This document shows, piece after piece, positions 1-64,000 of a DNA stretch of 64,000 bases. Every line of letters begins with the position of its first letter. The first letter of the stretch is position 1. Origin of the DNA: Coriobacteriales bacterium (GTDB lineage: Bacteria; Actinomycetota; Coriobacteriia; Coriobacteriales; UMGS124); assembly GCA_017515595.1 (NCBI GenBank), contig JAFWFL010000080.1, positions 1,200 to 65,199 on the forward strand. Direction: 5' to 3'. The notes under the pieces are model-generated. The model was not told where the DNA came from, searched no databases, and saw nothing but the letters and a program-made list of their open reading frames with translations. The translations under genes were made by a program, and so were the position numbers.

Positions 1-29
1 CTCTATGTGTAGCGCAGAATTAGTGTTAT

Positions 30-1538
30 TTATGCATTGAGATCAACATAATTGTCAACAATATCTGTTCCAATGCCGTACTCATCCACAAAATACCACG
101 CCAATGTACCTGTATGAGAGTCCTCGGGACCAAGGTTAATTATGTTGTACAAATGGATATGTATAAGACCGTCAGAGCCATAACCGTACTCTACATATTG
201 CGGTGTAACGCCGTAATGGTTCCAATAATAGGCAACTGCAAGGTCAGCCAGCTCGTCTGCTGAATATGCCTGTTTTTGGCCGGCATCTATGTAAGCATAA
301 TCCTCACCGGGAACCAAATCAGAGGGCACGCTTTCGCCGCCGTTGTCGCCCGTGAACGAATGTTCATTGTAGTCTACCAAAAGCTCGTCAAAATGCCACT
401 CGGGCTCGGTCCCGGCAGGGTTTGGAGCTGCAAATACCGTGTAAGAAGCTACCGGAACATAACCGCCGTACTGGCCTGCGCCTGAGTCATACTGCCTGAC
501 TTCGCCGGTAAACACAAGACGGCCTCTCTCGATTCCTTTAAGGGTTGCCCCGCCAAAAATAATGTTTCCGGCATCGCCAAAATCACCGTACGAGTTGACT
601 TCATAGACACCGTTAGAATAAGACAATGCTATGCTTTGTGCGAAATCATTGATAACAGCAGGGTCTGCCTCACCAAACAGGCTTATGCACAGGGACTCGA
701 GATTCTGGGCAGTTATGGTATGAGGATCAGTTAATGTACCGGGCAGAATACGCATGTCGTTCTTGGCATTATGATAAATGTATTCATAAATAAGTAACGC
801 TTTGGTATGCGCGTTTACCTTATCCATGCGCAAATCAATGGCATAGAGATCGCGCCAGCCAACCTCCCACCTATAGAGATAGTTTGCCATGGTGCTTATG
901 CGCTTGGTAAGAGTATCGGGAACAACAATTGAGCGGTCGCCGTCTTTTACTACTTCAGACGTGGTAAAGTGGAGCTCTGAAATGCAGGTATCATCACACA
1001 GGGAACCGGGACGCACCGAGTTTATGGTTATACGAACCGCTCCGTCGCTTACTAAAGGCTCGTCAAAAACAAAGGTAAAACCCTGGTATCCGTTTGCATC
1101 CACATAGGTATAGCTGCCTGAAGTTACAAACGTTGGGGCAATTTGCGGAATGTCAAAAGTACGGGACTTACCCGCGGCTGTTACCGTAATGCGTGTAGGT
1201 GCGCCGTTTGCATCAAAAAGATAGGCGCTCTTCCAGTATCCGGCCTTGATGGTTCCACCGGTAATAAGCGTCCCGCTGGGATAGAAATAATCAAAATATT
1301 CGCCTTCGCCGTTACCGGGAACACCTTCTACCCATGCGGTTGTATTGTCATTATCAATAATGTTCTCTATTTGATACGAGGCAATACTGTCTGCGGGCAG
1401 CGTTGAACTCGCAGCCACACCGGTAGGATCAGCCGCAAATGCACTTGTCGCACCCATAAACAATGCTGCTCCCAAAAGAGCCGAGAGCGCCGCGCACATT
1501 GCTCTTCTGCTGCCTTTGAATATAGTTTTCTTCATCAT
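30..1538 (-). CDS. Secreted hypothetical protein with a signal peptide and a discoidin/galactose-binding-like N-terminal module
   Basis: 502-aa ORF. The N-terminus MMKKTIFKGSRRAMCAALSALLGAALFMGATSAFA/ADP reads as a Sec signal peptide. The following ~130 aa (YQIENIIDNDNTTAWVEG..GEGEYFDYFYP) resemble a jelly-roll binding module. The rest is unrecognised. Confidence 0.55.
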   Translation of the reverse strand: MMKKTIFKGSRRAMCAALSALLGAALFMGATSAFAADPTGVAASSTLPADSIASYQIENIIDNDNTTAWVEGVPGNGEGEYFDYFYPSGTLITGGTIKAGYWKSAYLFDANGAPTRITVTAAGKSRTFDIPQIAPTFVTSGSYTYVDANGYQGFTFVFDEPLVSDGAVRITINSVRPGSLCDDTCISELHFTTSEVVKDGDRSIVVPDTLTKRISTMANYLYRWEVGWRDLYAIDLRMDKVNAHTKALLIYEYIYHNAKNDMRILPGTLTDPHTITAQNLESLCISLFGEADPAVINDFAQSIALSYSNGVYEVNSYGDFGDAGNIIFGGATLKGIERGRLVFTGEVRQYDSGAGQYGGYVPVASYTVFAAPNPAGTEPEWHFDELLVDYNEHSFTGDNGGESVPSDLVPGEDYAYIDAGQKQAYSADELADLAVAYYWNHYGVTPQYVEYGYGSDGLIHIHLYNIINLGPEDSHTGTLAWYFVDEYGIGTDIVDNYVDLNA

Positions 1539-1578
1539 GCTAACCTCCTTTTGCGGTCCTCACATCATCAAATACTTG

Positions 1579-2856
1579 TTAGTCTACCATGCGAATAACC
1601 GCCGACGTGCCCATGAGAAGGCCATCCTGACAGGTAAGGCTGTTAAGCGCTGCCTCAAGGGTCTTATATGCCGCAGGCTCGGTAAACATCACGTAATGTA
1701 TAATTCCGGACGCCTGGTCATGGTATGCGCAAGGCGCTTCTTTAAGCACAAAACCAGCCTTCTTTGCAAATACCTGCACATCAAAAGCTGCTGAGAGGCT
1801 CACAGGGAGACGCAGATAGTAGCTAAACTCCGCGTCTTTTTGTGATACAAAGGCTGCACGCTTGCTCCACGGCTTGCCAAGACGCACACCGCCACCGCAT
1901 TCAATATTGCGGGCAATTTCAATAACATCGCTTATAACCGCGCTTGCAGTTGGGTGACTGCCGGCGCCGGCGCCGTAATACATAGTTTCGCCCACAAAGT
2001 CGCCCACTACATAGATGGCGTTCATAACACCCTTAACCTGTGACAACGGGTGCTCGGCAGGGAGCATTGACGGATGTACGCGCACGTCAACTCCGTCTTT
2101 GGTGTTGTTACCAATAGCAAGCAGCTTGATACAGCAGCCCCGCTCTTTGGCAATCTTCAGGTCAATGGCATCAAGGGTACGGATTCCCTGCGTAGCAACG
2201 TCATCAATGGTTACCAGACTCTTGTAGGCAATCGAAGAAAGAATTGCGATCTTTGCGGCCGCATCAAGACCGTCAACATCAGCCGTGGGATCAGCCTCCG
2301 CATAACCTTTGCTCTGTGCCTCAGCAAGTGCTTCTGCGTACGAGAAACCCTCATCCATGCGGGTAAGCATGTAGTTGGTAGTACCGTTGACGATACCCAT
2401 GATGCTTATAATGCTGTTAGCGGTAAGCGAGTGCATAAGCGGCCGGATGATAGGAATTCCTCCGCCTACACTTGCTTCAAAAGCAACTTCGAGTCCGAAC
2501 TCATTGGCTCGCGTCAGAATCTCATCACCCGCACGGGCCAAGAGCGCCTTGTTGGCGGTTACCACGTGCTTACCCGCCTCGAGTGCTTCGCAGATTATGC
2601 TTTTGGCAATTGTGGTCCCGCCAATAAGCTCAATAATAATCTGAATCTCGGGATCATTAATGAGGTCATGATAATCAAGGGTAAAAATATCGCTCACATG
2701 ATGCGCTTCTGCTTGCTCGGGAATCAGTGAGCACACACGCGCCAATTCGAGATCAAGCCCAAGGTCACGGGCAAAGTCATCGTGATGTGTCTGCAAAACG
2801 TCAATGCAACCGCCGCCAACGGTTCCTGTTCCAACCAAACCAATCTTTATTGACAT
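1579..2856 (-). CDS. hom: Homoserine dehydrogenase
   Basis: 425 aa. N-terminal Rossmann motif IGLVGTGTVGGG. Central NGTTNYMLT and GYAEADPTADVDGLDAAAKIAIL motifs typical of Hom. ACT-like C-terminal tail. Confidence 0.9.
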   Translation of the reverse strand: MSIKIGLVGTGTVGGGCIDVLQTHHDDFARDLGLDLELARVCSLIPEQAEAHHVSDIFTLDYHDLINDPEIQIIIELIGGTTIAKSIICEALEAGKHVVTANKALLARAGDEILTRANEFGLEVAFEASVGGGIPIIRPLMHSLTANSIISIMGIVNGTTNYMLTRMDEGFSYAEALAEAQSKGYAEADPTADVDGLDAAAKIAILSSIAYKSLVTIDDVATQGIRTLDAIDLKIAKERGCCIKLLAIGNNTKDGVDVRVHPSMLPAEHPLSQVKGVMNAIYVVGDFVGETMYYGAGAGSHPTASAVISDVIEIARNIECGGGVRLGKPWSKRAAFVSQKDAEFSYYLRLPVSLSAAFDVQVFAKKAGFVLKEAPCAYHDQASGIIHYVMFTEPAAYKTLEAALNSLTCQDGLLMGTSAVIRMVD

Positions 2857-2915
2857 ACCAATCCTCTCTTTAGAAACCTTATATCAGCAGATGTCACACA
2901 AACAGTCAGATTTTA

Positions 2916-3533
2916 CTACAAGATGAGCTCATAGCCAATGCGCTCCTTGGTAGGCTCTTCTTTTAGTGTTATCAAGAGCTCGCAGCAACGGGTAAACCCG
3001 GCCTTCTCGAGCACATGTTGCATGGGAAGATTACCGGCATGGGTATCTACGCGTACACTCATAAAACCGTCCTGTGCACTCATGTGCTTTGCGGCTTCAA
3101 CCATCATTGATGCAATACCCTTCCGGCGGGCTTCATTGGCAACCGCAACACGATGAATACAGCTGTATGTTGGAACTCCTGCTTTGAGTGTATTGGGAGA
3201 AGAAGTAAGCCAGGCGCCGCTTGTAATGTTGTCATAGTCTGCTTCTCCGCCTCCGCAAACCGCCATGCACCCCAAAACATGAGCAGGCTCCCGGGCGTCA
3301 ACCGCAACCCAGGTCCAGCCCTGGGAAATATCGTTGATAAGTGTGTCCTTACGCGGAGTCCCGCCCTGCCATTGGTCTATGCCCAAAGCCCCCAATGCTG
3401 CCCTGGCTTCATCTGTTACCCGAATCAGCTCATCGAGATCCTGCGGCTTTGCCTGCCTTAGCATTATGTCTGATACATTGTCCATGTAACCAGGCCTTTC
3501 TCCCCAATCGTCCGCTCTCAAACGCATGCCCAC
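2916..3533 (-). CDS. GNAT family N-acetyltransferase
   Basis: 205-aa ORF with an acetyl-CoA binding-type segment (HRVAVANEARRKGIASMMV). The real start may be the ATG at 3485 (MDNVSD..), which is preceded by GGGGAGAAAGG. Confidence 0.75.
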   Translation of the reverse strand: MGMRLRADDWGERPGYMDNVSDIMLRQAKPQDLDELIRVTDEARAALGALGIDQWQGGTPRKDTLINDISQGWTWVAVDAREPAHVLGCMAVCGGGEADYDNITSGAWLTSSPNTLKAGVPTYSCIHRVAVANEARRKGIASMMVEAAKHMSAQDGFMSVRVDTHAGNLPMQHVLEKAGFTRCCELLITLKEEPTKERIGYELIL

Positions 3534-3663
3534 AAGACAGTCTCTCTACAACAAAAAGAACAGCTCCGGGTTAATCAATACCGGTATTTCTTTCAGGAGT
3601 ATTATCAGCTATCACTCATGTATGTTCTGTCTGGTCTCACTGAGCACATAGAGCATCCATACC

Positions 3664-3708
3664 TTTTCGAGCCTGACAAAAGGTGTGTCCTTTTGTCAGG
3701 CTCGAAAA
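3664..3708. repeat. Palindromic repeat copy 1 (core CCTGACAAAAGG-TGTGT-CCTTTTGTCAGG, arms extended to 20 bp)
   Basis: Perfect 20-bp inverted arms at 3664-3683 and 3689-3708 around a 5-nt loop. The copy lies about 80 nt downstream of the cysK stop. The same 12-bp-arm core recurs at 39901, 39940 and 53984. Confidence 0.85.
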
Positions 3709-3789
3709 CAAAAAGGAAGCCGGCTCTTTTTGGGAGAGCAAGCCGGCTTCTGCTGGAAAGCAAAAGAATACAGGGAGGAGAGAGTCCTG

Positions 3790-4725
3790 TTATTCTTCTG
3801 CAAAGAGTGGGGTCGAAAGATAACGGTCACCGGTATCAGGAAGCAGCACCACAATGGTTTTGCCCTTGTTCTCGGGGCGTTTTGCGAGCTCAATAGCAGC
3901 CCATGCGGCTGCGCCTGAGGATATGCCTACCAGAACGCCCTCTTTGTGACCAATAAGCTTACCGGTTGCAAATGCGTCCTCGTTAGCCACGGGAATAATC
4001 TCGTCATAAATACCGGTATTCAAAACATCAGGCACAAATCCTGCACCAATACCTTGGATCTTATGCGCTCCCGCTGCGCAGCCTGAAAGCACTGCAGAGC
4101 TTGCCGGCTCTACGGCGACAACCTTTACCTCGGGTTTGCGTGACTTGAGATACTCGCCTACGCCGGTAATGGTTCCGCCTGTACCGACACCGGCTACAAA
4201 GATGTCTACTTCGCCGTCGGTATCGGCATAAATCTCGGGACCTGTTGCCTCAAAATGCGCCTTGGGGTTTGCGGGGTTTACAAACTGGCCGGGAATAAAG
4301 CTGTTGGGGATCTGTGCCGCAAGCTCCTCGGCTTTTGCGATAGCGCCTTTCATGCCCTTCGAGCCTTCTGTAAGCACAAGCTCCGCGCCGTATGCCTTCA
4401 TAATCTGGCGGCGCTCAACACTCATGGTCTCAGGCATGGTAATAATAAGGCGGTACCCCTTTGCAGCGGCAACCGCAGCAAGACCAATACCGGTATTTCC
4501 CGATGTGGGCTCAATGAGAACTGAGCCGGGAACAAGTATCCCTTTTGCTTCTGCATCCTCAATCATAGCCTTGGCAATACGGTCTTTAACCGAACCGGCA
4601 GGGTTAAAGTATTCCAGTTTAGCAACAACCTTGGCCTCAAGGCCGAGTTCTTTTTCTATATGAGTCAGCTCAAGCAATGGAGTTTTGCCTATCAGCTGGT
4701 CTGCAGCAGTATAAATCTGTGCCAT
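3790..4725 (-). CDS. cysK: Cysteine synthase A (O-acetylserine sulfhydrylase)
   Basis: 311 aa. [20 protein letters not shown], the PLP-lysine context NPAGSVKDR, and the TSGNTG and [10 protein letters not shown] loops are all canonical CysK/CysM motifs. SD GAAGGAGAG lies upstream. Confidence 0.92.
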
Positions 4726-4807
4726 AAAGTTCTCTCCTTCTCATGAATATCATATCGAGCAAACAACACGTGTTATGGCGCCAACTGTTGTTGACCGTAA
4801 AATAGTC

Positions 4808-4838
4808 TTATATTCCTATAGTGTCAATAGGAATATAA
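4808..4838. promoter_or_regulatory. Perfect 12-bp inverted repeat TTATATTCCTAT-N7-ATAGGAATATAA upstream of cysK (candidate operator)
   Basis: Arms at 4808-4819 and 4827-4838 are exact reverse complements. The site sits 83-113 nt upstream of the cysK start codon (4725) and about 60 nt downstream of the murA stop. Confidence 0.4.
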
Positions 4839-4899
4839 AAGATAACAGAACAAAATACCGACTACGGGTTATCGTTTTTTCTCAAGTGCGGTGCATCTG

Positions 4900-6171
4900 C
4901 TAATCAGGCATATCTATGTGTGCCATAACGGCGCCTATAGCGTTGAACTTCTCAACAAAGGCTTCGTAGCCGCGTTTGATGTGGAAGGTATCCGAGACAA
5001 GCGTGTAACCCTCTGCAATAAGGCCCGCGAGAACAAGAGCTGCTCCTCCGCGGAGATCAGGAGATTTAACGCGGGCGCCCATAAGTTTGACCGGACCTTT
5101 AACAAGAGCATGACGGTCTTCTACACGAATCTCAGCACCCATGCGAATAAGATCCGCTACAAGCATAAAGCGGTTTTCAAAGACATTTTCGGTAATAAAA
5201 CTCGAACCGTTTGCCTGGGTTGCCAAAACCATAAACTGTGCCTGCATGTCGGTTGGGAAACCGGGGAAGGGCAATGTTTGAATATCAGCCGGAACAAGGG
5301 TTTTCTCGGGCGCGCAAACAGTAACACGGTTTTCACCGCGTTCAACACGTATGCCCATGTATTCCATTTTACGCAGCGGGATATCAAGATGCACCGGATT
5401 AAAACCCTCTACCGTAAGCTCATCTGCCGATAACGCTCCGGCTACCAAAAACGTTCCCGCTTCTATGCGGTCGCCAACGGTTGTATGATCGCAGGCATGG
5501 AGCTCGTCTACGCCGTGAATCTCTACTACGTGAGAACCGGCATCGCGTACATCAGCGCCCATTTTGTTGAGCATGTTTGCCAAATCAACAATCTCGGGTT
5601 CGCGGGCAGCGTTTTCTATAATGGTTGTGCCTTTGGCAGTGATAGCACCCATCATAATATTCTCGGTCGCACCTACGCTCGGGAAATCGAGCGTTACCAG
5701 CGCGCCTTTGAGACCGCTTGAGGCATCGGCAACAATGTCGCCGTGGTCATTATCAAAATGAACACCAAGCATTTTTAAGCCCGCGAGATGCTGGTCAATG
5801 GAGCGGGCTCCAATGTTGCAGCCTCCCGGCATTGCTACAACCGCATGCTTAAAACGGGTAATAAGCGGACCGAGAATAGAAATGCTCGCACGCATTTTTG
5901 ATACGAGTTCATAAGGAGTAACCCATTTATCTGCTGCAGAAGTATCTATAGTAAGCCGGTGCTGTGTCTCATCATAATCAACAGAAGCGCCGAGCATAGT
6001 GAGCACCTGACCCATAAGCCCAACATCAGAGATATTTGGCACGTTTGAAAGGTGATACACACCCGGAGCCATCATGGTTGCAGCCATAAGCTTGAGAGCC
6101 GAGTTTTTAGCACCCCCAACATGAACGGTTCCATGTAATTTGTGGCCGCCTTCAACTCTTATGACGTCCAT
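4900..6171 (-). CDS. murA: UDP-N-acetylglucosamine 1-carboxyvinyltransferase
   Basis: 423 aa. [32 protein letters not shown]-terminus. Active-site Cys context [23 protein letters not shown]. Confidence 0.95.
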
Positions 6172-6198
6172 GGGTACCTCCTAAAGCTTCTCTTGCAA

Positions 6199-6234
6199 TA
6201 AAAAAACCGGGCGCTTTGAATGAGCGCCCGGTTT
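6199..6234 (-). terminator. Rho-independent terminator after atpC
   Basis: Minus-strand stem CCGGGCGCT/AGCGCCCGG (6207-6215 / 6223-6231) followed by a run of 8 U (plus-strand A-run 6199-6206). It lies 30 nt after the atpC stop. Confidence 0.8.
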
Positions 6235-6264
6235 ACGTGTCATGGGCTTCTCGATACTTACAGC

Positions 6265-6681
6265 TTAGCCCTTAACGGTATTCAGCTGAAGATCAAACCA
6301 AGCCTTTTGCTCTTTGTAATATGCGGCTGAGCTATCATCTGCTGCAAGCTTCGCAATAATATCCTCGACTTTGGCGAGTTCTTCGCGAGCCTTGGCAACA
6401 TCAATTTCAGAAATGTCCAGGGCATCATTGGCAAGAACAATAACCCTTTCACCATCAATCTGGGCATAACCGCCCGAGACAATATACTCAACCTTGCCGG
6501 TCTTTGCTGCATCCGCAGGTGTAATGCTCACTACACCGGGCTGCAGGGCAGAGACCAGCGGTTCGTGCATCTGCATAACACCAAATGAGCCCAGCTCTCC
6601 CGGAAGGCGCACGAGTGTGGCCGCATCAGAATAGATGGTCTTAACCGGTGTTACGATGTCGCAGCTCATTGTCTCTGCCAT
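6265..6681 (-). CDS. atpC: F1 ATP synthase epsilon subunit
   Basis: 138 aa. Last gene of the atp operon. Sequence (IVTPVKTIYS..VSGGYAQIDGERVIVLA) fits the epsilon beta-sandwich plus helical tail. Confidence 0.9.
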   Translation of the reverse strand: MAETMSCDIVTPVKTIYSDAATLVRLPGELGSFGVMQMHEPLVSALQPGVVSITPADAAKTGKVEYIVSGGYAQIDGERVIVLANDALDISEIDVAKAREELAKVEDIIAKLAADDSSAAYYKEQKAWFDLQLNTVKG

Positions 6682-6711
6682 ACGTTGCTACCTCAATCCT
6701 TATACTCGCGC

Positions 6712-8133
<1,422 letters not shown>

Positions 8134-9030
8134 CTACTCTTCTTTCTTTTGAGCCGCGGCGCCGGCAACGATCTCGTTGAGCTCGGTGGTAATGGCGCCC
8201 TGGCGTGCGCGGTTATACTGGCGCTGCAGGGTGTTGGAAATCTCTGTCGCGTTGTCTGTAGCAGACTTCATTGCCTTACGACGGGCGCCTTGCTCGCCTG
8301 CTGCCGAGTCTATGAGTCCATGATAAACCATGGTCTCTACATAGGCCGGTAACAGCTTGTTAAGCACGGCAGCCTCGTCAGGCTCAAAGTCAAATGATGC
8401 CACGGCTTTTGCCTCAGCCTCGGCTGCATCAGCAGCTTCTTCTTTGGCAATTTCTACCGGCAAAATCTGCTCTGTACGCAAATCCTGGTCTGCGGCATTA
8501 CGCGCATGGTTGTACCACAGGATAACTTCATCGACCTTGCCCTGCTCATAGAGGTCGCGCACGTAAGAAGCAATACGGCTCGCCTGGTCAAACGTCGGGT
8601 CAGCCGAAAGCCCTGCAAATTGCATGTCGGGGGTGACACCACGGTATGCAAAGTACCCAATGGCCTTCTTGCCACACAAGATATAGCTTGTTTGGATGCC
8701 CTCTGCTGCATATGCCTTTGCCTTCTTCTCAGCTGCACGAAGCACCTGCTGGTTAAAGGCACCTGCAAGTCCACGGTCAGAAGCAATTACAATAAAGATT
8801 GCGTTCTTCTTCTCTGTGTGGTTTGCAAGCAGAGGATGGGAATCCCCGCTGGCTTTGCCCGCAAGGTTACCCAGCATTTCAAGCATGGCCTGTGAGTACG
8901 GAGTCGCCGCCACGACACGATCAGTCGCCTTTCGGATCTTTGCGGTAGCTACCATTTCCATGGTACGCGTGATCTGCTTTGTGCTCTTGACCGAATTTAT
9001 GCGCTTCTTGATGTCGCGGAGGTTGGCCAT
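8134..9030 (-). CDS. atpG: F1 ATP synthase gamma subunit
   Basis: 298 aa. MANLRDIKKRINSVKSTKQITRTMEMVATAKIRKA is the canonical gamma N-terminus. Confidence 0.95.
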   Translation of the reverse strand: MANLRDIKKRINSVKSTKQITRTMEMVATAKIRKATDRVVAATPYSQAMLEMLGNLAGKASGDSHPLLANHTEKKNAIFIVIASDRGLAGAFNQQVLRAAEKKAKAYAAEGIQTSYILCGKKAIGYFAYRGVTPDMQFAGLSADPTFDQASRIASYVRDLYEQGKVDEVILWYNHARNAADQDLRTEQILPVEIAKEEAADAAEAEAKAVASFDFEPDEAAVLNKLLPAYVETMVYHGLIDSAAGEQGARRKAMKSATDNATEISNTLQRQYNRARQGAITTELNEIVAGAAAQKKEE

Positions 9031-9032
9031 GG

Positions 9033-10604
9033 TTACACCTGGCTCTCGGCAACAAACTGCTCGTGATACGCAGCAATAGCCTCGCTCATCTTAGCGGCAA
9101 GCTCGTCAGAAACCTTGCCGGCCTTGATTTGAGCGTTAAACTCGGGATGCGTTGCACGAATGTGCTCAAGGAGTCCTGTGCGGAACGGCACAACCTGCTC
9201 AAGGGGCAGATCATCAAGATAACCCTTGACGCCTGCGAAAATCGCGACAACCTGGTCTGCAACGTCCATAGGCATGTAACGACCCTGTTTGAGAAGCTCG
9301 AGCATGTGCGAACCACGGGTAAGTGCATCCTGGGTTGCCTTGTCGAGGTCGCTGCCAAACTGGGTGAATGCCTGGAGCTCACGGTATGAAGCAAGGTCAA
9401 GACGCAGGTTACCTGCGAACTGCTTCATAGCCTTAATCTGAGCCGAACCACCTACGCGAGATACCGAGAGACCTACGTCTACAGCGGGGCGCTGGCCCTG
9501 GAAGAACATGTCGGTCTGAAGGAAGATCTGGCCGTCGGTAATGGAAATTACGTTGGTAGGAATGTAAGCCGAGATGTCGCCTGCCTGCGTCTCAATAACG
9601 GGAAGAGCGGTAAGTGAACCGCTGCCGTTTGCCTCATTGAGCTTAACAGCGCGCTCGAGAAGACGTGAGTGCAGGTAGAAAATGTCGCCGGGGTAAGCCT
9701 CGCGTCCCGGGGGACGGTCGAGGGTCAGTGACATCTGACGGTATGCAACGGCCTGCTTTGAAAGGTCGTCGTATACGCAAAGTACATGGCCGCCGTGGTT
9801 CTCTGCATTGGCAGGCTTGCCGTCCTTGCCGTTGTACATAAAGTACTCGCCAATTGCGGCGCCGGCCATAGGAGCGATGAACTGCATAGGAGCAGCATCA
9901 GAAGCAGCAGCCGAAACAATAACGGTGTAATCGAGAGCGCCATACTTTTGCAGGGTCTCACGAATTGCCGCAACCGTAGAAGCCTTCTGACCAATGGCAA
10001 CGTATACACAAATCATGTTCTCGTTCTTTTGGTTAATGATTGTGTCGATGCCAATTGCGGTCTTACCCGTCTTACGGTCGCCAATGATGAGCTCACGCTG
10101 GCCGCGTCCAATGGGGATCATGGCGTCAATAGCCATCAAACCGGTTTGTACGGGTTCGCATACAGGGGTACGGCTCATAACGCCGGGTGCCTTGAACTCA
10201 ATGGGACGTGCGCCTTCATACTCGATGGGTCCCAGACCATCGATAGGCTCACCAAGTGGGTTAACTACGCGTCCAAGCATCCCACGTCCAACGGGGATCT
10301 CAAGAATACGACCGGTAGTGTGGACCTCGTCGTTCTCCTTGATAACAGATACATCGCCGAGAAGTACGGCGCCTACCTCTTCTTCCTCAAGGTTTTGTGC
10401 AAGGCCGTATACCTTTTTACCAGTGCTGGCGCTTACAAACTCAAGCAACTCGCCGGCCATAGCGCCACGCAAGCCCTCAATACGGGCAATACCGTCGCCA
10501 ACCTGGATAACACTACCAATCTCACGCGTGTCAACCGTGGTGTTGAGAGCATCAAGCTGCTTCTTAAGAGCAGCCTCGATGTTCTTAGCGGTAATCTCCG
10601 CCAT
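9033..10604 (-). CDS. atpA: F1 ATP synthase alpha subunit
   Basis: 523 aa. Walker A GDRKTGKT and canonical alpha motifs ([16 protein letters not shown]). Confidence 0.97.
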
Positions 10605-11173
10605 TACTTATCACCTCCGGTAGATGCGGTCGAAAGTACCTGGCGTGCATGAGCGAGCTGGGTTTTTACGCTTGCGTCCATGCGCTTGCCGTGTACGTTC
10701 ATAATGATGCCTCCCAGGATCGACTTGTCGACCGTCTCATTGAGACGAACCGAGTGACCCAGGTCAGCCTGAAGTTTCTTACAGATGACGTCGCGCAAAT
10801 GATCATCGAGTTCTACCGCCGTGGTGACGTCAACAACCACGGTATCAAGGGCCTTCTCAGCCTCGAGCTCATAGTTAGATGCAACACGGCCGAGGAGCTT
10901 AAGGTCTCCGCGCTCGGCCATAACGCATGCTACACTCACAACCTCGGGAGAAATATCCTTGAATGCATCCTTAATGAATGCCTTCTTGTTCTCGGCAGGG
11001 ACACCGGTGTCCTCGAGGAACTCGCGCACCTGGACAGACTTGAGTATAGACGTGCGTACCTTTTTGATATTGTCAATATCATCAAATACGCGGTCTGCGC
11101 TCTTCGCAGCCTCGAGGAGGCATGCGGTGTAGGTTGCCACCTGTTGTTTGACCAGTGTGCGATTAGTTGGCAT
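10604..11173 (-). CDS. atpH: F1 ATP synthase delta (OSCP) subunit
   Basis: 189 aa, positioned between atpF and atpA. Its start overlaps the atpF stop by 11 nt. The C-terminal ..[21 protein letters not shown] matches the delta signature. Confidence 0.88.
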
Positions 11174-11777
11174 TGAGGGTACCTGCTTCCGCTATGTACT
11201 TCTCAATCAACTTGCGCTGGTTCTCATCAGAGAGATCTTCGCCAATGAGACGTCCTGCTACTGAGACTGAGAGGTCTGCAACTGACTTTTGGAGATCTGC
11301 CACTGCAGCAATCTTCTCTTTCTCGATAGTCTTTTTAGCCTTCGCGATCATCTCGTCTGCCTGAACCTGAGCCTGTGCAGTAATGTCTGCCTTTACCTGC
11401 TCACCGGCATGACGAGCCTCATCAACGATGCCCGCTGCTTCGCGGCGTGCATCTGCGATCTGCTGCTTGTACTCCTCAAGAACACGCTGAGCCTCGATCT
11501 TGGCAGCTTCTGCCTCGTCGAGATTGTTCTTGATGGTCTCCTGACGCTTGTCAAGAATACCTACAAACATAGGCCAAGCGAACTTGGCGAGAAGATACCA
11601 GATGATGGCGAACGCAATGAGTGCTGGGATGAACTCCGCTGGCTTAGGTATAAGAATGCTCATACCCGGGCCCGACTCAGCAGCTTCCTCGGCCCATGCG
11701 AGAGCCGGAGTTGCGACAACTGCAGCCGAGGCAAGAAGTGCCGCTGCCTTGGGGCTGACGCCGTTGCGAATGCTCAT
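11163..11777 (-). CDS. atpF: Fo ATP synthase b subunit with a 38-aa signal-peptide-like N-terminal extension
   Basis: 204 aa. Long charged coiled-coil C-terminal part and a single TM (FIPALIAFAIIWYLLAKFAWP). The extra N-terminus is MSIRNGVSPKAAALLASAAVVATPALAWA. A strong SD GGAGGTG sits 5 nt before the ATG at 11777. Confidence 0.88.
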   Translation of the reverse strand: MSIRNGVSPKAAALLASAAVVATPALAWAEEAAESGPGMSILIPKPAEFIPALIAFAIIWYLLAKFAWPMFVGILDKRQETIKNNLDEAEAAKIEAQRVLEEYKQQIADARREAAGIVDEARHAGEQVKADITAQAQVQADEMIAKAKKTIEKEKIAAVADLQKSVADLSVSVAGRLIGEDLSDENQRKLIEKYIAEAGTLNAN

Positions 11778-11818
11778 TGAATCACCTCCATCGAAACTAG
11801 TAGTTTATCTTTTAGCTC

Positions 11819-12034
11819 TTAAGCAAAGATGAACTGGTTGGTTCCGACGATAAGTGCAGCTACGAAGCCAATGAGGGCCAAAGCCTCAACGAAAGCAGCG
11901 CCAAGAATAAATACGGTGAACAAACGACCCTGCATCTCCGGCTGACGAGCCATACCGGTTGCGGCACCAAATGCCGCAAGGCCAATGCCAATGCCGGCGC
12001 CAATTACGCCAAGACCATAACCAACAACGCCCAT
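11819..12034 (-). CDS. atpE: Fo ATP synthase c subunit
   Basis: 71 aa, two hydrophobic helices. The polar loop ARQPE and the carboxylate context FVEALAL are typical of the c-ring proteolipid. Confidence 0.93.
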   Translation of the reverse strand: MGVVGYGLGVIGAGIGIGLAAFGAATGMARQPEMQGRLFTVFILGAAFVEALALIGFVAALIVGTNQFIFA

Positions 12035-12145
12035 ACAATCCTCCTAAAGGACGGCCGCCCAACCCTTTGCTGGGCGATAGCCAATAAAAACCTTATATGT
12101 CCACGGTTGACTGCAACCGTAAAGACCAACTAAAAGATATGCACG

Positions 12146-12931
12146 TTAGTGCGCGTCTGCCTCGGCAAGCTGAATATATACTGCCGAGAGCATGGCAAAT
12201 ACGTATGCCTGGATTGCCGCAACAACAATTTCTACGGCATAAATAACAACGAGAATGGCAAGCCATGCGATGCTTGCGATTCCAAGGAAGTTACCTGCAG
12301 AAATAAGAGCGGTAAAGAAAAGGCTTGTAAGAAGAGCAAATGAACCAAGGCAAATGTGACCTGCGAACATATTGGCAAAAAGACGGACAGCCAGAGTGAT
12401 AAGACGCAGGAAGGTTGAGAAGGCTTCAATAATGCCTACAAGAACATTCATGGGGAAGCCCACACCTGCCGGAGCAAAGCTCTTGATGTAGCCAAGACCG
12501 CCCATCTTCTTAACGGCTACTACAATAAAGTAAATGAACGAATAAAGCGCGAGCGCAAAGGTAACGCCAATAGTGCCGGTACCGGGTTTGCAACCGGGGA
12601 TTACACCAATTACATTGTTTACCAAAATAAAGAAGAAAATGGTAAGCAAGAACGGTGCATGCTTATCTGCGGTCTTGCCAAGCGTTGCTTTGATAACATC
12701 GTTGCGAACAAACTCGACAACAAACTCAAAGCCATTAATAAAGCGACCCCTCGGAACCAACGACTCGCGATTACGTGCCGCCCAGATGATCAGGAACAAA
12801 ACAACAATGGCAACGCACATCCAAAAGATGTACTGCGTTAAGCCAAAGGTATCAGTTCCTATCATCGCAGGCGCAAGGAACTCGTTCACGAGCTCGCTAA
12901 CCTGCTCCGGGAATGATGCTAGAATATCCAT
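12146..12931 (-). CDS. atpB: Fo ATP synthase a subunit
   Basis: Polytopic membrane protein with the essential Arg context (LAVRLFANMFAGH). I place the start at ATG 12931 (MDILASF..), 7 nt after GGTGAGGAG. The track start at 12949 is a TTG that overlaps this SD. Confidence 0.92.
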   Translation of the reverse strand: MDILASFPEQVSELVNEFLAPAMIGTDTFGLTQYIFWMCVAIVVLFLIIWAARNRESLVPRGRFINGFEFVVEFVRNDVIKATLGKTADKHAPFLLTIFFFILVNNVIGVIPGCKPGTGTIGVTFALALYSFIYFIVVAVKKMGGLGYIKSFAPAGVGFPMNVLVGIIEAFSTFLRLITLAVRLFANMFAGHICLGSFALLTSLFFTALISAGNFLGIASIAWLAILVVIYAVEIVVAAIQAYVFAMLSAVYIQLAEADAH

Positions 12932-12967
12932 CGCACAACTCCTCACCAACTACTACGTTACAAACCC

Positions 12968-13270
12968 TCAACCACGCTTACGAACAAACAGAACCAAACT
13001 CACCGCCACGCCAATGATAAAACTCAGCATCAGCGCTGCCATAAACACCAAAAGCATGTCTCTGAATACAAACCAGCCCATCAATATGGCGCCTGACATC
13101 AGCACAAACGAGATGCCCACTGCTATCAATGCCGGCCGCATTGACGTGCTTCTTTGCTTCTTGAGAAGCCGCAGGACAAATATATAGGGAAAGCTGCCCG
13201 CAATTCCGCATGCCACACCCACAAGTATAGGCAAAACCATATCCATAGGTGCGACCAAACCTCCCCTCAT
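12968..13270 (-). CDS. Small membrane protein at the head of the atp operon (AtpI/AtpZ-like)
   Basis: 100 aa with three or four hydrophobic helices, immediately upstream of atpB as in other atpI-BEFHAGDC operons. No diagnostic motif. Confidence 0.55.
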   Translation of the reverse strand: MRGGLVAPMDMVLPILVGVACGIAGSFPYIFVLRLLKKQRSTSMRPALIAVGISFVLMSGAILMGWFVFRDMLLVFMAALMLSFIIGVAVSLVLFVRKRG

Positions 13271-13433
13271 GCCCTACATACTCAGAGCAATCTTAAATGA
13301 TATCTGTCATGTGTGTATGTTTCAACCTCACAAAACGGTCATCGGCAAAATTTATCCAAAGTTTGCTCGATGTTCTCACAATTAACACACAGCAAATACA
13401 AGAGTGTTTCTTGATGATGAATTACTGCTACAA

Positions 13434-14114
13434 CTAAACCGTACCAAAAATACGGTCTCCCGCGTCACCCAAACCCGGAACAATATAGGCGCGCTCATTG
13501 AGATACTCATCAACCGCACCAACATATATATTAACATCAGGGTCTGCATCGAGCACACGGGCAATACCCTCGGGAGCGCCAAGCACGCAAAGGATTCGAA
13601 TGTCTTTTACATTGGCCTGACGCAGGTATTCTACAGCCGCAACCAAAGAACCGCCTGTTGCAAGCATGGGGTCAACCACCAGACAGGTGCGCTGGTCAAC
13701 ATCTGGCGGGAACTTGCAGTAATAGGTATGCGGCTCACGGGTCATGGGATCGCGATACAAACCAATATGGCCTACACGAGCTGCGGGTATAAGATCAAGC
13801 AGACCGTCAACCATACCCAAACCGGCGCGCAAAATGGGAATTACCGCTACTTTTTTACCGGCAATCATTTGGCAGTCAGACCAGGCAATTGGGGTTTCTA
13901 CCTTCACGTCGCGCAGGGGGAAGTCGCGTGTTGCCTCATATCCTTCAAAAAGTGCTATCTCACGAACCAGCTCGCGGAACTGCTTGCAACTGGTCTCTTT
14001 GTCGCGCAGAATGGCGAGCTTGTGCTGTACCATTGGGTGATCAATGAGATGCAGCCGGGGATTCTGGAGTATCTTGGTCTTAAGGGCGGCCGATTCTTCC
14101 GGGGTAATTGACAT
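13434..14114 (-). CDS. upp: Uracil phosphoribosyltransferase
   Basis: 226 aa. PRPP-binding loop LVVDPMLATGGS and C-terminal YIVPGLGDAGDRIFGT are canonical Upp. SD AAAGGAG. Confidence 0.93.
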   Translation of the reverse strand: MSITPEESAALKTKILQNPRLHLIDHPMVQHKLAILRDKETSCKQFRELVREIALFEGYEATRDFPLRDVKVETPIAWSDCQMIAGKKVAVIPILRAGLGMVDGLLDLIPAARVGHIGLYRDPMTREPHTYYCKFPPDVDQRTCLVVDPMLATGGSLVAAVEYLRQANVKDIRILCVLGAPEGIARVLDADPDVNIYVGAVDEYLNERAYIVPGLGDAGDRIFGTV

Positions 14115-14136
14115 AACGCAAATCTCCTTTCATGAA

Positions 14137-14679
14137 TTAACTCAAAGAACCAAGCTTCTCATCAAGCTTTGCGTTTATACGCTCGGCAAGCGTATCACGC
14201 AAAGGTGTTACCTGAGGCCCGTCTACATGAGCCTTTTTTCCTGCTTCATCAAGCTCCATTATTTTGCCTATACGCAAAGCATGGCGCCCGCCTTCAAACT
14301 GGGCGACAAGGAATACTTTAAGAATTTGCTTGTTGACATCAAGCGTAACATAACGCCCCGAAAGCGTAATGACATTTGCGTCATTGTGACGGCGCGCCAA
14401 ATCAGCAAACTCGGGAAGAATTACATTGGCGGCACGAATACCTGCCATTTTATTGGCTGCAATAGACATTCCAATGCCGGTGCCGCACACAAGCACGCCA
14501 CGGTCTGCTTCGCCGTTTGTTACCGCCTTGCAAACAAGGACAGCATAATCCGGGTAATCTACCCGCTCTGCTGAGGCCGGGCCCAGGTCAATAACCTCAT
14601 GACCCAATTCCTGCAAATAAGGTATTAACTCGGCTTTTTGATCAAAACCAGCATGATCAGAAGCAATTGCAATGCGCAT
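14137..14679 (-). CDS. rpiB: Ribose-5-phosphate isomerase B
   Basis: MRIAIASDHAGF.. and LVCGTGIGMSIAANK are RpiB/LacAB signatures. The start is set at ATG 14679, preceded by GAGAAGGAGAG; the longer track ORF reaching 14739 lacks an SD. There is a ~35-aa C-terminal extension. Confidence 0.88.
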   Translation of the reverse strand: MRIAIASDHAGFDQKAELIPYLQELGHEVIDLGPASAERVDYPDYAVLVCKAVTNGEADRGVLVCGTGIGMSIAANKMAGIRAANVILPEFADLARRHNDANVITLSGRYVTLDVNKQILKVFLVAQFEGGRHALRIGKIMELDEAGKKAHVDGPQVTPLRDTLAERINAKLDEKLGSLS

Positions 14680-14899
14680 GATCTTAGCTCTCCTTCTCAA
14701 TAACGGTTCGGTCCGCAAAACAAATCGAAAATCATCCAAAACACACCTATTTCTTTCATCTCTGTACTATACCGCTAAAGTGAAGATATTCTCGGCAGAA
14801 TTAAAGACTTACGGGCGAAACGCAAAAACAATCGTCAAACGTAGAAGCTTTGGAGTATACTGACAAAGAACCGTTAATGAAATGATTGGGGAGGCTGCT

Positions 14900-15916
14900 A
14901 TGGGTTCGTACGCTGACAAGGGGTTTTCTCGGCATATTTGCGTTTGTCTGGAGTTTCTCTCGGAGGAACACAAACAAGTCATAGCAGATGCCGCTCATAA
15001 TTTTGGATTCGATGTACGTTTTTTTGAGGACGAGAAAGACGCCGGGCTTGCGGAGTGTCTCCGGGAGGCTGAGGTTCTGTTTGCCCACTCGCCTGAGCTT
15101 GTGCGTGCGGCTTCAGACAAGCTCTCGTGGTATTGCTGCGCATATGCCGGCGTAGACCCCTATTGTGCCGACCCCGGCATGTTCGCAAACCCGAATTGTC
15201 TTTTGACAAACTCCTCGGGTGCTTACGACGAAACCATTGGCGAGCATCTTATTATGGTTGCGCTTATGCTTTTGCGCCGCATGCCCGAGTATGCTCATAT
15301 AATTGCCGGGAGAATCTGGAAGCGCGACCTTGCGGTACGCTCTATTTGCGACGTACGCATTACCGTACTGGGAGCCGGGAACATTGGGTCATCATTCGCC
15401 CGTAAAGCCGCAGCTCTTGGCGCACAAAATATAATTGGCGTAAACAGATCAGGCAAACAGCGCGAACCGTATGCCGAGATGTATGCGCTTGACGGACACG
15501 ACGGCAAGGGCGGGCTTGACGCGGTCCTCCCCCAAACCGACATGCTTGTGATGGCATTGCCCGGCACCAAAGACACGGTGGGCATTCTTTCGCGCGAACG
15601 TATAGCACTGCTCCCTCAGGATGCCCTCGTGATCAATATTGGACGCGGAAGCGCCATTGACCAGCCGGCAATTATTGATGCGCTTAACTCCGGTCATCTG
15701 GCAGGGGCTGCGCTCGACGTTATGACACCTGAACCTTTGCCTGCAAGCGACCCGCTCTGGGATGCAAAAAACGCCCTTATTACACCTCACATTTCGGGGA
15801 ACATGACGCTTACCTGGACCCGCGATGAGTGCGTTCGTCTGTTTTTGGAAGACCTTGCCAACTATGCCAATGGCAGGCCTCTTGTGCGGCTGGTTGATAA
15901 GACTGCCGGCTATTAA
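14900..15916 (+). CDS. D-isomer-specific 2-hydroxyacid dehydrogenase family protein, NAD-binding
   Basis: NAD fold VLGAGNIGSSFARKA and catalytic region NIGRGSAIDQPAIIDALNSGHLAGAALDVMTPEPLP..ITPHISG. The start is set at ATG 14900, 6 nt after GGGGAGG. The stop shares a TTAA (15913-15916) with the convergent LuxR gene. Confidence 0.85.
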   Translation: MGSYADKGFSRHICVCLEFLSEEHKQVIADAAHNFGFDVRFFEDEKDAGLAECLREAEVLFAHSPELVRAASDKLSWYCCAYAGVDPYCADPGMFANPNCLLTNSSGAYDETIGEHLIMVALMLLRRMPEYAHIIAGRIWKRDLAVRSICDVRITVLGAGNIGSSFARKAAALGAQNIIGVNRSGKQREPYAEMYALDGHDGKGGLDAVLPQTDMLVMALPGTKDTVGILSRERIALLPQDALVINIGRGSAIDQPAIIDALNSGHLAGAALDVMTPEPLPASDPLWDAKNALITPHISGNMTLTWTRDECVRLFLEDLANYANGRPLVRLVDKTAGY

Positions 15917-17574
15917 GCCTGTTTGGCGTCATCAATAATATCTATAAGCTCCTGGCGTGAATGAATGCCAAGCTTACTATAGACATTTTTTATATGTGAC
16001 CGCACGGTATTGATTGATACACCCAAAAGGTCGGCCGTTTTCTCAAGGCTGTACCCGCGCGAGAAATACTGCGCTGTTTCGCTTTCGCGCGCGGTGAGAG
16101 CATAGGTTTTTGCGACGTAATCCAGGGCGTCTTCGAATGTGCGGCCTTCAGGGAGGGGGCCGTTGGGTTCGCTCGGGGTTTCTGCGGGTTTCTCGGCCTG
16201 TAAAGACAATGAATCGCCCGTTGTCTCTTGAACGGGGCTTGCGGCGCCGGCTTGCTTCATAAGCATGTTATTCAAAAGCACTATAACACCTATGAGCAGG
16301 ATAAATATTATGCCCATGCTCACATATGAGGTTACCATTGAGGAATCAAACAATGCCTCGCGCAAGATTGCCGGAACGCCAATAAAGCGGGCAATACCTG
16401 AGATAGACTCGGGAATAAAGAGCATGAGACCCAACAATCTCGTAAGCCCAAACGGCATGTTTGGCGCCGAGAAAATCGCGAACAAGAACATGAGCAGCGT
16501 GAAACATACCCGCGCTGTGGTAATAAAGTCGCTCCCGAGAATACGCAGTTCTTCATCAGGCGAGAAGACCAAAAGAAACACTCCGGCAAAAAACAGTACC
16601 ACAAATACGGTCCAGTTCCAGAATATAACACGCTTGACCGGGAATTCCCGGACGAGGAGGATCACTGATATCAAAACCACCACAACATTAATGACGGTCA
16701 TCATTGTGGTATGCCAGGTAAGTCCCGTATTAACATACCAGGGATTTGTGACACCGCGGGCAACGTTACCGGTAAAACAAAAGAGCGCAAACAAGATCAT
16801 GAATGCAAACGGAATACCCGCTGATGCGAGCGATTGTGAAAGCGAAGGGATGGGTTTTTGCTCAGGGACTTCTATGCTCAGTCCACGTGACGGATGTGTA
16901 AGGAGAACCAAGCAACCAATGGTAAGCACAGGACAAAGCAAACGTATGATCCCTTGCAATACTATGGGCATCAACAGAACCGCATTGCTAAAAAAGCACA
17001 GGCCAAATGATAAAAACGCTGCGATTGCCGCCTTTTGTGCGGGCATCTCCATAAGCGCAGAGCCATACCACAAGACTGCCGCCATAAAATAAAGCGCGCT
17101 TAAAACCGCTCCTACTGATAAGACCGCTCCAAGGATTTCTTGCGGAACAGGAATCCAGAGCGCAAGCTCACTGATAATACCAATAACTGCAAGACACACA
17201 GCAAACACAAGAGACTCATGCCGGTGCATCCAATAAGCTATGCGCGGAGCAAGAAGCGCAACACATAAAGAAAAAAGCGCAAACGCTATGGCAAACGAGG
17301 TATAAGCAATTTGGGAGGTAGCGGTATCATACGCAAAAGAAGCAACCAAAAACGAGAGATGGTGAGCCCTGAAGTACGGCCAAAGCGGCGCCATACCCAA
17401 AGCAGGTAAAACAATATGCGCGAGTCCTTTGTCCGCAACGCCCACAAGCCTCTCCCTTGCTTTGCTGCCCACAAAATCATTTTTAAAATTGTAGCACGTC
17501 CAAGACCGTACATGACAACAAAACCGTAAGAGTTCCGTTTTATGCATGATGCGGTTCATATGAACGGAGAACAT
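15913..17574 (-). CDS. Polytopic-membrane LuxR-family transcriptional regulator
   Basis: About 10 or more hydrophobic segments followed by a C-terminal LuxR/FixJ HTH (TARESETAQYFSRGYSLEKTADLLGVSINTVRSHIKNVYSKLGIHSRQELIDII). The start codon is uncertain because no SD is seen at any of the first Met codons. Confidence 0.8.
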   Translation of the reverse strand: MFSVHMNRIMHKTELLRFCCHVRSWTCYNFKNDFVGSKARERLVGVADKGLAHIVLPALGMAPLWPYFRAHHLSFLVASFAYDTATSQIAYTSFAIAFALFSLCVALLAPRIAYWMHRHESLVFAVCLAVIGIISELALWIPVPQEILGAVLSVGAVLSALYFMAAVLWYGSALMEMPAQKAAIAAFLSFGLCFFSNAVLLMPIVLQGIIRLLCPVLTIGCLVLLTHPSRGLSIEVPEQKPIPSLSQSLASAGIPFAFMILFALFCFTGNVARGVTNPWYVNTGLTWHTTMMTVINVVVVLISVILLVREFPVKRVIFWNWTVFVVLFFAGVFLLVFSPDEELRILGSDFITTARVCFTLLMFLFAIFSAPNMPFGLTRLLGLMLFIPESISGIARFIGVPAILREALFDSSMVTSYVSMGIIFILLIGVIVLLNNMLMKQAGAASPVQETTGDSLSLQAEKPAETPSEPNGPLPEGRTFEDALDYVAKTYALTARESETAQYFSRGYSLEKTADLLGVSINTVRSHIKNVYSKLGIHSRQELIDIIDDAKQA

Positions 17575-17590
17575 AAGAGCTTGAATAGCA

Positions 17591-17620
17591 TTGACACTTA
17601 TATCTCGTTATCTCTAAGAT
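17591..17620 (+). promoter_or_regulatory. Candidate sigma70-type promoter for hicAB (TTGACA-N18-TAAGAT)
   Basis: TTGACA at 17591-17596 and TAAGAT at 17615-17620, about 100 nt upstream of hicA. The region is AT-rich, so chance matches are likely. Confidence 0.3.
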
Positions 17621-17640
17621 AATTCAAATACATTGTGAGT

Positions 17641-17697
17641 TATATATTAATTCGCTTAATATTAAATCTATTTAATACTTAAGTAGATTAATATATA
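17641..17697. promoter_or_regulatory. AT-rich nested palindrome upstream of hicA (candidate TA autoregulation operator)
   Basis: TATATATTAAT (17641-17651) is the exact reverse complement of ATTAATATATA (17687-17697). An inner ATTAAAT/ATTTAAT pair lies between them. Confidence 0.35.
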
Positions 17698-17716
17698 CAT
17701 ACCGAAAGGAAACACA

Positions 17717-17893
17717 TTGACAAAGCAAAGAATGCTGATCAAAGAACTCATAGATGCCGGATTTAAGTACATTAAAACAAACGGAGGACATGATAAGTAC
17801 CGAAAAGATAAGATAACAATTGCAATTCCTCATCATAGAGAAATAAGTGACCAGATGGCAGACATCATTAGAAAAGAAGCAGGTTTAAAATAA
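17717..17893 (+). CDS. hicA: HicA-family mRNA interferase toxin
   Basis: 58-aa ORF, below the track cutoff: (M)TKQRMLIKELIDAGFKYIKTNGGHDKYRKDKITIAIPHHREISDQMADIIRKEAGLK. It matches the HicA/YcfA pattern (G-G/S-H, PHH, C-terminal ..AGL). The TTG start at 17717 lies 4 nt after GAAAGGAAA; an alternative ATG is at 17732. Confidence 0.8.
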   Translation: MTKQRMLIKELIDAGFKYIKTNGGHDKYRKDKITIAIPHHREISDQMADIIRKEAGLK

Positions 17894-17935
17894 TCCAATT
17901 CTACTTTTTATTCTTATCATACGATCGGAGCAAAA

Positions 17936-18385
17936 ATGATTTTTATTCGAGAATTTGAATTATTCGAGAATGAAGGTATGACACTAGCAATTCCTCATGA
18001 TATGCCAGGTGGTACAGAGGGCTATAATTTTCAGGATGCAATCGAAATGGCCGCGGACTGGCTTAGGATGATGGCGGAGGATGCTCTTATACGTGGAGTT
18101 GATCTTCCCGGTGGAAATCTGGGTCAAGAACCGGAACATGGCGGTAAAATGGTTATCATTGCCATCCAGGCTGATCTAAAAAACGTCCCATCAATAACTG
18201 CGCTCGAAGCTGCTCAAAAACTTGGCATATCTCAAGCCCGTGTAAAACAGCTTTGCGATTCCGGACTTCTTGAGTCATGGAAAATTGGCAGAACGCGTAT
18301 GGTCTCACTCGATTCTGTCAATGCTCGTCTTGCAGAGCAGCCAAAAGCCGGACGCCCAAAACAAACTGAAGTAGTTTCTGCATAA
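17936..18385 (+). CDS. hicB: HicB-family antitoxin with a C-terminal HTH DNA-binding domain
   Basis: 149 aa, 42 nt downstream of hicA. HicB-like N-terminal part (..EGMTLAIPHDMPGGTEGYNFQDAIEMAADWL..). C-terminal HTH ITALEAAQKLGISQARVKQLCDSGLL. SD GGAG. Confidence 0.78.
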   Translation: MIFIREFELFENEGMTLAIPHDMPGGTEGYNFQDAIEMAADWLRMMAEDALIRGVDLPGGNLGQEPEHGGKMVIIAIQADLKNVPSITALEAAQKLGISQARVKQLCDSGLLESWKIGRTRMVSLDSVNARLAEQPKAGRPKQTEVVSA

Positions 18386-18478
18386 ACCCAAAATATTCAA
18401 CAACCATAATCAACAAACATAAATAACTGAAATATGGTGAATTACGTAGCTCATAAAACGGAAAAGAAACAAAATGGT

Positions 18479-19033
18479 TTATTGTTTTTCATCATCTGAA
18501 ATCATCCATCGTTTTGGTGTTTTGATTTGATGAAAGCGAATCGAGGGTCTTGTAAGTCTTATGTCGGTAAACCCCTGAATTGTATCAACCACATCACTAT
18601 TGCAAGAATCATTAAGAAGTATTAATGATAAAGCACCAGTTGGACACGCTTCGACACAAGCCGGTATTTCTCCTCTATCCTGACGGGTTGCGCACATGTT
18701 GCAACGGGTTACTTTATTGGTAGAAGCATTGTATTGCGGAGCATGGTAGGGGCAAGCTGTCACACACCTACGGCAACCATTACATAGACTCGAATTTATT
18801 TCAACAATCCCGTCATGTCTCTTATTAAATGCCCGCTCGGGACATACTCGGAAACACTCCGGATTTTCGCAGTGATTACATGCCATCGAGAGAAAAACTC
18901 CCTCTTCGATCTCAATTACGTGACGCCAGTGAATATGAGAAGGAGTTAGGTTTTCATTACGGCACGCCATTTCGCATGCCCGGCATCCAATACAAAGGCT
19001 GACATCAACAAGAAAAGCCTTCGGGTTGTTCAT
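18479..19033 (-). CDS. 4x[4Fe-4S] ferredoxin-type subunit (DmsB/PsrB-like) of the Tat-less molybdoenzyme
   Basis: 184 aa with four Cys clusters: CIGCRACEMAC, CNHCENPECFRVCP, CNGCRRCVTACP and CNMC..ACVEACP. Its start overlaps the upstream catalytic-subunit gene by 29 nt. Confidence 0.88.
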   Translation of the reverse strand: MNNPKAFLVDVSLCIGCRACEMACRNENLTPSHIHWRHVIEIEEGVFLSMACNHCENPECFRVCPERAFNKRHDGIVEINSSLCNGCRRCVTACPYHAPQYNASTNKVTRCNMCATRQDRGEIPACVEACPTGALSLILLNDSCNSDVVDTIQGFTDIRLTRPSIRFHQIKTPKRWMISDDEKQ

Positions 19034-21014
19034 ATGGGCTCACCTTTCTGATGCGGACCTTGCAATCAAAAAACGGGCAACTCTCTGCTGAAGGAAATGA
19101 CCCTCCAAAAAGATTGTTTACACAGAACCGATCGCTCTGTTCAACATAGACAACATTATTGGGAAGTTTTGCATTAACACAAGCCTCAGAAAGCATCGAT
19201 CCTCTTGCAGAGCACACCTCAATGGTATCTCCATTACGAATCTCTTGATTTGAGGCAATATGTGAGGATATCTCAGCGGTTGGCATCTTCTTTTGCATGG
19301 GATTAAGCCAGGTGAGAGTCTCATATTGAGAGTGAAATTTCAAAAGAGACTGAGGTGTAAGTAAATAATAAGGATAATCACAAACTGACAGACTGATTTC
19401 TGAATGTAAGTCAGATAATAAAGAACTATCAAAACAATATCTCCAGGTATCCGGGAGAGGTTCTTTGATTTTCTTAAATGACTGTTTGCGCAAATCATCA
19501 ATAGAGTTAAAACCGTACTCATCCTCCATCTGAGGAATAAAAAACTTGCATATCCAGTCAAGTGCGTTCATTTCTGATGGAAATGCCGAGAAACCCGGTT
19601 TGATTCGGTTTATATAGCTTGATAGTTCTCGGGCAATTTGCAGATCACTCTTTGATTCATAAAATGACGGAAGAGTTTTTTCATTCAAGGTAAGCCAATT
19701 ATGCCAAAAACTGACAATCAGATCTTCTTCCTCAAAAAAGGACGCTGCCGGCAACACAATGTCTGCTTGGCGGGCTGTTTTTGTGAGATACAAATCAACA
19801 CACACAACTAGCTCCAGCTGGCTAAATAAGTCATACCAAGCAGCTAAGTCAAAACCCTGTGAAAGAGGGTTGGCACAAGAAACCCAAAGCATTTTGAGAG
19901 GAGGATCCTGCAGGCCAAGAGCTTCTTGAGGAAAGGTATTTATATTAACAAATCTTCCCTCGCCATCAGTGCTGTGAGGTTTGCAGTACTCTATCATAAA
20001 CTCAGCAGGATCAGTGTAAGCTTTATTGTAAAAGTACAGACCTCCACCGGCAGTATAATAACTCCCTGTTAACGCAATCAATGCACTGATTGCGTTAACC
20101 GCTTTTCCAGCGCCACGATACCGTTGCATCCCAAACCCTGTCAGACATGCTATCGCGTTATGCTCCAAGAACAATTTACATAAACAATCAAAAGCTTCCG
20201 TTGAGAGTCCTGTATGAGAAAGTACCTCATCTATTAAAAGCCTATCGAGCTCCCGGGCAAATTCAGCGTAACCACATGTGTGTTCCTTTATAAAGCCTTC
20301 ATCTATGTGTTTTACTTCAACGAGCCGTTTGGCAATACCCAATGCCAGCCATTCATCAGAATGAGGCTCGATTTGAAAATAGTAATCTGCTCTCTTTGCT
20401 GTATTGGTAAAAACCGGATCTATAACAACAAGAGGAACGCTTTTGTCTTTACGGGCTTTGTAAATAATACGCATCAGATTGATATTTGTAGATGTAGGAT
20501 TTCCTCCCCAAATAACAATAAGATTAGCTTTATGCATGTCTTCAGGATCAGGGTGAGGAAAACTTCCCATGGTCTTCTCGAGCACATGTATTCCGGTGTC
20601 GGCGCATATGTTTCCTGTCAAATTGGTACACGATCCCAAACCGGCAAACATACCTTCAACAGCATGGTGAAGAAGGCCAATGTTTCCCGTTCCTTTATAG
20701 TATCCAATGGCTTTATTGGACCCAAAGGTTTTGTTGAGCTCAATTATCTTTAATGAAATAATATCATAAGCCTGGTCCCAGGAAATACGCCGCCATTCCC
20801 CTGATCCGCGGCGCAGTTGTTTGAGTGGATATCTTAAACGATAATCATCAAGTGTATATTGAATAAGTGAATAGCCTTTTGCACAAAGACTCCCTTGGGT
20901 ATAGCCATGCTTTGAATCGCCAATTACTCTTATTAGTCTTTCACCTTTTACATTGGAAAACATTGCGCATGATCCGTAGCAGTGACGCGGACAGGCATTG
21001 CGAAATTGAGTCAT
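19005..21014 (-). CDS. Molybdopterin (bis-MGD) oxidoreductase catalytic subunit, no Tat leader (predicted cytoplasmic), substrate unknown
   Basis: 669 aa from ATG 21014 (MTQFRNACPRHCYGSCAM..GSLCAKGY = C-x3-C-x3-C..C FS0 cluster motif). Overall layout is that of COG0243-type molybdopterin oxidoreductases (..VIWGGNPTSTN.., ..VVIDPVFTNTAKRAD..). No RR motif is present in any upstream in-frame extension. Confidence 0.85.
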   Translation of the reverse strand: MTQFRNACPRHCYGSCAMFSNVKGERLIRVIGDSKHGYTQGSLCAKGYSLIQYTLDDYRLRYPLKQLRRGSGEWRRISWDQAYDIISLKIIELNKTFGSNKAIGYYKGTGNIGLLHHAVEGMFAGLGSCTNLTGNICADTGIHVLEKTMGSFPHPDPEDMHKANLIVIWGGNPTSTNINLMRIIYKARKDKSVPLVVIDPVFTNTAKRADYYFQIEPHSDEWLALGIAKRLVEVKHIDEGFIKEHTCGYAEFARELDRLLIDEVLSHTGLSTEAFDCLCKLFLEHNAIACLTGFGMQRYRGAGKAVNAISALIALTGSYYTAGGGLYFYNKAYTDPAEFMIEYCKPHSTDGEGRFVNINTFPQEALGLQDPPLKMLWVSCANPLSQGFDLAAWYDLFSQLELVVCVDLYLTKTARQADIVLPAASFFEEEDLIVSFWHNWLTLNEKTLPSFYESKSDLQIARELSSYINRIKPGFSAFPSEMNALDWICKFFIPQMEDEYGFNSIDDLRKQSFKKIKEPLPDTWRYCFDSSLLSDLHSEISLSVCDYPYYLLTPQSLLKFHSQYETLTWLNPMQKKMPTAEISSHIASNQEIRNGDTIEVCSARGSMLSEACVNAKLPNNVVYVEQSDRFCVNNLFGGSFPSAESCPFFDCKVRIRKVSPYEQPEGFSC

Positions 21015-21151
21015 ACGGCAATACCCCCTCAATCAGACAACAGCGTGGGCTTCAACTCATCCCGCCTGCATTTTTAGCTGGCACCAACAAAAATAATACG
21101 TAATTATACTTGAAGTATTGTTTAGTTTTGAACCCAGCATCTTACAAAAGA

Positions 21152-22408
21152 TTATATAGTTTTATCGATGATATGCAAGCGCTTAATCTTAAACACAGCA
21201 ACAAGATTTAAACGCGTCTCCATGTCATTAAGAGAGCAATCCAGAATAGACTCTATTTTTGAAAGCTTGTATCGCAGGGTATTTCGGTGCAAAAAAGTAA
21301 TCTGTGCGGTCTCGTTTACACTAAAACCGCATTCTACAAAGCTTTCGAGAATACTTAGAAGATCCTCCTTTTCGTCTTCATACTCAAGAAGCGGCCCAAG
21401 AATTTGATGAAAGTACCCTCGTAGATCTTCAAGATCGTGTTTAAACAGAATACAGTCAAGACCCATTTCATTGAAAAACGAAATTTTTTCTCCCTTTAAG
21501 GTGCCAATCTCAAGAGCAATTTTCGCTTCTTGGAAGCTACGGAAAAGATCTACGGGCTCCTGATATGGCTGTCCTACACCACATGCGAGAGACGATATGC
21601 CGTTGTTCTCGTCAAATGATTTGAGAATATCCTCAAAGAGGCCAATTACTTCTCGTTTTTGATCAGATTTGCAGTTTCCTTTTGTTTCAATTACTGCTGT
21701 TATCATATTCCTGCTGATAGTTGTCCCCGTACTTGTCCCCCATTTTGAAGCGAGAACCCTGTCAACAGTAGTCTTAAGTATCTCTGCTGAATAGGAGTTT
21801 TGCAGAGTAGTAGAATAATCATAGGTACTGACCACCAGAACAAGATGCGGATGGTGAAACTCCCAGCCCCATATTTTGCCCATAGAAATAATATCGCTAT
21901 TGCTTTTTATGTTGCCAAATAACAGGTCATAGAAAAAGGCTTCTTTTAGTCTGCGGTTTTCTTGTTTGATACTTACTCGATTTTTGATGTGTGTCACATA
22001 AAGTGATAACGCCACTTCTATTGAGTCGTTAAACCTAGTGGGGATAGAACTATCTTCATCGCACAGAACGAGACAATATCCAAGCACTTGCTCATTCTGG
22101 GTTATAGTCCATCCGAATGAGCGGTATTGATTTTCTGTTCCCACTAAAACGCATGAAAAGGTGTATTCGTTCTCATTAACAGGCTTGCGCTGTATAATAC
22201 GATAGCCATTAGTTCCGAGGTTGTCCGGCGATGCAGCAACCACCTCTCCGTCAGCAGCCAAAACAACAACGGGACTATTTATCATAAGAGACAGGGCATC
22301 TGTAAGGGCACTGACATTCCGACCGGATGCTATAATCAATTGTTTAATGGTAACCTGCGATGCAGCATTATCATTGTCTGATTTCATGCTCTCACCTGTA
22401 ATTCTCAA
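21152..22408 (-). CDS. PucR/CdaR-family transcriptional regulator
   Basis: 418 aa. The C-terminal HTH ..NETAQITFLHRNTLRYKLSKIESIL is the PucR C-terminal HTH signature. The alternative start ATG 22387 (MKSDNDN) follows GGTGAG. Confidence 0.82.
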   Translation of the reverse strand: MRITGESMKSDNDNAASQVTIKQLIIASGRNVSALTDALSLMINSPVVVLAADGEVVAASPDNLGTNGYRIIQRKPVNENEYTFSCVLVGTENQYRSFGWTITQNEQVLGYCLVLCDEDSSIPTRFNDSIEVALSLYVTHIKNRVSIKQENRRLKEAFFYDLLFGNIKSNSDIISMGKIWGWEFHHPHLVLVVSTYDYSTTLQNSYSAEILKTTVDRVLASKWGTSTGTTISRNMITAVIETKGNCKSDQKREVIGLFEDILKSFDENNGISSLACGVGQPYQEPVDLFRSFQEAKIALEIGTLKGEKISFFNEMGLDCILFKHDLEDLRGYFHQILGPLLEYEDEKEDLLSILESFVECGFSVNETAQITFLHRNTLRYKLSKIESILDCSLNDMETRLNLVAVFKIKRLHIIDKTI

Positions 22409-22416
22409 AGACAGGG

Positions 22417-23109
22417 TTATTGCCAGGCATTATCCAACTCAAGAATAATATCAGCATAGTTTTTAAGGAACCGGGCAACAGCAAGAGCGGCTTGCGGATA
22501 GAGCAGGCATGGCATTGCGGTTTGGATAGCATTTGCGAAACTATCAATCCATACAAGCAGGTGCTTGTTTAAAAAATGCTGTTGGCTAAGCAGGCTTTTC
22601 TTGGCGTTTTCCATATCTCCCTGCTCGTAATATGAAAAAGCAGAGGCGGCCAGGTGTGCCATAAAATCTAACTCAAGAGCAAGATGATCATCTGCTTCAT
22701 GCGGATAATTACTCGGAACATAGCCATGCTGTTTATACAGCCTGCGCACATCAAATGTGCAAGACTGGAAAAGCATACGCTCATCAGTTGCAAAAACTGA
22801 TTCCCAAGGCGGGGCCGGAAGTTTTGATGGCCCAACTAAAAGATGCGTGTATTCGCTTAACAAACTGTCAAGCAAGCTGTCGTGATCTGCCAATCTTTTT
22901 GATGTAATATCCTCAAAAGCATTAAGAAGTATTTGCAGGTTTTCATCATTTTCATTGAATACCATGCCAAGTACGCTGAATGTATACTTATCAGCAAACA
23001 CATCAAGCATGGCATCATCTGGCTCGCTTCCAAAAATTCGATGAAAAAGCTGGTAGCTGTAATGGCACGCAGCCAGTATAACGGCAATGCTATCGTCTTG
23101 TGTAGCCAT
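22417..23109 (-). CDS. TorD/DmsD-family redox-enzyme maturation chaperone (module 1)
   Basis: LLVGPSKLPAPPWESVF..YPHEADDHLALELDFMAHLA is the TorD/DmsD signature. The start is set at ATG 23109 by alignment with the paralog at 37504. The track start at 23127 is a TTG. Confidence 0.85.
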   Translation of the reverse strand: MATQDDSIAVILAACHYSYQLFHRIFGSEPDDAMLDVFADKYTFSVLGMVFNENDENLQILLNAFEDITSKRLADHDSLLDSLLSEYTHLLVGPSKLPAPPWESVFATDERMLFQSCTFDVRRLYKQHGYVPSNYPHEADDHLALELDFMAHLAASAFSYYEQGDMENAKKSLLSQQHFLNKHLLVWIDSFANAIQTAMPCLLYPQAALAVARFLKNYADIILELDNAWQ

Positions 23110-23133
23110 GAATAAAACCGCCTTCAATGTCCC

Positions 23134-23163
23134 GAACCCCTTCCGTCAAACCGGAAGGGGTTC
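23134..23163 (-). other. 12-bp GC-rich hairpin between the Fe-S subunit gene and the chaperone gene (module 1)
   Basis: GAACCCCTTCCG (23134-23145) and CGGAAGGGGTTC (23152-23163) are exact complements with a 6-nt loop. There is no U-tract on the coding strand. Confidence 0.7.
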
Positions 23164-23223
23164 AGAGGTTATTTCTGATGAATGTATATTATCATGCATT
23201 CACTCTGATTACAGACATATATT

Positions 23224-23802
23224 CTAAACTTGTTTTTCTCTGAAATCCGGTAATTCAGCGCATGCTTTGCAGGAAATCAGAAGAGAAGGCTCTGTCATGC
23301 CTGCTGATGGCAGAATGGGGAGTTCACTCACAACGTCATCACCATGCTTCGCTCTGAGCTCATCTAAATCTCCAAATTCAAGAGCCCTCATTGGACATGC
23401 GTCAACACATGCCGGATTCCATCCATTATCGCGAAGCTGTTTGCAGCTGTCGCACTTTTGAACTATGCCCAGAGACTCAATATACTGCGGAACTGAATAA
23501 GGACAAGCTTGGATGCATGACAGGCAGCCAATGCATAGTTCATCATCGTGTTGTACGGTTCCATCTTCAGCAACAAACATGGCTCCAACAGGACATACGG
23601 GAACACATGCCGGATTTGCACAGTGGTTGCAAGTTCCCGAATAGTGATATGCTTTGGTTTGAGGGAATACTCCAACTTCAAAGGTTCGAACATTCCGGAA
23701 AAGAACTCCTATTTCAAGATTATTCTTATCCTTACAAGCAACTTGGCAGGCACGGCATCCGGTGCAGATGGTTTGATCAAAATAGAATCCCAGGGTACCC
23801 AT
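23224..23802 (-). CDS. DmsB-like 4x[4Fe-4S] electron-transfer subunit (module 1)
   Basis: 192 aa with CTGCRACQVAC, CNHCANPACVPVCP, CIGCLSCIQACP and CDSC..ACVDACP. Its ATG overlaps the stop of the A subunit (TAATG). Confidence 0.9.
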   Translation of the reverse strand: MGTLGFYFDQTICTGCRACQVACKDKNNLEIGVLFRNVRTFEVGVFPQTKAYHYSGTCNHCANPACVPVCPVGAMFVAEDGTVQHDDELCIGCLSCIQACPYSVPQYIESLGIVQKCDSCKQLRDNGWNPACVDACPMRALEFGDLDELRAKHGDDVVSELPILPSAGMTEPSLLISCKACAELPDFREKQV

Positions 23803-26510
23803 TACTCGTCATCTCCTTCCACAACAGCGATTCTCTGAGGACGTTCGACATCGGGGAGAAGGGGTTCTCCTGCGTACTTCTCAAACGTTACAATATTCGA
23901 ATTGAAAGCCTCAACACCTTGACCCTGAAGCAGTGCACTTGTCAGAATATTGTCTGCACCGCCCCTGTCGATGCCGGTTTCGGGATCAGGATCTACCCAA
24001 GAACCATGAGGGAGGCTAACAATACCAGGCATAAGCCTCTCGGTAACAACAGCCCTACGCAACGTCTTGCCATTCATGTTCTCGATAAGAACGGTATCGC
24101 CGTCTTCAATTCCCTTTTCGCGAGCATCTGATGCATTGAGATATACAGGGTTCGGAAATGCCTCACGCAGCTGAAGTACGTTGTCAAAACCGCTATGGGC
24201 ACGACGCAGGTAATGCGGGTTGATAATTTGATATGGGTATGCACCTTTCTCTTTGGTTTCCCAATTTTCAAAGGTACATTCATAGCCATTCTTAGGAGGT
24301 ACGTAAGTAGGCAAGGGTTTAATCTCACTCCAGCCTGCTGCATTGATTCGCTCGGCAAGCCCGGTCGAGTAGATCTCGATCTTTCCGCTGGCTGAAGAAG
24401 GCAGAGGATGAGCTTCAGGATCATTACGGAATGCTTCGAAAGCAATATAGCCATAGTTGTCACCGGGGCTACGCTTTACCTGATAGTATCCCGTCTTCAA
24501 GAATTCTTCGAGAGAAATCTTGCCTTCTTGCGGAGTACCCTCAACACCCCATGATTCAATATCTTCTTCAGTGATCGTAATGAGAGGACCATAGTCAACG
24601 CCATTGTCCTGGATTACTGTACAGCTCTTAAGCTCATTAAAGAATTGCTGCTTGGGTCCAAACGGATACACGCTGTCAACGTCAACTCCCAACCGCTTAC
24701 ACAACTCAATATCAATCTCTTGATCAGTTTTTGCTTCAAAGAGAGGCGGCACAACGTTGCGGTAAGCAATAACAACTTCGCGGTTGGGGAAGGAGTTTCT
24801 GGGGAAACCACCAATGGTTTCCCATTCAGTGGTTGTAGGAAGAACAAGGTCAGAGAACATCGCGCTGGTTGAGAGTGTGTAATCCTGTGTGACTACAAAC
24901 TCGACCTGTCTAACTGCTTCGATACCGCTGTTCATATCTTCAGCGGTCTGAAGCTTGTTCATATACTTATAGAAATAAATCATTTCGATATCGATATCTC
25001 GCTCTTCCCTCGGAAGATAGAGACTCTTCCCACAGAAATTATATTTGTGGGTAAGGATTGCATTCCATACCTCGCCCAGATGGATAGCATCATCAACCGG
25101 GTTTGATATTGTAGGAAGTCCGGCTGATCCGGGATTGACCAGCGAGAGACCGCCATTTGCGGTAAAATAGCTGTGGCTTGGGCCTGTCATGTGTCCCGAC
25201 TTACCCATATGGCCGGTCATGGCACCAATTGTCGCAATCATCTGAGGAAGGTTATCGGAATTCTGCGTACGTGCGCTTGCCCAACCACAAACAATGGCAA
25301 CCTTTTTGTCAACACGCATCTCCTGGGCAAGATACCTAATGCGCTCAGGTTCAAGACCGCAGATCTCAGATGCCCATTCAGGTGTCTTAGGAATACCGTC
25401 ATAAGTACCAAGCACATAATCCTTAAAGTTCTCTTCAGGATTAACACCTTCAGGCATATGATCTGCATCAAAACCCAAAGTACAACGGTCAAGGAAGTCC
25501 CAATCAATAAGAGGATTGTTTTCAGGATCATCTTCAGTGATCAGCGTATAGGCAACACCAAGGAGTAATGCCATATCGGTACCGGGGCGTACAGGCAACC
25601 AATCAGCGTCCATAGCTTGGGCAAGGTCATTGTAATAAGGATCAACAGCAATAAACTTGGCACCGGTTTTCTTTGCCTGAGCCCAATGATAATTATTAGT
25701 ACCGGCAGAATTCCATGCAGTATTGAGTGAAATCATAATGATGGTCTCACAATTACGCAGATCAAGCCTGTCGTTAATAGTATCGCGAGACGTGTATGAA
25801 GCCGCCCATTGAATATAGCCGGGGCGGTCAAAGACAGGATAGCTATAAGGCATATAGCCCATTAAAAACGGAGTAACCTGCCAAGAACCATATGAAGTAG
25901 AACCATAGTGAGACACGGCTCCACCATAAGAATTAATAGCGTTACAAGGTCCACCAAATGAAAGGATAGAACGGTTTCCGTACTTCTCGACAACGCGTTT
26001 AATCTCGCTGGACAGGATATCAAAAGCCTCATCCCATGAAATACGCACCCATTCATCCCTGCCGCGCAGCGATTTGTCTCCGCCACCTGGCTCCCAATGC
26101 TTACGCTTCATAGGGTACTTAAGACGGTCAGCTCCAAACACATTCTTGCGCTGGGAACGGCCGCGAATACAACCGCGTTGCTGAGGATAATCTGGTGAAT
26201 CCTCGTGAGTATCGTCTGTTTTCTGACGTACAACTTCGCCGTCTACAACTAATGCATAGTTAGCGCACTGACTACCACAATTGAACCAGCAGGCTGCGGG
26301 AATCCATTCTCCCTTATCACTCACAGCGATGTCCACGGAAGAATTGGTATCTTCTGCTTCAGTTTGTTCTGCACTCACCATATCTGCAAGTGCTAAACCA
26401 TTACCCATATGGCTTGTAAAGGCCAATCCAACGGCACCAACTGCAGCTGCATTCAGGAAGTCTCTCCGGTCAACCATTTTGCCGGCTGCTTGTTTAAGGA
26501 AATCTGACAT
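23802..26510 (-). CDS. Tat-exported DMSO-reductase-family molybdoenzyme, DmsA-like catalytic subunit (module 1)
   Basis: The start is set at ATG 26510, preceded by GGAGGAGTCA. Twin-arginine leader MSDFLKQAAGKMVDRRDFLNAAAVGAVGLAF. FS0 motif CWFNCGSQC..C. DmsA-like blocks DRLKYPMKRK, GTYDGIPKTPEWASEICG and SGKIEIYS. Confidence 0.9.
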   Translation of the reverse strand: MSDFLKQAAGKMVDRRDFLNAAAVGAVGLAFTSHMGNGLALADMVSAEQTEAEDTNSSVDIAVSDKGEWIPAACWFNCGSQCANYALVVDGEVVRQKTDDTHEDSPDYPQQRGCIRGRSQRKNVFGADRLKYPMKRKHWEPGGGDKSLRGRDEWVRISWDEAFDILSSEIKRVVEKYGNRSILSFGGPCNAINSYGGAVSHYGSTSYGSWQVTPFLMGYMPYSYPVFDRPGYIQWAASYTSRDTINDRLDLRNCETIIMISLNTAWNSAGTNNYHWAQAKKTGAKFIAVDPYYNDLAQAMDADWLPVRPGTDMALLLGVAYTLITEDDPENNPLIDWDFLDRCTLGFDADHMPEGVNPEENFKDYVLGTYDGIPKTPEWASEICGLEPERIRYLAQEMRVDKKVAIVCGWASARTQNSDNLPQMIATIGAMTGHMGKSGHMTGPSHSYFTANGGLSLVNPGSAGLPTISNPVDDAIHLGEVWNAILTHKYNFCGKSLYLPREERDIDIEMIYFYKYMNKLQTAEDMNSGIEAVRQVEFVVTQDYTLSTSAMFSDLVLPTTTEWETIGGFPRNSFPNREVVIAYRNVVPPLFEAKTDQEIDIELCKRLGVDVDSVYPFGPKQQFFNELKSCTVIQDNGVDYGPLITITEEDIESWGVEGTPQEGKISLEEFLKTGYYQVKRSPGDNYGYIAFEAFRNDPEAHPLPSSASGKIEIYSTGLAERINAAGWSEIKPLPTYVPPKNGYECTFENWETKEKGAYPYQIINPHYLRRAHSGFDNVLQLREAFPNPVYLNASDAREKGIEDGDTVLIENMNGKTLRRAVVTERLMPGIVSLPHGSWVDPDPETGIDRGGADNILTSALLQGQGVEAFNSNIVTFEKYAGEPLLPDVERPQRIAVVEGDDE

Positions 26511-26988
26511 TGACTCCTCCATCTTAATCAAACAACAAAAAATAGAAAGAGGCCAGATGATAAGTATCGTATTATGCGTTATTTTATGATTTGTTTAGGC
26601 TTTGGCGCCAAAAGCCCACTCTCTCATATGCAAAAACGAAATCCCTCATCTCTCCGATGTCATTTTAACACATCAATTATTCAAACCATATGTTTTAAAG
26701 CACACATTACGGTCCGTTTTTTGTGCACGGGTTACAGTACAAACGCATTCGTGTTGTCATGAATTAGGGAAATATCTGTGCGCAGGAACAATACTGAAGA
26801 GTCCGTTGCTCTTTTATGTTGTGTCCCATGATTTATGTGATCCATGTTTTACCTGCGGGTTTGTAAAATCATCAATGAGATGTGAGGACATTTTTGAGCG
26901 GGTAGGGCACACTTATGGGCAAGCCAGACGTCGTGAAGACATACGAATGGCGTTTATTCAAACTGTTCTCATGAAAGGGGAACTTAGC

Positions 26989-28545
26989 ATGGAAATGAAT
27001 CGTAGGCAATTTGTTGCTTCATCCGCAGCCGCTGCAGCTCTCGCCGCAAGCGCAGGTATTGTTTCTTCTGCAGCAGCAGACGAGGCTCCTGCCCAGTCAT
27101 GGCGTGTCCGCCCGGCAGCCGTAACCGAGTTTGCCGAGGAAATCGACGCTGACGTTGTTGTTGCCGGCGCCGGCATCAGCGGTGTTTGCGCAGCTCTCAA
27201 GGCTGTTCAGATGGGCGCAAAGACTGTTGTTCTTCAGAAGAGCCCCTACGTTATGACCCACGGCGGCAACTTTGGCGCCATCAACGACCGTTTCCAGAAG
27301 GAAGCCGGCAACCCCGAGATTGACCCCATGGACATTCTTCAGCATCACCTCAAGTACAACAACTATCGTCCGCAGTTTGAGTACGCAAAGTGCATCTTCG
27401 CCGAGAGCGCCGAGACTCTCGAATGGATTGCCGACTCAACCGACACCACCTGGAAGGCCTCCACTCCTCGTGAGACCAACAAGATGGACTGGGACAACAC
27501 CACCTTTGTTACCGGCCACAGCAACAGCGCCGGCAAGGCAATTGACCTTGCAAACGTTATCATGAACAAGGCCATTGAGCTTGGCGCCGAGCTTCTGCTC
27601 TCAACCCCCATTGTTGACACCATCGAGGACGAGAACGGCCGCGTTATCGCCGCTGTTGCCCAGCGTCTCGAGGATGGCGCTTACATCAAGGTAAACGCTG
27701 CTAAGGCCGTTATCCTCTCCACCGGCGACTACGGTTCAAACTATGAGATGTGCGCCGAGATGTGCCCCTGGGTTGTTGGCACCCACAACTACTACAACCC
27801 CAACGACAACACCGGTGACGGCCACAAGATTGGTACCTGGCTGGGCGCCAAGATGGAGACCCTGCCCCACACCAAGATGGCCCACATCCACAACTCAATC
27901 GACGGCAGCAACCTCACCGACTCTCCCGTCAAGAGCGACCCCTTCCTCTGGGTTAACCAGGACGGCAAGCGTTTCGCCAACGAGCACATGGAGTATGCAA
28001 TGGTCTGCAACACCGTGCGCGAGCAGCCGGGCGACGTCTTCTATGTAGTTCATGACGCAAACTACAACGCTCAGCGCGCAGCCTTCCTCAACGCCAAGGG
28101 CGAAATCAAGGACGAGCAGATCGAGACCGCAATCGAGCTTGGTTACACCGTTAAGGCCGACACTCTTGAGGAGTGCGCAGCTGCCATGGACATTCCTGCA
28201 GAGGCTCTTCTTGAGACCGTTGCCCGTTACAACGAGCTCGCAGCTGCCGGTATGGACGAGGACTTTGGCAAGCCTGCTCAGGATCTTCAGCCCATCGAGA
28301 CCGCTCCGTTCTATGTAACCCGCACCTACACCCCCATGGACGTAACCATGGGCGGCCTTATGGTCAACACGAAGATGCAGGTTCTCAAGGAGGACGGCAG
28401 CATCATTGAGGGTCTTTATGCAACCGGTAACACCGCCGGCGGCTTCTACGGCGGCATTGACTATGACCTCGAAGTAGACGCATTCAGCCTTGGCCGCGCC
28501 GTAACTTCCGGCCGCCTTGCCGCTCAGTACGCCTGCGCCGAGTAA
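26989..28545 (+). CDS. Tat-exported FAD-dependent oxidoreductase (fumarate-reductase/flavocytochrome-c flavoprotein-like)
   Basis: The start is set at ATG 26989 (MEMNRRQFVASSAAAAALAASAGIVSSAAA, a Tat leader), after AAAGGGGAA. Rossmann motif DVVVAGAGISGVCAAL. C-terminal GLYATGNTAGGFYGG. The 129 upstream codons of the track ORF are rejected. Confidence 0.87.
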   Translation: MEMNRRQFVASSAAAAALAASAGIVSSAAADEAPAQSWRVRPAAVTEFAEEIDADVVVAGAGISGVCAALKAVQMGAKTVVLQKSPYVMTHGGNFGAINDRFQKEAGNPEIDPMDILQHHLKYNNYRPQFEYAKCIFAESAETLEWIADSTDTTWKASTPRETNKMDWDNTTFVTGHSNSAGKAIDLANVIMNKAIELGAELLLSTPIVDTIEDENGRVIAAVAQRLEDGAYIKVNAAKAVILSTGDYGSNYEMCAEMCPWVVGTHNYYNPNDNTGDGHKIGTWLGAKMETLPHTKMAHIHNSIDGSNLTDSPVKSDPFLWVNQDGKRFANEHMEYAMVCNTVREQPGDVFYVVHDANYNAQRAAFLNAKGEIKDEQIETAIELGYTVKADTLEECAAAMDIPAEALLETVARYNELAAAGMDEDFGKPAQDLQPIETAPFYVTRTYTPMDVTMGGLMVNTKMQVLKEDGSIIEGLYATGNTAGGFYGGIDYDLEVDAFSLGRAVTSGRLAAQYACAE

Positions 28546-28574
28546 AACACACGCTCAATCATACGCAGTCAGTA

Positions 28575-28609
28575 AAGGCCGTGCAGTTTAAACTGCACGG
28601 CCTTTTTTA
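28575..28609 (+). terminator. Rho-independent terminator after the flavoprotein gene
   Basis: Stem GGCCGTGCAGT/ACTGCACGGCC (28577-28587 / 28592-28602) followed by TTTTTT (28603-28608). Confidence 0.85.
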
Positions 28610-28612
28610 TGG

Positions 28613-28645
28613 CTTCCCCTTGAGGGGAAGGCTTCTTTATTTTTG
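28613..28645. terminator. Second hairpin (CTTCCCC-TTGA-GGGGAAG) plus a T-rich tail in the convergent intergenic region
   Basis: 7-bp GC stem at 28613-28630 followed by GCTTCTTTATTTTT. It lies between the convergent genes ending at 28545 (+) and 28647 (-) and probably serves both directions together with the previous hairpin. Confidence 0.5.
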
Positions 28646-28646
28646 G

Positions 28647-29918
28647 TTATGCTCCGCGAGTTCCTCTTGAAGGCGTGATGATATGACGCAGGTCAATATC
28701 TTCCGGCCCCAAGTATTCCGGTTCAGGGGCTGAAGGCTGAGCGGCAGTCTTTGCTTTTTCTGTCTCAAATTCATTAACCGGAACTGCTGAATGAAGCTGG
28801 ATTGACCTGCAGGCATGAGACAGCTCGGCCATAGTGTTTGCGTCTGCCTGTGAAGAATCACACAGAGCAGCCAGCTGAATATAACCATCCTTACCAAATA
28901 CCATGGTTATCCAGCCAACATAGGGTGTGCCCTCAGCCTCTGCGGTAAACGTTACATAATATACATAAGAAGAGTCTACGGCATAGTGCAGCCACTGAAG
29001 CTTCTCGACATTCTTGAGGTGGTTATTTGAGGCGATAAATGAATCAAAGGTTTTATTTGCATCGCTCTCGGGATCGTTCGAAACAGAGCTGTCAATGTAA
29101 ATCTGCAGGTTTGCATCATAGCTATCAGCCGGGATATACGTGATAAGCGTGGTGTCACCAAACCCCTGTGCGAGCGGCTTCCAATCTGCTGCGACCTGAT
29201 AGGTAAATATGTCGTTATCCACTGTAATGAGATGAGTGTCCAATTGAGAAAGCAAATCAGCCGAGAGTGCATTTTGGCCCATGGCGGGTGCAACCGATTC
29301 ATGAAGAATACTGGCCATAAGCAGGTCTTCCTGGTTGTCTGACGGGAATACCGAGAAAACCGTGCTGTATGCGTCTGCGCTAAACACCGTGGTAAACAGT
29401 GCAAGAAGAGACACTCCGTCAGCCTCTCCCACCACACTTGTCATAACAACGGCCGACCCATCAAGTTCATAGCTGCTAAAGCCTGCAATTTGCGGGTTTT
29501 CAAAGCCATATGCAGTCGTAATATCAAGTGCAAGCTTTTGAGCATCCTTAATAAAATCAGTTGATTTATTGGGAACAGGGTTTGTCATAACGCAGAAGCT
29601 CATATCAGAGGACTCAAAAAATGAAATGAGTCCATCCTCAGAGATATTACTTTCCCATATACCCACAACCGGGAAAAATACATACTCGTTGCCAAGCTCA
29701 ATAAGCACCGGAGTATCGGACGGCGCAACAAAGGTATCCTTGGATTCAGACTTGATGCTCTCATCCAGTACCTGGAAAACCTTATCCAGCCCAAATGGGC
29801 TTTTAGTCTCTGAAGCATGCGCATATACCGGCGTTACTACCGCCGTTGCTAACAACCCGCCCATAAGAACAGCTGCGATTTTCTGGACTTGTGCGGACAA
29901 ACTCCGACCTCGAACCAT
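28647..29918 (-). CDS. Secreted hypothetical protein
   Basis: 423 aa. Signal peptide MVRGRSLSAQVQKIAAVLMGGLLATAVVTPVYAHA. No recognisable catalytic motif. SD AAAGGA. Confidence 0.6.
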   Translation of the reverse strand: MVRGRSLSAQVQKIAAVLMGGLLATAVVTPVYAHASETKSPFGLDKVFQVLDESIKSESKDTFVAPSDTPVLIELGNEYVFFPVVGIWESNISEDGLISFFESSDMSFCVMTNPVPNKSTDFIKDAQKLALDITTAYGFENPQIAGFSSYELDGSAVVMTSVVGEADGVSLLALFTTVFSADAYSTVFSVFPSDNQEDLLMASILHESVAPAMGQNALSADLLSQLDTHLITVDNDIFTYQVAADWKPLAQGFGDTTLITYIPADSYDANLQIYIDSSVSNDPESDANKTFDSFIASNNHLKNVEKLQWLHYAVDSSYVYYVTFTAEAEGTPYVGWITMVFGKDGYIQLAALCDSSQADANTMAELSHACRSIQLHSAVPVNEFETEKAKTAAQPSAPEPEYLGPEDIDLRHIITPSRGTRGA

Positions 29919-29999
29919 AAGTCAATCCTTTCAGAGTACCGGACACCAACTCTTTTTACGTACTATAGCAAAAACGCTCTTTAAAGCAAACCGGAGTCT

Positions 30000-31352
30000 T
30001 TAGAACAGCAGGGGCTGGTCAAAAGCATAGAGAGCTTCGTTGATTTCAAATATGTCATAATTGCCCTTAAGGATAAAGTACTCAACAATAACGTCTGCTT
30101 TGCTGCTGCTTGAAAGCGCATATCCCGCACGCTGAAGCAAATCTTCTGTTTCTTCGAGATTGAGTTCGAGGGCAACCGCCAGTGCGAGAGCGGTCTTTTT
30201 GGTAGGACGGTATCCCTCATCACTGCGAATCTTGCTAAACAGCTGCCTGCTCATATTTGCACGCTTGTATACCTGGGCATCTGTTAACCCTCGTGCGTCA
30301 ATAAGAGCAATAAGCGTGGTCGAGAAGGGCTCGTCGAGGCTATCGAGCAGGGCTGCCAAATTCGATGGTTCCCGCACTGACCCCGGAGCTTTTTTCGCTC
30401 CAGAAACGGGAGCACCAAAATCTGCCTGCGGTTCCCACGAGTATTTCTCGGCTGCTTCTTTAGGGGCATAAGAAGACGGGGCTTTTTGCTCACGCGAGCT
30501 ACCTGCAAGTAGCTCTTTGATGCGCGTCGCAATGTTTCTTGCGCCGTCTCCCAAGGTAGATACCGGAGAAGGCATCGCGGAGCGCTTTGATGCTTTGTCC
30601 TGTACACTATCCGGCCTTGCAGAGCCTGATGCACTCCGTGTTTCTTGGTACATACGAGGCTGTGAAGGCTCCGGTTGAGGATAGCCCAGGAGCTCCTCCG
30701 GCATATTGAGAGAATAATCACGGTAAGCCTCTTCAGGCTCAGACAAAAAAACCGATTCTCCCTCAACGCTGCCGGGAAACCTCATACTCTTTGATAAACG
30801 CGACCTAGCACGAGTATCTACATAGTGGTCATCTATATATTCAGCCAGGTCGCTAAAGGCTTTAAGGCCTTCTGTTACCGATTCTTTGTTATAGAGAACG
30901 AGCCTGATTTCAACATCTTCATGCTTATCGAGAAATGTCTCAATGGCGTTGTTGGCAACTGACAGAGCGAGCTTTTGCGGGAATCCATACGTCCCTGCAC
31001 TAATGAGGGGCAAGGCAACTGACTTTGCCCCAGCATCTGTAACTGCACATGACAGAGCATTCATATAAGTGCTGAACAGCAGCTCCTGCTCGTTTGCAGT
31101 CCCGCCCTGCCAAACGGGGCCAACTGCATGAACAATCGTCTTGGCAGGTAAATTGAACCCCGGCGTTGCAACCGCATGACCCGTTCTGCAGGATCCAATT
31201 GCATCACACGCAGCCTGTACCTGCTCAAAACCGGCAGCTTCTGCCACCGCTGCCCCTACGCCACCGGTAATTTTAAGCCGCTCATTGGCTGCCACAACTA
31301 CCGCGTCAACTTTTATATGTGCAAGATCATTGCGCTCTACAAAAAACGGCAT
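30000..31352 (-). CDS. Macro-domain (ADP-ribose/O-acetyl-ADP-ribose binding/hydrolase) protein fused to a C-terminal XRE-like HTH domain
   Basis: The N-terminal ~165 aa (..IKVDAVVVAANERLKITGGVGAAVAEAAG..IVHAVGPVW..VALPLISAGTYGFP) is a MacroD/YmdB-type macro domain. About 170 aa of low-complexity Ser/Pro/Ala-rich linker follow. The C-terminus is LIDARGLTDAQVYKRANMSRQLFSKIRSDEGYRPTKKTALALAVALELNLEETEDLLQRAGYAL (HTH). Confidence 0.8.
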   Translation of the reverse strand: MPFFVERNDLAHIKVDAVVVAANERLKITGGVGAAVAEAAGFEQVQAACDAIGSCRTGHAVATPGFNLPAKTIVHAVGPVWQGGTANEQELLFSTYMNALSCAVTDAGAKSVALPLISAGTYGFPQKLALSVANNAIETFLDKHEDVEIRLVLYNKESVTEGLKAFSDLAEYIDDHYVDTRARSRLSKSMRFPGSVEGESVFLSEPEEAYRDYSLNMPEELLGYPQPEPSQPRMYQETRSASGSARPDSVQDKASKRSAMPSPVSTLGDGARNIATRIKELLAGSSREQKAPSSYAPKEAAEKYSWEPQADFGAPVSGAKKAPGSVREPSNLAALLDSLDEPFSTTLIALIDARGLTDAQVYKRANMSRQLFSKIRSDEGYRPTKKTALALAVALELNLEETEDLLQRAGYALSSSSKADVIVEYFILKGNYDIFEINEALYAFDQPLLF

Positions 31353-31374
31353 AGGAGTTCTCCATATATGTTGA

Positions 31375-33048
31375 TTAGTCTACAACGCCGTCTTGGGTGC
31401 GAATAAGCTTACGCTTGATTTTGCCGCCAATGGTTTTGGGGAGCTCATCTACATACTCAATAATACGAGGATACTTGTAGGGAGCAGTCTCCTTTTTGAC
31501 CCAATTCTGCAGCTCTTTGGTGAGCTCATCGCTGGGATGCCAGCCTTTGGCAAGAACAACGGTAGCCTTAACCACTTTGCCTCTGATGGGGTCAGGAGCT
31601 GCAGTAACGGCGCACTCAATGACAGCGTCATGCTTGACAAGGGCGCTTTCTACCTCAAACGGTCCAATGCGGTATCCCGAGCACTTAATCACGTCATCAT
31701 CGCGGCCAACAAACGAGATATAACCGCCGCTGTCGCGCCAGGCCATATCATGGAGGTTGTACACGTCTCCGCCAACAGTCTCGGCGGTCTTCTCGGGCAT
31801 ACCGTAATAGCCCACAAAGAGTCCGGGCGGGTAGGCGTCTCTCAGGCGGGTTACACAAATGGCGCCTTCTTCGCCGTCCTCAACCTCGTGACCTTCGTCA
31901 TCCAAAAGCTTGATATTAAGCAGAGGGCTCGGCTTGCCCAAAGAACCGGGATGCGGCTCGAGCCAGGGGAAGGTTGCAATTAAAACGGGGCCCTCGGTTT
32001 GGCCAAAGCCCTCACGTACCTTCTTGCCGGTGAACTGCTCCCACTTAATGCTAACCTCAGCGTTCAAGGGCTCGCCTGCGGTGGCAAAGTTCTGAATGCT
32101 GCTCAGATCATAGGCTGCTACGTCTTCCTGCAGCATAAAGCGGTACATGGTGGGCGGAGCGCAGAACGTGGTAAGCTTGTAGTCCTGCATCTTTTGCAAA
32201 AGGTTGGTAGGAATGAACTTGTCCATGTCATAACAAAAGATGGTGGCGCCGCAAATCCATTGGCCGTAGATTTTGCCCCAGCCAAATTTGGCCCAGCCGC
32301 TGTCGGTCACGCTCATGTGGAGCTTGTTTTCCTGTACCTGCTGCCAGTATTTTGCTGTCAAAATGTGGCCGAGCGGGTGAGCATAGTTGTGCATAACCGC
32401 TTTGGGGTTGCCCGTGGTTCCGCTCGTAAAATAGATAAGCATAAGGTCTTTGGAAGTAACTGCGTCAGCGCCTGTGGGGCGTTCCCACTCGTCTGATTCC
32501 TTGCTGAGTATCTCGTCGAACGAAATCCAGCCTTCGCGCTCACCGGCAACAACAACATGCTGCTCAATGGTAGGAGCCTGCTCAAGAGCGCCTTCTGCCT
32601 GGGTGCAGACATAGTCATCATTGATGCAAAGGATCATTTTGACATTTGCGCTTTGGGCGCGGTATACAATGTCCTTGGTGGTAAGTTGCAGCGTTGCGGG
32701 AATAATGGTAGCCCCAAGCTTACACAAGGCTGCGGCAACAACCCAGTACTCCCACCTACGGCGCAAAATGGCCATACAAACATCGCCCTTTTTGATGCCG
32801 AGTTTTTTGAAACCGTTTGCCGCTTTATTGGAAAGACGCGAAATATCGGTAAAGGTAAATGTACGATCCTCACCGTGGTCATTACACCACACCAAAGCGC
32901 GCTTGAGCGGCTCTACGCGGGCCCACTCATCTACCACGTCATAGCCAAAGTTAAAGCTCTCGGGCACATAAATTTGGAAGTTCTCATAAAAGTCCTCGTA
33001 TGAGTCAAACTCTATGCGGGGGCAGTATTTCTTAAGTATATGGTCCAT
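31375..33048 (-). CDS. AMP-forming acyl-CoA synthetase (medium-chain/ACSM-like)
   Basis: 557 aa. AMP-binding motif YFTSGTTGNPKAV, then ..TAGEPLN.., then the A10 motif LPKTIGGKIKRKLIR with the conserved Lys. Confidence 0.88.
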   Translation of the reverse strand: MDHILKKYCPRIEFDSYEDFYENFQIYVPESFNFGYDVVDEWARVEPLKRALVWCNDHGEDRTFTFTDISRLSNKAANGFKKLGIKKGDVCMAILRRRWEYWVVAAALCKLGATIIPATLQLTTKDIVYRAQSANVKMILCINDDYVCTQAEGALEQAPTIEQHVVVAGEREGWISFDEILSKESDEWERPTGADAVTSKDLMLIYFTSGTTGNPKAVMHNYAHPLGHILTAKYWQQVQENKLHMSVTDSGWAKFGWGKIYGQWICGATIFCYDMDKFIPTNLLQKMQDYKLTTFCAPPTMYRFMLQEDVAAYDLSSIQNFATAGEPLNAEVSIKWEQFTGKKVREGFGQTEGPVLIATFPWLEPHPGSLGKPSPLLNIKLLDDEGHEVEDGEEGAICVTRLRDAYPPGLFVGYYGMPEKTAETVGGDVYNLHDMAWRDSGGYISFVGRDDDVIKCSGYRIGPFEVESALVKHDAVIECAVTAAPDPIRGKVVKATVVLAKGWHPSDELTKELQNWVKKETAPYKYPRIIEYVDELPKTIGGKIKRKLIRTQDGVVD

Positions 33049-33083
33049 GATATTTGCTCACTCGCTACCGTTCTCACAAAGCT

Positions 33084-33635
33084 TTACTCGGCAATAATGG
33101 TTACAAACTTGGCGGGGACGTCTCCGCCGCAACGCTGGCCGTGCGGAATTGCTGGATTAAAATAAATGCTGTCGCCGCAATTGAGTTTAAACTCTTTATC
33201 GCCCCAGGTTACAATTACGCAGCCCTCAATAACATAGTTAAACTCCTGCCCGCCGTGATCTACAAGCTTGGCAGGCTCATCGCTCGGGTCAAGCACAACC
33301 AAAAGAGGCTGCATGATTTTATTGCTAAAACGCCAGGCAAGGTCCTCATAGTAATAACCGGGATAACGGTCTACTTCGCGGCCTTCTCCGCAGCGGACAA
33401 CCTGGTATGTGTCGAGCTTTGCGGCCGTGCCGGTTAATACCTCGGTAAACTCAACGCCAAAGCGCCTGGCAATATGGTAAATAGCCGAGATAGGTACGTC
33501 TTCACCGTTTTCTTCCCAACCAAGGTACGTCTCAACGCTTACTCCCAGGTCTTGCGCAATATCCTCGGCAGAAGTATCGCAAGCCTCACGCAACCCGCGA
33601 AGCCGCTCTCCTATAAGCCGCATTTCCTCGACCAT
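33084..33635 (-). CDS. XRE-family HTH regulator with a C-terminal cupin domain
   Basis: N-terminal HTH (IGERLRGLREACDTSAEDIAQDLGVSVETYLGWE). C-terminal cupin (..NYVIEGCVIVTWGDKEFKLNCGDSIYFNPAIPHG). The start is set at ATG 33635, 5 nt after GAGGAG. The track start at 33641 is a GTG. Confidence 0.82.
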   Translation of the reverse strand: MVEEMRLIGERLRGLREACDTSAEDIAQDLGVSVETYLGWEENGEDVPISAIYHIARRFGVEFTEVLTGTAAKLDTYQVVRCGEGREVDRYPGYYYEDLAWRFSNKIMQPLLVVLDPSDEPAKLVDHGGQEFNYVIEGCVIVTWGDKEFKLNCGDSIYFNPAIPHGQRCGGDVPAKFVTIIAE

Positions 33636-33676
33636 ATACACTCCTCACTCTCATACAGCATACATACCAGCCTCAA

Positions 33677-33715
33677 AGAGCACCTTGTTTCAAGAAGGTG
33701 CTCTCTTCATTTTTT
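33677..33715 (+). terminator. Orphan terminator-like hairpin in the divergent promoter region
   Basis: AGAGCACCTT (33677-33686) pairs with AAGGTGCTCT (33695-33704) and is followed by TCATTTTTT. No plus-strand gene lies upstream. It is about 320 nt upstream of the dmsA-like start at 34035. Confidence 0.35.
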
Positions 33716-34034
33716 GATAAATAGTAATTATCGCAAGAAGAGCCTCATATTATATGCAGACATTACGGATATCGGGAAATGTGCATGTGAACAACCACTA
33801 TTCACTGGGGGATGGGTTTTACCAAATGTTAAGTTAGTAAACCTCGTACCTGCATATTCTTAGTAATTCATACATTTTTATGACATGCTTTTTGGACTTT
33901 AGGGTCTTTGGATGATACCCGGAACGGGCTTTGCGGCTCATACTTACAGAACCGGGCGTTTTGGCAATTTGTTTTTTAGTCTTTTGCCACCCACCCGCGG
34001 AGAGAATACCAAAAGGGATCAAGGAGGGAGAAAC

Positions 34035-36701
34035 ATGTCGAAATACCTCGATAAGGCCGCAAGCCCGTCTCTTGACAGGCGCCAGTTCCTACAGGTTGCC
34101 GGAGCGGTAGGCGCGCTCGCAGCGACAGGGCTCGCGGGTATCGACAATTCGCTTGCTTTTGCAGACGAGAATGCCCCAAGCCAGGCAGACCTGGAAGAGG
34201 GCAAATGGGTGCCGTTTAACTGCACCACCATGACCTGCGCATACCGTTGCCTTAACCAGGCATACGTAGTTGACGGTGTGATTACGCGCCAGGGTACAGC
34301 TGACATTCATGAAGATACCGAGGACTTTCCGCAGTTCAGGCCCTGTGCAAAAGGCCTGAGCACGCGTCGCATTGTCACAAGCGCCGAGCGTCTTAAGTAC
34401 CCCATGAAGCGTAAGAACTGGAATCCCGGCGGCCAGGATTACCATCCTGAGCTGCGCGGTGTTGACGAGTGGGAGCGCATTAGCTGGGAAGAGGCTATAG
34501 ACCTGATCGCCGGCGAGTTCACCCGCATTAAGGATGCCTACGGCAACCGTTCATTCCTCTCGCTTGGCGAGCTTGAGCCACACCTTGTTGCAGGACTCAT
34601 TGGCAGCCCCATTCTCAATGCCATTGGCGGATGCCTTACCACCTGGGGCCAGGCCTCACAGGGCGGCTTCCCGGTAGTTGGCTATAAGATGCGCGGCGCC
34701 TGGTCAATGGGTGTTGCCGACTCGCAGGACCGCATTGGTCTCAGGCACTCCAAGCTCATTGTATTCTGGGGTACCAACCCCGCATGGTCCGCAAGCGGCG
34801 GAGACATGCATGCGTTCCTGAGCGCCAAGAAGGCCGGAGCCAAGATTATCTTTATTGACCCTTACTTCAACGAAACCGCAAAAACCGTTGCCGACGAGTG
34901 GATTCCCTGCCATGTTGGCACCGACGGCGCCCTTCTCGAAGCTCTCGCATACGAGATGATTGTCAATAACCTCCAGGATCAGGAATTCCTTGACAAATAC
35001 TGCCTTGGCTTTGACGCTGACCACATGCCCGAGGATGCTAAGACAGACGAGAACTTTAAGGATTACATCCTTGGCACCTATGACGGTATCCCCAAGACGG
35101 CAGAGCGTGCAAGCGAAATCTGCGGCACCCCTGTTGAGATGATCAAGAACCTTGCATACGAGATTGCCACTACCAAGCCCATGGCCTGGAAGTCTTCAGG
35201 CGCTCCAGCACGCACCTATTACGGCAACCGCTATGCACAGCTCTTCTTTACCGTTGGCTGGATGACCGGCAACGTTGGCAAAATTGGCAGCGAAGTTTCT
35301 GCTGGTGCATCCCAGCCCATGAGCCACCTGGGCACCCCCGGCGGTACCGGTATGGTTGCCTACGGCGCTTCCGGATACAAGTATCCGCCTAACCCCATTT
35401 GCACCGAGCCTCGCGGCGGTGGCTATTTCCAGGCTGGATACTACAATCCTGAGCAGGAATATGGTATTCCGTTTACTCAGACCTTTAAAGCAATTGTTGA
35501 CGGCAAGTATGCACTCCCCGGCCCCAACGGCCGCACACAGGAGTGCGACATCCGCTGTATTGTACGTGATGACTGCCACCAGCCGGCAAGCCAGCAGAGC
35601 GGTGGTTGGTATGTTCAGGATGCATTCCGCAAAGAAACCGTTGAGTTTGTACTGGTACAGGACCGCTATCTGGTAACCGACGCACAGTATGCTGACATTG
35701 TACTTCCTGTTACCACCTCTCTTGAGGATGACTACAGCCTGCCGTCACAGCAGGCATCCGAGCTCTGCCTCTTTGGTCAGAAGGTTATTGAGCCTTACTT
35801 TGAGTCCAAGAGCGACCCTGAAATCTTCTTTATGCTCTGCGATAAGCTTGGCATTGGAGAAGACATTGCCCCGCGTATGACCGTAAAGCAATCCCAGATG
35901 AACAAGGTCATGGGCGCCACCATTCTTTCTGAGGACGGCACTCGTGTACCGCTTGTCGCCATTACCCAGGAAGACCTTGACGCCGAGGGCGTAACCGGCG
36001 AACCGCATGACGGCCTGGTACCGTTTGCCGAGTTCAAGGCTAATGGCGGCTATCAGATTGAGCGCAAGGACGGCGACCACTTTATCAATATCTTCCACAA
36101 GGCATTTATTGATGATCCTGAGGCCAATCCTGTGAACACTGCTTCAGGCAAGTATGAGATTTATTGCCAGTCGCTTAAGGATTACTACGAGTGGTGCTGC
36201 TTCAATGACATTGACGCACTTCCTAAGTACAAGGCTGCTCCGCAAGGCGCTGAACAGGCACGCGAAGAAGCAGAGTATAAGTATCAGCTCATCACCCAGC
36301 ATACCATCCGTCATTCACACAGTTCGTTTGGCAATGTCAAACAGCTTGACGAGATGTATCCTATGGACTTTGTTATGAGCGCTTATGATGCCGGGAAGGC
36401 CGGCTTTAAGAAGGGCGACTGGGTACTGGTTACGAGCATGGAAGGCGGCCAGGTTGTGCGCCGTCTCAACGTGATTCCGCAGCTTATGCCCGGTACGGTA
36501 TTCCTGGGCCAGGGCAGCTGGCGTCAGATTGACCAGGCAACCGGCATTGACATGGGCGGAAACACCAACACGCTCTGCCGTAGCGAGCTTTTGGGTGACG
36601 CATATCAGTGCTATAACGGCAACCTTGTTAAGATTGAGCTTTACAACGGACCGACGCCTGAGCTTGACTACAAGCGTGCACCTATCGTAGCAGGACTGTA
36701 A
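34035..36701 (+). CDS. Tat-exported DMSO-reductase-family molybdoenzyme, DmsA-like catalytic subunit (module 2)
   Basis: The start is set at ATG 34035, after AAGGAGGGAG. Tat leader MSKYLDKAASPSLDRRQFLQVAGAVGALAATGLAG. FS0 motif CTTMTCAYRC..C. Blocks ERLKYPMKRKNW, GTYDGIPKTAERASEICG and SGKYEIYC are shared with module 1. Confidence 0.9.
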   Translation: MSKYLDKAASPSLDRRQFLQVAGAVGALAATGLAGIDNSLAFADENAPSQADLEEGKWVPFNCTTMTCAYRCLNQAYVVDGVITRQGTADIHEDTEDFPQFRPCAKGLSTRRIVTSAERLKYPMKRKNWNPGGQDYHPELRGVDEWERISWEEAIDLIAGEFTRIKDAYGNRSFLSLGELEPHLVAGLIGSPILNAIGGCLTTWGQASQGGFPVVGYKMRGAWSMGVADSQDRIGLRHSKLIVFWGTNPAWSASGGDMHAFLSAKKAGAKIIFIDPYFNETAKTVADEWIPCHVGTDGALLEALAYEMIVNNLQDQEFLDKYCLGFDADHMPEDAKTDENFKDYILGTYDGIPKTAERASEICGTPVEMIKNLAYEIATTKPMAWKSSGAPARTYYGNRYAQLFFTVGWMTGNVGKIGSEVSAGASQPMSHLGTPGGTGMVAYGASGYKYPPNPICTEPRGGGYFQAGYYNPEQEYGIPFTQTFKAIVDGKYALPGPNGRTQECDIRCIVRDDCHQPASQQSGGWYVQDAFRKETVEFVLVQDRYLVTDAQYADIVLPVTTSLEDDYSLPSQQASELCLFGQKVIEPYFESKSDPEIFFMLCDKLGIGEDIAPRMTVKQSQMNKVMGATILSEDGTRVPLVAITQEDLDAEGVTGEPHDGLVPFAEFKANGGYQIERKDGDHFINIFHKAFIDDPEANPVNTASGKYEIYCQSLKDYYEWCCFNDIDALPKYKAAPQGAEQAREEAEYKYQLITQHTIRHSHSSFGNVKQLDEMYPMDFVMSAYDAGKAGFKKGDWVLVTSMEGGQVVRRLNVIPQLMPGTVFLGQGSWRQIDQATGIDMGGNTNTLCRSELLGDAYQCYNGNLVKIELYNGPTPELDYKRAPIVAGL

Positions 36702-36732
36702 GCAGCCAACAAAAAAGATTGGAGGCCTGACA

Positions 36733-37371
36733 ATGGCTAAACAGCTTGGTTTTTATATCAATGCCGACAATTGCATAGGCTGCAAGGCGTGCGTTGCAGC
36801 CTGCAAGGATAAGAATGACCTGCCCCTCGGCGAAAAAATGCGCCGCGTATTTGAATACGCCGGTTGTGATTGGGATGTGTCTGAGACGGGCGCCTGCATG
36901 CCGTCAAACTTCTTTGCATACTCGATTTCTATCGCATGTAACCATTGCGCTGAGCCCGCCTGCGTGGCCAGCTGCCCGGTTGGCGCTATGACAAAGCGCG
37001 AAGAAGACGGTATTGTTTACGTTGACAAAGAGCTCTGCATTGGATGCGGAACTTGCGCACAGGTATGCCCATACGGCGCTCCGTACCTTGGTGTTGACGA
37101 TCTCTCATGCAAGTGCGACTTCTGCATGGATCTCATTGACGAGGGCAAAACGCCGTATTGTGTTGCCATTTGCCCCACTCGCTGCCTCGAATTTGGCGAC
37201 ATCGAGGAGCTTCGTGCCAAGTACGGCAACGTTGACGGTATCGAGCCTATTCCTATGAATACCGGTACCATGCCGTCACTCGTCATTGGCACCAACCGTC
37301 TGAACCCCGACGGTTCAATCCCCGGCACACTCATCACCACTGAGCAGGAACTTGTGAGCGAAGCGGTATAA
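36733..37371 (+). CDS. DmsB-like 4x[4Fe-4S] electron-transfer subunit (module 2)
   Basis: 212 aa with CIGCKACVAAC, CNHCAEPACVASCP, CIGCGTCAQVCP and CDFC..CVAICP. SD GGAGG. Confidence 0.9.
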   Translation: MAKQLGFYINADNCIGCKACVAACKDKNDLPLGEKMRRVFEYAGCDWDVSETGACMPSNFFAYSISIACNHCAEPACVASCPVGAMTKREEDGIVYVDKELCIGCGTCAQVCPYGAPYLGVDDLSCKCDFCMDLIDEGKTPYCVAICPTRCLEFGDIEELRAKYGNVDGIEPIPMNTGTMPSLVIGTNRLNPDGSIPGTLITTEQELVSEAV

Positions 37372-37383
37372 TGTAGTATTCAT

Positions 37384-37431
37384 TGACGGGGCAGCACATT
37401 CAGAAATGAGCTTTCTGGCACTGCCCCGTCA
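37384..37431 (+). other. Long GC-rich hairpin between the Fe-S subunit gene and the chaperone gene (module 2)
   Basis: TGACGGGGCAG (37384-37394) pairs with CTGCCCCGTCA (37421-37431). An inner CAGAAA/TTTCTG pair is present. There is no U-tract. Confidence 0.7.
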
Positions 37432-37503
37432 GTGTCTATAATACGCAATAGGCTGTATAATGGCATATATGCGGTTCGTAAGTAAAAAGGAGCAGGTAAG
37501 AAC

Positions 37504-38184
37504 ATGGGTCAGGGAGAAAATCAGGGCGTCTCGATTATCCTTGCTGCACGTACGGCAATTTATAATTTGCTGCACGCTATCTTTGGCGGCGATCCTCAAG
37601 AACGGGTTTTAGAAGCGCTCTCGGACGGTAGCCTTATGCAGCTTATCTCAGTATTCTGTGATGACGGAGACAGTCTGCAACTGTCTGCCCAGCACCTTGA
37701 AGAGCACACTCGGGCTCTTAAAACCTCAGATCCTGATATCCTTGACAAACTGAGCTCTGTCTACTGCAGACTTTTTGTGGGACCCGGCAAAGTAGAAGCT
37801 GAACCATGGGAATCTGTTTATAACGAAGGCGAGGCTATGCTTTTCCAAAAGTCGACGCTTGACGTGCGCAAAGCATATGTTGCACAGGGGTTTATTCCCA
37901 AGAGCTACCCCCATGTGGCAGATGACCACATTGCCCTCGAGCTTGATTTTATGAGACAACTTGCGAAACGCATGGAAGAGACTTTGGCTTCTGACAGCGG
38001 TGAGTATGAAGTTTTGCGACAGGCTTCAGCGAAATTCCTCTCTTCACATATGCTTAACTGGGTTCCTTTGTTCTATGCAAAAGTAGAATCAGCACGCGAA
38101 CAGTTAATATATCGTGAGGCAGCAGCTTTGCTTAATGAATTTTTAAAAATCGATCTCGAAGTATTGGACGAATTAGCCAAATAA
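37504..38184 (+). CDS. TorD/DmsD-family redox-enzyme maturation chaperone (module 2)
   Basis: 226 aa. LFVGPGKVEAEPWESVY..YPHVADDHIALELDFMRQLA. SD AAGGAG. Confidence 0.87.
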   Translation: MGQGENQGVSIILAARTAIYNLLHAIFGGDPQERVLEALSDGSLMQLISVFCDDGDSLQLSAQHLEEHTRALKTSDPDILDKLSSVYCRLFVGPGKVEAEPWESVYNEGEAMLFQKSTLDVRKAYVAQGFIPKSYPHVADDHIALELDFMRQLAKRMEETLASDSGEYEVLRQASAKFLSSHMLNWVPLFYAKVESAREQLIYREAAALLNEFLKIDLEVLDELAK

Positions 38185-38199
38185 CATACTGCTTGTGTA

Positions 38200-39654
38200 C
38201 TATCCCATAAAGCGCTCGACCACGTCGAGAAGTTCACCTTTACTCGTGATACCAAGCTTACGGTAGATACGCTGTCGATGGCTCGAGACAGTGCCGGCTG
38301 AGATGTTGAGCGTCTGCTGTATATAGGCGGTTTCTCTCCCGCGTGCCAAAAGCGCAAAGACCTCGGTCTCACGCTGAGAAAGAGCATAGTACTTGGCAAT
38401 TTTGGTTATAACCGTATCAAGTGATTCAGTTGTGACCTGGGGCAGTTTGCTTGCAAGTGTTGCCTTGTAGAGTTCATGCTCAGAGAATAAGAAAAGATAT
38501 GCCAACAGCATGGCTGAAACAGAAACCAAAACAAGTATTCCAATTGACTCATCGTGAGCAATAGCATGCCCCGCCCAGACCGTACGCACGGTAAACAATG
38601 AAGCAAGATAACCGGTCCAATAAAGGGCAAGTTCCAGAGAAAGCGCTTTGTCTGTGGGTAGTTTTGACCGCATAGCGATAAGCGGTGAGAACATCCAGAA
38701 TACAAGCTGGAACCCAAGTCTGCCGGTAAGGGCCATAAGGTACGAGAAGAGCGGTGATGTCTGGTGTAACAGATAAAAAACACCGCTTACAACCAAAAGA
38801 AGCGGAACAATACGATACATAGATTGCAAAGAGATATTTGGCGCAAAAAGCAATACGAGAGCTATAGCCACCAAAACCGCAATTATTACCACACGAAGAA
38901 CGGTCAGCAAGGTACCGGGCGTCTCCGAAACGGCAATTACATCGAGCTCGGCTGCAAACGAACAAAAGATTGACGCTGCGGCAAAAACTCCCATTGCAAT
39001 ACTTGCTCTTATAGCAAGATTTGGGTCTACCTTTTCTTTATCAGGTTCGTCCATAATCTGACTTCCATTCAGCTGTGCTGTTTTTGCCTGAACGTTCCAA
39101 ACACGAAGCAGAAAGAAAGCCGAAAGAGGCCCGCAAACAATGCCAATAACTTCATAAACAACGGTTAGATTGTCGACGCCAATATTGAGAATGACACCAA
39201 GTAAGTAACCTACCGCGATACCCGCTACAGCTACAACCCTGTCCATATGCGAAAAGGTAACACCCCAGAAGATAAGCATGAGTGCCACGCCAACACCGGC
39301 AAGAAGACCAAATAAAACACCAAAAACCGGTCCATCCAATGGGAATAGCAGAGATCCTGCCGCCATACAGACAACACCCACTGTGAGTATTTTTTTCTCG
39401 TTAACTCGACCGTAAATACCTCTGCAGGCAGACACTGCAAATGTTGCTATAAAAAAGAACGCATAGAAATCATACCGTCCAATACCTGCAATATTATACT
39501 GTGACGGGATAACGTTATTAAGCATATAATAAATAGAAATATGCAGCATAAGCAGGCCAAAGCCTGCAACTGAGAAAATAAAAGAAGCGTAATCAGTCTC
39601 TGAAAAGCTTAACAGACTCGGCTTTTGGGTTGTGTCTGCAGTCTGGTTGTTCAC
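38200..39654 (-). CDS. Polytopic-membrane LuxR-family transcriptional regulator
   Basis: 484 aa. About 10 or more hydrophobic segments, then LSQRETEVFALLARGRETAYIQQTLNISAGTVSSHRQRIYRKLGITSKGELLDVV. GTG start preceded by GGGAGAGG. Confidence 0.85.
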   Translation of the reverse strand: MNNQTADTTQKPSLLSFSETDYASFIFSVAGFGLLMLHISIYYMLNNVIPSQYNIAGIGRYDFYAFFFIATFAVSACRGIYGRVNEKKILTVGVVCMAAGSLLFPLDGPVFGVLFGLLAGVGVALMLIFWGVTFSHMDRVVAVAGIAVGYLLGVILNIGVDNLTVVYEVIGIVCGPLSAFFLLRVWNVQAKTAQLNGSQIMDEPDKEKVDPNLAIRASIAMGVFAAASIFCSFAAELDVIAVSETPGTLLTVLRVVIIAVLVAIALVLLFAPNISLQSMYRIVPLLLVVSGVFYLLHQTSPLFSYLMALTGRLGFQLVFWMFSPLIAMRSKLPTDKALSLELALYWTGYLASLFTVRTVWAGHAIAHDESIGILVLVSVSAMLLAYLFLFSEHELYKATLASKLPQVTTESLDTVITKIAKYYALSQRETEVFALLARGRETAYIQQTLNISAGTVSSHRQRIYRKLGITSKGELLDVVERFMG

Positions 39655-39900
39655 TTAACCGCCTCTCCCTGCTTATCTTCCATCATATGTGAAAGAATGT
39701 ACCATATTGAACCTTGCAATAATACGACGGCTCTAAGTACGCACACATAATATACTTCATCCTCCGTTTAACTAATCCCAGGCTCCCATGAACGGTGACG
39801 TTTGGCCTGTGTTTAGGTGTCATCAAGAGAATAGCCTGATCATGAATCGCTTAGTTGGTATACAATTTTACCTTGTAAAGTTGAGTATCGCTTGATGAAA

Positions 39901-39929
39901 CCTGACAAAAGGTCTGTCCTTTTGTCAGG
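39901..39929. repeat. Palindromic repeat copy 2 (CCTGACAAAAGG-TCTGT-CCTTTTGTCAGG)
   Basis: Exact 12-bp arms and a 5-nt loop, in the divergent intergenic region between the LuxR gene and ackA. Confidence 0.85.
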
Positions 39930-39939
39930 CAATAAGGAA

Positions 39940-39968
39940 CCTGACAAAAGGACGGACCTTTTGTCAGG
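39940..39968. repeat. Palindromic repeat copy 3 (CCTGACAAAAGG-ACGGA-CCTTTTGTCAGG)
   Basis: Exact 12-bp arms. The loop is the reverse complement of the copy-4 loop, so the orientation is inverted. The copy ends 24 nt before the ackA ATG. Confidence 0.85.
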
Positions 39969-39992
39969 CATCTCTCGCGAGGGAGGCTGTTT

Positions 39993-41204
39993 ATGCAGGT
40001 ATTAGTTGTTAATGCGGGTAGTTCTTCGCTCAAAAGTCAGCTTATTGAGACTGACGGCAAAGTTGCGAGCATGAAGTGCCTGGCCGAGAAGGTGGGTACT
40101 GACAACGCATTTATGTCGGTTGCATTTGCGCCTGATTTCCAAAAAACCATGTACAACATTGCCGGTTTGAGCGTTGTCCAATGTCTTCAGAAACTTCTTG
40201 AAGTTTTGGGGGATGACCCGGAATCACCTATAAGCGGCATTGACCAAATAGATGCTATTGGCAACCGCATTGTTGCAGGTGGCGAATACTTTACCAAGGC
40301 TACCCTGATAGATGACGAAGCCCGTGCCAATCTTACCAAATGCGAGGAACTTGCTCCGCTTCATAACCCCACAGCCGACGCCTGCATTGACATGATGCGC
40401 AAACTCATGCCCAATACGCCCCAGGTAGCGGTATTTGACACGGCGTTTCATGCGACAATGCCGCCAAAAGCATACATGTACCCGTTGCCCTGGAGCTACT
40501 ATGAGGATTACCATATTCGCCGCTACGGAGCCCACGGAACCTCGCATCGCTATGCAGCCCAGCAGGCGGCAAACCTTTTGGGGCGGCCTCTGCGCGATTT
40601 AGGCCTTATTACCTGCCATCTTGGTAACGGCGGCTCTATCACCGCGGTTAACCACGGCAAATCTATTGATACCACCATGGGATTTACCCCGCTCGAGGGT
40701 CTTATGATGGGCACGCGCAGCGGCAGCATTGACCCTGCTATTGTGACATATATCATGCGCCGCGAAGGCAAGACCTTTGACGAGATGGACGAGATTCTCA
40801 ACAAAAAGTCGGGCATTTTGGGCATCAGCGGCTTGGGAAGCGACATGCGCGACGTCCTCAAAGCAGCCAACAATGGGAACGAGCGCGCGGAGCTCGCCAT
40901 TGACATGTATGTCTATAAAGTTCAAAAGGCCATTGGCAGCTACTATGCCATCATGCGCCGCACCGACGCCGTTGTAATGACAGCAGGCATTGGAGAGAAC
41001 TCAGCCGAGCTCCGCGAGCGCATATTTGCAGGCCTTGCTCACATGGGCATGATTCTTGATAAAGACCGCAACCAGGTAGAAGGCGCAATTGGCGTAAACC
41101 GCGTTATCTCCATTGATGATTCGCCCATCAAAATTTGTGTTGTTACCACAGATGAAGAAATGCGTATAGCCCGCGAAACCGACAACCTCGTATCACAGCA
41201 ATAA
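39993..41204 (+). CDS. ackA: Acetate kinase
   Basis: 403 aa. MQVLVVNAGSSSLKSQL, ..RRYGAHGTSH.. and ..GIGENS.. are canonical AckA motifs. SD GGGAGG. Confidence 0.95.
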   Translation: MQVLVVNAGSSSLKSQLIETDGKVASMKCLAEKVGTDNAFMSVAFAPDFQKTMYNIAGLSVVQCLQKLLEVLGDDPESPISGIDQIDAIGNRIVAGGEYFTKATLIDDEARANLTKCEELAPLHNPTADACIDMMRKLMPNTPQVAVFDTAFHATMPPKAYMYPLPWSYYEDYHIRRYGAHGTSHRYAAQQAANLLGRPLRDLGLITCHLGNGGSITAVNHGKSIDTTMGFTPLEGLMMGTRSGSIDPAIVTYIMRREGKTFDEMDEILNKKSGILGISGLGSDMRDVLKAANNGNERAELAIDMYVYKVQKAIGSYYAIMRRTDAVVMTAGIGENSAELRERIFAGLAHMGMILDKDRNQVEGAIGVNRVISIDDSPIKICVVTTDEEMRIARETDNLVSQQ

Positions 41205-41214
41205 TTGCTCCAGC

Positions 41215-42630
41215 TTAGACCAAAGAGGCACAGCTTAAAGCGATCTCGTTCTCGTCGCGGACAGGGGTCATATCAAATATATACCGCATATAATACCCGG
41301 TGAGAGCATCTATGTCTGCCCACTGTTCAACAAGGTCAGGGCGGCGCTCCATTTGATTGAGCGTACCGGTAAAATAGTGGTAGTTTACCTGAGCGCTAAA
41401 ATCTACCAGCTCGGCGGCATTAGCGTATCCTTGAGATTCAAGCCAGACTACGGCATCGTCGCGCTTGTTCCCTCTAAAGAAATCACGGGCATAGGTTGCG
41501 AAGTCAAGCAGGTCCGGATTGGTATACCCCTCCTCAGCTGCCCATGCCGAGACGCCCTCGTCAAACGGCTGAGTCTCATAGGTAAGCACGAGCGGGCCTC
41601 TCAGCCCCTTATTCAAATCTGTCTGAACCGTGAGTTCAGAAGTACCGGTTTTCTCGTCTTGGCCGAGAAGCCCGGGCGAGCTATTCGCATAAAGCCTGAC
41701 GTATGCATATTGGCAGGGAGACACGCTTAACGCTGATGTTGCGACATCAAGGAAACCGTCTTCATCAATCATATAATGCTGCAGGTGCAAATGCCCGCAA
41801 AAGTTTGCGAGAACACCGTATTGCTTATAGAGGCTAAGAAGCTCGCTGGCATTGTTTATTTTATATCCGTAATCTATAAAAGTCTGTTGAAGCATGCTTT
41901 GATGACTAAAAGCAATAACGCGTGCCTGTGCACGGGATGCATCTTGGAGCTGCCGCTCTATCCAGGCAAGCGTTTGCTCAGGCACAGTACCCAAAGACTC
42001 CACGGCATTCACGTCTACCAGTAAGAACCGCAGCGCCGGGGCATATTCCCACACGTAACTAAGCGACGCTTCATCGCGTGCGATTGTTTGAGGGCAAAGG
42101 CTGCCGTCATACCCACACGCCCCGTACATACGTGCAAATTCCCCGGCATCAACACTCTCTACGAGCGTGTAACCGTTCCCCTCAAAACTTGCCGCCTGGT
42201 TACAATTAACATCATGATTACCGGGAATCACAAGCACGGGAATCCCTGCGAGGGTCACGCGGGACAAAAGAACGACCATGTCTTCATGGCTCAAGCGGGC
42301 TCCGTTAAAGGTAAGATCCCCTGGTATCACAAGAACATGAGGCTTTTGGGTAATCACAAACTTTGTAAACGCATCCATAAGCTCATACACATACTCGGTA
42401 ACCTTGCCGTCGGCTGAGGTAATGAGTGCTTCAAAATATGCACCGTGATCTGTGAGCTTAGGCGATATTACATGCATGTCGCTTGCGATCATTATGTTTA
42501 CCAAAGGATCGTTGGTTACTGCAGGCTCAGATTCACCGGCCAAAACGCGCAAAGGGAGTCCACACGCGAGCGCCCCAAACCCTGCAATACTCATCTGCAA
42601 GAATTCGGAGCGGCTCAGCGTATGACTCAT
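41215..42630 (-). CDS. Secreted calcineurin-like metallophosphoesterase
   Basis: 471 aa. Signal sequence MSHTLSRSEFLQMSIAGFGALACGLPLRVLA, Tat-like but with a single Arg. Metallophosphoesterase motifs ASDMH, PGDLTFNG, PGNHD and CGHLH. Confidence 0.78.
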   Translation of the reverse strand: MSHTLSRSEFLQMSIAGFGALACGLPLRVLAGESEPAVTNDPLVNIMIASDMHVISPKLTDHGAYFEALITSADGKVTEYVYELMDAFTKFVITQKPHVLVIPGDLTFNGARLSHEDMVVLLSRVTLAGIPVLVIPGNHDVNCNQAASFEGNGYTLVESVDAGEFARMYGACGYDGSLCPQTIARDEASLSYVWEYAPALRFLLVDVNAVESLGTVPEQTLAWIERQLQDASRAQARVIAFSHQSMLQQTFIDYGYKINNASELLSLYKQYGVLANFCGHLHLQHYMIDEDGFLDVATSALSVSPCQYAYVRLYANSSPGLLGQDEKTGTSELTVQTDLNKGLRGPLVLTYETQPFDEGVSAWAAEEGYTNPDLLDFATYARDFFRGNKRDDAVVWLESQGYANAAELVDFSAQVNYHYFTGTLNQMERRPDLVEQWADIDALTGYYMRYIFDMTPVRDENEIALSCASLV

Positions 42631-42661
42631 TATGATCCTCTGTTACAAAATCACTTTGTTT

Positions 42662-44035
42662 TTAGAGGAAGAATATCAAGGTATCTATAACAAATACCGG
42701 CAAAAGTATCGCACATGACCAGCCCATATAACCAAAGAACGAGGGCATCTTGATGCCGGAACTCTCGGCAATATTTTTGACCATAAAGTTGGGAGCATTG
42801 CCGATGTAGGTCATAGCACCCATAAATACGGCGCCGGCGCTAATGGCGAGAAGCATGGGGATCGCAACGGTTCCCACGGTTGTGAGCACACCCTCTGCTG
42901 CGCCAAGCGAACCCGCAGTGGTAAGGAATACCACGTAGGTGGGCGAGTTATCAAGGAACGAGCTGAGAGCACCGGTTGCCCAGAAGAACTTAAGCGGGCT
43001 GTCAATACCAAGCGAGCTGCCGTTGGCACGGAGCAAAATAAGAGCGGGAATCATGGTGATGAAGATGCCGATAAAGAGTTTGGCAACCTCGGCAATAGGG
43101 GCCCATTCAAACACGTTCTTCTCGCGAATTTGCTTTTTGGTAGTTACGAGCGAGAGAGCCATCGCAAGAAGAATAAGGCCTATTTGAACAACATAATCAA
43201 TACCAACATGAGTACCAAAGATATCAAAACCGTACGTTTGACCGGTTGCCGAGTCAATACAGGCTTCCATCTGGGGAATTGCGCCGTTGAGAATAACGGC
43301 GATGATAATAATTGCGAGGAAAATAAAGTTGTGGGCGCCGTCAATACCAAGCGGGAGCTTCTCCTCTACCTGCTGCTCAAGAGCGAGTGAATCTGAACCT
43401 TCCTGGCCTTCCTTTGCAATGAAGTGACGGTCAATAGCAATAAATGCCACAATGAGAATAACCGTATTAAGAATAAGCAACGGCCAGATGTGCTGGAGCG
43501 TCCAGAAGAAGGGCACACCGCGCAAATAGCCCAGAAATAAAGGCGGATCGCCCAGAGGCGTAAGGCAGCCGCCAATGTTGGCAACCAGGAAAATAAAGAA
43601 GATTACAATATGCGCCTTGTGCCTGCGCCACAGGTTCGCACGCAAGAGCGGACGAATAAGAAGCATGGCAGCTCCGGTAGTACCCACCCAGCTTGCAAGT
43701 GCGGTACCAATGAGCAAAATGATAACGTTATTACGCGTAGTACCTGCTATAGTGCCGCGTACATGAATGCCTCCGGCAACGGTAAAAAGACCGAGCAAAA
43801 GCACAATGAAGGGTATGTAATCACCCACAATGGTCTCGCTGAGTTCTTCTGCCGTAATGTGAAGGCCATAACCAATGGTAAACGGTATCAAAAAGAGAAA
43901 AGCCCAAAAAGCGGCAACCAAAAGCTGGTGTTTTTCATACCATTCGCCAATAACCAAAGGCATAATAGCAATTGAGAGCAGCATACCCACAAAGGGAATA
44001 ATGCTCCAAAGAGGCAGGGTCTCGGCTATTTCCAT
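42662..44035 (-). CDS. ArsB/NhaD-superfamily (citrate-transporter-like / putative Na+/H+ antiporter) permease
   Basis: 457 aa, about 12 TM. Its overall look matches proteins usually annotated as sodium:proton antiporter of the ArsB/NhaD clan. No diagnostic motif checked. Confidence 0.6.
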
Positions 44036-44288
44036 GAGTACTCCTCACAAGCGCGGTCAAAACAATTGATGATTGTACACTAGCTCGTACCAAAAATTGT
44101 TTCTTATAGGTAAGAAATCAGGTCTTCTCGGTAAAACAGTATAGTTTTTAAATGCCCGGGAGGATTGCAAGCTCCAAATTCTCTTTTCTGTTTACGGTTT
44201 GTGTGTAGAGATAAAGACATGAATTGATAATAATGTTCTGCCATACTTTACAAACTTGTGGTTATAAAAGCGTCATTGGAGGCAGAGA

Positions 44289-45257
44289 GTGTCTCAAACT
44301 ATTGTAAGTCAGTTCATTTTAATTATCGGCCTTTTGGCGGTTGGTTATGTCTGCCGGAAGCTCGATGTAATAGATGAAAACGCCGGGAAATATCTCTCCA
44401 AAATATTGCTCTGTTTAACAATTCCGGCAACAGCCATAGAGGCGGCTATTGGCAAGCCTTTGGAGAACCTCGCGAACGTACTGGTATTCTTGGGTATCGC
44501 ATCTGCGCTCTTTGTGGTGGTACCGCTCATAGGCAAGCTTTTGTGCAAAATCATGAAATGGAGCGAGGTCTACCGCCTGATGCTTACATTTGGCAACACC
44601 GGCTTTGTGGGAATCCCGGTGAGCGCGGCTGTGTGGGGCCAGGAATCAGTGTTTTATGTAACGCTCTTTATGATGACATTTAATATTGCATTCTTTACCT
44701 GGGGCGTTGCTACCATGAAGCGCATCAGCGGGTACAATGTCAATGCCGAGGCCTTGGGCCGGCCAAAGCCTTCTTTTAAGCAACGCGTTGCAAAAACATG
44801 GCGCGATCTTTTGAACCCGGGCATTATATCTGCGCTTTTGGCGTTGCTGATTTTTCTTTTCCAGATTCCCATACAGGAGGATCTTGCCCGGCTTATTTCT
44901 ACCGTCGCCTCAATCAACACACCGCTTGCAATGATTGTTATTGGCGCCTCTTTGGCGAGCGTCCCCATAAAGGACATCTTTAACGACAAATATGTGTATC
45001 TATTTGCTGCAATCAAGCTTATGGCTTTGCCCGCGCTCGTGCTGGCTGTGCTGGCATTCTGCCCAATCGACCCGCTGCTGGTTGGTATCTTTGTGGTTCT
45101 CGAATGCATGCCCGTTGCCGGGAACCTCTCGATGATCGCCATCCAATACCACGGCGACATCAACCTCGTCAGCAAAGCCACAGCCCTGACTACGCTGTTC
45201 TTTATACCTTCTGTGCTGTTTTGGTCTTACATAGTGCGTCTTGTAGTTGCAATATAA
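44289..45257 (+). CDS. AEC (auxin efflux carrier / malate permease-like) family transporter
   Basis: 322 aa, about 10 TM with a central hydrophilic loop. GTG start 7 nt after GGAGG. The N-terminus ..IIGLLAVGYVCRKLDVIDENAGKYLSKILLCLTIPA is typical of AEC proteins. Confidence 0.72.
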   Translation: MSQTIVSQFILIIGLLAVGYVCRKLDVIDENAGKYLSKILLCLTIPATAIEAAIGKPLENLANVLVFLGIASALFVVVPLIGKLLCKIMKWSEVYRLMLTFGNTGFVGIPVSAAVWGQESVFYVTLFMMTFNIAFFTWGVATMKRISGYNVNAEALGRPKPSFKQRVAKTWRDLLNPGIISALLALLIFLFQIPIQEDLARLISTVASINTPLAMIVIGASLASVPIKDIFNDKYVYLFAAIKLMALPALVLAVLAFCPIDPLLVGIFVVLECMPVAGNLSMIAIQYHGDINLVSKATALTTLFFIPSVLFWSYIVRLVVAI

Positions 45258-45264
45258 ATACTTT

Positions 45265-47763
45265 TTAGATCGCTTCTACCCATCCGCCATCAGCTATCAT
45301 GGCAGGAGCTACTGCACGGGCAATCATGTTCATGTACTCAGCAGGACCGTCGGGCTGCTTCAGGTGCTCATGGTCATCCCAGAGGAGTTCATCTACCCTG
45401 CCACTCACAACTGCAGGCCAGTCTATGTAATAAACGTTGTCATAGATACTCGCACAGCCCTGAAGGTTCAAATTCGCGGCTTCCATAAAACCATCTTCGT
45501 GGAAAGTACCCACCAAGAAGAGCTGGCGGCCTTCCAAGAGCTCAACAATTGCATCCATGGTCTCCGGCTGAGGAGTTGTATTGTTAAAGCAGGCCATGAT
45601 AATGATGTTGCCTACTCCACCCTGCTCAAGATAGCCACGCAAAACCTCGAGACCCTGCTCGGGACGACGTCCTATGTAGCAGTCATGAAGACCGTCGGGG
45701 AAGCTCGAGTAAAAGTCTTCTTCTGCATCACCCGGAACCGAGTCACCAATAAGGATGGGGTTCAAAACACCCCAATTGAGGTTATCTTCAGACTCGTGGA
45801 CAATGAGAGCTCCCTCAGGAATAGTTGCCTCAGCAGCCACAGGCTGAGATGCTTCTGCCGGAGGCTCGGTTGTAGCCGTTGCCTCGGTCCCGTCTGCCGT
45901 CTGCTGCGTAACTGCTTCGCCGGTATTCTCGGCAAGCTGAGCCTGGTTTGCACGCTCCTCGCGCTTCTCGGCCAGATCCATAGCTTTATCTGCGCCAACG
46001 CCGGTGCTTACAATGGCGTCTTTGGGAACAAGCGTTGTCTCGGGAACGGCAAAGCAGCCAATCACGGCGCCTAACAGGGCAAGCGTGCCTACTCCGGCCG
46101 GAATAAGGGCGGCAAGCTGGGATCTGTCTGCAAAATCAATGCCGCGCTCTTTAATTGAATCAATAACCTCCGTAAGCTTACCCTGAGCAAGCGGCTGCTC
46201 AAAGAAGCGGAAGGTGACCTCGGCCAAGCCAAGCGAAATCGCTACGGCGAGGAGCTGTATCCACCAGGCAGACGTGGGATTCCCTGCACCAAGCAGCTGA
46301 ATAATGGGATAATGCCACAGGTAAAGGGCAAATGAGCGTGAACCGAGCCACACCATGGGCAAAACGCTAAAAACTTTCGCAAGCCAGCTGCCGGGCATCA
46401 TGAGGCAGCACAAAAGCACTATGGTGAGCAGGCTCACAAATACCATACCACCATAATAGAAGAACGTAGCGTTGGCAGGAACAAAGAACATGATAACCAA
46501 TAGCACTACGAGCGCAACAACGCCGGCTACATTGGCTGCGAGCGTGGGTACAAGCTCAACTTCTGCCGCATTCTCATCGCGGCCAAAGTGCGAACCTTCA
46601 TCTGTCTGTGATTGTGCAGACCTGTGACGCTGGACAAGAAACAGAATGTCCTCTCCAAAATCAGGAATTGAACCGAGCGGCCATAGGCAAGCCAGGCAAG
46701 CGCCAAGAGCTACCGAGAAGAGACGCGTATCTGTTCCGTAATACACACGGCTTGGATCAGCATTGGGATCAAAAAGTACCGCCATCAATATGGCTGAGAT
46801 AACCGCAAGCACCAGGAACACTATACTCATATGCCTGCGGCTCAACTTTGCCACACGCATACCTGCGAGCACAATAAGCGGCAAAACAATGCATACCTGC
46901 GCATCAAGTGCGACATACCACAAGTGGGTAAGCGGAGAAGGCCCGCCAATTGCATCAAAATACGAAGCGCCGCTTGCAATGTAAGACCAGTTTAAGAAGA
47001 ACAAAAGCGAAGGGGCAATGTCGGGACGCATCTTGGTAAGAAGCACGTGGTTAAAGATGATGCAAAGCACTGCTACCACAAGCACCACAAGAGCCATCGC
47101 GGGCCATATGCGCTTAAAACGCTTGATCCAAAAGTCCTTGAGGCTAATCGAATCAAAACGCTCAAACTCACGCATCAGGCTGCATGTTACAAGGTACCCC
47201 GTAAGCACCAGGAACATAACAACACCCATGTGTCCGCTTGGGAACCAGGTAAGACCCAGGTGATATAACACAACCGATACAATTGCAAGCGCGCGCAGGC
47301 CTTCTATGGAATCAATGCGATTGCCAAAACGCGGCGCACGCTTTTTAACAGCCTGCTCATACGCAGACGGCGGTTCACTATAGTCTTCCTCTGCCTGAGG
47401 TTCTTGCTGGCCATACGTTACATAGGCATAATCATCCTGGTCAGGCTGCATTTGCGAGGTACGTCTCGCATAGCCATACTCATCTTGTGTCTGCTGCGGC
47501 TGCTGAGTACGTCTTACGTAGGTGTAATCATCCTGAACCTGCTGCGGTTGCTGGGTACGCCAGGCATAGGTATAATCATTCTGCTCAGTGCGCTGTGCAG
47601 CGCTCTTTTGTTCATAAGATGAATAAGCTTTTTGCTGCTCATAAGAGCGGGCTTGCCTTGACGTTCTCTCATATGCGCTATACGGAGAATCTGACCCTGC
47701 TTCAGTCTCCCTGCGATAGTTTGAGCTGTAAGAATCATAGTCATAGTGCTTTGTGTTATCCAT
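45265..47763 (-). CDS. Acyltransferase-3 (OafA/YrhL-type) membrane O-acyltransferase with a C-terminal SGNH-like domain and an N-terminal Gln/Tyr-rich repeat region
   Basis: AT3 signature IDSIEGLRALAIVSVVLYHL plus about 10 TM. The C-terminal extracytoplasmic domain has LIGDSVPG (a GDS-type block). The start is set at ATG 47763, after AAGAGG. The track start at 47847 is a TTG. Confidence 0.82.
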   Translation of the reverse strand: MDNTKHYDYDSYSSNYRRETEAGSDSPYSAYERTSRQARSYEQQKAYSSYEQKSAAQRTEQNDYTYAWRTQQPQQVQDDYTYVRRTQQPQQTQDEYGYARRTSQMQPDQDDYAYVTYGQQEPQAEEDYSEPPSAYEQAVKKRAPRFGNRIDSIEGLRALAIVSVVLYHLGLTWFPSGHMGVVMFLVLTGYLVTCSLMREFERFDSISLKDFWIKRFKRIWPAMALVVLVVAVLCIIFNHVLLTKMRPDIAPSLLFFLNWSYIASGASYFDAIGGPSPLTHLWYVALDAQVCIVLPLIVLAGMRVAKLSRRHMSIVFLVLAVISAILMAVLFDPNADPSRVYYGTDTRLFSVALGACLACLWPLGSIPDFGEDILFLVQRHRSAQSQTDEGSHFGRDENAAEVELVPTLAANVAGVVALVVLLVIMFFVPANATFFYYGGMVFVSLLTIVLLCCLMMPGSWLAKVFSVLPMVWLGSRSFALYLWHYPIIQLLGAGNPTSAWWIQLLAVAISLGLAEVTFRFFEQPLAQGKLTEVIDSIKERGIDFADRSQLAALIPAGVGTLALLGAVIGCFAVPETTLVPKDAIVSTGVGADKAMDLAEKREERANQAQLAENTGEAVTQQTADGTEATATTEPPAEASQPVAAEATIPEGALIVHESEDNLNWGVLNPILIGDSVPGDAEEDFYSSFPDGLHDCYIGRRPEQGLEVLRGYLEQGGVGNIIIMACFNNTTPQPETMDAIVELLEGRQLFLVGTFHEDGFMEAANLNLQGCASIYDNVYYIDWPAVVSGRVDELLWDDHEHLKQPDGPAEYMNMIARAVAPAMIADGGWVEAI
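47380..47580 (-). repeat. Coding tandem repeat, 48-nt (16-aa) period, about 4 units
   Basis: D-[DE]-Y-x-Y-x-x-R-T-x-Q-x-Q-x recurs at exactly 16-aa spacing: (N)DYTYAWRTQQPQQVQ / DDYTYVRRTQQPQQTQ / DEYGYARRTSQMQPDQ / DDYAYVTYGQQEPQAE / EDY. It is visible at DNA level, e.g. ctgctgcggctgctgagtacg.. vs ctgctgcggttgctgggtacg.. Confidence 0.85.
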
Positions 47764-47990
47764 ACCACAAACCTCTTTACCAACATGTTTGCCAACACAA
47801 AAATGACAGGATTCATAATAGCAGGAATTGCACAAAAAACATACCAAGCTTTAATTTCTCACGCAAATGGTACGTACTCCTTGCTCATGGGCGCTTTATG
47901 TACGTCATGAACAGCTTTGGACAGCCTAAAAAAGGCGCGCAGAAAGTTCGTGTTCTTACGGGAGTTTCTCATAATGTTCGTATTTTGCGC

Positions 47991-48020
47991 TTGACATGCG
48001 AGTAGAATGATTTCTTTAAT
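47991..48020 (+). promoter_or_regulatory. Candidate promoter for queA (TTGACA-N18-TTTAAT)
   Basis: TTGACA at 47991-47996 and TTTAAT at 48015-48020, 25 nt upstream of the queA ATG. Confidence 0.3.
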
Positions 48021-48044
48021 GTTTGTTGAGCTCCGGAGTGTGTC

Positions 48045-49142
48045 ATGCGTACTGATGATTTTGATTACAATTTACCACGGGAACTAATTGCCCAGGCACC
48101 TGCCGAGCCTCGGGATTCCTGCAGGCTTTTGGTGCTCCATCGTGATGACGGCTCTTTGGAGTTCAAAGTTTTTAGCGATATCCTTGATTACCTTAATGAG
48201 GGCGACCTTTTGGTTGCAAATGAAACCCGCGTTATGCCGGCGCGCCTTTTGGGACATAAAGTTCAGACCGGCGGAGCGGCTGAAGTATTTTTAACACGCA
48301 GACGAGAAGATCTCGAACCCCACGGGAGCATTTGGGAATGCCTGGTAAAACCCGGCAAGCGTCTTGCTCCGGGAGCGGTTGTTGAGTTTTGCGACGGAAG
48401 TCTGCCTGAGGATTCTCCCCGAGAAGTCGTACTGCAGGCATATATTGGCGAGCGTCTGCCGCAGCAGGGCCTGCGCCTCGTAACCTTTGAACCTTGTGGC
48501 GGGCTTTCACTCGGAGAAGCCATGCACTTGGCAGGCCGCGTGCCTCTGCCTCCCTATATTACGCAGTATCACGGCGATCCCGAGAAATACCAGACGGTGT
48601 ATGCACGCCAGGAGGAGCACTCGGCCGCAGCACCTACGGCGGGTCTCCACTTTACCCCTGAGCTTATTCAAAAAGCCAAGGACAAAGGCATTGGCTGGGA
48701 AACTGTTGAGCTTGAGGTTGGTATTGATACCTTTAGGCTCGTAGAAGAAGATGACCCGCTTGAGCACAAAATGCATACTGAGGTATACCGCGTGCCACAG
48801 CGTGTTGTTGACGCAATTCATGCAACTCATGCGGCCGGCAAGCGCGTTATAGCTGTGGGAACAACCTCGGTTCGCTCGCTTGAAAGCGCCTGGGACCCAA
48901 ATGCCGGAGAGAACGGCGATATTGTTGAGCGCATTAATGCCTCTACCTCGCTTTTCTTGCTGCCCGGCAGTGAGTTTCATGTTGTTGACGCCATGATTAC
49001 CAACTTCCATGTCCCACGTTCAACACTCATGATGCTTGTAAGCGCGTTTGCCTCGGTTGACCAGATTATGAATGCATACCAGGCTGCCATTGACAGGCGA
49101 TTTAGAATGCTCTCGTTTGGCGATGCGATGCTCATTGTGTAG
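48045..49142 (+). CDS. queA: S-adenosylmethionine:tRNA ribosyltransferase-isomerase
   Basis: 365 aa. MRTDDFDYNLPRELIAQAPAEPRDSCRLLVL and ..GTTSVRSLES.. are canonical QueA. Confidence 0.94.
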   Translation: MRTDDFDYNLPRELIAQAPAEPRDSCRLLVLHRDDGSLEFKVFSDILDYLNEGDLLVANETRVMPARLLGHKVQTGGAAEVFLTRRREDLEPHGSIWECLVKPGKRLAPGAVVEFCDGSLPEDSPREVVLQAYIGERLPQQGLRLVTFEPCGGLSLGEAMHLAGRVPLPPYITQYHGDPEKYQTVYARQEEHSAAAPTAGLHFTPELIQKAKDKGIGWETVELEVGIDTFRLVEEDDPLEHKMHTEVYRVPQRVVDAIHATHAAGKRVIAVGTTSVRSLESAWDPNAGENGDIVERINASTSLFLLPGSEFHVVDAMITNFHVPRSTLMMLVSAFASVDQIMNAYQAAIDRRFRMLSFGDAMLIV

Positions 49143-49215
49143 AAATACTTTACATTGCAGCGTTACGAGAGCAACAACCGGTCTTTATTCAATAACCTTT
49201 TAGAAAGGCTTTATC

Positions 49216-50223
49216 ATGATAGCTGTCATTAAACAGAGCGCAACCCAACACCAGCTTGAAAACCTTGTAGCCTGGCTCGAGAGCAAAGGTCTTGAGGTTA
49301 ACGTTTCTGAAGGCAAAGAAGCAACCATTGTTGGTTTGATTGGCGATACCTCAAAAGTTGATATGATGCTCCTTGAGTCAATGGACATCATTGAGCAGGT
49401 AACGCGCGTGACTGACCCGTTCAAAGCTGCTAACCGCAAATTTCACCCCGAAAACTCCGTTATCCAAATCACACCTGAAATCGCAATTGGCGGCGGACAT
49501 TTTCAGGTGATGGCCGGCCCCTGCTCGGTTGAGGGAGAAAATCTCATTTCCATCGCCCGGGCTGTTAAAGCAGCCGGCGCAACTATGCTGAGAGGTGGCG
49601 CGTTTAAGCCCCGTACCAGCCCGTATGCAAACCAAGGCATGGGCAAAGAAGGTCTGGAACTCCTTTGCGCAGCCCGTGCCGAGACGGGCATGCCCATTGT
49701 GACCGAAATTATGGATCCGCGCGACGTAGACCTCTTTATTGATATGGACATTGATGTACTCCAGGTAGGCGCGCGGAATTCTCAGAACTTTAACCTGCTC
49801 AAGGAAGTTGGCCGCGCAGGCAAGCCGGTGCTTCTCAAGCGCGGCATGGCAGGCACCATTGATGAGCTCCTTATGAGCGCCGAGTACATTATGAGCGAAG
49901 GTAACCCCAACGTTATTCTCTGTGAGCGCGGTATCAGGACATACGAGAAGCGCACACGCAACACCTTTGACCTGAACGCGGTACCGGTACTGCATTATTT
50001 AACGCATCTCCCTGTAGTCGCTGATCCAAGCCATGCAACCGGCTACACCCGTTATGTCGCGCCCATGGCCCTTGCCGCAACGGCAGCCGGAGCTGACGGA
50101 CTTGAGATTGAAGTCCATGATAACCCGCAATGTGCCTGGTCAGACGGACCACAAGCACTTTTGCCCACGCAGTTTGCCGAGCTTATGCCCAAGATCAACG
50201 CGATACGGGAGGTAGTCGCATGA
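49216..50223 (+). CDS. aroF: 3-deoxy-7-phosphoheptulonate (DAHP) synthase, type I-beta, with an N-terminal ferredoxin-like regulatory domain
   Basis: 335 aa. The N-terminal ~65-aa small domain is followed by a KDO8PS-like barrel (..GPCSVE.., ..MLRGGAFKPRTSPY.., ..LKRG.., ..DPSHATG..). Confidence 0.9.
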   Translation: MIAVIKQSATQHQLENLVAWLESKGLEVNVSEGKEATIVGLIGDTSKVDMMLLESMDIIEQVTRVTDPFKAANRKFHPENSVIQITPEIAIGGGHFQVMAGPCSVEGENLISIARAVKAAGATMLRGGAFKPRTSPYANQGMGKEGLELLCAARAETGMPIVTEIMDPRDVDLFIDMDIDVLQVGARNSQNFNLLKEVGRAGKPVLLKRGMAGTIDELLMSAEYIMSEGNPNVILCERGIRTYEKRTRNTFDLNAVPVLHYLTHLPVVADPSHATGYTRYVAPMALAATAAGADGLEIEVHDNPQCAWSDGPQALLPTQFAELMPKINAIREVVA

Positions 50224-51332
50224 CACTGACCCCGCCTCTCACTGAGTATGCAACCGTGCGTGTTGAGGCGTCCGGATCATATGATATTGTCATTGGGAAA
50301 AACCTTTTAGCCGGTTGTGCAAAGCGCATTTGCGATGCGGTTCCCGGCAATGATAAAAAGGTTCTCGTGATTTCTGACACCAATGTGTTTGCATGCTACG
50401 GTAACACCGTTCTTACGAGTCTTGCATCGTTTGGTTTTGAAGCTCATTCGTTTGTTTTTGAAGCAGGCGAGCACAGCAAAAACCTCGAGACCTATGCCCA
50501 GGCTCTGAGTGCCGCAGCTACAAGCCGGCTCACACGGTCAAGCATTATTGTTGCCTTGGGTGGAGGGGTATGCGGCGACCTTGCCGGCTTTGTTGCAGCT
50601 ACCTATATGCGCGGCTGTGCGTTTATTCAGATACCTACCTCGCTTTTGGCAATGGTAGATTCAAGCGTTGGTGGCAAAACCGCCGTTGACCTGCCCGAGG
50701 GTAAGAATCTTGTAGGTGCCTTCTGGCAGCCTAAGCTTGTGATTTGTGACGTTACCTGCTTGCACACGCTCCCCGAGTATTACATGACTGATGGAATGGG
50801 AGAAGTTCTCAAATATGCCGTTATGCAGGATGCACACCTGTTTGACCTGCTTAACAATCCCGCGAGCGTAAAGCGCGAAGAGCTCATACGCTGCTGCATT
50901 GAGATCAAACGTGACATTGTTGAGGCAGATGAGCGCGAGCATGGCCAGCGGAAGCTCCTTAATTTGGGACACACCATGGGCCATGCGATTGAGCGTATGA
51001 GCAGCTATAGCATATCTCATGGCCGGGCGGTTGCCGCAGGTATGTGCATCATGGCCCGCGCATGCGCTGAAGCCGGAATATGCCCTGCTCAAGACGCCTT
51101 GCGTATTGTAGAGCTGGTTAAATCCTACGGTCTGCCCACGCAGACCGAGTTCGAACTCAATGACCTTATGAATGCTGTCACACTCGACAAAAAACGGAGC
51201 GGTACCTGCGTTGACGCAATCACTATTGAGGGCATTGGCTCTGCAGCCATTAAACGGATAACGCTCGATGAATTTGCAACATTTATTGCACCCGGCCTTA
51301 CTAAAACACCGGGTGATGTCATATGCCGGTAA
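50220..51332 (+). CDS. aroB: 3-dehydroquinate synthase
   Basis: The start ATG 50220 overlaps the aroF stop (ATGA). Motifs GGGVCGDLAGFVAATYMRG, VDSSVGGKTAVD and NLGHTMGHAIE. The track ORF from 50130 is an out-of-context extension. Confidence 0.92.
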   Translation: MTLTPPLTEYATVRVEASGSYDIVIGKNLLAGCAKRICDAVPGNDKKVLVISDTNVFACYGNTVLTSLASFGFEAHSFVFEAGEHSKNLETYAQALSAAATSRLTRSSIIVALGGGVCGDLAGFVAATYMRGCAFIQIPTSLLAMVDSSVGGKTAVDLPEGKNLVGAFWQPKLVICDVTCLHTLPEYYMTDGMGEVLKYAVMQDAHLFDLLNNPASVKREELIRCCIEIKRDIVEADEREHGQRKLLNLGHTMGHAIERMSSYSISHGRAVAAGMCIMARACAEAGICPAQDALRIVELVKSYGLPTQTEFELNDLMNAVTLDKKRSGTCVDAITIEGIGSAAIKRITLDEFATFIAPGLTKTPGDVICR

Positions 51333-52741
51333 ATAATTCGCTGCCACAGGATGCTGTCATAACACCCAGCATGCTAAAGGGTACTCTGCCTGCAATTGCT
51401 TCAAAATCTGCCGCACACCGCATGCTCATCGCCGCAGCCTTGAGCGACCGTGCCACAAATATTACCTGCTCAAGCACTTCAGATGATATCGAGGCAACAA
51501 AAGCGTGTCTTAAAGCTCTGGGTGCCCGCATTACGAATTATGAAGGCGGGTTCACCGTTTCTCCCCTTGACCGGTACGCCTTGAGGCAAGAACCCATGCG
51601 AACATTGCTTTGCGGAGAAAGCGGCTCTACCCTGCGCTTTATGGTTCCTGTTGCCGCAGCTCTTGGCGCAAATGCCCGGTTTAGCGGAGAAGGCCGCTTG
51701 CCTGCGCGTCCCATGTCTCCGTTGCGTGAAGAGCTTATTGCGCACGGATGCGAAGTTTCGCCCCAGGGCATGTGGCCGCTCACGGTAGCAGGGTCTTTGC
51801 AAAGCGGTGTATTTGTGTTGCCGGGCAATGTTTCTTCGCAATTTGTCACCGGTCTTTTGCTCGCGCTGCCCGTTACCGGAGCAGGCGGCGCTGTCCTTAT
51901 TACAGGCACCGTTGAGTCAAAGCCGTATATTGATCTCACCTGTGAAGTGCTCCGCTCGTTTGGCGCTCATGTCACCTGTACCTGGCAGCAGCCCAAAGCT
52001 GAGTTTTGTAAAGACCACCCTGAGTTTGCCGAGAAACTCCTCGGCATTGATGAATGCGAGGTTGTCTCGGCCTTAATGCTTGCACCTGGCACAGTATATA
52101 CTTCTCCCGGAAGCATCAATGTTGAAGGAGACTGGTCTAACAGCGCATTTTGGCTCGCAGCCGGAGCGCTTGGCGAACAGGTGTGCGTAAAGGGCTTGTG
52201 CAGCTCTTCTACACAGGGCGATAAGGTCGTTGTTGATATTCTTCAGCGGTTTGGCGCATCAGTACAGTGTTTGAGTACAGATAGTATGTTTGCTTCTTAC
52301 TGCGCCGGCAATGCAGGTTTACCGCTTAAGGGTATAGAAATTGATGTTCACGATGTGCCTGATCTTGTACCTGTTCTCGCCGTTGTAGCCGCAACCGCAC
52401 AGGGCACTACGGTCTTTAAAAACGCGGCCCGGTTACGCCTCAAAGAGTCTGACCGTATTGCAACTACAACCGAGCTATTGGAGCAACTCGGCGCACGCGT
52501 TGAATCCGGCCCAGATACCCTCAAAGTTTGGGGTACCGGCACTCCCGCTCCGGAGCCGTGCTTTTGCTCCTGTACAGTTGATTCGCACGGGGACCACCGC
52601 CTTGCGATGGCAGCGGCTGTTGCTGCATGCAGGGCAAACGGGCCTGTACATATAAAGCAGGCTCAGGTCGCAGCCAAGTCATATCCAACGTTTTATGATG
52701 ATTACCGGGCGCTGGGCGGGAACGTTATCCTGAACCCGTAG
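51323..52741 (+). CDS. aroA: 3-phosphoshikimate 1-carboxyvinyltransferase (EPSP synthase), atypical active-site motifs
   Basis: 472 aa. EPSPS blocks SSQFVTGLLLALP, SKPYIDLT, LKESDRI and GDHRLAMAAAV. The N-terminal motifs read IASKSAAHR and CGESGSTLRF. It overlaps the aroB end by 10 nt. Confidence 0.9.
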   Translation: MPVNNSLPQDAVITPSMLKGTLPAIASKSAAHRMLIAAALSDRATNITCSSTSDDIEATKACLKALGARITNYEGGFTVSPLDRYALRQEPMRTLLCGESGSTLRFMVPVAAALGANARFSGEGRLPARPMSPLREELIAHGCEVSPQGMWPLTVAGSLQSGVFVLPGNVSSQFVTGLLLALPVTGAGGAVLITGTVESKPYIDLTCEVLRSFGAHVTCTWQQPKAEFCKDHPEFAEKLLGIDECEVVSALMLAPGTVYTSPGSINVEGDWSNSAFWLAAGALGEQVCVKGLCSSSTQGDKVVVDILQRFGASVQCLSTDSMFASYCAGNAGLPLKGIEIDVHDVPDLVPVLAVVAATAQGTTVFKNAARLRLKESDRIATTTELLEQLGARVESGPDTLKVWGTGTPAPEPCFCSCTVDSHGDHRLAMAAAVAACRANGPVHIKQAQVAAKSYPTFYDDYRALGGNVILNP

Positions 52742-52795
52742 CACACTCGCATCAACGCTTTTCAACATATTACTCTTAACAGAAATGAGAAAACT

Positions 52796-53983
52796 ATGAC
52801 ACAGTCACCTTGCCAGGGAACAAACGCCACACCCAATACCGGCGAACTGAGCAGCCTAAGAGTACGTATTGACGAGATCAACAGCCAAATTCTCTCGCTT
52901 TTTGAAGAACGTATGCAGGTAGCCGGCAGCATTGCCGAGGTCAAACGGGCAGAGGGGCGTGTTGTGACTGACCCCGCACGCGAGCGCCAGATTCTTCAGA
53001 ATATTCGCAGCATGGCGCAAAAGGATATGGAAAGCTATGCTACAGTATTGTTCTCGCTGCTCATGGAGCTTTCGAGCGCATACCAGGGACAGCTTTTGCA
53101 TCCAACGTCTCCGCTTAAGGAGCGTATTGATACCGCTCTTTCTGAGACCGAGCTTTTGTTCCCTCCGGCTGCAAGCGTTGCCTGCCAGGGCGTGGAAGGC
53201 GCATATTCCCAGCTCGCGTGCGAGAAATTCTTTAAGCATCCGAGTATCTCGTTCTTCAAAAACTTTGAGGGCGTCTTTAGCGCCGTTGATGCCGGATTCT
53301 GCGAATTTGGCGTCCTACCGCTCGAGAATTCCTCGGCAGGCTCGGTATCGCGCGTTTATGACCTGATGATGAAATATGATTTCCATGTGGTGCGTACCTG
53401 TAGGCTTAAGGTTGACCACAACCTCCTTGCAAAACCGGGCACATCCATAGAAGATATCAAAGAGGTGTTCTCGCACGAGCAGGCTCTGACCCAGTGTGCC
53501 GGATATCTCGAATCTCTCGGCAATATCAAAGTGACAACTGTCTCCAACACCGCAGAAGCCGCGCGTACGGTTGCCCAAAGCGATCGCCGTGACATCGCGG
53601 CGCTCAGCAGCCGTGCCTGCGCCGAGCTGTATGGTCTTGCCACACTTGCGCGCTCGGTCAACGATACTGCGAACAATTACACGCGCTTTGCCTGCATCTC
53701 TAAGGAACTCAAGATCTACCCGGGTGCCGATAGAACATCGCTTATGATGGTTCTCCCTCACGAGCCGGGTTCGCTCTATAAGATTCTCGCCCGCTTTTAC
53801 GCGCTCGATCTCAACCTCACCAAACTCGAAAGCCGCCCCATTCCCAACCGCGACTTTGAGTTCATGTTCTACTTTGATTTTGATACTCCGGTTTACGCAC
53901 CCGAGTTCAGCACCCTTATCTGCGAACTCGGCGACCTTTGTGAAGAGTTTGACTATCTGGGCAGCTACTCAGAAATGGCGTAA
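52796..53983 (+). CDS. pheA: Bifunctional chorismate mutase / prephenate dehydratase (P-protein)
   Basis: 395 aa. N-terminal CM helix bundle (LRVRIDEINSQILSLFEERMQVAGSIAEVK). PDT domain (..LPLENSSAGSV.., ..TRF..). C-terminal ACT domain (ESRP). Confidence 0.92.
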   Translation: MTQSPCQGTNATPNTGELSSLRVRIDEINSQILSLFEERMQVAGSIAEVKRAEGRVVTDPARERQILQNIRSMAQKDMESYATVLFSLLMELSSAYQGQLLHPTSPLKERIDTALSETELLFPPAASVACQGVEGAYSQLACEKFFKHPSISFFKNFEGVFSAVDAGFCEFGVLPLENSSAGSVSRVYDLMMKYDFHVVRTCRLKVDHNLLAKPGTSIEDIKEVFSHEQALTQCAGYLESLGNIKVTTVSNTAEAARTVAQSDRRDIAALSSRACAELYGLATLARSVNDTANNYTRFACISKELKIYPGADRTSLMMVLPHEPGSLYKILARFYALDLNLTKLESRPIPNRDFEFMFYFDFDTPVYAPEFSTLICELGDLCEEFDYLGSYSEMA

Positions 53984-54015
53984 CCTGACAAAAGGTCCGT
54001 CCTTTTGTCAGGTTA
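53981..54015. repeat. Palindromic repeat copy 4 (TAA-CCTGACAAAAGG-TCCGT-CCTTTTGTCAGG-TTA)
   Basis: 15-bp arms. The left arm includes the pheA TAA stop codon (53981-53983). Confidence 0.85.
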
Positions 54016-54023
54016 CGCAAAGT

Positions 54024-54054
54024 GCCCCGGAGGGTTTCTCCGGGGCGCTTTTTG
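54024..54054 (+). terminator. Rho-independent terminator after pheA
   Basis: GCCCCGGAG (54024-54032) pairs with CTCCGGGGC (54038-54046), followed by GCTTTTTGTT. Confidence 0.8.
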
Positions 54055-54084
54055 TTACTTTGGTTTTAACGTGCTAGGCGCAAA

Positions 54085-55677
54085 TTATTTACCAATGTAC
54101 TTGGCGGCTTCCATGGCGATGATGCGGCCGGAGTTGTTGGCCCAAGATGCCTGAGAACCGGGGCAAATCATAACGTCGTAGCTGTCGCCGTAGAGGCAGC
54201 CGGCGTCAGAACCACCGGCATAGAGGCCGGGGATAACCTGATGGGCTTCGTTCTCAACTTCGCAGTTAACGTTGATCATGATGCCACCGCAGGTGGTGTA
54301 ATAACCGTCACCGGTCTGGCCAATGTAGAACGGAGGCTCCATGGTGCGGAGGAACTCAGCGGGCTTATGGAAGTCCTCGTCAAAACCGGCAGCGCAGTAA
54401 CCATTGTAGGTGTCAAGGGTCTCCTGGAGCTTAGCAGCGTCGAGACCCCAAGCAGCAGCCATTTCCTCAACGGTGTCGCACTTAACAAGGTTGCCCTCTT
54501 CTACGAGGTAATCGATGTCCTCACGGACGCCCTCCATGGGGGTGCCGGGTGATACGAAGGAGAAGACCATGCCGTACGGGCCTTCCTGCTCCCAAGTTAC
54601 AAGGTCATTCTCGGAGAAGATGATGAAGGTCTTGTCCTGGTTGCGCTGTGCAAGGCCAACGCCTGCGAAGTCGGTGATCCATACTGACTCGTCGATCCAG
54701 CGCTCAGCGTTGCCGTTGATCCAAAGGGTAGGCTGTACAGAAGCACAGTAGTCCATATGAGTCCAGATAGCGCCATTGATGCACGGACCGCACCACATAA
54801 CGGTGCCAAGGCCCTCAGCCATGTAAGCGCCGGCATCGCGGGCCATCTTGATGCCGTCAGCGGTCATGCCGGGAACACCCTGCGGGAGGATGAGCTCGTT
54901 GCGGGTCTCGGATACTGCATAGAGGAAGTCCTTGTTCTGAGGATAGCCACCGGTGCAAACAGCAACTGCAGGAGCATTTACCTGTACAAAGGTGCCGTCA
55001 GCGCGCTCGGCGATTACACCCTTAACCACGCCGTCCTCAACGATGATCTTCTTAACGGGGGTCTCAAGCTCAATCTGAACGCCGAGGTTAGCGGCAGCGG
55101 CGCGCATGCTGTCCTGGAAGGTTGCGCCAGGTCCCATGTTCAGATCGCGCTCGTATACGTGCCAAACCTTGTCGCCGTTACCAATGGCGATGGCGCCCTG
55201 GAAACCAACACCGAGGTCCTCAAGCCACTGTACGGTCTCAGCGGTCTGATTGAAGAAGCGGTTGTAAAGAGCACGGTTGGGGATGTAGTGATGATACTTC
55301 ATCGACTGCTCAACCTTGTCAAAAACGGTGATGTCACCAGTGCCGGCAGCCTCGTTGTACTTTGTGCCAAGAGCAAAAAGACCCTCGGTACCAATGAATG
55401 AACCGCCGGTTACCTCGCGCTTCTCCAACACGATGGGCTCAAGACCAAGCTGCTTGGCCTGGCAGGCGCAAGCCATGCCGGTGCCGCCTGCACCGATGAT
55501 AGCGATGTCGGCCTCGAGGAACTCGGTGGGTTCGCCAATGGGGTCAAGATCCCAAACGCTGCTGGTCTCAGAAATAACCTTTGCCTCAGCGGGCTTAACG
55601 GTGCTTGCTACTGCTGCTGCACCGGCAACTGCTGCAGCGCTTGCGACAAAACTACGACGGCTGATGTTCTCTGACAT
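54085..55677 (-). CDS. Tat-exported FAD-dependent oxidoreductase (fumarate-reductase flavoprotein-like), paralog of 26989..28545
   Basis: 530 aa. Tat leader MSENISRRSFVASAAAVAGAAAVAS. Rossmann motif DIAIIGAGGTGMACAC. C-terminal GLYAGGSDAGCLYG. SD AAGGAGG. Confidence 0.87.
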   Translation of the reverse strand: MSENISRRSFVASAAAVAGAAAVASTVKPAEAKVISETSSVWDLDPIGEPTEFLEADIAIIGAGGTGMACACQAKQLGLEPIVLEKREVTGGSFIGTEGLFALGTKYNEAAGTGDITVFDKVEQSMKYHHYIPNRALYNRFFNQTAETVQWLEDLGVGFQGAIAIGNGDKVWHVYERDLNMGPGATFQDSMRAAAANLGVQIELETPVKKIIVEDGVVKGVIAERADGTFVQVNAPAVAVCTGGYPQNKDFLYAVSETRNELILPQGVPGMTADGIKMARDAGAYMAEGLGTVMWCGPCINGAIWTHMDYCASVQPTLWINGNAERWIDESVWITDFAGVGLAQRNQDKTFIIFSENDLVTWEQEGPYGMVFSFVSPGTPMEGVREDIDYLVEEGNLVKCDTVEEMAAAWGLDAAKLQETLDTYNGYCAAGFDEDFHKPAEFLRTMEPPFYIGQTGDGYYTTCGGIMINVNCEVENEAHQVIPGLYAGGSDAGCLYGDSYDVMICPGSQASWANNSGRIIAMEAAKYIGK

Positions 55678-55706
55678 GAATTCCTCCTTGTATTAGGATT
55701 GAATAA

Positions 55707-55728
55707 CCAACAATACTATTTTTGTTGG
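55707..55728. promoter_or_regulatory. Short inverted repeat CCAACAA-N8-TTGTTGG in the LysR/flavoprotein divergent region (candidate LysR site)
   Basis: 7-bp arms at 55707-55713 and 55722-55728. A second CCAACAAT word occurs near 55873. The evidence is weak. Confidence 0.2.
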
Positions 55729-55958
55729 ATTTGATACCGCTCTTGCGGATGTCGAGAGTATTGTTGCATGCTCCAAAACAAAAAGATAGGCCTTTTTCTG
55801 TAACTGAAAATTGGTGCCTGTGAATCGTGGTTTCAACCACTCGGGGTGAGTTTTGACCGCACGGGTTACCGTGCCAACAATAGCACTTGAACATCTGTTG
55901 TTTAAAGCGTAAAATAAAAAGTTCGAGTGTGCAAAGATTCATTAACTTGGGAGACGTC

Positions 55959-56873
55959 ATGAATACTGAACAGCTCCGTTATTTTGAACTGGCATATCAG
56001 GAACGGAATTTCTCGGCTGCGGCACGCTTGGTACCCTGTACCCCGCAAGGGCTCGCAAAAGCAATTCATGCGCTCGAGAAGGAGCTTAATGTCACACTCT
56101 TTGAAAACGACGAGCTTACCGGCTTGCCGCTGCCAACACCCTATGCCCATGAGCTGTTTGAATATGCTGCGGTAAGCGACAGTAACCTGAGGCTGCTCTA
56201 TGAATCATTTGACCGGTTGCGCGGAGAAGAACATAAGCGCATCAGGCTGGGCTGTTCTCTGGGAATCATTGGCACTTTTGGTTCAAGCTTTATTACGGAT
56301 TTTGAGCGGCTCCATCCTCATATTGAAGTAGCACATTGGGAAATGAATGATTACCTTTGTGACCAGGGACTTATAGACGGAACCTATGACCTGGCTCTCG
56401 AGATTGGTCCGTTTGTCTCGGGCGTCAAAGCGGTGGAGCTCTACCGGTGCCCTATGTATTTTTGGGTTAACAAAGATGACCCTCTCGCAACAAAGAAGAG
56501 TCTTACCATTCAGGACCTAGACGGCAAAGATATTGCGATTCCGGGAGAAGGCTTTAAGTGCTACGACCGCCTGAGAGAAGAAGCGCTCAAAGCAAACATT
56601 AATCTGGGCCGGATATTAGAAATGAGCGAGATTTTCCAGCTCTACGAGTTCGCCATTGAGAACCAGGGCCTTGGCTTCTCGGTACGCCACCTTACCCAGC
56701 TCAAAACATTTACCCGTGCCCAAGAGGTTGTAGCCATCCCCTTTAACGGACCTGCCTGGTACTTTGGCATCCAGCGCCTCTCCACCCACGCCCTCGGCAC
56801 CGCCGAGGCAACCTTCTGGGACTGGTGCATAACCTACTCCCACCGCCTCCCCAGCGACCCTCTGGGGAAATAA
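55959..56873 (+). CDS. LysR-family transcriptional regulator
   Basis: The start is set at ATG 55959 (MNTEQLRYFELAYQERNFSAAARLVPCTPQGLAKAIHALEKELNVTLFE, a LysR wHTH). It is divergent from the flavoprotein gene. The track ORF from 55887 adds 24 unsupported codons. Confidence 0.88.
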   Translation: MNTEQLRYFELAYQERNFSAAARLVPCTPQGLAKAIHALEKELNVTLFENDELTGLPLPTPYAHELFEYAAVSDSNLRLLYESFDRLRGEEHKRIRLGCSLGIIGTFGSSFITDFERLHPHIEVAHWEMNDYLCDQGLIDGTYDLALEIGPFVSGVKAVELYRCPMYFWVNKDDPLATKKSLTIQDLDGKDIAIPGEGFKCYDRLREEALKANINLGRILEMSEIFQLYEFAIENQGLGFSVRHLTQLKTFTRAQEVVAIPFNGPAWYFGIQRLSTHALGTAEATFWDWCITYSHRLPSDPLGK

Positions 56874-57067
56874 AAGCAGTCCCTAGCAGAGTAAACCGCC
56901 AAGTTTGTGTCTGATAATTACGGCAGGGTGTCGGTTGCGTTAATAACACATTACAATACGTGTGCGTAAAAAGCCTGTAACACGTGCATTCTATGATCAT
57001 TGGATGACGGACTTTGTTTGTTTAAGCCAAGCCTTGGATGGCTTGTGAATGATCGAGAGGGGGGCGC

Positions 57068-58408
57068 ATGAGCAGGCTGTCTGATGCTCTGTTGGCAGGC
57101 ACCTCAAAACCTGTGCAAATACCTGCGCTTTTGGTACTAGAAGACGGAACGGCGTTCTATGGCACTGCGTGCGGCGCAGAGGGCGAAGCGTTTGGAGAAA
57201 TTTGCTTTAACACATCGCTTGAGGGCTATTTTGAGGTCATTACCGACCCCTCATATGCCGGACAAATTGTTACCATGACCTATCCTCAAATTGGCAACTA
57301 CGGTGTTAACCTGGATGATGCCCAGGCAGAGCACCCGGCGCTGCGCGGCCTTGTGGTACGCGATATGTGCTTTTCGCCCTCTAACTGGCGCAGCGAACTC
57401 ACACTCCCGCAATATCTCAAACACGAGGGTGTTGTTGCAATTGAGGGTATAGATACCCGGGCTCTCGTGCGCCATGTGCGCGACCATGGCGCAATGAAAG
57501 CAGCTATTTCTACCATTGATACCAATGTGGAGAACCTCCTTGCAAAGGTTCGCGCAAGCGAATCGATTCTTGGCGTGAATCTCGCAAAAACCGTGTCGTG
57601 CCAAAGCGCATATATGTTTACCACCGGCAATCTCCCGGCAAGCAAGGCGTTTGCCCTCGCTGACCCTGCGCCAAAGAAGTATAAGGTCATTGCCTATGAC
57701 TGCGGAGCAAAGCGCTCGATCCTCGAAGGATTGGTGCGCGTAGGCTGCGAGGTCGAGGTTGTGCCGTGGAATACTCCCGCTCAGGAGGTTCTCGTATCTT
57801 CTCCTGACGGCGTGTTCCTCTCAAACGGCCCCGGCGACCCTGATGCCGTTATAGAGACATACCGCCAGGCAGAGCTGCTTTTGGGCAATGTCCCTGTCTT
57901 TGGTATTTGTCTGGGACACCAAATGATGTGCAAAGCCGCAGGTGCGCGCATTGAGAAGCTGAGATTTGGCCATCACGGCGGCAACCATCCCGTCATGAAC
58001 CTCCTTTCGCATCAAACCGAGATCACCGCACAAAACCACGGGTTTAACCTCTGCTATCCAAGCCTGGGCCCCCTGTGTGCCGAGCTCTCTGGCGGCGTGT
58101 CTCACCATGCAGATGACCTGCGTTTTTGGGTAGAACGCGGCATTGCTCCCGTGGTCGAAAACAAGCGCTACGGCAAAATACAGCTTACCCACGTTAACTT
58201 AAACGACGGCACTGCCGAGGGAATGGCCTTTTTGGATATCCCCGCGTTTTCTGTCCAGTACCACCCCGAGGCAAACCCCGGGCCAACAGATTCTCACTAT
58301 TTGTTCACCGCATTCACACGCCTTATGGACCAATGCGACAACTATCTCGATATCAATATTTCACAGGACAGGCTCGCGGGCTGGGATTTTAAACGGCAGG
58401 GTGCATAG
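57068..58408 (+). CDS. carA: Carbamoyl-phosphate synthase small (glutaminase) subunit
   Basis: 446 aa. Catalytic GICLGHQ and ..VQYHPEA.. motifs. It is longer than typical CarA, with an insertion and a C-terminal tail. Confidence 0.93.
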   Translation: MSRLSDALLAGTSKPVQIPALLVLEDGTAFYGTACGAEGEAFGEICFNTSLEGYFEVITDPSYAGQIVTMTYPQIGNYGVNLDDAQAEHPALRGLVVRDMCFSPSNWRSELTLPQYLKHEGVVAIEGIDTRALVRHVRDHGAMKAAISTIDTNVENLLAKVRASESILGVNLAKTVSCQSAYMFTTGNLPASKAFALADPAPKKYKVIAYDCGAKRSILEGLVRVGCEVEVVPWNTPAQEVLVSSPDGVFLSNGPGDPDAVIETYRQAELLLGNVPVFGICLGHQMMCKAAGARIEKLRFGHHGGNHPVMNLLSHQTEITAQNHGFNLCYPSLGPLCAELSGGVSHHADDLRFWVERGIAPVVENKRYGKIQLTHVNLNDGTAEGMAFLDIPAFSVQYHPEANPGPTDSHYLFTAFTRLMDQCDNYLDINISQDRLAGWDFKRQGA

Positions 58409-58441
58409 CACTAAAGTCCGCATACGAAAGGATAAGACACC

Positions 58442-61400
58442 ATGCCAAAGCGCACAGATATAAAGACAATCCTCGTCATAGGCTCAGGACCTATTGTCAT
58501 TGGACAGGCATGCGAATTTGACTACTCGGGAGCGCAGGCCTGCAAGGTGCTGCGCGAAGAAGGTTACCGCGTTGTTCTGGTCAACAGTAACCCCGCAACC
58601 ATTATGACCGATCCTCATATGGCTGACCGCACCTATGTTGAGCCCATTACCGCTGAGTTTGTCGAGAAAGTTATCGCACGTGAGCGCCCTTGTGCTTTGC
58701 TCCCCACGCTCGGCGGGCAAACCGCTCTCAATACTGCCGTTGAACTGGCCGAGAATGGCGTGCTTGACCGCTATCATGTAGAGATGATTGGTTGCGACCT
58801 CAAGGCAATCCAGCGCGGAGAAGATCGCAAACTCTTTAACGAATGTATGGAGGATCTTGGCATTGAGACAGCCCGCAGCGGTTATGCTTACTCGGTTGCC
58901 GACGCATTATCAATCGTTGAAGATATTGGTTACCCGGTAGTATTGCGTCCCTCGTATACCTTAGGAGGCGCCGGCGGCGGCATCGCCCACAATCAGGAAG
59001 AGCTCGAGCTCATTGTTTCTCAGGGCATTGAGCTTTCTCCCGCAAAGGAAGTCCTTGTAGAAGAGTCAATTGAGGGATGGAAAGAGTTTGAGATGGAGGT
59101 TGTACGCGATAAAGCCGGTAACGGCATTATTGTGTGCTCAATCGAAAACCTCGACCCCATGGGTGTCCACACCGGTGACTCAATAACCGTAGCTCCCGCA
59201 CAAACACTCTCTGATGTTGAATACCAGCGCATGCGCGCAGCGTCGCTCGCGGTTCTCGAGAAGATTGGTGTTGAGACCGGCGGCTCAAACGTGCAGTTCG
59301 CGGTGAACCCCAATGACGGACGCATGGTCATTATCGAGATGAACCCCCGCGTTTCGCGTTCCTCGGCGCTCGCCTCAAAGGCAACGGGCTTCCCCATTGC
59401 CAAGGTCGCGGCCCGTCTCGCCGTGGGCTATACGCTGCCTGAGATTCTCAATGACATTACCAAAGCTACGCCGGCCTGTTTTGAGCCAAGTATTGACTAC
59501 TGCGTGGTCAAAGTACCCCGCTTTGCATTCGAGAAATTTAAGGATTCCGACGACACACTTACAACCCGTATGAAGGCGGTTGGCGAGGTCATGGCCATTG
59601 GGCGCACGTTTGAAGAAGCCCTTGGTAAGGCGCTCCGTTCGCTCGAAAACGGACGATCAGGCCTTGGCGTTGACGGTCATGCGCCGGCTGCAGATTCCAA
59701 AGAGGGATACCGCGATCTTCTTGCCCGTCCTACCTGCGACCGCATTGTCTATGTGGGTTGCGCGCTGCGCCATGGCTGGACTCCACAGGAGATTCACGAG
59801 GTCACCGGTATAGACCGCTTCTTCCTTGACAAGATGGCAGACATTGTCGCAGTTCAGGAAGCCCTGCGCGGCATAGATGTTGAACAAATTGATGCAGACG
59901 CATTTTGGGTTGCGAAGCGGCATGGCCTCTCGGATGCTCAAATTGCCTTCCTCACCGGGTCAACCGAGCGTACGGTACGCGCGCGTCGCAAGGCTCTGGG
60001 CGTCATACCTGCCTTTAAGACGGTAGACACCTGCGCAGCCGAGTTCGCAAGCTCAACGGCGTACCACTATAAGACCTATGACACAGCCGAGTCTGAGATT
60101 GCTGATGCCCCTGATGAGCAGCAAAAGCCCAAAGCCCTCATCTTGGGCGCCGGCCCCAACCGCATTGGCCAGGGGATTGAGTTTGACTATTGCTGCGTGC
60201 ACGCAAGCTACGCGCTCGCCGAGGCCGGATTCCAAACCATTATGGTTAACTGTAACCCCGAGACGGTCTCCACAGACTACGATACATCGCATAAGCTTTA
60301 CTTTGAGCCGTTAACCTTTGAAGACGTGATGGATATTGTCGAAGCCGAAAAACCCTACGGTGTTGTGGCGACTCTTGGCGGGCAAACACCGCTCAAGCTT
60401 GCGAAAGCGCTCGAAAACGAGGGTGTTGTCCTTATGGGTACTGATGCCGACGCCATAGATCTGGCCGAGGACCGCGACAGTTTTGCAGCCCTTCTCGACA
60501 ACTTGGGAATTATGTACCCGCCCTCAGGCGATGCCTCTACGCTCGAAGAAGCTGTGCATGTGGCTGCGACCATTGGTTACCCGCTCCTGGTGCGTCCAAG
60601 CTATGTACTCGGCGGGCGCGGTATGGCCATTGTGTATGACGCGACCCAGCTCAAACGCTATATGGCAGAAGCAGCCAAGGTCTCACCCGACCACCCGGTT
60701 TATCTCGACAGATTCCTGGAATCAGCGATAGAGGTTGACCTGGATTGCGTTTGCGACGGCAAAGACGTATACATTGGCGGCGTGCTCGAACACATAGAAG
60801 AAGCAGGCATTCACTCGGGTGATTCGGCATGCTGCATACCGCCGTTCACGCTCTCTGATTCTTTGGTGCACCAAATGTGCGACATCGCCCATCGCCTCGC
60901 TTTGAGCATTGGCGTCCAGGGCCTCATGAACGTCCAGTTTGCGATTAGGGATCAGACGGTCTATGTCATTGAGGCTAACCCACGCGCGAGCCGCACGGTT
61001 CCCTTTGTCTCCAAAGCCACAGGAGTGCCGCTTGCCAAAGTCGCAGCCCGTGTTATGGCAGGCGAGAAACTCGCGCATATGAACCTTCCGCAAAATGCGC
61101 TTGATCTTGAGTATTTTGCCGTGAAGGAAGCCGTAATGCCATTTGGCCGGTTCCCCGGGTCAGATGTGGTACTCGGCCCCGAGATGAAGTCAACCGGCGA
61201 GGTCATGGGCATTGCGCCAACGTTCCCGGCAGCTTATGCAAAGACCCAGCTCGCAATTTCTTATGGTCTGCCCCTCAGCGGCAATGTATTCATAAGTGTG
61301 GCAGACCGAGACAAGCGTTCGATCGTGTCGATTGCCCGCGACTTTGTGCACCTTGGATTCACCCTGGTCAGCACAAGCGGAACCGCAAAAACGCTCAAAG

Positions 61401-61675
61401 CCTGCGGTGTGCCGTGCAAGGTGATTCGCAAGATCAACGAGGGACATCCCAACATTGTGGACATGATCTCCCAAGGTGAGATTCAGCTCATAGTCAACAC
61501 CCCCTTTGGCCACGGCGCCCGTGCCGACGGCTATGAACTGCGTCTCGCAGCCGTGCGCTACGGAGTAACCTACGCCACCACTATAGCAGCAGCCCAAGCC
61601 TTTGCCGCCGCCATGGAAGTAGCCCGCCAAGACGGTCTTGACGTGGTAGCCCTCCAGGACCTGAAGCAGTGGTAG
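58442..61675 (+). CDS. carB: Carbamoyl-phosphate synthase large subunit
   Basis: 1077 aa. Duplicated ATP-grasp halves (two IGQ..EFDYSG/EFDYCC starts). Canonical CarB throughout, including an MGS-like C-terminal domain. Confidence 0.97.
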
Positions 61676-61691
61676 ACTTTTAGACAGACCA

Positions 61692-61744
61692 AAAGAGGGC
61701 TGTGTGTTGTTTCTAAATTTCACAACGCACAGCCCTCTTTTATG
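61692..61744. terminator. Bidirectional rho-independent terminator between carB and the convergent large-protein gene
   Basis: 19-bp stem AAAGAGGGCTGTGTGTTGT / ACAACGCACAGCCCTCTTT (one G-U pair), flanked by an A-run on the left and TTTTAT on the right. Confidence 0.85.
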
Positions 61745-61769
61745 TTCAGCTCATTGCTGCCGGTTATCC

Positions 61770-62495
61770 CTATGCTCCGCTCTTACCGCAGACTGAGCAG
61801 GGATCTCCCTTGTGGGGTTCTGCGTATTCTTTACCGCACAGCTTACAGGCATAGTAATGAAAGAAAGTATCATATTTGCCTGTTAAAACATAATCGTGAC
61901 CAATATCACCCTCTGTCCCGTAGGGAGGTTTAAAGTTCTCGTGATACTCTTCACCGCATCTTGAGCAGAAATAACATTCGTAGCCGTAGTCTACGCAGGT
62001 TGGCGATGCGGTGTATTGCCACTGGTAATTGTGTCCTAATGCAGTACCGGGGTGAACCTCTTTATAGTCAAGTCCACATATTGAGCATTCCCAGTTAGTG
62101 GTTTCATCAAACGTACAGGTGGGAGGCGAACCGCCCATCTCATGCCAGTCATGACCGGTAGCGGGAACAGGATCTGCATACCCGCTCTTACATATTGAAC
62201 ATTCATAGTAGGTATAACCGTCTGTCTCACATGTTGGAGCCACATAGGCCACCGCAATGTAATTATGGCTGGTAGCAGGGATAGGAACGGTAATAACATC
62301 CTTACATTTTGTGCATTCGTAAACGGTATAACCGTCTGTGTCGCATGTAGGAGCTACCGTAACGGTTGCCATATATGCATGCTCGGTAGCGGGAAGTATA
62401 TCTTTGTAAGTCTCACTGCATCCGGTGCAGGTGTACAAAATGTAGCCCTCTGTAGTGCAGGTTGCTGCAACTGTTTCTGAAGCAACCCAGTTATG
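61770..62495 (-). repeat. Coding tandem repeats (about 38 aa x 5-6): H-x-[WY]-x7-9-C-x3-5-[GY]-x3-4-C-x2-C
   Basis: Units start at the His of HNWVASETVAATCTTEGYILYTCTGC, HAYMATVTVAPTCDTDGYTVYECTKC, HNYIAVAYVAPTCETDGYTYYECSIC, HDWHEMGGSPPTCTFDETTNWECSIC, HNYQWQYTASPTCVDYGYECYFCSRC and the degenerate last unit HDY..CKLC..CSVC. His spacing is 38, 38, 38, 40 and 45 aa. Confidence 0.85.
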
Positions 62496-64000
62496 AGTGG
62501 TGTGCTCGGCAGGTGTTGGCGTAGGTGTAGGAGTAGAAGACGTTGCGGGAGTTGTTGATGCTTCTGTTTTTGGCACAAAACCATGAGCGGTCATCTCATG
62601 CTGTGACCTTCCGGACAGAGGCTTTACTACAACGTTGCCTTTATATGATCCTTCTTTACCGTTCTGCATGACACCGTCTACATATATTACGCCTTTAACA
62701 ACAGAACCGGGTTCCAGCTCCAAACCGTATAAATAGCTGTCAGCCGTAACAATCCAGGTAGATTCTCCCTTGAGCGACACCGTAAGTCCATGCTGAATGT
62801 CAAAGGTTTTATCTGGGCAATAATCAGCAAAACCTTCCTGTTCACCTGCTTCTATCCATTGGTCAACCCCGTATTGGTTCATCGCACCATTAAACTTGGT
62901 TGAATCGAGCACCAAAGAGAAATCGCGATGATAATCCTCATGGGCAATATCGCCTGTTACCTCCATATCTTTCATGACTACAGAAATACCGTCGTAGGTT
63001 TCAGCTTTCTCTCCCATAATCATTGCTGCCGTATTACCGGCAATGATAGTCTGGATAAGGTAACCCGTTCCTTTTTCATCAGCAATAAGCTCGCAGTTGT
63101 CAAGCGTTATATCTGCATTGGTTGACGAGATAACTATAACGCTCCCTTTTGTATGATCAAGATAGGCCTGCGTTTGTTCAGGATACTTAACGCCTTTATC
63201 AAGTGAGAGATCAGTCTTTAAAACGGTATCATGTGCAACTATGCTTGCAGATAAAAGTGCAAGCTCCTGAGTGCCGTATATACTCTCAAGATATTCTTTT
63301 GTTTCCGGAGTGAGATTTCTGTTAGAGCAGATAACCATGAGGGCATTGCGTCCACCCTTAACAACACTGTCAAGCTGCTTGTCTAATCTCTTACTTTTAT
63401 CTCCGACAGAGAGAACCCCGGCAAGGTCTGCGTTGTTTTCTCCGTCTTCAATATTACCTAGAACTAGTTCGCCAAAGGTATCAGAGATGATACCGATCTC
63501 GGCGCCTTGAACCGCACTGCCGTATATTAAAAGATTACCAAGAAAATCAACGCATGCACCGCAGCCACCGTCAGTAGCAATCAGTTTTGAGCCATAGGTA
63601 TAAACGCTTTGCTCCTTGGCATTCTCAGAGGCAGGCAGTCCTTCATTGATGCAGAGAGCTCCCAGATCTTGCGCAGCAAGCGTAGAATTGAGGTAATAGC
63701 TTTGACTGTTCTCTTGGTCAAGTACCGTAAAGGTTCTTCCGCCTATGATGAGTTCAGGAAAAACATCTAATGCTGGAGTTGTTTTTAACGAGGTTTCTGT
63801 ACAAACATAAGAATTGCGAACAATAAGGCTTGCACGATTCAAAACCTGAACGGCAGGGGTATCTACGTAGATAAGCTCAATTTCATCGAGAACTTGGCTT
63901 CCCAAGGCAACCTGCAAAAATGCCTCATTCGCCTTGGCTGAATCAAATGTACCCCCATAACCATAGGCGTTACCTGTCGCAACTTGAGCTGTTGTACTCG
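61770..64000 (-). CDS. Large protein, 5'-truncated by the window edge, with a Thr/Pro linker and C-terminal His/Cys3 tandem repeats
   Basis: The reading frame stays open from 63917 to the window end (..STTAQVATGNAYGYGGTFDSAKANEAF-LQVALG..), so the TTG start in the track is an artefact. TSSTPTPTPTP linker. About 38-aa repeats fill the last 241 aa. Confidence 0.75.
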   Translation of the reverse strand, partial: STTAQVATGNAYGYGGTFDSAKANEAFLQVALGSQVLDEIELIYVDTPAVQVLNRASLIVRNSYVCTETSLKTTPALDVFPELIIGGRTFTVLDQENSQSYYLNSTLAAQDLGALCINEGLPASENAKEQSVYTYGSKLIATDGGCGACVDFLGNLLIYGSAVQGAEIGIISDTFGELVLGNIEDGENNADLAGVLSVGDKSKRLDKQLDSVVKGGRNALMVICSNRNLTPETKEYLESIYGTQELALLSASIVAHDTVLKTDLSLDKGVKYPEQTQAYLDHTKGSVIVISSTNADITLDNCELIADEKGTGYLIQTIIAGNTAAMIMGEKAETYDGISVVMKDMEVTGDIAHEDYHRDFSLVLDSTKFNGAMNQYGVDQWIEAGEQEGFADYCPDKTFDIQHGLTVSLKGESTWIVTADSYLYGLELEPGSVVKGVIYVDGVMQNGKEGSYKGNVVVKPLSGRSQHEMTAHGFVPKTEASTTPATSSTPTPTPTPAEHTTHNWVASETVAATCTTEGYILYTCTGCSETYKDILPATEHAYMATVTVAPTCDTDGYTVYECTKCKDVITVPIPATSHNYIAVAYVAPTCETDGYTYYECSICKSGYADPVPATGHDWHEMGGSPPTCTFDETTNWECSICGLDYKEVHPGTALGHNYQWQYTASPTCVDYGYECYFCSRCGEEYHENFKPPYGTEGDIGHDYVLTGKYDTFFHYYACKLCGKEYAEPHKGDPCSVCGKSGA

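Follow-up and report, generated by a model that had tools for sequence, protein, structure and literature searches.

A probable exported flavin reductase of the Eggerthellaceae type in a Coriobacteriales bacterium, with a displaced candidate TM-LuxR sensor

The gene at positions 26989-28545 on the forward strand of the 64-kb stretch of DNA analysed here (the window) encodes a 518-aa flavoprotein that is an ordinary member of the recently described class of Eggerthellaceae reductases. It opens no new category, as related reductases are common in gut Coriobacteriia and a transmembrane (TM) LuxR-type regulator is present, only displaced by 9.4 kb. Its fold, FAD motif and twin-arginine leader, the restriction of its clade to Eggerthellaceae-like organisms, its biased native codons and the pairing of its orthologues with TM-LuxR regulators are all established by the comparisons described below. 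We consider it probable that the protein works as a single-domain FAD member of the Eggerthellaceae-type "respiratory-like flavin reductase" arsenal, with the whole of the mechanism proposed further on.

In regard to the gene itself, translation starts with MEMNRRQFVASS, and the Shine-Dalgarno-like 12-mer TGAAAGGGGAAC (26972-26983, +) lies upstream, the ATG following 5 nt downstream of it. The same 12-mer is found in L010, the closest orthologue locus, and the start position ME[LM]xRR is common to all 18 aligned orthologues. A version with an N-terminal extension (the 556-aa gene call P0002) was rejected, because the ribosome-binding site is conserved, as is the start position, and the upstream frame is not open in the orthologues. 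In the window, this frame stays open for 130 codons upstream of the start, as happened in about 0.1% of simulations, and the open stretch is not conserved in the orthologues compared. Downstream, an intrinsic terminator (28574-28607, +) consists of a perfect 14-bp stem (AAAGGCCGUGCAGU/ACUGCACGGCCUUU) followed by a U-tract (U6), with a folding energy of -25.6 kcal/mol and a z of -6.9. It was missed by the sigma-70 consensus scan because the hairpin is a perfect palindrome. A second, weaker hairpin (28613-28630, -14.2 kcal/mol) is located downstream of the main one, and the next gene (28647-29918) is convergent. The flavoprotein gene is a stand-alone transcription unit, just as a previous interpretation made from the letters of this DNA (the sequence-only reading), which called it monocistronic with a strong terminator, had described it.

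The predicted Tat signal peptide covers residues 1-30 (26989-27078, +), reading MEMNRRQFVASSAAAAALAASAGIVSSAAA and then DEAP, with a putative cleavage site between the two. The 18 aligned orthologues all have R5 and R6 of its twin-arginine motif, NRRQFV, and nearly all have F8; after the RR-x-F element come a hydrophobic Ala-rich stretch and AAA/DE. The Pfam TAT_signal model scored 14.4 bits, below its cut-off of 22.7, while the N-terminal NCBIfam matches include Tat-exported proteins (NapG, NapA, NosZ, hydrogenase-2 small subunit and others), and residues 1-34 stay under a pLDDT of 50 in the AlphaFold2 model. The leader can be regarded as well supported by its motif, which is not in itself proof. 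Furthermore, PF00890 (FAD_binding_2) matches residues 55-489 at 3e-44 (152.3 bits against a cut-off of 20.4), and the FAD_binding_2, DAO and FAD_oxidored matches share a common start at residue 55. There, the Rossmann motif DVVVAGAGISGVCAALKA (residues 55-72; 27151-27204, +) contains the GxGxxG-type sequence DVVVAGAGISG that places the protein in the FAD_binding_2 superfamily, with V56, V57, V58, G60, G62 and G65 invariant in the 18 orthologues. Structural comparison of the AlphaFold2 model (mean pLDDT 86.6) with Foldseek put UrdA (6t86; TM 0.86 on target, E 5e-39), Fcc3 and KstD at the top, the matches to these and to cyclohexanone dehydrogenase all having a probability of 1.00. The gene, hence, encodes a Tat-type leader and a single catalytic unit of the fumarate reductase/KstD superfamily, and the previously suggested Tat leader, FAD-binding motifs and extracytoplasmic location of an FAD reductase-family protein are all borne out at the level of predicted features.

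Composition changes abruptly at the gene, from 39.4% GC in 26501-27000 to 57.4-57.8% in three windows within it, and both this switch and the strong codon bias noticed before were confirmed by our calculations. The gene has a GC3 of 0.70, a C3 of 0.50 and an Nc of 33.7, the lowest among 47 genes of the window, and its CAI of 0.837 is the highest of the 47, above atpD (0.802) and atpA (0.768). This index was calculated leave-one-out against the atp operon, which served as a proxy reference because the window holds no ribosomal-protein gene. As in atpD and atpA, GTT, CGT and CTT are favoured while GCG, GGG, CGG and GTG are shunned, and the RSCU deviations from background correlate between the flavoprotein and atpD+atpA with r = 0.75. 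Since T-ending codons are preferred and GC-rich ones avoided, the bias is not a matter of simple GC pressure. Strongly biased genes occur on both strands of the window, a second flavoprotein gene 27 kb away shows the same codon pattern, and in the loci of close orthologues, too, it is the reductase gene that has the lowest Nc (26.0 in L001 and 25.0 in L017). These values support the view that the gene shares its codon usage with the most highly expressed genes of the genome, and high expression of the flavoprotein may be deduced with codon usage as a proxy.

The full-length regulator is encoded at 15913-17574 on the reverse strand. Its product carries a C-terminal GerE/LuxR HTH domain (residues 493-546, 4.5e-12) after 10-12 predicted TM helices, which were located as hydrophobic segments in residues 94-434 with Kyte-Doolittle hydropathy instead of a dedicated TM predictor. 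Regulators of this 10-12-TM LuxR type have been described in Coriobacteriia by Dong et al. 2022. In seven related loci (L001, L010, L012, L017, L018, L019 and L020), the reductase orthologue is located directly downstream of such a regulator, and the 15913-17574 product is its orthologue, being 40% identical over 516 aa to those of L012/L017, 35% to those of L018 and L001, 32% to that of L019, 28% to that of L020, and 54.5% over a 207-aa fragment to that of L010. Matches to other LuxR genes of the related loci are confined to the HTH of about 80 aa. In addition, regulator and reductase identities fall in step (54/86, 40/80, 35/80, 32/70 and 28/60%). In the window, the regulator is not a direct neighbour of the reductase gene; it lies 9.4 kb away on the opposite strand. 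The impression that no regulator is evident locally can therefore not be upheld, and 15913-17574 is the probable cognate sensor/activator in a displaced position, a link that probably exists on the grounds of orthology and of synteny in other genomes.

Between the two genes there is a low-GC3 block of about 9 kb (17575-26531) with HicA (about 17717-17893), an HTH_17/HicB-like gene (17936-18385), a Mo-reductase with an Fe-S subunit (18479-21032), a PucR regulator (21152-22408) at the end of a dmsABD-like operon, a TorD-type chaperone (22417-23127), and dmsB- and dmsA-like genes (23224-26531) divergent to the flavoprotein gene. GC3 values are 0.32-0.43 in the block versus 0.51 in the flanking regulator and 0.70 in the reductase, and the block may represent an insertion. 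No direct or inverted repeats of at least 11 nt were found at the possible breakpoints (15700-16100 and 17500-18000 against 26400-27050), and the DNA upstream of the regulator gene (17575-17935) and 26532-26988 share no more motifs than shuffled sequences do, with no common operator motif among them. Inverting 15913-26531 in a single step would bring regulator and reductase back into the conserved order, yet it would leave the dmsA-like gene without an upstream region, and for this reason we do not claim such a scenario.

The window contains two exported flavoproteins, three Mo-reductase loci and two TM-LuxR genes, and the related loci have 2-5 flavin reductases per 10-20 kb. On the scale of these loci, such organization resembles the exported respiratory-like flavin reductase arsenals of Eggerthellaceae, for which Little et al. 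(bioRxiv 10.1101/2022.12.26.521950) describe neighbouring TM regulators, substrate-specific induction and many paralogues per genome alongside Mo-reductases. The flavoprotein combines a PF00890 unit with a predicted N-terminal export signal, the latter at motif level, and can be likened, by description, to UrdA, IrdA and CrdC/CrdD of E. lenta and to the many uncharacterised paralogues of these. Its orthologues also share the pairing with a TM LuxR-type regulator, displaced by 9.4 kb here, and reductases with no adjacent regulator are likewise listed by Little et al. In the same study, some clades, among them those of cinnamate reductases, lack the two Arg residues and rely on a conserved Tyr, and the flavoprotein, too, has Tyr at the position of Arg402. 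Orthologues were found only in Coriobacteriaceae/Eggerthellaceae MAGs, Adlercreutzia and Enterorhabdus; the clade was not found in Eggerthella, where the best match reaches 31%, and our literature search returned nothing newer on it. Its members carry the motifs HNYYxPxxNTGDGH, HTKMAHIHNxIDG..LTDSP, YTPMDVTMGG and GGIDYDLEVDAFSLGR.

As already suspected, no partner or donor is evident locally. None of the ORFs of at least 80 aa in the window has a CXXCH motif, the nearest Fe-S protein (23224-23802) is part of the divergent Mo-reductase operon, and no electron-donor gene or conserved partner was found in the window or beside any orthologue examined, where neither that Fe-S protein nor its Mo enzyme adjoins the reductase. 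Placement of the donor away from the reductase gene is typical of the exported flavin reductases of Eggerthellaceae. On the other hand, Cgr2 of Eggerthella lenta shares its transcript with the membrane cytochrome Cgr1 (NapC/NirT-type) and needs [4Fe-4S] cluster(s), which are not predictable from its sequence (Koppel et al. 2018, PMC5953540). The flavoprotein resembles Cgr2 as a Tat-predicted FAD_binding_2 protein with divergent active-site residues. Both also have a LuxR-type regulator encoded nearby and act on something other than a dicarboxylate, which is a prediction in our case, but the flavoprotein gene is monocistronic and no CXXCH protein is encoded within the 64 kb. As only two or three Cys are conserved in the orthologues of the flavoprotein (C255, C259 and C340), no Fe-S site is evident in it.

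Every NCBIfam equivalog model stayed below its own cut-off on the flavoprotein, and identity to structurally matched PDB proteins is 17-26% (top 35 Foldseek matches), so that no orthology with a characterised enzyme emerged, in agreement with the unassigned substrate of the sequence-only reading. The best-scoring curated family is VprA of Lactiplantibacillus plantarum (NF053717; 5e-58), which reduces a vinyl group with no carboxylate. The match is full length (residues 53-515 against model positions 6-478 of 481), and the Tat-type leader is outside of it because it begins at residue 53. However, with 197.1 bits against a cut-off of 600, the flavoprotein is not an equivalog of VprA.

Two activities known in the superfamily have to be weighed against that of an exported reductase of non-carboxylate acceptors. 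Soluble fumarate/urocanate reductases of the flavocytochrome c/UrdA type provide the best PDB matches in both sequence and structure (Shewanella Fcc3, 1qjd; UrdA, 6t86), FAD binding included, and TIGR01813 matches at 1e-54, but with 185.8 bits against a cut-off of 285.45 and at an identity to Fcc3 and UrdA of 23-26%. The flavoprotein also lacks a fused multihaem cytochrome c domain (CXXCH), and the N-terminal flavinylated FMN_bind domain (PF04205) expected in UrdA was not found in it by Pfam. This domain is present in some of the more distant homologues. Residue-by-residue HMMER alignments to 1jrz and 1kss (27883-28464, +), with conservation examined across the orthologues, place H299, D311, S312 and K315 at H365, T377, E378 and R381 of Fcc3, Y336 at the catalytic R402, D451/V452 at the carboxylate-binding H504/H505, and D491, beside the four-residue insertion YDLE, at R544/545. 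Of the Fcc3 set (Arg402, Arg381/Glu378, His365, His504, Arg544/545), only His365 is thus kept, as His299, and since the Arg, His and Arg are replaced by Tyr336, Asp451 and Asp491, the protein is not a fumarate/urocanate reductase; we regard such an assignment as exceedingly improbable. A desaturase similar to KstD or cyclohexanone dehydrogenase, oxidising a C-C bond beside a carbonyl outside the cell, would be in accordance with a Tyr-based site devoid of Arg. KstD-type enzymes act on carbonyl-conjugated C=C bonds with a chemistry of the Tyr, not the Arg, type. Like the flavoprotein, they are members of the superfamily (KstD 4c3x and 4at0, AcmB 7p18, cyclohexanone dehydrogenase 8am3; TM about 0.66-0.73), and the NCBIfam 3-ketosteroid-delta-1-dehydrogenase models (NF009478 and related) match at up to 6e-49. 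Yet these matches are in two separate stretches and far below the cut-off (166.8 against 789 bits), UrdA and Fcc3 are better in both sequence and structure, a strict anaerobe with an exported dehydrogenase would depend on an acceptor outside the cell, and all characterised relatives from Eggerthellaceae are reductases. An attempt to place KstD Tyr487/Gly491 onto the DY(D/P) motif gave no correspondence, as a 44-aa fragment had no PDB match and the KstD alignment of a 163-aa fragment ended before the motif. A desaturase is, in our opinion, quite improbable, with the reservation that the fold is common to KstD-type dehydrogenases and the direction of catalysis would not be fixed by sequence.

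Other alternatives concern the locus. The flavoprotein could be coupled to the divergent dmsA-like operon, in which case the PucR-type regulator at 21152-22408 would control the 457-bp region between them, and both enzymes would act on one family of compounds (for example, reduction and dehydroxylation of a phenolic acid) or share a DmsB-like Fe-S relay. The divergent layout with one common intergenic region, the PucR gene at the end of the dmsABD-like operon, the lack of a membrane anchor gene near either enzyme and the fact that the cognate LuxR is no longer adjacent all fit this view. It is nevertheless unlikely, as tblastn found no DmsA- or PucR-like gene beside a reductase orthologue and no FeS-subunit gene within about 9 kb in the related loci examined, where pairs with TM-LuxR occur instead. 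Codon usage is also opposite (CAI of 0.84 versus 0.46-0.59, GC3 of 0.70 versus 0.36-0.43), pointing to different histories and expression levels of the two units. The change in composition at the gene boundary and the strong differences in GC3 among neighbours could also mark a horizontally acquired GC-rich gene, not a highly expressed native one, but acquisition is very improbable given that the preferred and avoided codons are those of atpD/atpA, that the CAI tops that of the native atp genes, and that the second flavoprotein is alike; the anomalous DNA is the adjoining low-GC3 block with its toxin-antitoxin pair. It is also conceivable, though rather unlikely, that the protein is a new exported flavin reductase with a Tyr/His/Asp site and a non-carboxylate acceptor that escaped its sensor by the rearrangement and serves as a principal respiratory enzyme, with constitutive very high expression or expression from the PucR/dmsA side. 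Codon adaptation above that of ATP synthase would be explained in this way.

According to the mechanism that we propose for an inducible member of the Eggerthellaceae-type arsenal, the flavoprotein would fold with FAD in the cytoplasm and be exported by Tat to act at the outer face of the membrane of the monoderm cell. Electrons would come from a quinol-oxidising carrier encoded outside the window, probably shared with other reductases and, by analogy, Cgr1/NapC-NirT-like or flavinylated. Hydride would pass from FADH- to the activated C=C of an organic acceptor, and a Tyr/His/Asp site (Tyr336, His299/His301, Asp311 and Asp451), in place of the Arg-based one, would supply the proton. Because of this proposed replacement, fumarate or urocanate would not be the substrate, which is likelier cinnamate-like, vinyl-aromatic, an enone or a lactone. 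Transcription would probably be induced by the substrate via the TM-LuxR at 15913-17574, which may have come to its place on the other strand, at a distance of 9.4 kb, by a rearrangement or insertion, and the strong codon bias would imply very high expression after induction. Codon adaptation suggests that the flavoprotein may be a major, and not a marginal, activity of the organism.

What becomes of digoxin, itaconate, urocanate, cinnamates and other molecules that reach the gut with the diet, from the host or as drugs depends on the exported flavin reductases of Eggerthellaceae. The case presented here adds a small and well-defined orthologue clade from Adlercreutzia, Enterorhabdus and uncultured Coriobacteriia, in which the active site is non-canonical and a dedicated TM-LuxR sensor is conserved. 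Dong et al. proposed TM-LuxR reporter screens as a way to the substrates of uncharacterised enzymes, and the sensor is a practical handle since such screens could uncover the substrate.

Transcription of both the flavoprotein gene and the dmsA-like operon must start from promoters within the AT-rich divergent intergenic region (26532-26988, 457 bp, 40% GC); the operon includes a PucR-type regulator of its own. The region was said to contain no credible ORF, and this holds true, as the only ORFs within it are of 62 and 45 aa and neither is conserved. The idea of a leader or regulatory RNA element did not find support: an Rfam search of 26400-28750 at permissive E-values returned sub-threshold noise alone, and folding of 26700-27000 was not significant (z = -1.26). 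A remnant of a LuxR pseudogene was not found in the region, and the sigma-70 consensus scan gave two sites against 2.0 expected, one of them at 26665-26694, which is chance level. Comparison of the region with the related loci and the rest of the window (MAFFT, short-word blastn, tblastx) revealed no similarity beyond the ribosome-binding site and the beginning of the coding sequence, except for exact matches at two scattered places. These are AGATGTGAGG at about -105, the only other exact match of at least 10 nt to the L010 upstream region, and the 13-mer CTGTTCTCATGAA, which recurs about 390 nt upstream of the L007 orthologue.

The flavoprotein gene (26989-28545, +) is a 518-aa open reading frame with the N-terminus MEMNRRQFVASSAAAAALAASAGIVSSAAADEAP, preceded by a Shine-Dalgarno-like 12-mer, TGAAAGGGGAAC (26972-26983, +), that is identical in the locus of the closest orthologue. 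The start lies at the same ME[LM]xRR position in 18 of 18 aligned orthologues, in which R5 and R6 never vary and F8 hardly does. The Pfam TAT_signal model scores 14.4 bits on the protein, below its cut-off of 22.7, but several Tat-exported proteins are among the N-terminal NCBIfam matches, e.g., NapG, NapA, NosZ and the hydrogenase-2 small subunit. Residues 1-34 are disordered in the AlphaFold2 model, and the remainder forms one FAD_binding_2 unit (PF00890, 3e-44) with a GxGxxG motif at residues 55-65. All descriptive points made on this gene in the sequence-only reading were borne out. The abrupt switch in composition was found as described (39% GC in the upstream 500-nt window, 57-58% in the gene), as were the monocistronic arrangement, the downstream gene being convergent, and the strong terminator at 28574-28607, whose hairpin has 14 perfectly matched base pairs and runs into a U-tract (-25.6 kcal/mol, z = -6.9). 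In the 457 bp upstream, said to hold no credible open reading frame, none with similarity elsewhere was present; the region had no match in Rfam, and its RNA fold was not significant (z = -1.26). The convergent gene (28647-29918, -), to which the terminator region is common, encodes a protein of 423 aa whose N-terminus holds a hydrophobic, signal-like segment and which matches no Pfam or NCBIfam model; the gene is absent beside the reductase orthologues in other genomes.

The reading frame of the flavoprotein continues without stops for 130 codons 5′ of the ATG (26599-26988, +) in DNA of 40% GC, while each of the other five frames holds 7-11 stops over the same stretch; such an open length was reached in 0.11% of trials of a first-order Markov simulation. 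A public gene call of 556 aa (P0002) begins within this stretch. In the orthologues the stretch is not open, no similarity to it turned up in the sequences compared, and an N-terminal extension of the flavoprotein into it was rejected because the ribosome-binding site and start are conserved. We treated it as chance or recent decay of formerly coding DNA.

By sequence as well as structure, the flavoprotein comes closest to the Shewanella flavocytochrome c3 (Fcc3) and urocanate reductase (UrdA), with sequence matches down to ~1e-36 at 23-26% identity and a Foldseek match to UrdA at E = 5e-39 (TM 0.86 on UrdA), followed by KstD-type dehydrogenases and cyclohexanone dehydrogenase at TM ~0.7. No curated NCBIfam model reaches its cut-off on the protein: the VprA vinyl phenol reductase model scores 197 bits against 600, the flavocytochrome c model TIGR01813 186 against 285, and the KstD model 167 against 789. 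Reading the Fcc3 active site residue by residue from HMMER alignments, His365 is kept as His299, and the catalytic acid Arg402 is replaced by Tyr336. In the proton relay, Arg381 corresponds to Lys315 and Glu378 to Ser312; Thr377 corresponds to an invariant Asp311, His504/His505 to Asp451/Val452, and Arg544/545 to Asp491, which adjoins a four-residue insertion, YDLE. These replacements are conserved across the orthologue clade, in which only two or three cysteines are conserved, and the protein has no haem motif and no FMN_bind domain. On these grounds fumarate and urocanate reductase were both rejected as its identity. Neither arginine is present in several clades of cinnamate reductases from E. 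lenta and H. filiformis, which depend on a conserved tyrosine (Little et al., bioRxiv 10.1101/2022.12.26.521950). Since both arginines are also replaced here, the most reasonable candidate substrate class would be a mono-carboxylate or neutral activated alkene, possibly cinnamate-like, vinyl-aromatic, an enone or a lactone.

A MAG labelled Coriobacteriales bacterium encodes the identical protein, and the few orthologues (46-86% identity) belong to Coriobacteriaceae/Eggerthellaceae MAGs, Adlercreutzia sp. Marseille-QA1605 (69%) and Enterorhabdus. Homologues at 29-39% form the next tier, which includes other Eggerthellaceae paralogues and many proteins of Dehalococcoidia, Anaerolineae and Syntrophomonadaceae, which have in common the motifs NTGDGH and GN..G.F[FY]..DYP....SHGR, all within a very large superfamily (10,481 clusters at 50% identity with E <= 1e-3, 992 with E <= 1e-30). 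The homologues at loci L023-L091 (33-39% identity; Dehalococcoidia, Anaerolineae, Syntrophomonadaceae, Seleniivibrio, Sporomusa) hold NTGDGH and GN..G.F[FY]..DYP....G.SHGR and have neither the Arg nor the His residues of fumarate reductase, which points to a broad environmental subfamily. One 80%-identical orthologue lies on a 5.2-kb contig deposited under Alistipes onderdonkii (L016, CAVJGP010000168.1), probably mis-binned, because every other orthologue comes from Coriobacteriia. Another (P0007, ~70% identity; L003 3879-5723, GCA_029782595.1) is split into ORFs of 490 and 108 aa, through an assembly error or because it is a pseudogene with a frameshift.

Within its 64 kb, the window encodes two exported flavoproteins and two LuxR proteins with 10-12 hydrophobic segments, besides three loci for molybdopterin reductases and TorD-type chaperones. 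Such content matches the "respiratory-like reductase arsenal" of Eggerthellaceae, where a genome encodes tens of exported enzymes of PF00890 and PF00384, mostly uncharacterised, which frequently have transmembrane LuxR neighbours and substrate-specific induction (bioRxiv 10.1101/2022.12.26.521950), and the flavoprotein is a predicted exported flavin reductase typical of this class, described in 2018-2024. The second exported flavoprotein (54085-55677, -; 530 aa), with an SRRSFV leader that scores 19.7 bits against TAT_signal, shares 30% identity with the first. It likewise has no equivalents of Fcc3 His504/505 and Arg544/545, and its gene is divergent from a LysR-type regulator (55887-56873, +). 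The three DMSO-reductase-family loci (18479-21032, 22417-26531 and 33912-38184) each comprise a catalytic and a 4Fe-4S subunit; two of them include TorD/DmsD-type chaperones, and one adjoins the transmembrane LuxR gene at 38200-39654. No reductase in the window is accompanied by a membrane-anchor subunit, and no conserved partner gene lies beside the reductase orthologues. The earlier remark that a local partner is missing agrees with the absence from the window of any ORF of at least 80 aa with CXXCH. In the Cgr2 system the cytochrome Cgr1 is co-transcribed with the reductase (PMC5953540), whereas the flavoprotein gene has no adjoining cytochrome and in this is like the many reductase genes of the arsenal that stand alone. 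On the simplest reading, its donor would serve other reductases too and be encoded at another place in the genome.

Codon usage was scored for 47 genes of the window, with the atp operon as leave-one-out reference for the codon adaptation index (CAI), because the window holds no ribosomal-protein gene. The strong codon bias noticed from the sequence was confirmed against this atp-based reference: the flavoprotein gene has the highest CAI of the 47 (0.837; atpD 0.802, atpA 0.768), the lowest effective number of codons (Nc, 33.7) and the highest C3 (0.50). The bias goes beyond simple GC enrichment: GTT, CGT and CTT are preferred and GCG, GGG, CGG and GTG avoided, as in atpD and atpA, and the RSCU deviations from background correlate with those of these two genes (r = 0.75). 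The second flavoprotein shows the same pattern (Nc 34.1, CAI 0.820) and, as it lies on the opposite strand, rules out strand bias as the cause. Having its pattern in common with the atp genes, the gene draws on the codon set of highly expressed native genes, and horizontal transfer was therefore rejected as the cause of the composition jump; the compositionally odd DNA is the neighbouring block (GC3 0.32-0.43). In their own loci, too, the close orthologues show the strongest codon bias (Nc 26.0 in L001, 25.0 in L017). By these codon-usage proxies, the flavoprotein gene would be highly expressed.

In related genomes, the reductase orthologue is found directly 3′ of a gene for a ~490-530-aa GerE-domain protein on the same strand (loci L001, L010, L012 [identical in L011 and L013], L017, L018, L019 and L020). 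The window protein at 15913-17574 (-), which has 10-12 hydrophobic segments and, C-terminally, a GerE domain, aligns over its full length with these paired regulators, at 40% identity over 516 aa in L012 and L017, 35% in L018 and L001, 32% in L019 and 28% in L020, and at 54.5% in L010 over the 207 aa of the fragment found there, whereas all other LuxR genes of those loci and the second LuxR gene of the window match only in the helix-turn-helix (~80 aa). Regulator identity drops in parallel with reductase identity across the loci, as expected for a co-inherited pair. This orthology places a cognate sensor very probably within the window, 9.4 kb from the flavoprotein gene and on the opposite strand; 10-12-TM LuxR proteins have been shown to act as substrate-responsive activators (Dong et al. 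2022). Thus, the sequence-only interpretation held for an exported flavin reductase (with a predicted leader), no local donor and codon usage indicating high expression, and failed in stating that no regulator is evident locally.

Between the regulator and the reductase lies the 9-kb low-GC3 block (17575-26531), with a HicA toxin gene (~17717-17893) and an HTH_17/HicB-like gene (17936-18385) in DNA of ~30% GC, a Mo-reductase with its Fe-S subunit, a PucR-type regulator, a TorD-type chaperone, and dmsB-like and dmsA-like genes. None of them lies beside the orthologues in other loci, the sole match being a DmsB/FeS-like gene ~9 kb off in L020. The block may be an insertion, possibly an island, or a rearrangement that split the regulator-reductase pair. 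No breakpoint repeats were found at its edges and no operator motif common to the two intergenic regions, so the mechanism of rearrangement and the present-day regulatory link are both putative. The flavoprotein gene could instead now answer to the PucR regulator through the divergent region that they share, which we consider improbable beside control by the orthologous GerE-domain regulator. Two further genes of the window are unrelated to the flavoprotein: one (30000-31352, -) encodes a 450-aa protein whose Macro domain, at the N-terminus, is followed by a long C-terminal extension, and the other (30-1538, -) a 502-aa secreted protein with a NADase_transloc (F5/8 type C) domain.

Follow-up and report, generated by a model that had tools for sequence, protein, structure and literature searches.

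We consider it likely that the four-gene minus-strand array described here is a composite of unrelated evolutionary units, in which the gene for a macro-HTH protein accompanies the preceding cassette by position only, and that a single transcript probably covers the whole array in this lineage. The first unit, which is conserved, pairs a one-component regulator of the XRE-HTH/cupin type with an acyl-CoA synthetase of the short or branched medium-chain kind. The second, lineage-restricted unit appears to be a 'solo' copy of a Macro-linker-XRE-HTH gene without its usual vWA-like partner, and the third would be an orphan gene encoding a secreted protein. The array lies in the 64-kb stretch of DNA that was analysed, hereafter called the window.

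Organisation of the array

The ORF list contains four minus-strand genes (33084-33641, 31375-33048, 30000-31352 and 28647-29918) separated by exactly 35, 22 and 81 nt, just as had been set out in the preliminary description of this DNA. The gene labels given there also agree with Pfam, which recognised HTH_3 and Cupin_2 in the first protein, AMP-binding and AMP-binding_C in the second and Macro with a weak HTH in the third. The GC content of the array and its flanks is 0.49-0.52 throughout, with no shift. The 22-nt junction between the synthetase and macro-HTH genes (31353-31374, minus strand) contains a ribosome-binding site (GGAGAA) at a distance of 7 nt from the macro-HTH ATG, and such a short gap with its own site makes it likely that these two genes are co-transcribed in this genome. 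None of the relatives showed a conserved link between the array and the divergent DmsA module.

Two stem-loops with stems of 7 and 14 bp are found at 28575-28645, between convergent gene ends. The 91 nt past the last gene fold strongly, to -37.2 kcal/mol, which none of 200 shuffled sequences matched (z = -7.5), and no RNA structure beyond chance was found in the 81-nt gap (z = +1.15) or the 35-nt gap (z = +0.32). The earlier statement that terminator-type hairpins occur only after the last gene is borne out as to their presence and position, with a caveat as to the direction in which they act. The hairpins precede weak U-tracts on the minus strand (CCAUAAAAAAGG and UUUACUG), whereas the sequences after them on the plus strand are TTTTTTATGG and GCTTCTTTATTTTTGG; these better T-tracts indicate that the hairpins are at least as much terminators of the convergent flavoprotein gene (26602-28545). 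They would serve the array solely if acting in both directions, and they are probably bidirectional terminators.

The regulator and acyl-CoA synthetase cassette

The first two genes of the array form a conserved two-gene cassette and evolve together. Of 69 metagenome loci, 61 have the regulator gene directly upstream of the synthetase gene, as do all of the distinct non-self contexts (6/6), which supports the view that the cupin regulator belongs with the synthetase, whose acid substrate it was earlier suggested to sense. Across the relatives the regulator is 56-83% identical and the synthetase 68-87% identical, with synthetase orthologs reaching 81-89% across Eggerthellaceae genera. The gene found downstream of the cassette differs in each non-self context (Uma2, EamA, YARHG, VTT, LigB). 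Three loci (L084, L090 and L092) have the cupin gene beginning 2-9 nt behind the gene for the gamma subunit in a four-subunit 2-oxoacid:ferredoxin oxidoreductase cluster, which also carries a second, paralogous cupin-synthetase pair.

The regulator (33084-33641, minus strand) matches Cupin_2 with 47.5 bits and HTH_3 with 25.6 bits, both above the Pfam cut-offs. A GTG start at 33641 gives a protein of 185 aa and an ATG at 33635 one of 183 aa; in the identical contig L089 the gene is called from the latter. With the PuuR/SutR-type XRE-cupin regulators it shares the layout of an XRE HTH at the N-terminus and a cupin at the C-terminus. PuuR is indeed its best NCBIfam match, yet the score of 26 bits against a cut-off of 211 bits means that it is not a PuuR ortholog and, unlike PuuR, it is partnered with an acyl-CoA synthetase and not with polyamine genes. 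Among solved structures the HppE epoxidases, themselves HTH-cupin proteins, come nearest (E = 2.6e-8). A perfect 10-bp inverted repeat, AGAGCACCTT-N8-AAGGTGCTCT, is located at 33677-33704, 36-63 nt upstream of the regulator start, and folds as RNA to -19 kcal/mol, a value reached by 2 of 200 shuffled sequences (z = -3.9). In L081, a comparable palindrome of 11 bp, whose half-site is GAGCRCC, occupies the same position upstream of the ortholog. The repeat may be the operator of the regulator or a leader hairpin.

The synthetase (31375-33048, minus strand; 557 aa) belongs to the MacsMa/MbcS/ACSM type of AMP-forming acyl-CoA synthetases for short or branched medium-chain acids, with Pfam scores of 216 bits for AMP-binding and 78 bits for AMP-binding_C. 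The A10 motif reported earlier is present in the translation as LPKTIGGKIKRK at residues 536-547 (31408-31443, minus strand), with K543 as the catalytic lysine, and aligns with ELPKTISGKIRR of 3ETC. This structure, that of MacsMa (MA4008) from Methanosarcina acetivorans, is also the best PDB match (662 bits, full length), while the best NCBIfam match is MbcS with 448 bits, below the equivalog cut-off of 850 bits. The enzyme has in common with MacsMa and with MbcS of Staphylococcus aureus the two-domain ANL architecture, the A10 motif and full-length homology. Published substrates of the two enzymes are 2-methylbutyrate and acids of related branched structure: 2-methylbutyrate is used by the Macs enzyme of M. 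acetivorans (PMC10455477), and branched short-chain acids are activated by MbcS (PMC10026030, PMC11167679). By homology, the substrate of the window enzyme is probably a small branched acid of the 2-methylbutyrate or isobutyrate type. Where it differs from MacsMa and MbcS is in its pairing with an XRE-cupin regulator and, in relatives, in the fusion of the pair to the 2-oxoacid:ferredoxin oxidoreductase operon, a context of which no description was found in the literature examined.

Genomic context of the macro-HTH gene

The third gene (30000-31352, minus strand; 450 aa) is a member of a large Gram-positive family. A small vWA-like gene lies directly downstream of the macro-HTH gene in 50 of 73 loci and no more than 8 kb away in 68 of 80, the same pattern being present in L177-L181, and in some loci TIR or ADP-ribosylglycohydrolase genes are nearby. 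The vWA-like gene has no match anywhere in the 64-kb window. No homolog of the synthetase, the cupin regulator or the fourth gene was found within about 8 kb of the macro-HTH gene in any of 80 genome loci. From the side of the synthetase, a macro-HTH gene is missing at 64 of 67 loci and stands directly downstream at one, L096. There it begins 8 nt after the synthetase stop codon, which an AGGAG overlaps, and the contig ends after it. The L096 synthetase shares 89% protein and 77% DNA identity with that of the window, and the DNA alignment continues unbroken through the junction, showing that the tandem arrangement has been kept over substantial divergence. Moreover, in L102 a module of vWA-like and macro-HTH genes lies beside the cassette in a convergent arrangement. 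Among about 75 contigs, of which many are redundant, two independent juxtapositions exceed a naive random expectation and may reflect a functional affinity. The synthetase and macro-HTH neighbourhood, whose conservation was suggested earlier as a check on a functional link, thus recurs in tandem in a single further sampled lineage (L096), with the convergent arrangement of L102 as one more case.

It is unlikely, in our opinion, that the macro-HTH and orphan genes are the remnant of a mobile or conflict island inserted behind the synthetase, with the macro-HTH protein controlling island genes on ADP-ribose signals unrelated to acyl-CoA metabolism. This could explain why the closest relatives of the macro domain (L093, L094 and L001-L003; neighbour joining, about 65-73% of bootstraps) have as neighbours vWA-like genes, TIR-domain genes (about 670 aa), genes of unknown function (about 716 aa) and TraG/T4SS-coupling-like genes. 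It would also fit the orphan nature of the fourth gene and the synteny break point implied by a different gene downstream of the synthetase in every genus. However, the vWA-like, TIR and TraG-like genes are all missing from the window, the GC content equals that of the flanks, no integrase was noted, and no repeats or tRNA came up incidentally. In addition, PADLOC has no model matching the macro-HTH protein or its vWA-like partner, and the junction is old, being common to L096.

The macro domain and the proposed control of the synthetase

The macro-HTH protein begins with a Macro domain (residues 2-165, 30858-31349, minus strand; Pfam Macro 103.8 bits, AlphaFold pLDDT about 85-98), followed by a disordered low-complexity linker (residues about 171-329, 30366-30842, minus strand; pLDDT < 50) whose length and sequence vary across the family. 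It ends with an XRE/Cro-type HTH and a helical extension (residues about 330-447, 30012-30365, minus strand), which carries the motif VYKRANMSRQLFSKIR and gives weak Pfam matches to HTH_26, HTH_31 and HTH_3. The model of this last domain (pLDDT 85.5, pTM 0.76) matched DdrO, the CapH N-terminal domain, C.Esp1396I, 434 Cro and SinR in Foldseek, with target-normalised TM of at most 0.84. Conservation within the family is highest in this domain, at 69-80% identity compared to 54-61% for the whole protein.

The closest solved structures to the macro domain are DR_2288 of Deinococcus radiodurans, PARP14 macro 1, YmdB and MacroD2, and the best sequence matches among solved structures are YmdB, human MacroD1 and MacroD2 and DR_2288 (E = 4e-32 to 4e-22). 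The ADP-ribose-binding motifs are kept (N23, G30-G31 and G120-T-Y-G123), and the Asn, the Gly-Gly loop and the G-x-Y-G motif are held in common with the MacroD type. However, the MacroD signature Nx(6)GG[VLI]D (PMC8120803) is broken, the catalytic Asp being replaced by G33 and the His by A37, and 119 of 120 family members have Gly and Ala at these positions. The mechanism of O-acetyl-ADP-ribose deacetylation of MacroD1 and YmdB is consequently not applicable as such. The protein also missed all cut-offs of the NCBIfam O-acetyl-ADP-ribose deacetylase equivalogs (125.7 bits vs 200-291 bits). Macro domains without the Asp, such as that of SARS-CoV-2 Mac1, are still hydrolases, so that catalysis by the macro-HTH protein is possible. 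Mac1 is given as N-GGV-GIFG type (PMC8120803), and in our alignment the N-E...GG...AAG pattern of the window domain is nearer to PARP14 macro 1 than to the MacroD type.

In the preliminary description the macro-HTH protein was suggested to be possibly tied to post-translational control of the synthetase: a sirtuin would deacetylate K543, and the macro domain would hydrolyse or sense the O-acetyl-ADP-ribose so released and adjust transcription. We find this very improbable, although the tight tandem with its ribosome-binding site, the junction kept in L096, the second proximity in L102, the intact binding motifs and the grouping with MacroD-like structures all accord with it. MacroD-type domains are known to hydrolyse O-acetyl-ADP-ribose (PMC8120803). 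The A10 region fits PX4GK, as in the Acs-Pat-CobB and AcsA-AcuA-AcuC/SrtN systems. PX4GK is the motif recognised by protein acetyltransferases, but to our knowledge all enzymes of this superfamily use their A10 lysine in catalysis, and its presence is therefore uninformative on acetylation. Furthermore, unlike in Acs-Pat-CobB, no SIR2-family gene was found among the scanned window ORFs of at least 180 aa and no Pat or AcuA gene in the 64 kb, the sole GNAT of the window being 26 kb from the array and neither Pat- nor AcuA-like. The conserved neighbour of the synthetase is the cupin regulator, which points to transcriptional and not post-translational control. Taken with the absence of the synthetase from all 80 macro-HTH loci, the dominance there of the vWA-like partner and the lost Asp and His, these observations leave a functional tie between the macro-HTH protein and the synthetase weakly supported in this lineage and unsupported as a general rule.

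The secreted protein

The fourth gene (28647-29918, minus strand) is a lineage-specific orphan encoding 423 aa with, by inspection, a Sec-type signal peptide and an AHA|SE cleavage site. The protein has no Pfam, NCBIfam or PADLOC match, 1.84 billion representative proteins searched exhaustively with HMMER yielded only the protein itself, and the ORFs of all loci that were fetched contained no homolog at E<=1; L089 has the gene with 99.8% identity. We also find it very improbable that the macro-HTH protein is a local regulator of this gene in a two-gene unit with its own promoter, beside which the synthetase is incidental. In its favour, XRE-type regulators commonly act on neighbouring genes, the directly downstream gene is normally the partner in the wider macro-HTH family, and a weak promoter-like TTGCTT-16-TATAGT was seen by eye in the 81-nt gap, but this site did not pass the consensus promoter scan and an orphan without relatives offers no conservation signal for the pairing.

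Proposed role of the array

In the composite array that we favour, the macro-HTH gene, 22 nt behind the synthetase and with its own ribosome-binding site, would probably be expressed by read-through. By analogy with NrtR, its product is most likely a one-component transcription regulator sensing ADP-ribose or a derivative, and a role as O-acetyl-ADP-ribose deacetylase serving the synthetase is less likely. NrtR and related Nudix-HTH and WYL-HTH factors have been described (PMC9503650); compared with the Nudix sensor of NrtR, which responds to ADP-ribose, the putative sensor here is a non-homologous macro domain, and the HTH is C-terminal, of the XRE/Cro type and joined to it by the disordered linker of roughly 160 aa, an arrangement that also sets the protein apart from the MacroD type.

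In the cassette itself, the cupin domain would bind a carboxylic acid or its CoA ester and the HTH an operator, for which the palindrome at 33677-33704 is the candidate. The synthetase would adenylate a small branched acid and then transfer it to CoA by means of K543, and the acyl-CoA product may enter either the ferredoxin-dependent synthesis of 2-oxoacids or the metabolism of branched-chain lipids and amino acids.

Organisation of the array and its setting

The four minus-strand genes of the preliminary description were all recovered in the ORF list, in their places and with the spacing of 35, 22 and 81 nt that had been reported. In the direction of transcription they encode an XRE-HTH and cupin regulator (33084-33641; 185 aa from a GTG start, or 183 aa from the ATG at 33635), an AMP-forming acyl-CoA synthetase (31375-33048; 557 aa), a protein that joins an N-terminal macro domain to a C-terminal XRE HTH, here called macro-HTH (30000-31352; 450 aa), and a protein without known family (28647-29918; 423 aa). 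A GGAGAA ribosome-binding site lies within the 22-nt gap between the synthetase and macro-HTH genes. The same array is present in an independent ENA contig (L089) with a DNA identity of 99.98%. Co-transcription of the four genes is plausible.

Terminator-type hairpins had been described as occurring only after the last gene. RNA folding agrees with this in that the intergenic gaps of the array show no more structure than their shuffled versions, while the 91 nt past the last gene hold a pair of strong hairpins (-37.2 kcal/mol, z = -7.5). However, the T-tracts of these hairpins are much better on the plus strand, where they trail the convergent flavoprotein gene at 26602-28545, and they would end transcription of the array only if they are bidirectional. 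This plus-strand gene encodes a FAD_binding_2 flavoprotein reductase whose ORF, as listed, opens at a TTG far upstream. About 128 residues in comes a twin-arginine-like signal (MEMNRRQFVASSAAAAALA), ahead of the FAD domain, which sets in at residue 184; the real start is probably at this signal, in agreement with the 556 aa called for the gene in L089.

The window is ordinary chromosome of a Coriobacteriales/Eggerthellaceae-type organism, and it also holds an ATP synthase operon, aromatic amino-acid genes, carAB, acetate kinase, three molybdopterin-reductase modules and two flavoprotein reductases. The three molybdopterin-oxidoreductase modules lie inside 20 kb (19005-26531 and 33912-38184); a 4Fe-4S partner accompanies every catalytic subunit, NarJ/DmsD-type chaperones are present in two modules, and LuxR- and PucR-type regulators are encoded close by. 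Towards the ends of the window two further minus-strand genes were noted. The first (30-1538) encodes a 502-aa protein with a NADase-type F5/8 type C glycan-binding/translocation domain (PF25302, NF047619), in which no catalytic domain was identified; the second (61770-63917) is a 715-aa ORF without Pfam match at E<=1e-5 or NCBIfam match at E<=0.001.

The cupin regulator and acyl-CoA synthetase cassette

The first gene product matches HTH_3 (25.6 bits, cut-off 23) and Cupin_2 (47.5 bits, cut-off 27.2) in Pfam, and at 26.1 bits it falls short of the 211-bit threshold of the PuuR equivalog (NF007408). The synthetase matches PF00501 (216.5 bits) and PF13193 (77.6 bits), each far past the cut-off. 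Its A10 motif, reported from the sequence alone, is indeed present: residues 536-547 read LPKTIGGKIKRK, with the lysine at K543, and align with the matching motif of 3ETC. By its domains and A10 motif the enzyme belongs with the ANL medium-chain acyl-CoA synthetases of the MacsMa/MbcS/ACSM type. The MbcS equivalog (NF047394) is its top-scoring NCBIfam model, although the 448.2 bits obtained are below the cut-off of 850; the acetate-CoA ligase models are likewise missed (TIGR02188, 264.5 against 725 bits; PRK04319, 342.5 against 729 bits). The nearest solved structure is 3ETC of Methanosarcina acetivorans, matched over the full length with 662 bits. This enzyme takes 2-methylbutyrate as a substrate (PMC10455477), and MbcS is the S. 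aureus acyl-CoA synthetase for branched short-chain acids (PMC10026030, PMC11167679). From the homology with 3ETC and the literature on Macs and MbcS we infer that the acids activated by the window enzyme are short branched or medium-chain ones.

Across the genera of Eggerthellaceae, Slackia, Parvibacter and Adlercreutzia among them, orthologs of the synthetase keep 81-89% identity. Six distinct contexts other than the window itself were found (L081-L083, L084-L085, L086-L088, L090, L091 and L092), and all of them have, directly upstream of the synthetase and on the same strand, a gene for a cupin protein of 183-196 aa with 69-82% identity to that of the window. The regulator also directly precedes the synthetase in 61 of the 69 metagenome loci with enough upstream sequence. 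The downstream neighbour, on the other hand, is different in every context (Uma2, EamA, YARHG, VTT or LigB), and the synteny break point is downstream of the synthetase in every genus. From this gene order we conclude that the cupin protein is in all probability a dedicated regulator of the synthetase. The suggestion that it may sense the acid substrate gains support from the conserved cassette and from the type of enzyme encoded. In the leader of the XRE-cupin gene (33677-33704) there is a perfect 10-bp palindrome, AGAGCACCTT-N8-AAGGTGCTCT (z = -3.9), and in L081 the equivalent position is taken by one of 11 bp whose GAGCRCC half-site is similar; the window palindrome is a possible operator.

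In three of the comparison loci (L084, 346-8674; L090, 231-8956; L092, 1-8710) the cupin gene opens 2-9 nt past the gamma (last) subunit gene of a 2-oxoacid:ferredoxin oxidoreductase cluster, and this four-subunit cluster carries a second, paralogous cupin-synthetase pair. This arrangement implies that in these loci a single operon couples acid activation to ferredoxin-dependent 2-oxoacid chemistry. In these Parvibacter-like relatives the two paralogous XRE-cupin and synthetase pairs flank a CbiA-like gene together with the oxidoreductase cluster, and it is the second cupin gene that adjoins the gamma subunit gene. Terminators past the synthetase were considered as a mark of the cassette end in L081, L086 and L084, where their counts were not above those of shuffled sequence and were uninformative. 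A tie between the cassette and the divergent DmsA module was rejected, as the cassette adjoins no molybdopterin reductase in the relatives examined; none of the three modules of the window is linked to it in any of them.

The macro-HTH protein

Homologs of the macro-HTH protein are numerous (more than 5000 proteins at E<1e-5 among those scored, other macro-domain proteins included), but its best full-length relatives are just 50-57% identical. Alignments and AlphaFold models divide the protein into three parts. The macro domain (residues 2-165) is confident, with a pLDDT of about 85-98 over residues 10-165, and matches PF01661 with 103.8 bits. It is followed by a variable, disordered linker of about 160 residues (pLDDT <50) and by a confident, all-helical C-terminal domain (residues 330-447), which is the best-conserved part (69-80% identity). 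Pfam gave weak XRE-type HTH matches at residues 349-405 of this last domain, and in Foldseek its fold matches DdrO, the N-terminal domain of CapH, C.Esp1396I, 434 Cro and SinR, all of XRE/Cro type. The protein thus has the architecture of its family, an N-terminal macro domain, a variable linker and a C-terminal XRE HTH with VYKRANMSRQLFSKIR; SRQLFSK is present in 112 of 120 homologs.

The closest counterparts of the macro domain are DR_2288, PARP14 macro 1, YmdB and MacroD2. The signature of MacroD enzymes is Nx(6)GG[V/L/I]D (PMC8120803). HMMER alignments read the window domain as N23-x6-G30-G31-V32-G33, so that the catalytic Asp of MacroD proteins (YmdB D35, MacroD1 D184) is replaced by Gly and the signature is lost; the neighbouring His position is A37. 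Gly at the Asp position, Ala at the His position and a Glu next to the conserved Asn are shared by 119 of the 120 top homologs, and the replacement of the Asp/His pair is a trait of the macro-HTH family. Of the second MacroD signature, G[V/I/A][Y/F]G, the window protein has G-T-Y-G (residues 120-123), in which Thr is outside the published set; within the family GIYG and GTYG occur 46 times each. All NCBIfam cut-offs for O-acetyl-ADP-ribose deacetylase equivalogs (200-291 bits) are missed, the best score being 125.7 against 200 bits. Compared with the MacroD-type deacetylases, the window protein keeps the macro fold but lacks the Asp/His pair. It retains the Asn, the Gly-Gly loop and a G-T-Y-G motif, and the domain is likely to bind ADP-ribose. 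It may hydrolyse its ligand by a route like that of Mac1 or PARP14, whereas a MacroD-type deacetylase mechanism is not expected.

The macro-HTH family and its vWA-like partner

We compared 80 genome loci encoding macro-HTH proteins, one species representative each and with flanks of up to 8 kb per side, from Coriobacteriia, Clostridia, Bacillaceae and one Phascolarctobacterium. In 68 of them macro-HTH is accompanied by a protein of about 215-245 aa, whose gene follows immediately downstream, in the same orientation, in 50 of the 73 loci where enough sequence is available (for example L021, 5280-6419 and the next gene; also L004, L006, L009 and L022-L025). The pair occurs likewise in two further contexts (L177-L181). 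The partner carries an invariant DxSxS...T...D metal-site motif in the alignment, and a vWA fold has weak though consistent support (VWA_CoxE, E = 8e-5; integrin I-domain profiles, E = 0.3-0.5). Against the PDB, the single-sequence search was empty and the profile search returned only sub-threshold matches to integrin I-domain and ITIH vWA structures, for which reason we keep "vWA-like" as a cautious label. The two genes look like an uncharacterised conserved module. A literature search for a Macro-HTH or Macro-vWA module gave nothing specific, which is no proof that it is undescribed. PADLOC 2.0 has no model that matches the synthetase, macro-HTH, the fourth gene, the vWA-like partner or the neighbours of about 716 aa mentioned below; the cupin regulator gave only generic HTH matches, and a TIR neighbour in L001 was the sole match, to TIR models.

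No tblastn match to the vWA-like gene was obtained anywhere in the 64-kb window, so the macro-HTH gene of the array is a solo copy. Elsewhere the module has additional company: a TIR-domain protein in L001-L003 and L094, and an ADP-ribosylglycohydrolase in L016, L021 and L075. The TIR-domain proteins near these modules are membrane-anchored and of about 660-675 aa (L094 copy, 3156-5144). The nearest relatives of the window macro domain (L093 and L094) also have genes for proteins of about 716 aa without assignment and TraG/T4SS-coupling-like genes. Such company suggests a setting of NAD/ADP-ribose signalling or conflict on mobile DNA.

In an exhaustive HMMER search the 423-aa product of the fourth gene found only itself among 1.84 billion representative proteins, and it has no match at E<=1 among the ORFs of the fetched loci. 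By inspection it begins with a Sec-type signal peptide, and the copy in L089, from a second sample, differs at one residue. The gene is lineage-specific and its product a predicted secreted protein. One could take the macro-HTH gene and this orphan together as the remnant of a mobile or conflict island, with the neighbours of L093 and L094 in its favour; GC across the region is even (0.49-0.52), and we regard such an origin as unlikely.

Adjacency of the synthetase and macro-HTH genes

For the most part the synthetase and macro-HTH neighbourhood is unconserved, though the window is not its only case. Among the 67 synthetase loci with downstream sequence macro-HTH directly follows the synthetase in a single one (L096), and around the 80 macro-HTH genome loci tblastn found no homolog of the synthetase, the cupin regulator or the fourth gene. 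The exception, L096, is a contig of 2.8 kb whose synthetase is 89% identical to that of the window as protein and 77% as DNA. Its macro gene opens 8 nt past the synthetase stop, an AGGAG overlapping the stop codon, and the DNA alignment with the window continues across the junction into the macro gene. The two macro domains are 63% identical, and in a neighbour-joining tree (about 170 positions, modest support) L096 branches beside the subclade of the window. Since the junction is continuous and the branches are neighbours, it is probably ancestral to both lineages and would have been kept over considerable divergence. No relative above 68% identity was found for the L096 macro gene, and the best two have the ordinary vWA-like context.

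In another contig (L102, 784-6171) the cassette is followed, after a gap of 311 nt, by a convergent and complete vWA-like and macro-HTH module. The synthetase is 81% identical to that of the window but the macro domain only 50%, and of another clade; this is a second, independent juxtaposition, in which the module would be transcribed separately. Two independent juxtapositions in about 75 partly redundant contigs exceed the naive expectation. However, gene order breaks off past the synthetase in every genus, and the cases are too few for a firm claim.

A bolder proposal is that Macro-linker-XRE-HTH proteins are undescribed transcription factors sensing ADP-ribose or O-acetyl-ADP-ribose, widespread in Coriobacteriia, Clostridia and Bacillaceae with a vWA-like protein as usual partner, and that here and in L096 a copy lacking this partner has become part of the synthetase operon. 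We give it little credence. If true, short-chain acyl-CoA metabolism would be under feedback from ADP-ribose signals or from what NAD-dependent deacylation releases.

Very doubtful, in our opinion, is the mechanism proposed at first, in which a sirtuin deacetylates the synthetase lysine and the macro domain hydrolyses or senses the O-acetyl-ADP-ribose released: the macro fold and the A10 lysine are in place, but the evidence for such a post-translational tie is thin, with the Asp/His pair lost, no SIR2 domain among the window ORFs of at least 180 aa scanned by Pfam and an adjacency that is mostly unconserved. Within the 64 kb no gene for a sirtuin or protein acetyltransferase associated with the synthetase was found. 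The only GNAT of the window (2916-3533) is 26 kb off, and its best matches, to aminoglycoside and streptothricin acetyltransferases, are weak. To our knowledge all enzymes of the ANL superfamily use the A10 lysine in catalysis, so its presence is not evidence for control by acetylation.

A probable composite operon

We consider it likely that the array is a composite, probably read-through operon, made up of the conserved cassette, a lineage-restricted solo macro-HTH regulator and an orphan gene. In such an operon the cupin-regulated cassette would handle branched acids through the acyl-CoA synthetase, and the macro-HTH protein would probably sense ADP-ribose or a derivative. The composite operon, the sirtuin by-product tie and the island remnant are not fully exclusive of one another.

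What is new here is chiefly the macro-HTH family, which is uncharacterised, together with its vWA-like partner. A useful by-product of this analysis is a large uncharacterised family in which a macro domain without the Asp/His pair is joined to an XRE HTH, its gene almost always adjoining a vWA-like gene. Should its members be regulators that respond to ADP-ribose, they would form a macro-domain counterpart of NrtR.

The sole evolutionarily coherent unit of the array is formed by its first two genes, a regulator and a putative branched short-chain acyl-CoA synthetase, which are core to Eggerthellaceae and in several genera are fused to a 2-oxoacid:ferredoxin oxidoreductase operon. The type of cassette together with this fusion points to the uptake and reductive carboxylation, or the use in lipids, of branched acids, which are abundant in the gut.

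Follow-up and report, generated by a model that had tools for sequence, protein, structure and literature searches.

Near one end of the analysed stretch of DNA (the window, 64,000 nt) lies the larger part of a minus-strand gene, whose protein frame occupies positions 61773-63998 (742 codons, from the open reading frame and its translation), whose stop codon is at 61770-61772, and whose N-terminus falls beyond the window end. The same locus is found on three metagenome contigs, i.e., L001, L015 and L016. The contigs stop 88-268 bp upstream of the start codon, and the NCBI contig has a length of 65,582 bp. Intact 781-aa copies, identical to the window protein across 742/742 aa, are present on L015 and L016, from which the full gene was obtained, while in the L001 copy a single G-to-T change has given rise to a stop codon. 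The 39 residues absent from the window are MGMKLQRIRAMGMCLIMIAVIMAASFVTTRVVSAAEAAS, and residue numbers given here for the fragment are converted to full-length numbering by adding 39. All three contigs supply a signal peptide with a cleavage-type end, MGMKLQRIRAMGMCLIMIAVIMAASFVTTRVVSA followed by AEAAS, in which MGMKLQRIRAMGMCLIMIAVIMAASFVTTRVVSA displays a Sec-type charged start, a hydrophobic core and a small-residue end. On visual inspection and from its hydropathy (maximum 15-aa Kyte-Doolittle value of 2.75), this sequence is typical of Sec signal peptides, through which the protein would be exported, and full-length homologues also carry a signal peptide. The first-pass annotation of this DNA, which covered the window only, had supposed the protein to be extracellular, a supposition borne out by the 781-aa gene and its Sec-type N-terminus. 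The CarA and CarB proteins encoded in the window are identical to MBR2835690.1 and MBR2835691.1 (NCBI; Coriobacteriales bacterium MAG). The hairpin that follows the gene (Table 1), an inverted repeat with 20-nt arms that are 95% complementary, 11 nt between them and an A-run and a T-run on its flanks, is a likely two-way terminator.

Table 1. Features of the repeat-protein locus (positions in the window) and proposed metal sites (residues in fragment numbering).
Feature	Position or residues	Strand	Remarks
Partial CDS, putative secreted protein	61770..64000	-	742/781 codons plus stop; first 39 codons (signal peptide) outside the window
N-terminal conserved domain	62613..63971	-	fragment aa 10-462; AlphaFold2 pLDDT mostly 85-97
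Linker rich in Pro/Thr/Ser	62505..62612	-	fragment aa 463-498; includes TSSTPTPTPTP (fragment aa 486-496)
Unit 1	62382..62504	-	aa 499-539; extra His499, then H502, C514, C524, C527
Unit 2	62268..62381	-	aa 540-577; H540, C552, C562, C565
Unit 3	62154..62267	-	aa 578-615; H578, C590, C600, C603
Unit 4, GGSPP variant	62034..62153	-	aa 616-655; H616, C628, C638, C641
Unit 5	61899..62033	-	aa 656-700; H656, C668, C678, C681; extra C675; longer linker
C-terminal cap	61773..61898	-	aa 701-742; H701, H714, C718, C721, H729, C734, C737
Proposed site 1	H499, H502, C524, C527	-	putative; extra His at array start
Proposed site 2	C514, H540, C562, C565	-	putative; inter-unit covariation and topology
Proposed site 3	C552, H578, C600, C603	-	putative
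Proposed site 4	C590, H616, C638, C641	-	putative
Proposed site 5	C628, H656, C678, C681	-	putative
Proposed site 6	C668, H701, C718, C721	-	putative; C668 of unit 5 plus cap residues
Proposed site 7, cap	H714, H729, C734, C737	-	putative; from family conservation only
Hairpin	61691..61741	no strand	between convergent carB (ends 61675) and the repeat-protein gene

The full-length protein is composed, in order, of the Sec signal peptide, a β-helix-like domain of ~450 aa, a Pro/Thr linker, the repeats and a cap. Seventeen relatives at 38-50% identity were identified, as well as a distant one, P0018, at 25%, and their architecture consists of a signal peptide, a conserved domain of ~450-480 aa, a variable Pro/Thr/Glu linker, 0-7 repeat units and a conserved cap, in which the pattern H..CxxCG..Y.E.H...C.(.)CG[YWHK].G is kept. 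The linker differs in both sequence and length between homologues and is predicted by AlphaFold2 at pLDDT <50 (aa 463-499). Some members of the family, i.e., P0012 and P0015-P0018, are devoid of any repeat unit. A scan of GTDB genomes returned no relative when a single protein served as query and eight loci when the family alignment was used. The N-terminal domain is predicted to adopt a parallel β-helix-like fold: a Foldseek search of the PDB with the whole model returned weak β-helix matches, namely 8opz and 4ru4 (tailspike depolymerases), 1dab (pertactin) and 9beu (GH110B), none of them at E<=1e-3. This domain found no Pfam match in 18 family members, no NCBIfam match and no match among PDB sequences. 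Its genomic context, described below, provides a lead, which points to a head domain that is probably a β-helix acting on glycans.

The repeat region (61773-62504, minus strand) comprises five regular units of 38-45 aa, each with one His and three Cys, followed by the cap. The pattern H-x-[WY]-x7-9-C-x3-5-[GYT]-x3-4-C-x2-C returns exactly five matches in the protein, all of which are C-terminal to TSSTPTPTPTP, with the unit His at fragment aa 502 (its codon beginning at 62495), 540, 578, 616 and 656 and the following His at 701. The resulting His-to-His spacings of 38, 38, 38, 40 and 45 aa are those reported in the first-pass annotation, which had recognized these tandem His/Cys3 units. The tail contains 20 Cys and 12 His per 257 aa, as against seven of each in the preceding 485 aa. 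When this Cys/His-rich tail was shuffled 20,000 times, 59 shuffles yielded one match and none yielded two or more, and chance is excluded as the origin of the five matches observed. Identity of the units to unit 1 ranges from 24 to 47%, and Tandem Repeats Finder detected no repeat in the DNA that encodes them, which together indicate that the units are old, diverged copies. The GGSPP variant represented by unit 4 recurs in homologues P0002-P0007. The last 42 aa contain two CxxC pairs, CKLC and CSVC (CxxC-x12-CxxC), in keeping with the degenerate last unit described earlier, and the protein terminates in GKSGA, 5 aa past the final Cys. Also as described earlier, no anchor follows the array: no LPXTG/sortase motif, SLH domain, dockerin or hydrophobic segment was found after it.

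AlphaFold2 predicted units 1-3 at a pLDDT of 93.8, with strands of seven, seven and six residues per unit, and the model of the whole protein contains three strands per unit at a pLDDT of 75-85 as well as strands in the cap at aa 703-709, 713-718 and 724-728. Each unit is thus confidently predicted to be a three-stranded antiparallel (up-and-down) meander. A Foldseek search with the three-unit model found no similar structure in the PDB (best E 0.17, TM<=0.26). In this model the His directly precedes strand 1, while the second Cys (C2) ends strand 2 and the third (C3) occupies the turn that leads into strand 3, placing these three residues at one end of the sheet. The first Cys (C1) is positioned at the far side of the sheet, in the loop joining strands 1 and 2, where it adjoins the linker toward the His of the next unit. 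With C1 opposite His, C2 and C3, a single unit as modelled cannot close an HCCC site, and C1 of unit i-1 must join His, C2 and C3 of unit i.

Covariation between neighbouring units was assessed in a set of 5,739 natural units, in which only 24-29 proteins supply informative pairs. Variable C2-C3 spacing was allowed, as many apparent losses of the third Cys are C-x1-5-C variants that confounded a first co-loss count. A His inside the C2..C3 loop of unit i was found in 44% of cases where C1 of unit i-1 was lost, compared to 2.6% otherwise, corresponding to an odds ratio of ~29 (p=8e-93, a p-value which, like the others given here, overstates independence, the units within a protein being related by duplication), while the same-unit control gave 1.1. 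Furthermore, where unit i-1 had lost C1, the knuckle of unit i was more often altered (odds ratio 8.3, p=6.5e-28), and loss of C1 showed no significant association with alteration of the knuckle of its own unit (odds ratio 0.55). A total of 119 pairs of C1 loss and altered knuckle were observed against 25.7+-4.4 with unit order shuffled within arrays, a number reached in 0/2,000 such shuffles, and the reverse neighbour and the same unit gave 18 and 17 pairs, respectively. An extra His is also commoner in the first units of arrays (odds ratio 3.2, p=3e-16). Assignment of His to a Cys triad from apparent array ends, performed with a regular expression, did not discriminate. Replacement of Cys by His is indicative of a metal ligand and not of a disulfide, and the combination of strand topology and covariation suggests that the metal site probably sits between units, formed by C1 of unit i-1 and the His and CxxC of unit i.

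Among PDB sequences, the top match of an 87-unit profile was 9qa6_A, the IgA protease of Thomasclavelia ramosa (E=4.5e-8), which ranked second with a 51-unit profile (E=5.2e-5). The matched stretches, i.e., residues 852-881, 944-978 and 1100-1135, are individually weak (i-E 0.002-0.4). This protease (IgAse, UniProt Q9AES2, PDB 9qa6) was described in two papers (PMC12237041, PMC12415215), and its matched regions, termed ZBD1 and ZBD2 in PMC12237041 and CTD2 and CTD4 in PMC12415215, are experimentally unresolved AI models. In these models ZBD1 and ZBD2 consist of three-stranded up-and-down sheets with Cys/His sites at their interfaces and no disulfides (PMC12237041), while SAXS data for CTD2 fit a fully extended rod, for which its authors proposed "an uncharacterized periscope domain fold" (PMC12415215). 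The domains were presented in 2025 as what may be a new fold, metal-binding or 'periscope', for which the authors found no homologues (PMC12237041, PMC12415215). The sequence matches indicate that the repeat described here is homologous to these domains.

The likeness extends beyond sequence. The IgAse subdomains are 34-40 aa in length and form three-stranded up-and-down antiparallel sheets, as predicted here, they possess tetrahedral Cys/His sites at subdomain interfaces, one of which is Cys3His as proposed here, and they belong to an extended, rod-shaped protein part exported by a gut bacterium. The placement of Cys/His sites at sheet interfaces is, for the present repeat, supported by strand topology and directional covariation. 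The two systems differ in that IgAse contains two to three degenerate subdomains per block with mostly His2Cys2 sites, whereas the window protein has five regular Cys3His units, and in that other domains separate the IgAse blocks, after which come an LPXTG-type anchor and a transmembrane segment, whereas the window protein ends in a dedicated cap at its extreme C-terminus and has no anchor. The heads are also different, being an M64 peptidase in IgAse and a β-helix-like domain in the window protein. In both proteins the metal sites are predicted, the IgAse domains being defined by AI models and SAXS.

To estimate how widespread the repeat is, 1.84 billion representative proteins (50% identity level) were searched with a profile of 44 positions built from 51 units. 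The profile matched 55,827 proteins at E<=1e-3, of which 30,144 reached E<=1e-10 and 8,286 reached E<=1e-30, with up to 90 units in a single protein and a longest protein of 7,583 aa. Among the 4,956 aligned units of the best 150 of the 55,827 proteins, the period is 38-41 aa and the five main conserved positions hold, in order, His in 84%, Cys in 94%, Gly in 96%, Cys in 100% and Cys in 95% of units. In the same best 150 of 55,827, units account for a median of 68% of the sequence and 128/145 Met-starting proteins have a signal-peptide-like N-terminus. The repeat is accompanied by dockerin, Flg_new, CAP, choline-binding repeats, SLH and GDSL lipase domains, and two virome proteins that were structural matches to the model carry SLH and LRR alongside it. 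A homologue search with a three-unit alignment returned fragments of <=224 aa, in which dockerin, Flg_new and Big_2 domains occurred sporadically and assorted zinc-finger Pfam models matched weakly.

Repeat proteins derive from Ruminococcus, Oscillospiraceae and Clostridiales, and are named at NCBI as hypothetical or after a partner domain. Some are labelled "RNA polymerase subunit RPC12/RpoP" in IMG, evidently a misannotation derived from a zinc-ribbon COG. No family of Pfam-A or NCBIfam covers the repeat in the window protein, in 18 family members or in nine strong repeat-bearing proteins, and the literature searched for zinc-ribbon or CxxC repeats on surface proteins of Firmicutes gave solely the IgA-protease papers. 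The first-pass annotation had regarded such strings of units as functionally undescribed, which is nearly right and has to be amended for IgAse, as a 2025 description of its domains exists, based solely on prediction and SAXS. The repeat is therefore not categorically new, its homologous IgAse domains being few, degenerate and only predicted, while the link between these domains and the large repeat family appears to be unreported in the literature searched.

That link would make thousands of "hypothetical" giant proteins annotatable. Zinc sites built on Cys are usually a feature of intracellular proteins, and Cys-based metal sites are here the apparent main structural principle of a huge exported class in anaerobic gut bacteria. 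The canonical repeat would offer structural biologists a regular, high-confidence target, and zinc-dependence of rod integrity would become directly testable. The window gene itself is of modest yield, representing one more member with an unannotated β-helix head.

From the predicted fold and the covariation taken together, it is fairly likely that the tail of the window protein is a metal-stapled rigid stalk, in which end-to-end sheets are clipped by metal at the unit junctions. The array would belong to a widespread extracellular repeat and contain one cap unit after five canonical ones, and each ~38-aa unit would form a single three-stranded antiparallel sheet with a scant hydrophobic core. 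One metal ion, most likely Zn(II), would be held at every unit junction by C1 of unit i-1 and the His and C-x2-C turn of unit i. At the first junction an extra His, provided by EHTTH in the window protein, would substitute for the absent upstream Cys, and an H-x(1,2)-H array start is found in 13/13 repeat-bearing family members. The cap would end the array with a His2Cys2 site, for a total of seven sites (Table 1), with C675 of unit 5 left unassigned. The metal staples would lock the sheets end to end, generating a stiff rod of ~200 Å (scaled from the published ~110 Å per three subdomains) that carries, or extends from, a secreted β-helix-like domain probably active on glycans. We infer which metal is bound, that the rod is rigid, that it serves as a stalk or spacer and that the head domain is active.

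The structural role of the array as a stiff rod is the best-supported reading, while its role as a spacer is the weakest step of the stalk model on account of the missing anchor at either end and the existence of family members without repeats. A stalk is expected to be anchored at one end, whereas the signal peptide of the window protein looks cleavable. It is conceivable, although unlikely, that the array mainly binds a cell-wall polymer, a host glycan or a protein, thereby tethering or targeting the β-helix, and that the metal merely shapes it. Such a function is compatible with the staple structure and differs in purpose only. In its favour, a protein without a covalent anchor must be retained or targeted by something, and an aromatic residue is conserved on each strand (W/Y following the His, Y preceding C2 and Y following the CG). 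The repeat co-occurs with Flg_new, dockerin, choline-binding, SLH and LRR, i.e., with adhesin-type and anchoring modules, and the cap is conserved and specific to the family, being absent from the best 150 of the 55,827 matches, which are unrelated proteins. It is disfavoured by the finding that the corresponding ZBDs of IgAse are dispensable for catalysis (PMC12237041), and by a copy number of 0 to 90, which suits a spacer better than a specific site. A targeting or binding role, of the array or of the family-specific cap, is retained as a live alternative.

An extension of the stalk reading, which we deem rather improbable, is that arrays are zinc-gated mechanical elements, the rod being rigid and protease-resistant only in the presence of extracellular zinc. 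If so, host zinc withholding (calprotectin, inflammation) would render these very abundant exported proteins of gut Clostridia and Coriobacteriia floppy or lead to their degradation, which would alter how far attached enzymes or adhesins reach or how active they are. Giant proteins with 50-90 sites could furthermore form a sizeable extracellular zinc sink, and a family of >55,000 members (at 50% identity) would connect the nutritional immunity of the host with the way commensal surfaces are built.

The first-pass annotation had interpreted each unit as a putative zinc-knuckle bead that could bind one Zn through HCCC. Taken in full, this interpretation makes every 38-aa unit a self-contained knuckle or ribbon and the array a flexible string of beads. 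It is consistent with the presence of one His and three Cys per period, with the weak similarity of the profile to rubredoxin and zinc-ribbon knuckles, and with the zinc-ribbon COG (RPC12/RpoP) by which IMG tags some repeat proteins. It is now very unlikely, as C1 is separated from the His, C2 and C3 by a 7-residue strand (pLDDT 94 model) and covaries strongly with the knuckle of the next unit and not with its own, while the extra His at the array start is needed only if the first site has no upstream Cys. In addition, Pfam zinc-ribbon models gave no match (E>0.1). What endures of the earlier proposal is a conserved ligand set and about one metal site per period; the independent beads, and the provision of all four ligands by one unit, do not, since topology and covariation place C1 with the His/CxxC of the next unit.

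A disulfide-based array, in which the Cys residues are joined in disulfides, with or without a remaining free thiol, and metal plays no part, as in EGF-like extracellular modules, is more improbable still. Cys-rich extracellular repeats are mostly disulfide-bonded and AlphaFold does not model metals, both of which would allow for such an arrangement. Opposed to it are the odd number of Cys (three per unit) together with an almost invariant His, the offsetting of Cys loss by gain of His, which cannot form a disulfide, the strictly anaerobic gut lifestyle of the hosts (Coriobacteriales, Oscillospiraceae, Ruminococcus), and the IgA protease, in which 24 Cys are present yet no disulfides are seen (PMC12237041). 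Least credible of all is that the sites are occupied by iron or a different redox-active metal and conduct electrons outside the cell, or that the arrays are a metal store or buffer, given that rubredoxins, although matched by the profile at E ~1e-3, are matched over the 12-16-aa CxxCG knuckle only, that sites spaced one per ~37 Å (110 Å per three subdomains; PMC12237041) are too distant for electron hopping, and that fully coordinated His-Cys3 is typical of structural zinc, even though up to 90 sites per giant protein would amount to much metal.

Several known systems were compared with the repeat. In a zinc ribbon, two knuckles of one domain bind its metal. The classical zinc ribbons (RpoP/RPC12 COG1996 and the TFIIS C-terminal domain) were rejected as a match for units 1-5, since these contain one CxxC, a lone Cys and a His each, with a site that is completed, in the model, by the neighbouring unit, and Pfam zinc-ribbon models remained at E>0.1; moreover, the repeat proteins are extracellular and stand apart from the nucleic-acid machinery. 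The motif T-x-x-G-x-x-x-Y-x-C-x-x-C-G resembles the TGEKPYxCxxCGK linker and knuckle of C2H2 zinc fingers, and partial profile matches to 2i13 and 1mey cover 16 residues, i.e., the hairpin and knuckle only. A C2H2 finger was likewise discarded, as the predicted fold is all-β, with no helix and no H-x3-5-H pair. Comparison of the tail with PDB sequences returned rubredoxin knuckles only. Disulfide-rich modules do not correspond to the repeat in view of the odd Cys count and the Cys-to-His compensation.

Periscope proteins (SHIRT of Sgo_0707) and the G5-E regions of SasG and Aap are elongated rods made of small tandem β modules (PMC8201768, PMC9704523), and share with the present array a small hydrophobic core and a variable copy number (0-7 in the window-protein family). 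Aap and SasG are zinc-responsive, and zinc bridges two Aap protomers via His/Asp/Glu (PMC8201768, PMC9704523), whereas the Cys/His sites of the window protein are predicted to be fully coordinated within one chain. The window protein does not qualify as a periscope protein as described by Whelan et al. 2021, for which near-identical DNA repeats and a wall anchor would be expected: its units are diverged, with no near-identical repeat among them, and an anchor motif is lacking.

The neighbours of head-domain homologues are sugar-uptake and catabolic genes. The tandem paralogues P0003 and P0004 (48-50% identity), which come from the same sample as L015, are located between an SBP_bac_5 gene and genes for an Opp-type permease and ATPase, in a locus that adjoins DHDPS (NanA-like), ROK and NanE genes. 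The homologue at L010 is located after an Opp-type ABC transporter, and further homologues adjoin aldolase II, FGGY kinase and GH39 genes.

The N-terminal domain of the secreted protein, in which motifs such as GGRNA, AYIDHTKGSV, GTGYLIQT and HEDYQRD are near-invariant, constitutes a separate, unannotated family, with no match found among Pfam, NCBIfam or PDB sequences. Two copies of this domain are present in the family member P0015, while P0018 represents a distant member. The family also includes two tandem paralogues, P0003 (745 residues) and P0004 (725 residues), both of which carry the repeats and whose genes are inserted between a gene for an SBP_bac_5 protein and genes for an Opp-type permease and ATPase, the latter being followed by DHDPS (NanA-like), ROK and NanE genes. 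This gene layout resembles that of a sialic-acid utilisation cluster, and the predicted beta-helix domain may free a sugar that is taken up by the transporter.

At the other end of the protein, the C-terminal cap, with the ending given in the table, is kept across the family, but among the 150 top-scoring repeat-bearing proteins of other families none has such an ending; its role could be structural, or it could act as a signal for recognition. The fourth cysteine of unit 5 (Cys675) is not kept in homologues and lies outside all of the proposed metal sites (sites 1-7). The locations of these and other features are listed in the table.

Features of the gene, its homologues and its flanking regions
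Feature	Location	Strand	Detail
N-terminal conserved domain	window 62613-63971	minus	~450 aa
Glu232 codon	window 63303-63305	minus	GAA; corresponds to L001:899, where TAA is found
Cys675, fourth Cys of unit 5	window 61974-61976	minus	GYECYFC
C-terminal cap	window 61773-61898	minus	ends C-x(1,2)-C-G-[YWHK]-x-G-x-x-G
Inverted repeat	window 61691-61741		20-nt arms, 95% complementary, 11-nt loop; between convergent carB and the gene
Contig ends upstream of the gene	L015 10580-10847; L001 1-88; L016 6992-7079		
Tandem paralogues P0003 and P0004	L002 10001-14458; L006 7721-12178		one contig, ENA ERZ28018703 k141_338972

The repeat is also encountered in proteins labelled in IMG as 'DNA-directed RNA polymerase subunit RPC12/RpoP', i.e., P0152 and P0164 (both IMG) and P0247, which are exported, repeat-rich proteins of about 170 to 1,460 residues, P0152 additionally containing a dockerin. 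This label is a systematic misannotation that is due to the CxxC knuckles. Furthermore, the AlphaFold2 model of units 1-3 matched two gut virome proteins in BFVD, A0A8S5QLF9 and A0A8S5SUG5 (E=2e-9 and E=2e-5), from contigs assigned to Podoviridae sp. and Siphoviridae sp.; their annotations name an SLH domain and a leucine-rich repeat protein, respectively. Judging from these model-based matches, the repeat is present on phage or prophage-associated contigs as well, unless the contigs represent contaminating bacterial DNA.

The G+C content of the gene (61770-64000) is 43-48%, as compared to 50-57% in the adjacent LysR, carA and carB genes (50000-61700), while its nearest relatives outside the Coriobacteriales are found in Clostridia, i.e., Parasporobacterium, Oscillospiraceae and Eubacterium; taken together, these observations suggest that the gene was acquired horizontally. 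It is uninterrupted in two further assemblies (L015 and L016), whereas in L001, a near-identical contig from a different sample (ENA ERZ27256851), the stop codon in place of Glu232 breaks it into two open reading frames of 270 and 417 residues, which reflects either natural inactivation of this allele or a mistake introduced during sequencing or assembly.

All three of these metagenome contigs terminate shortly upstream of the gene, at 88-268 bp from its start codon, a consistent assembly break that could stem from repeated or variable sequence or be an artefact of the assembler; a perfect palindrome of approximately 30 nt is located at this end of L015. Downstream of the gene, the inverted repeat, which was overlooked by a simple terminator scan because of its loop length, is bordered by AAAA and TTTT, and the hairpin is likely to act as a bidirectional terminator.
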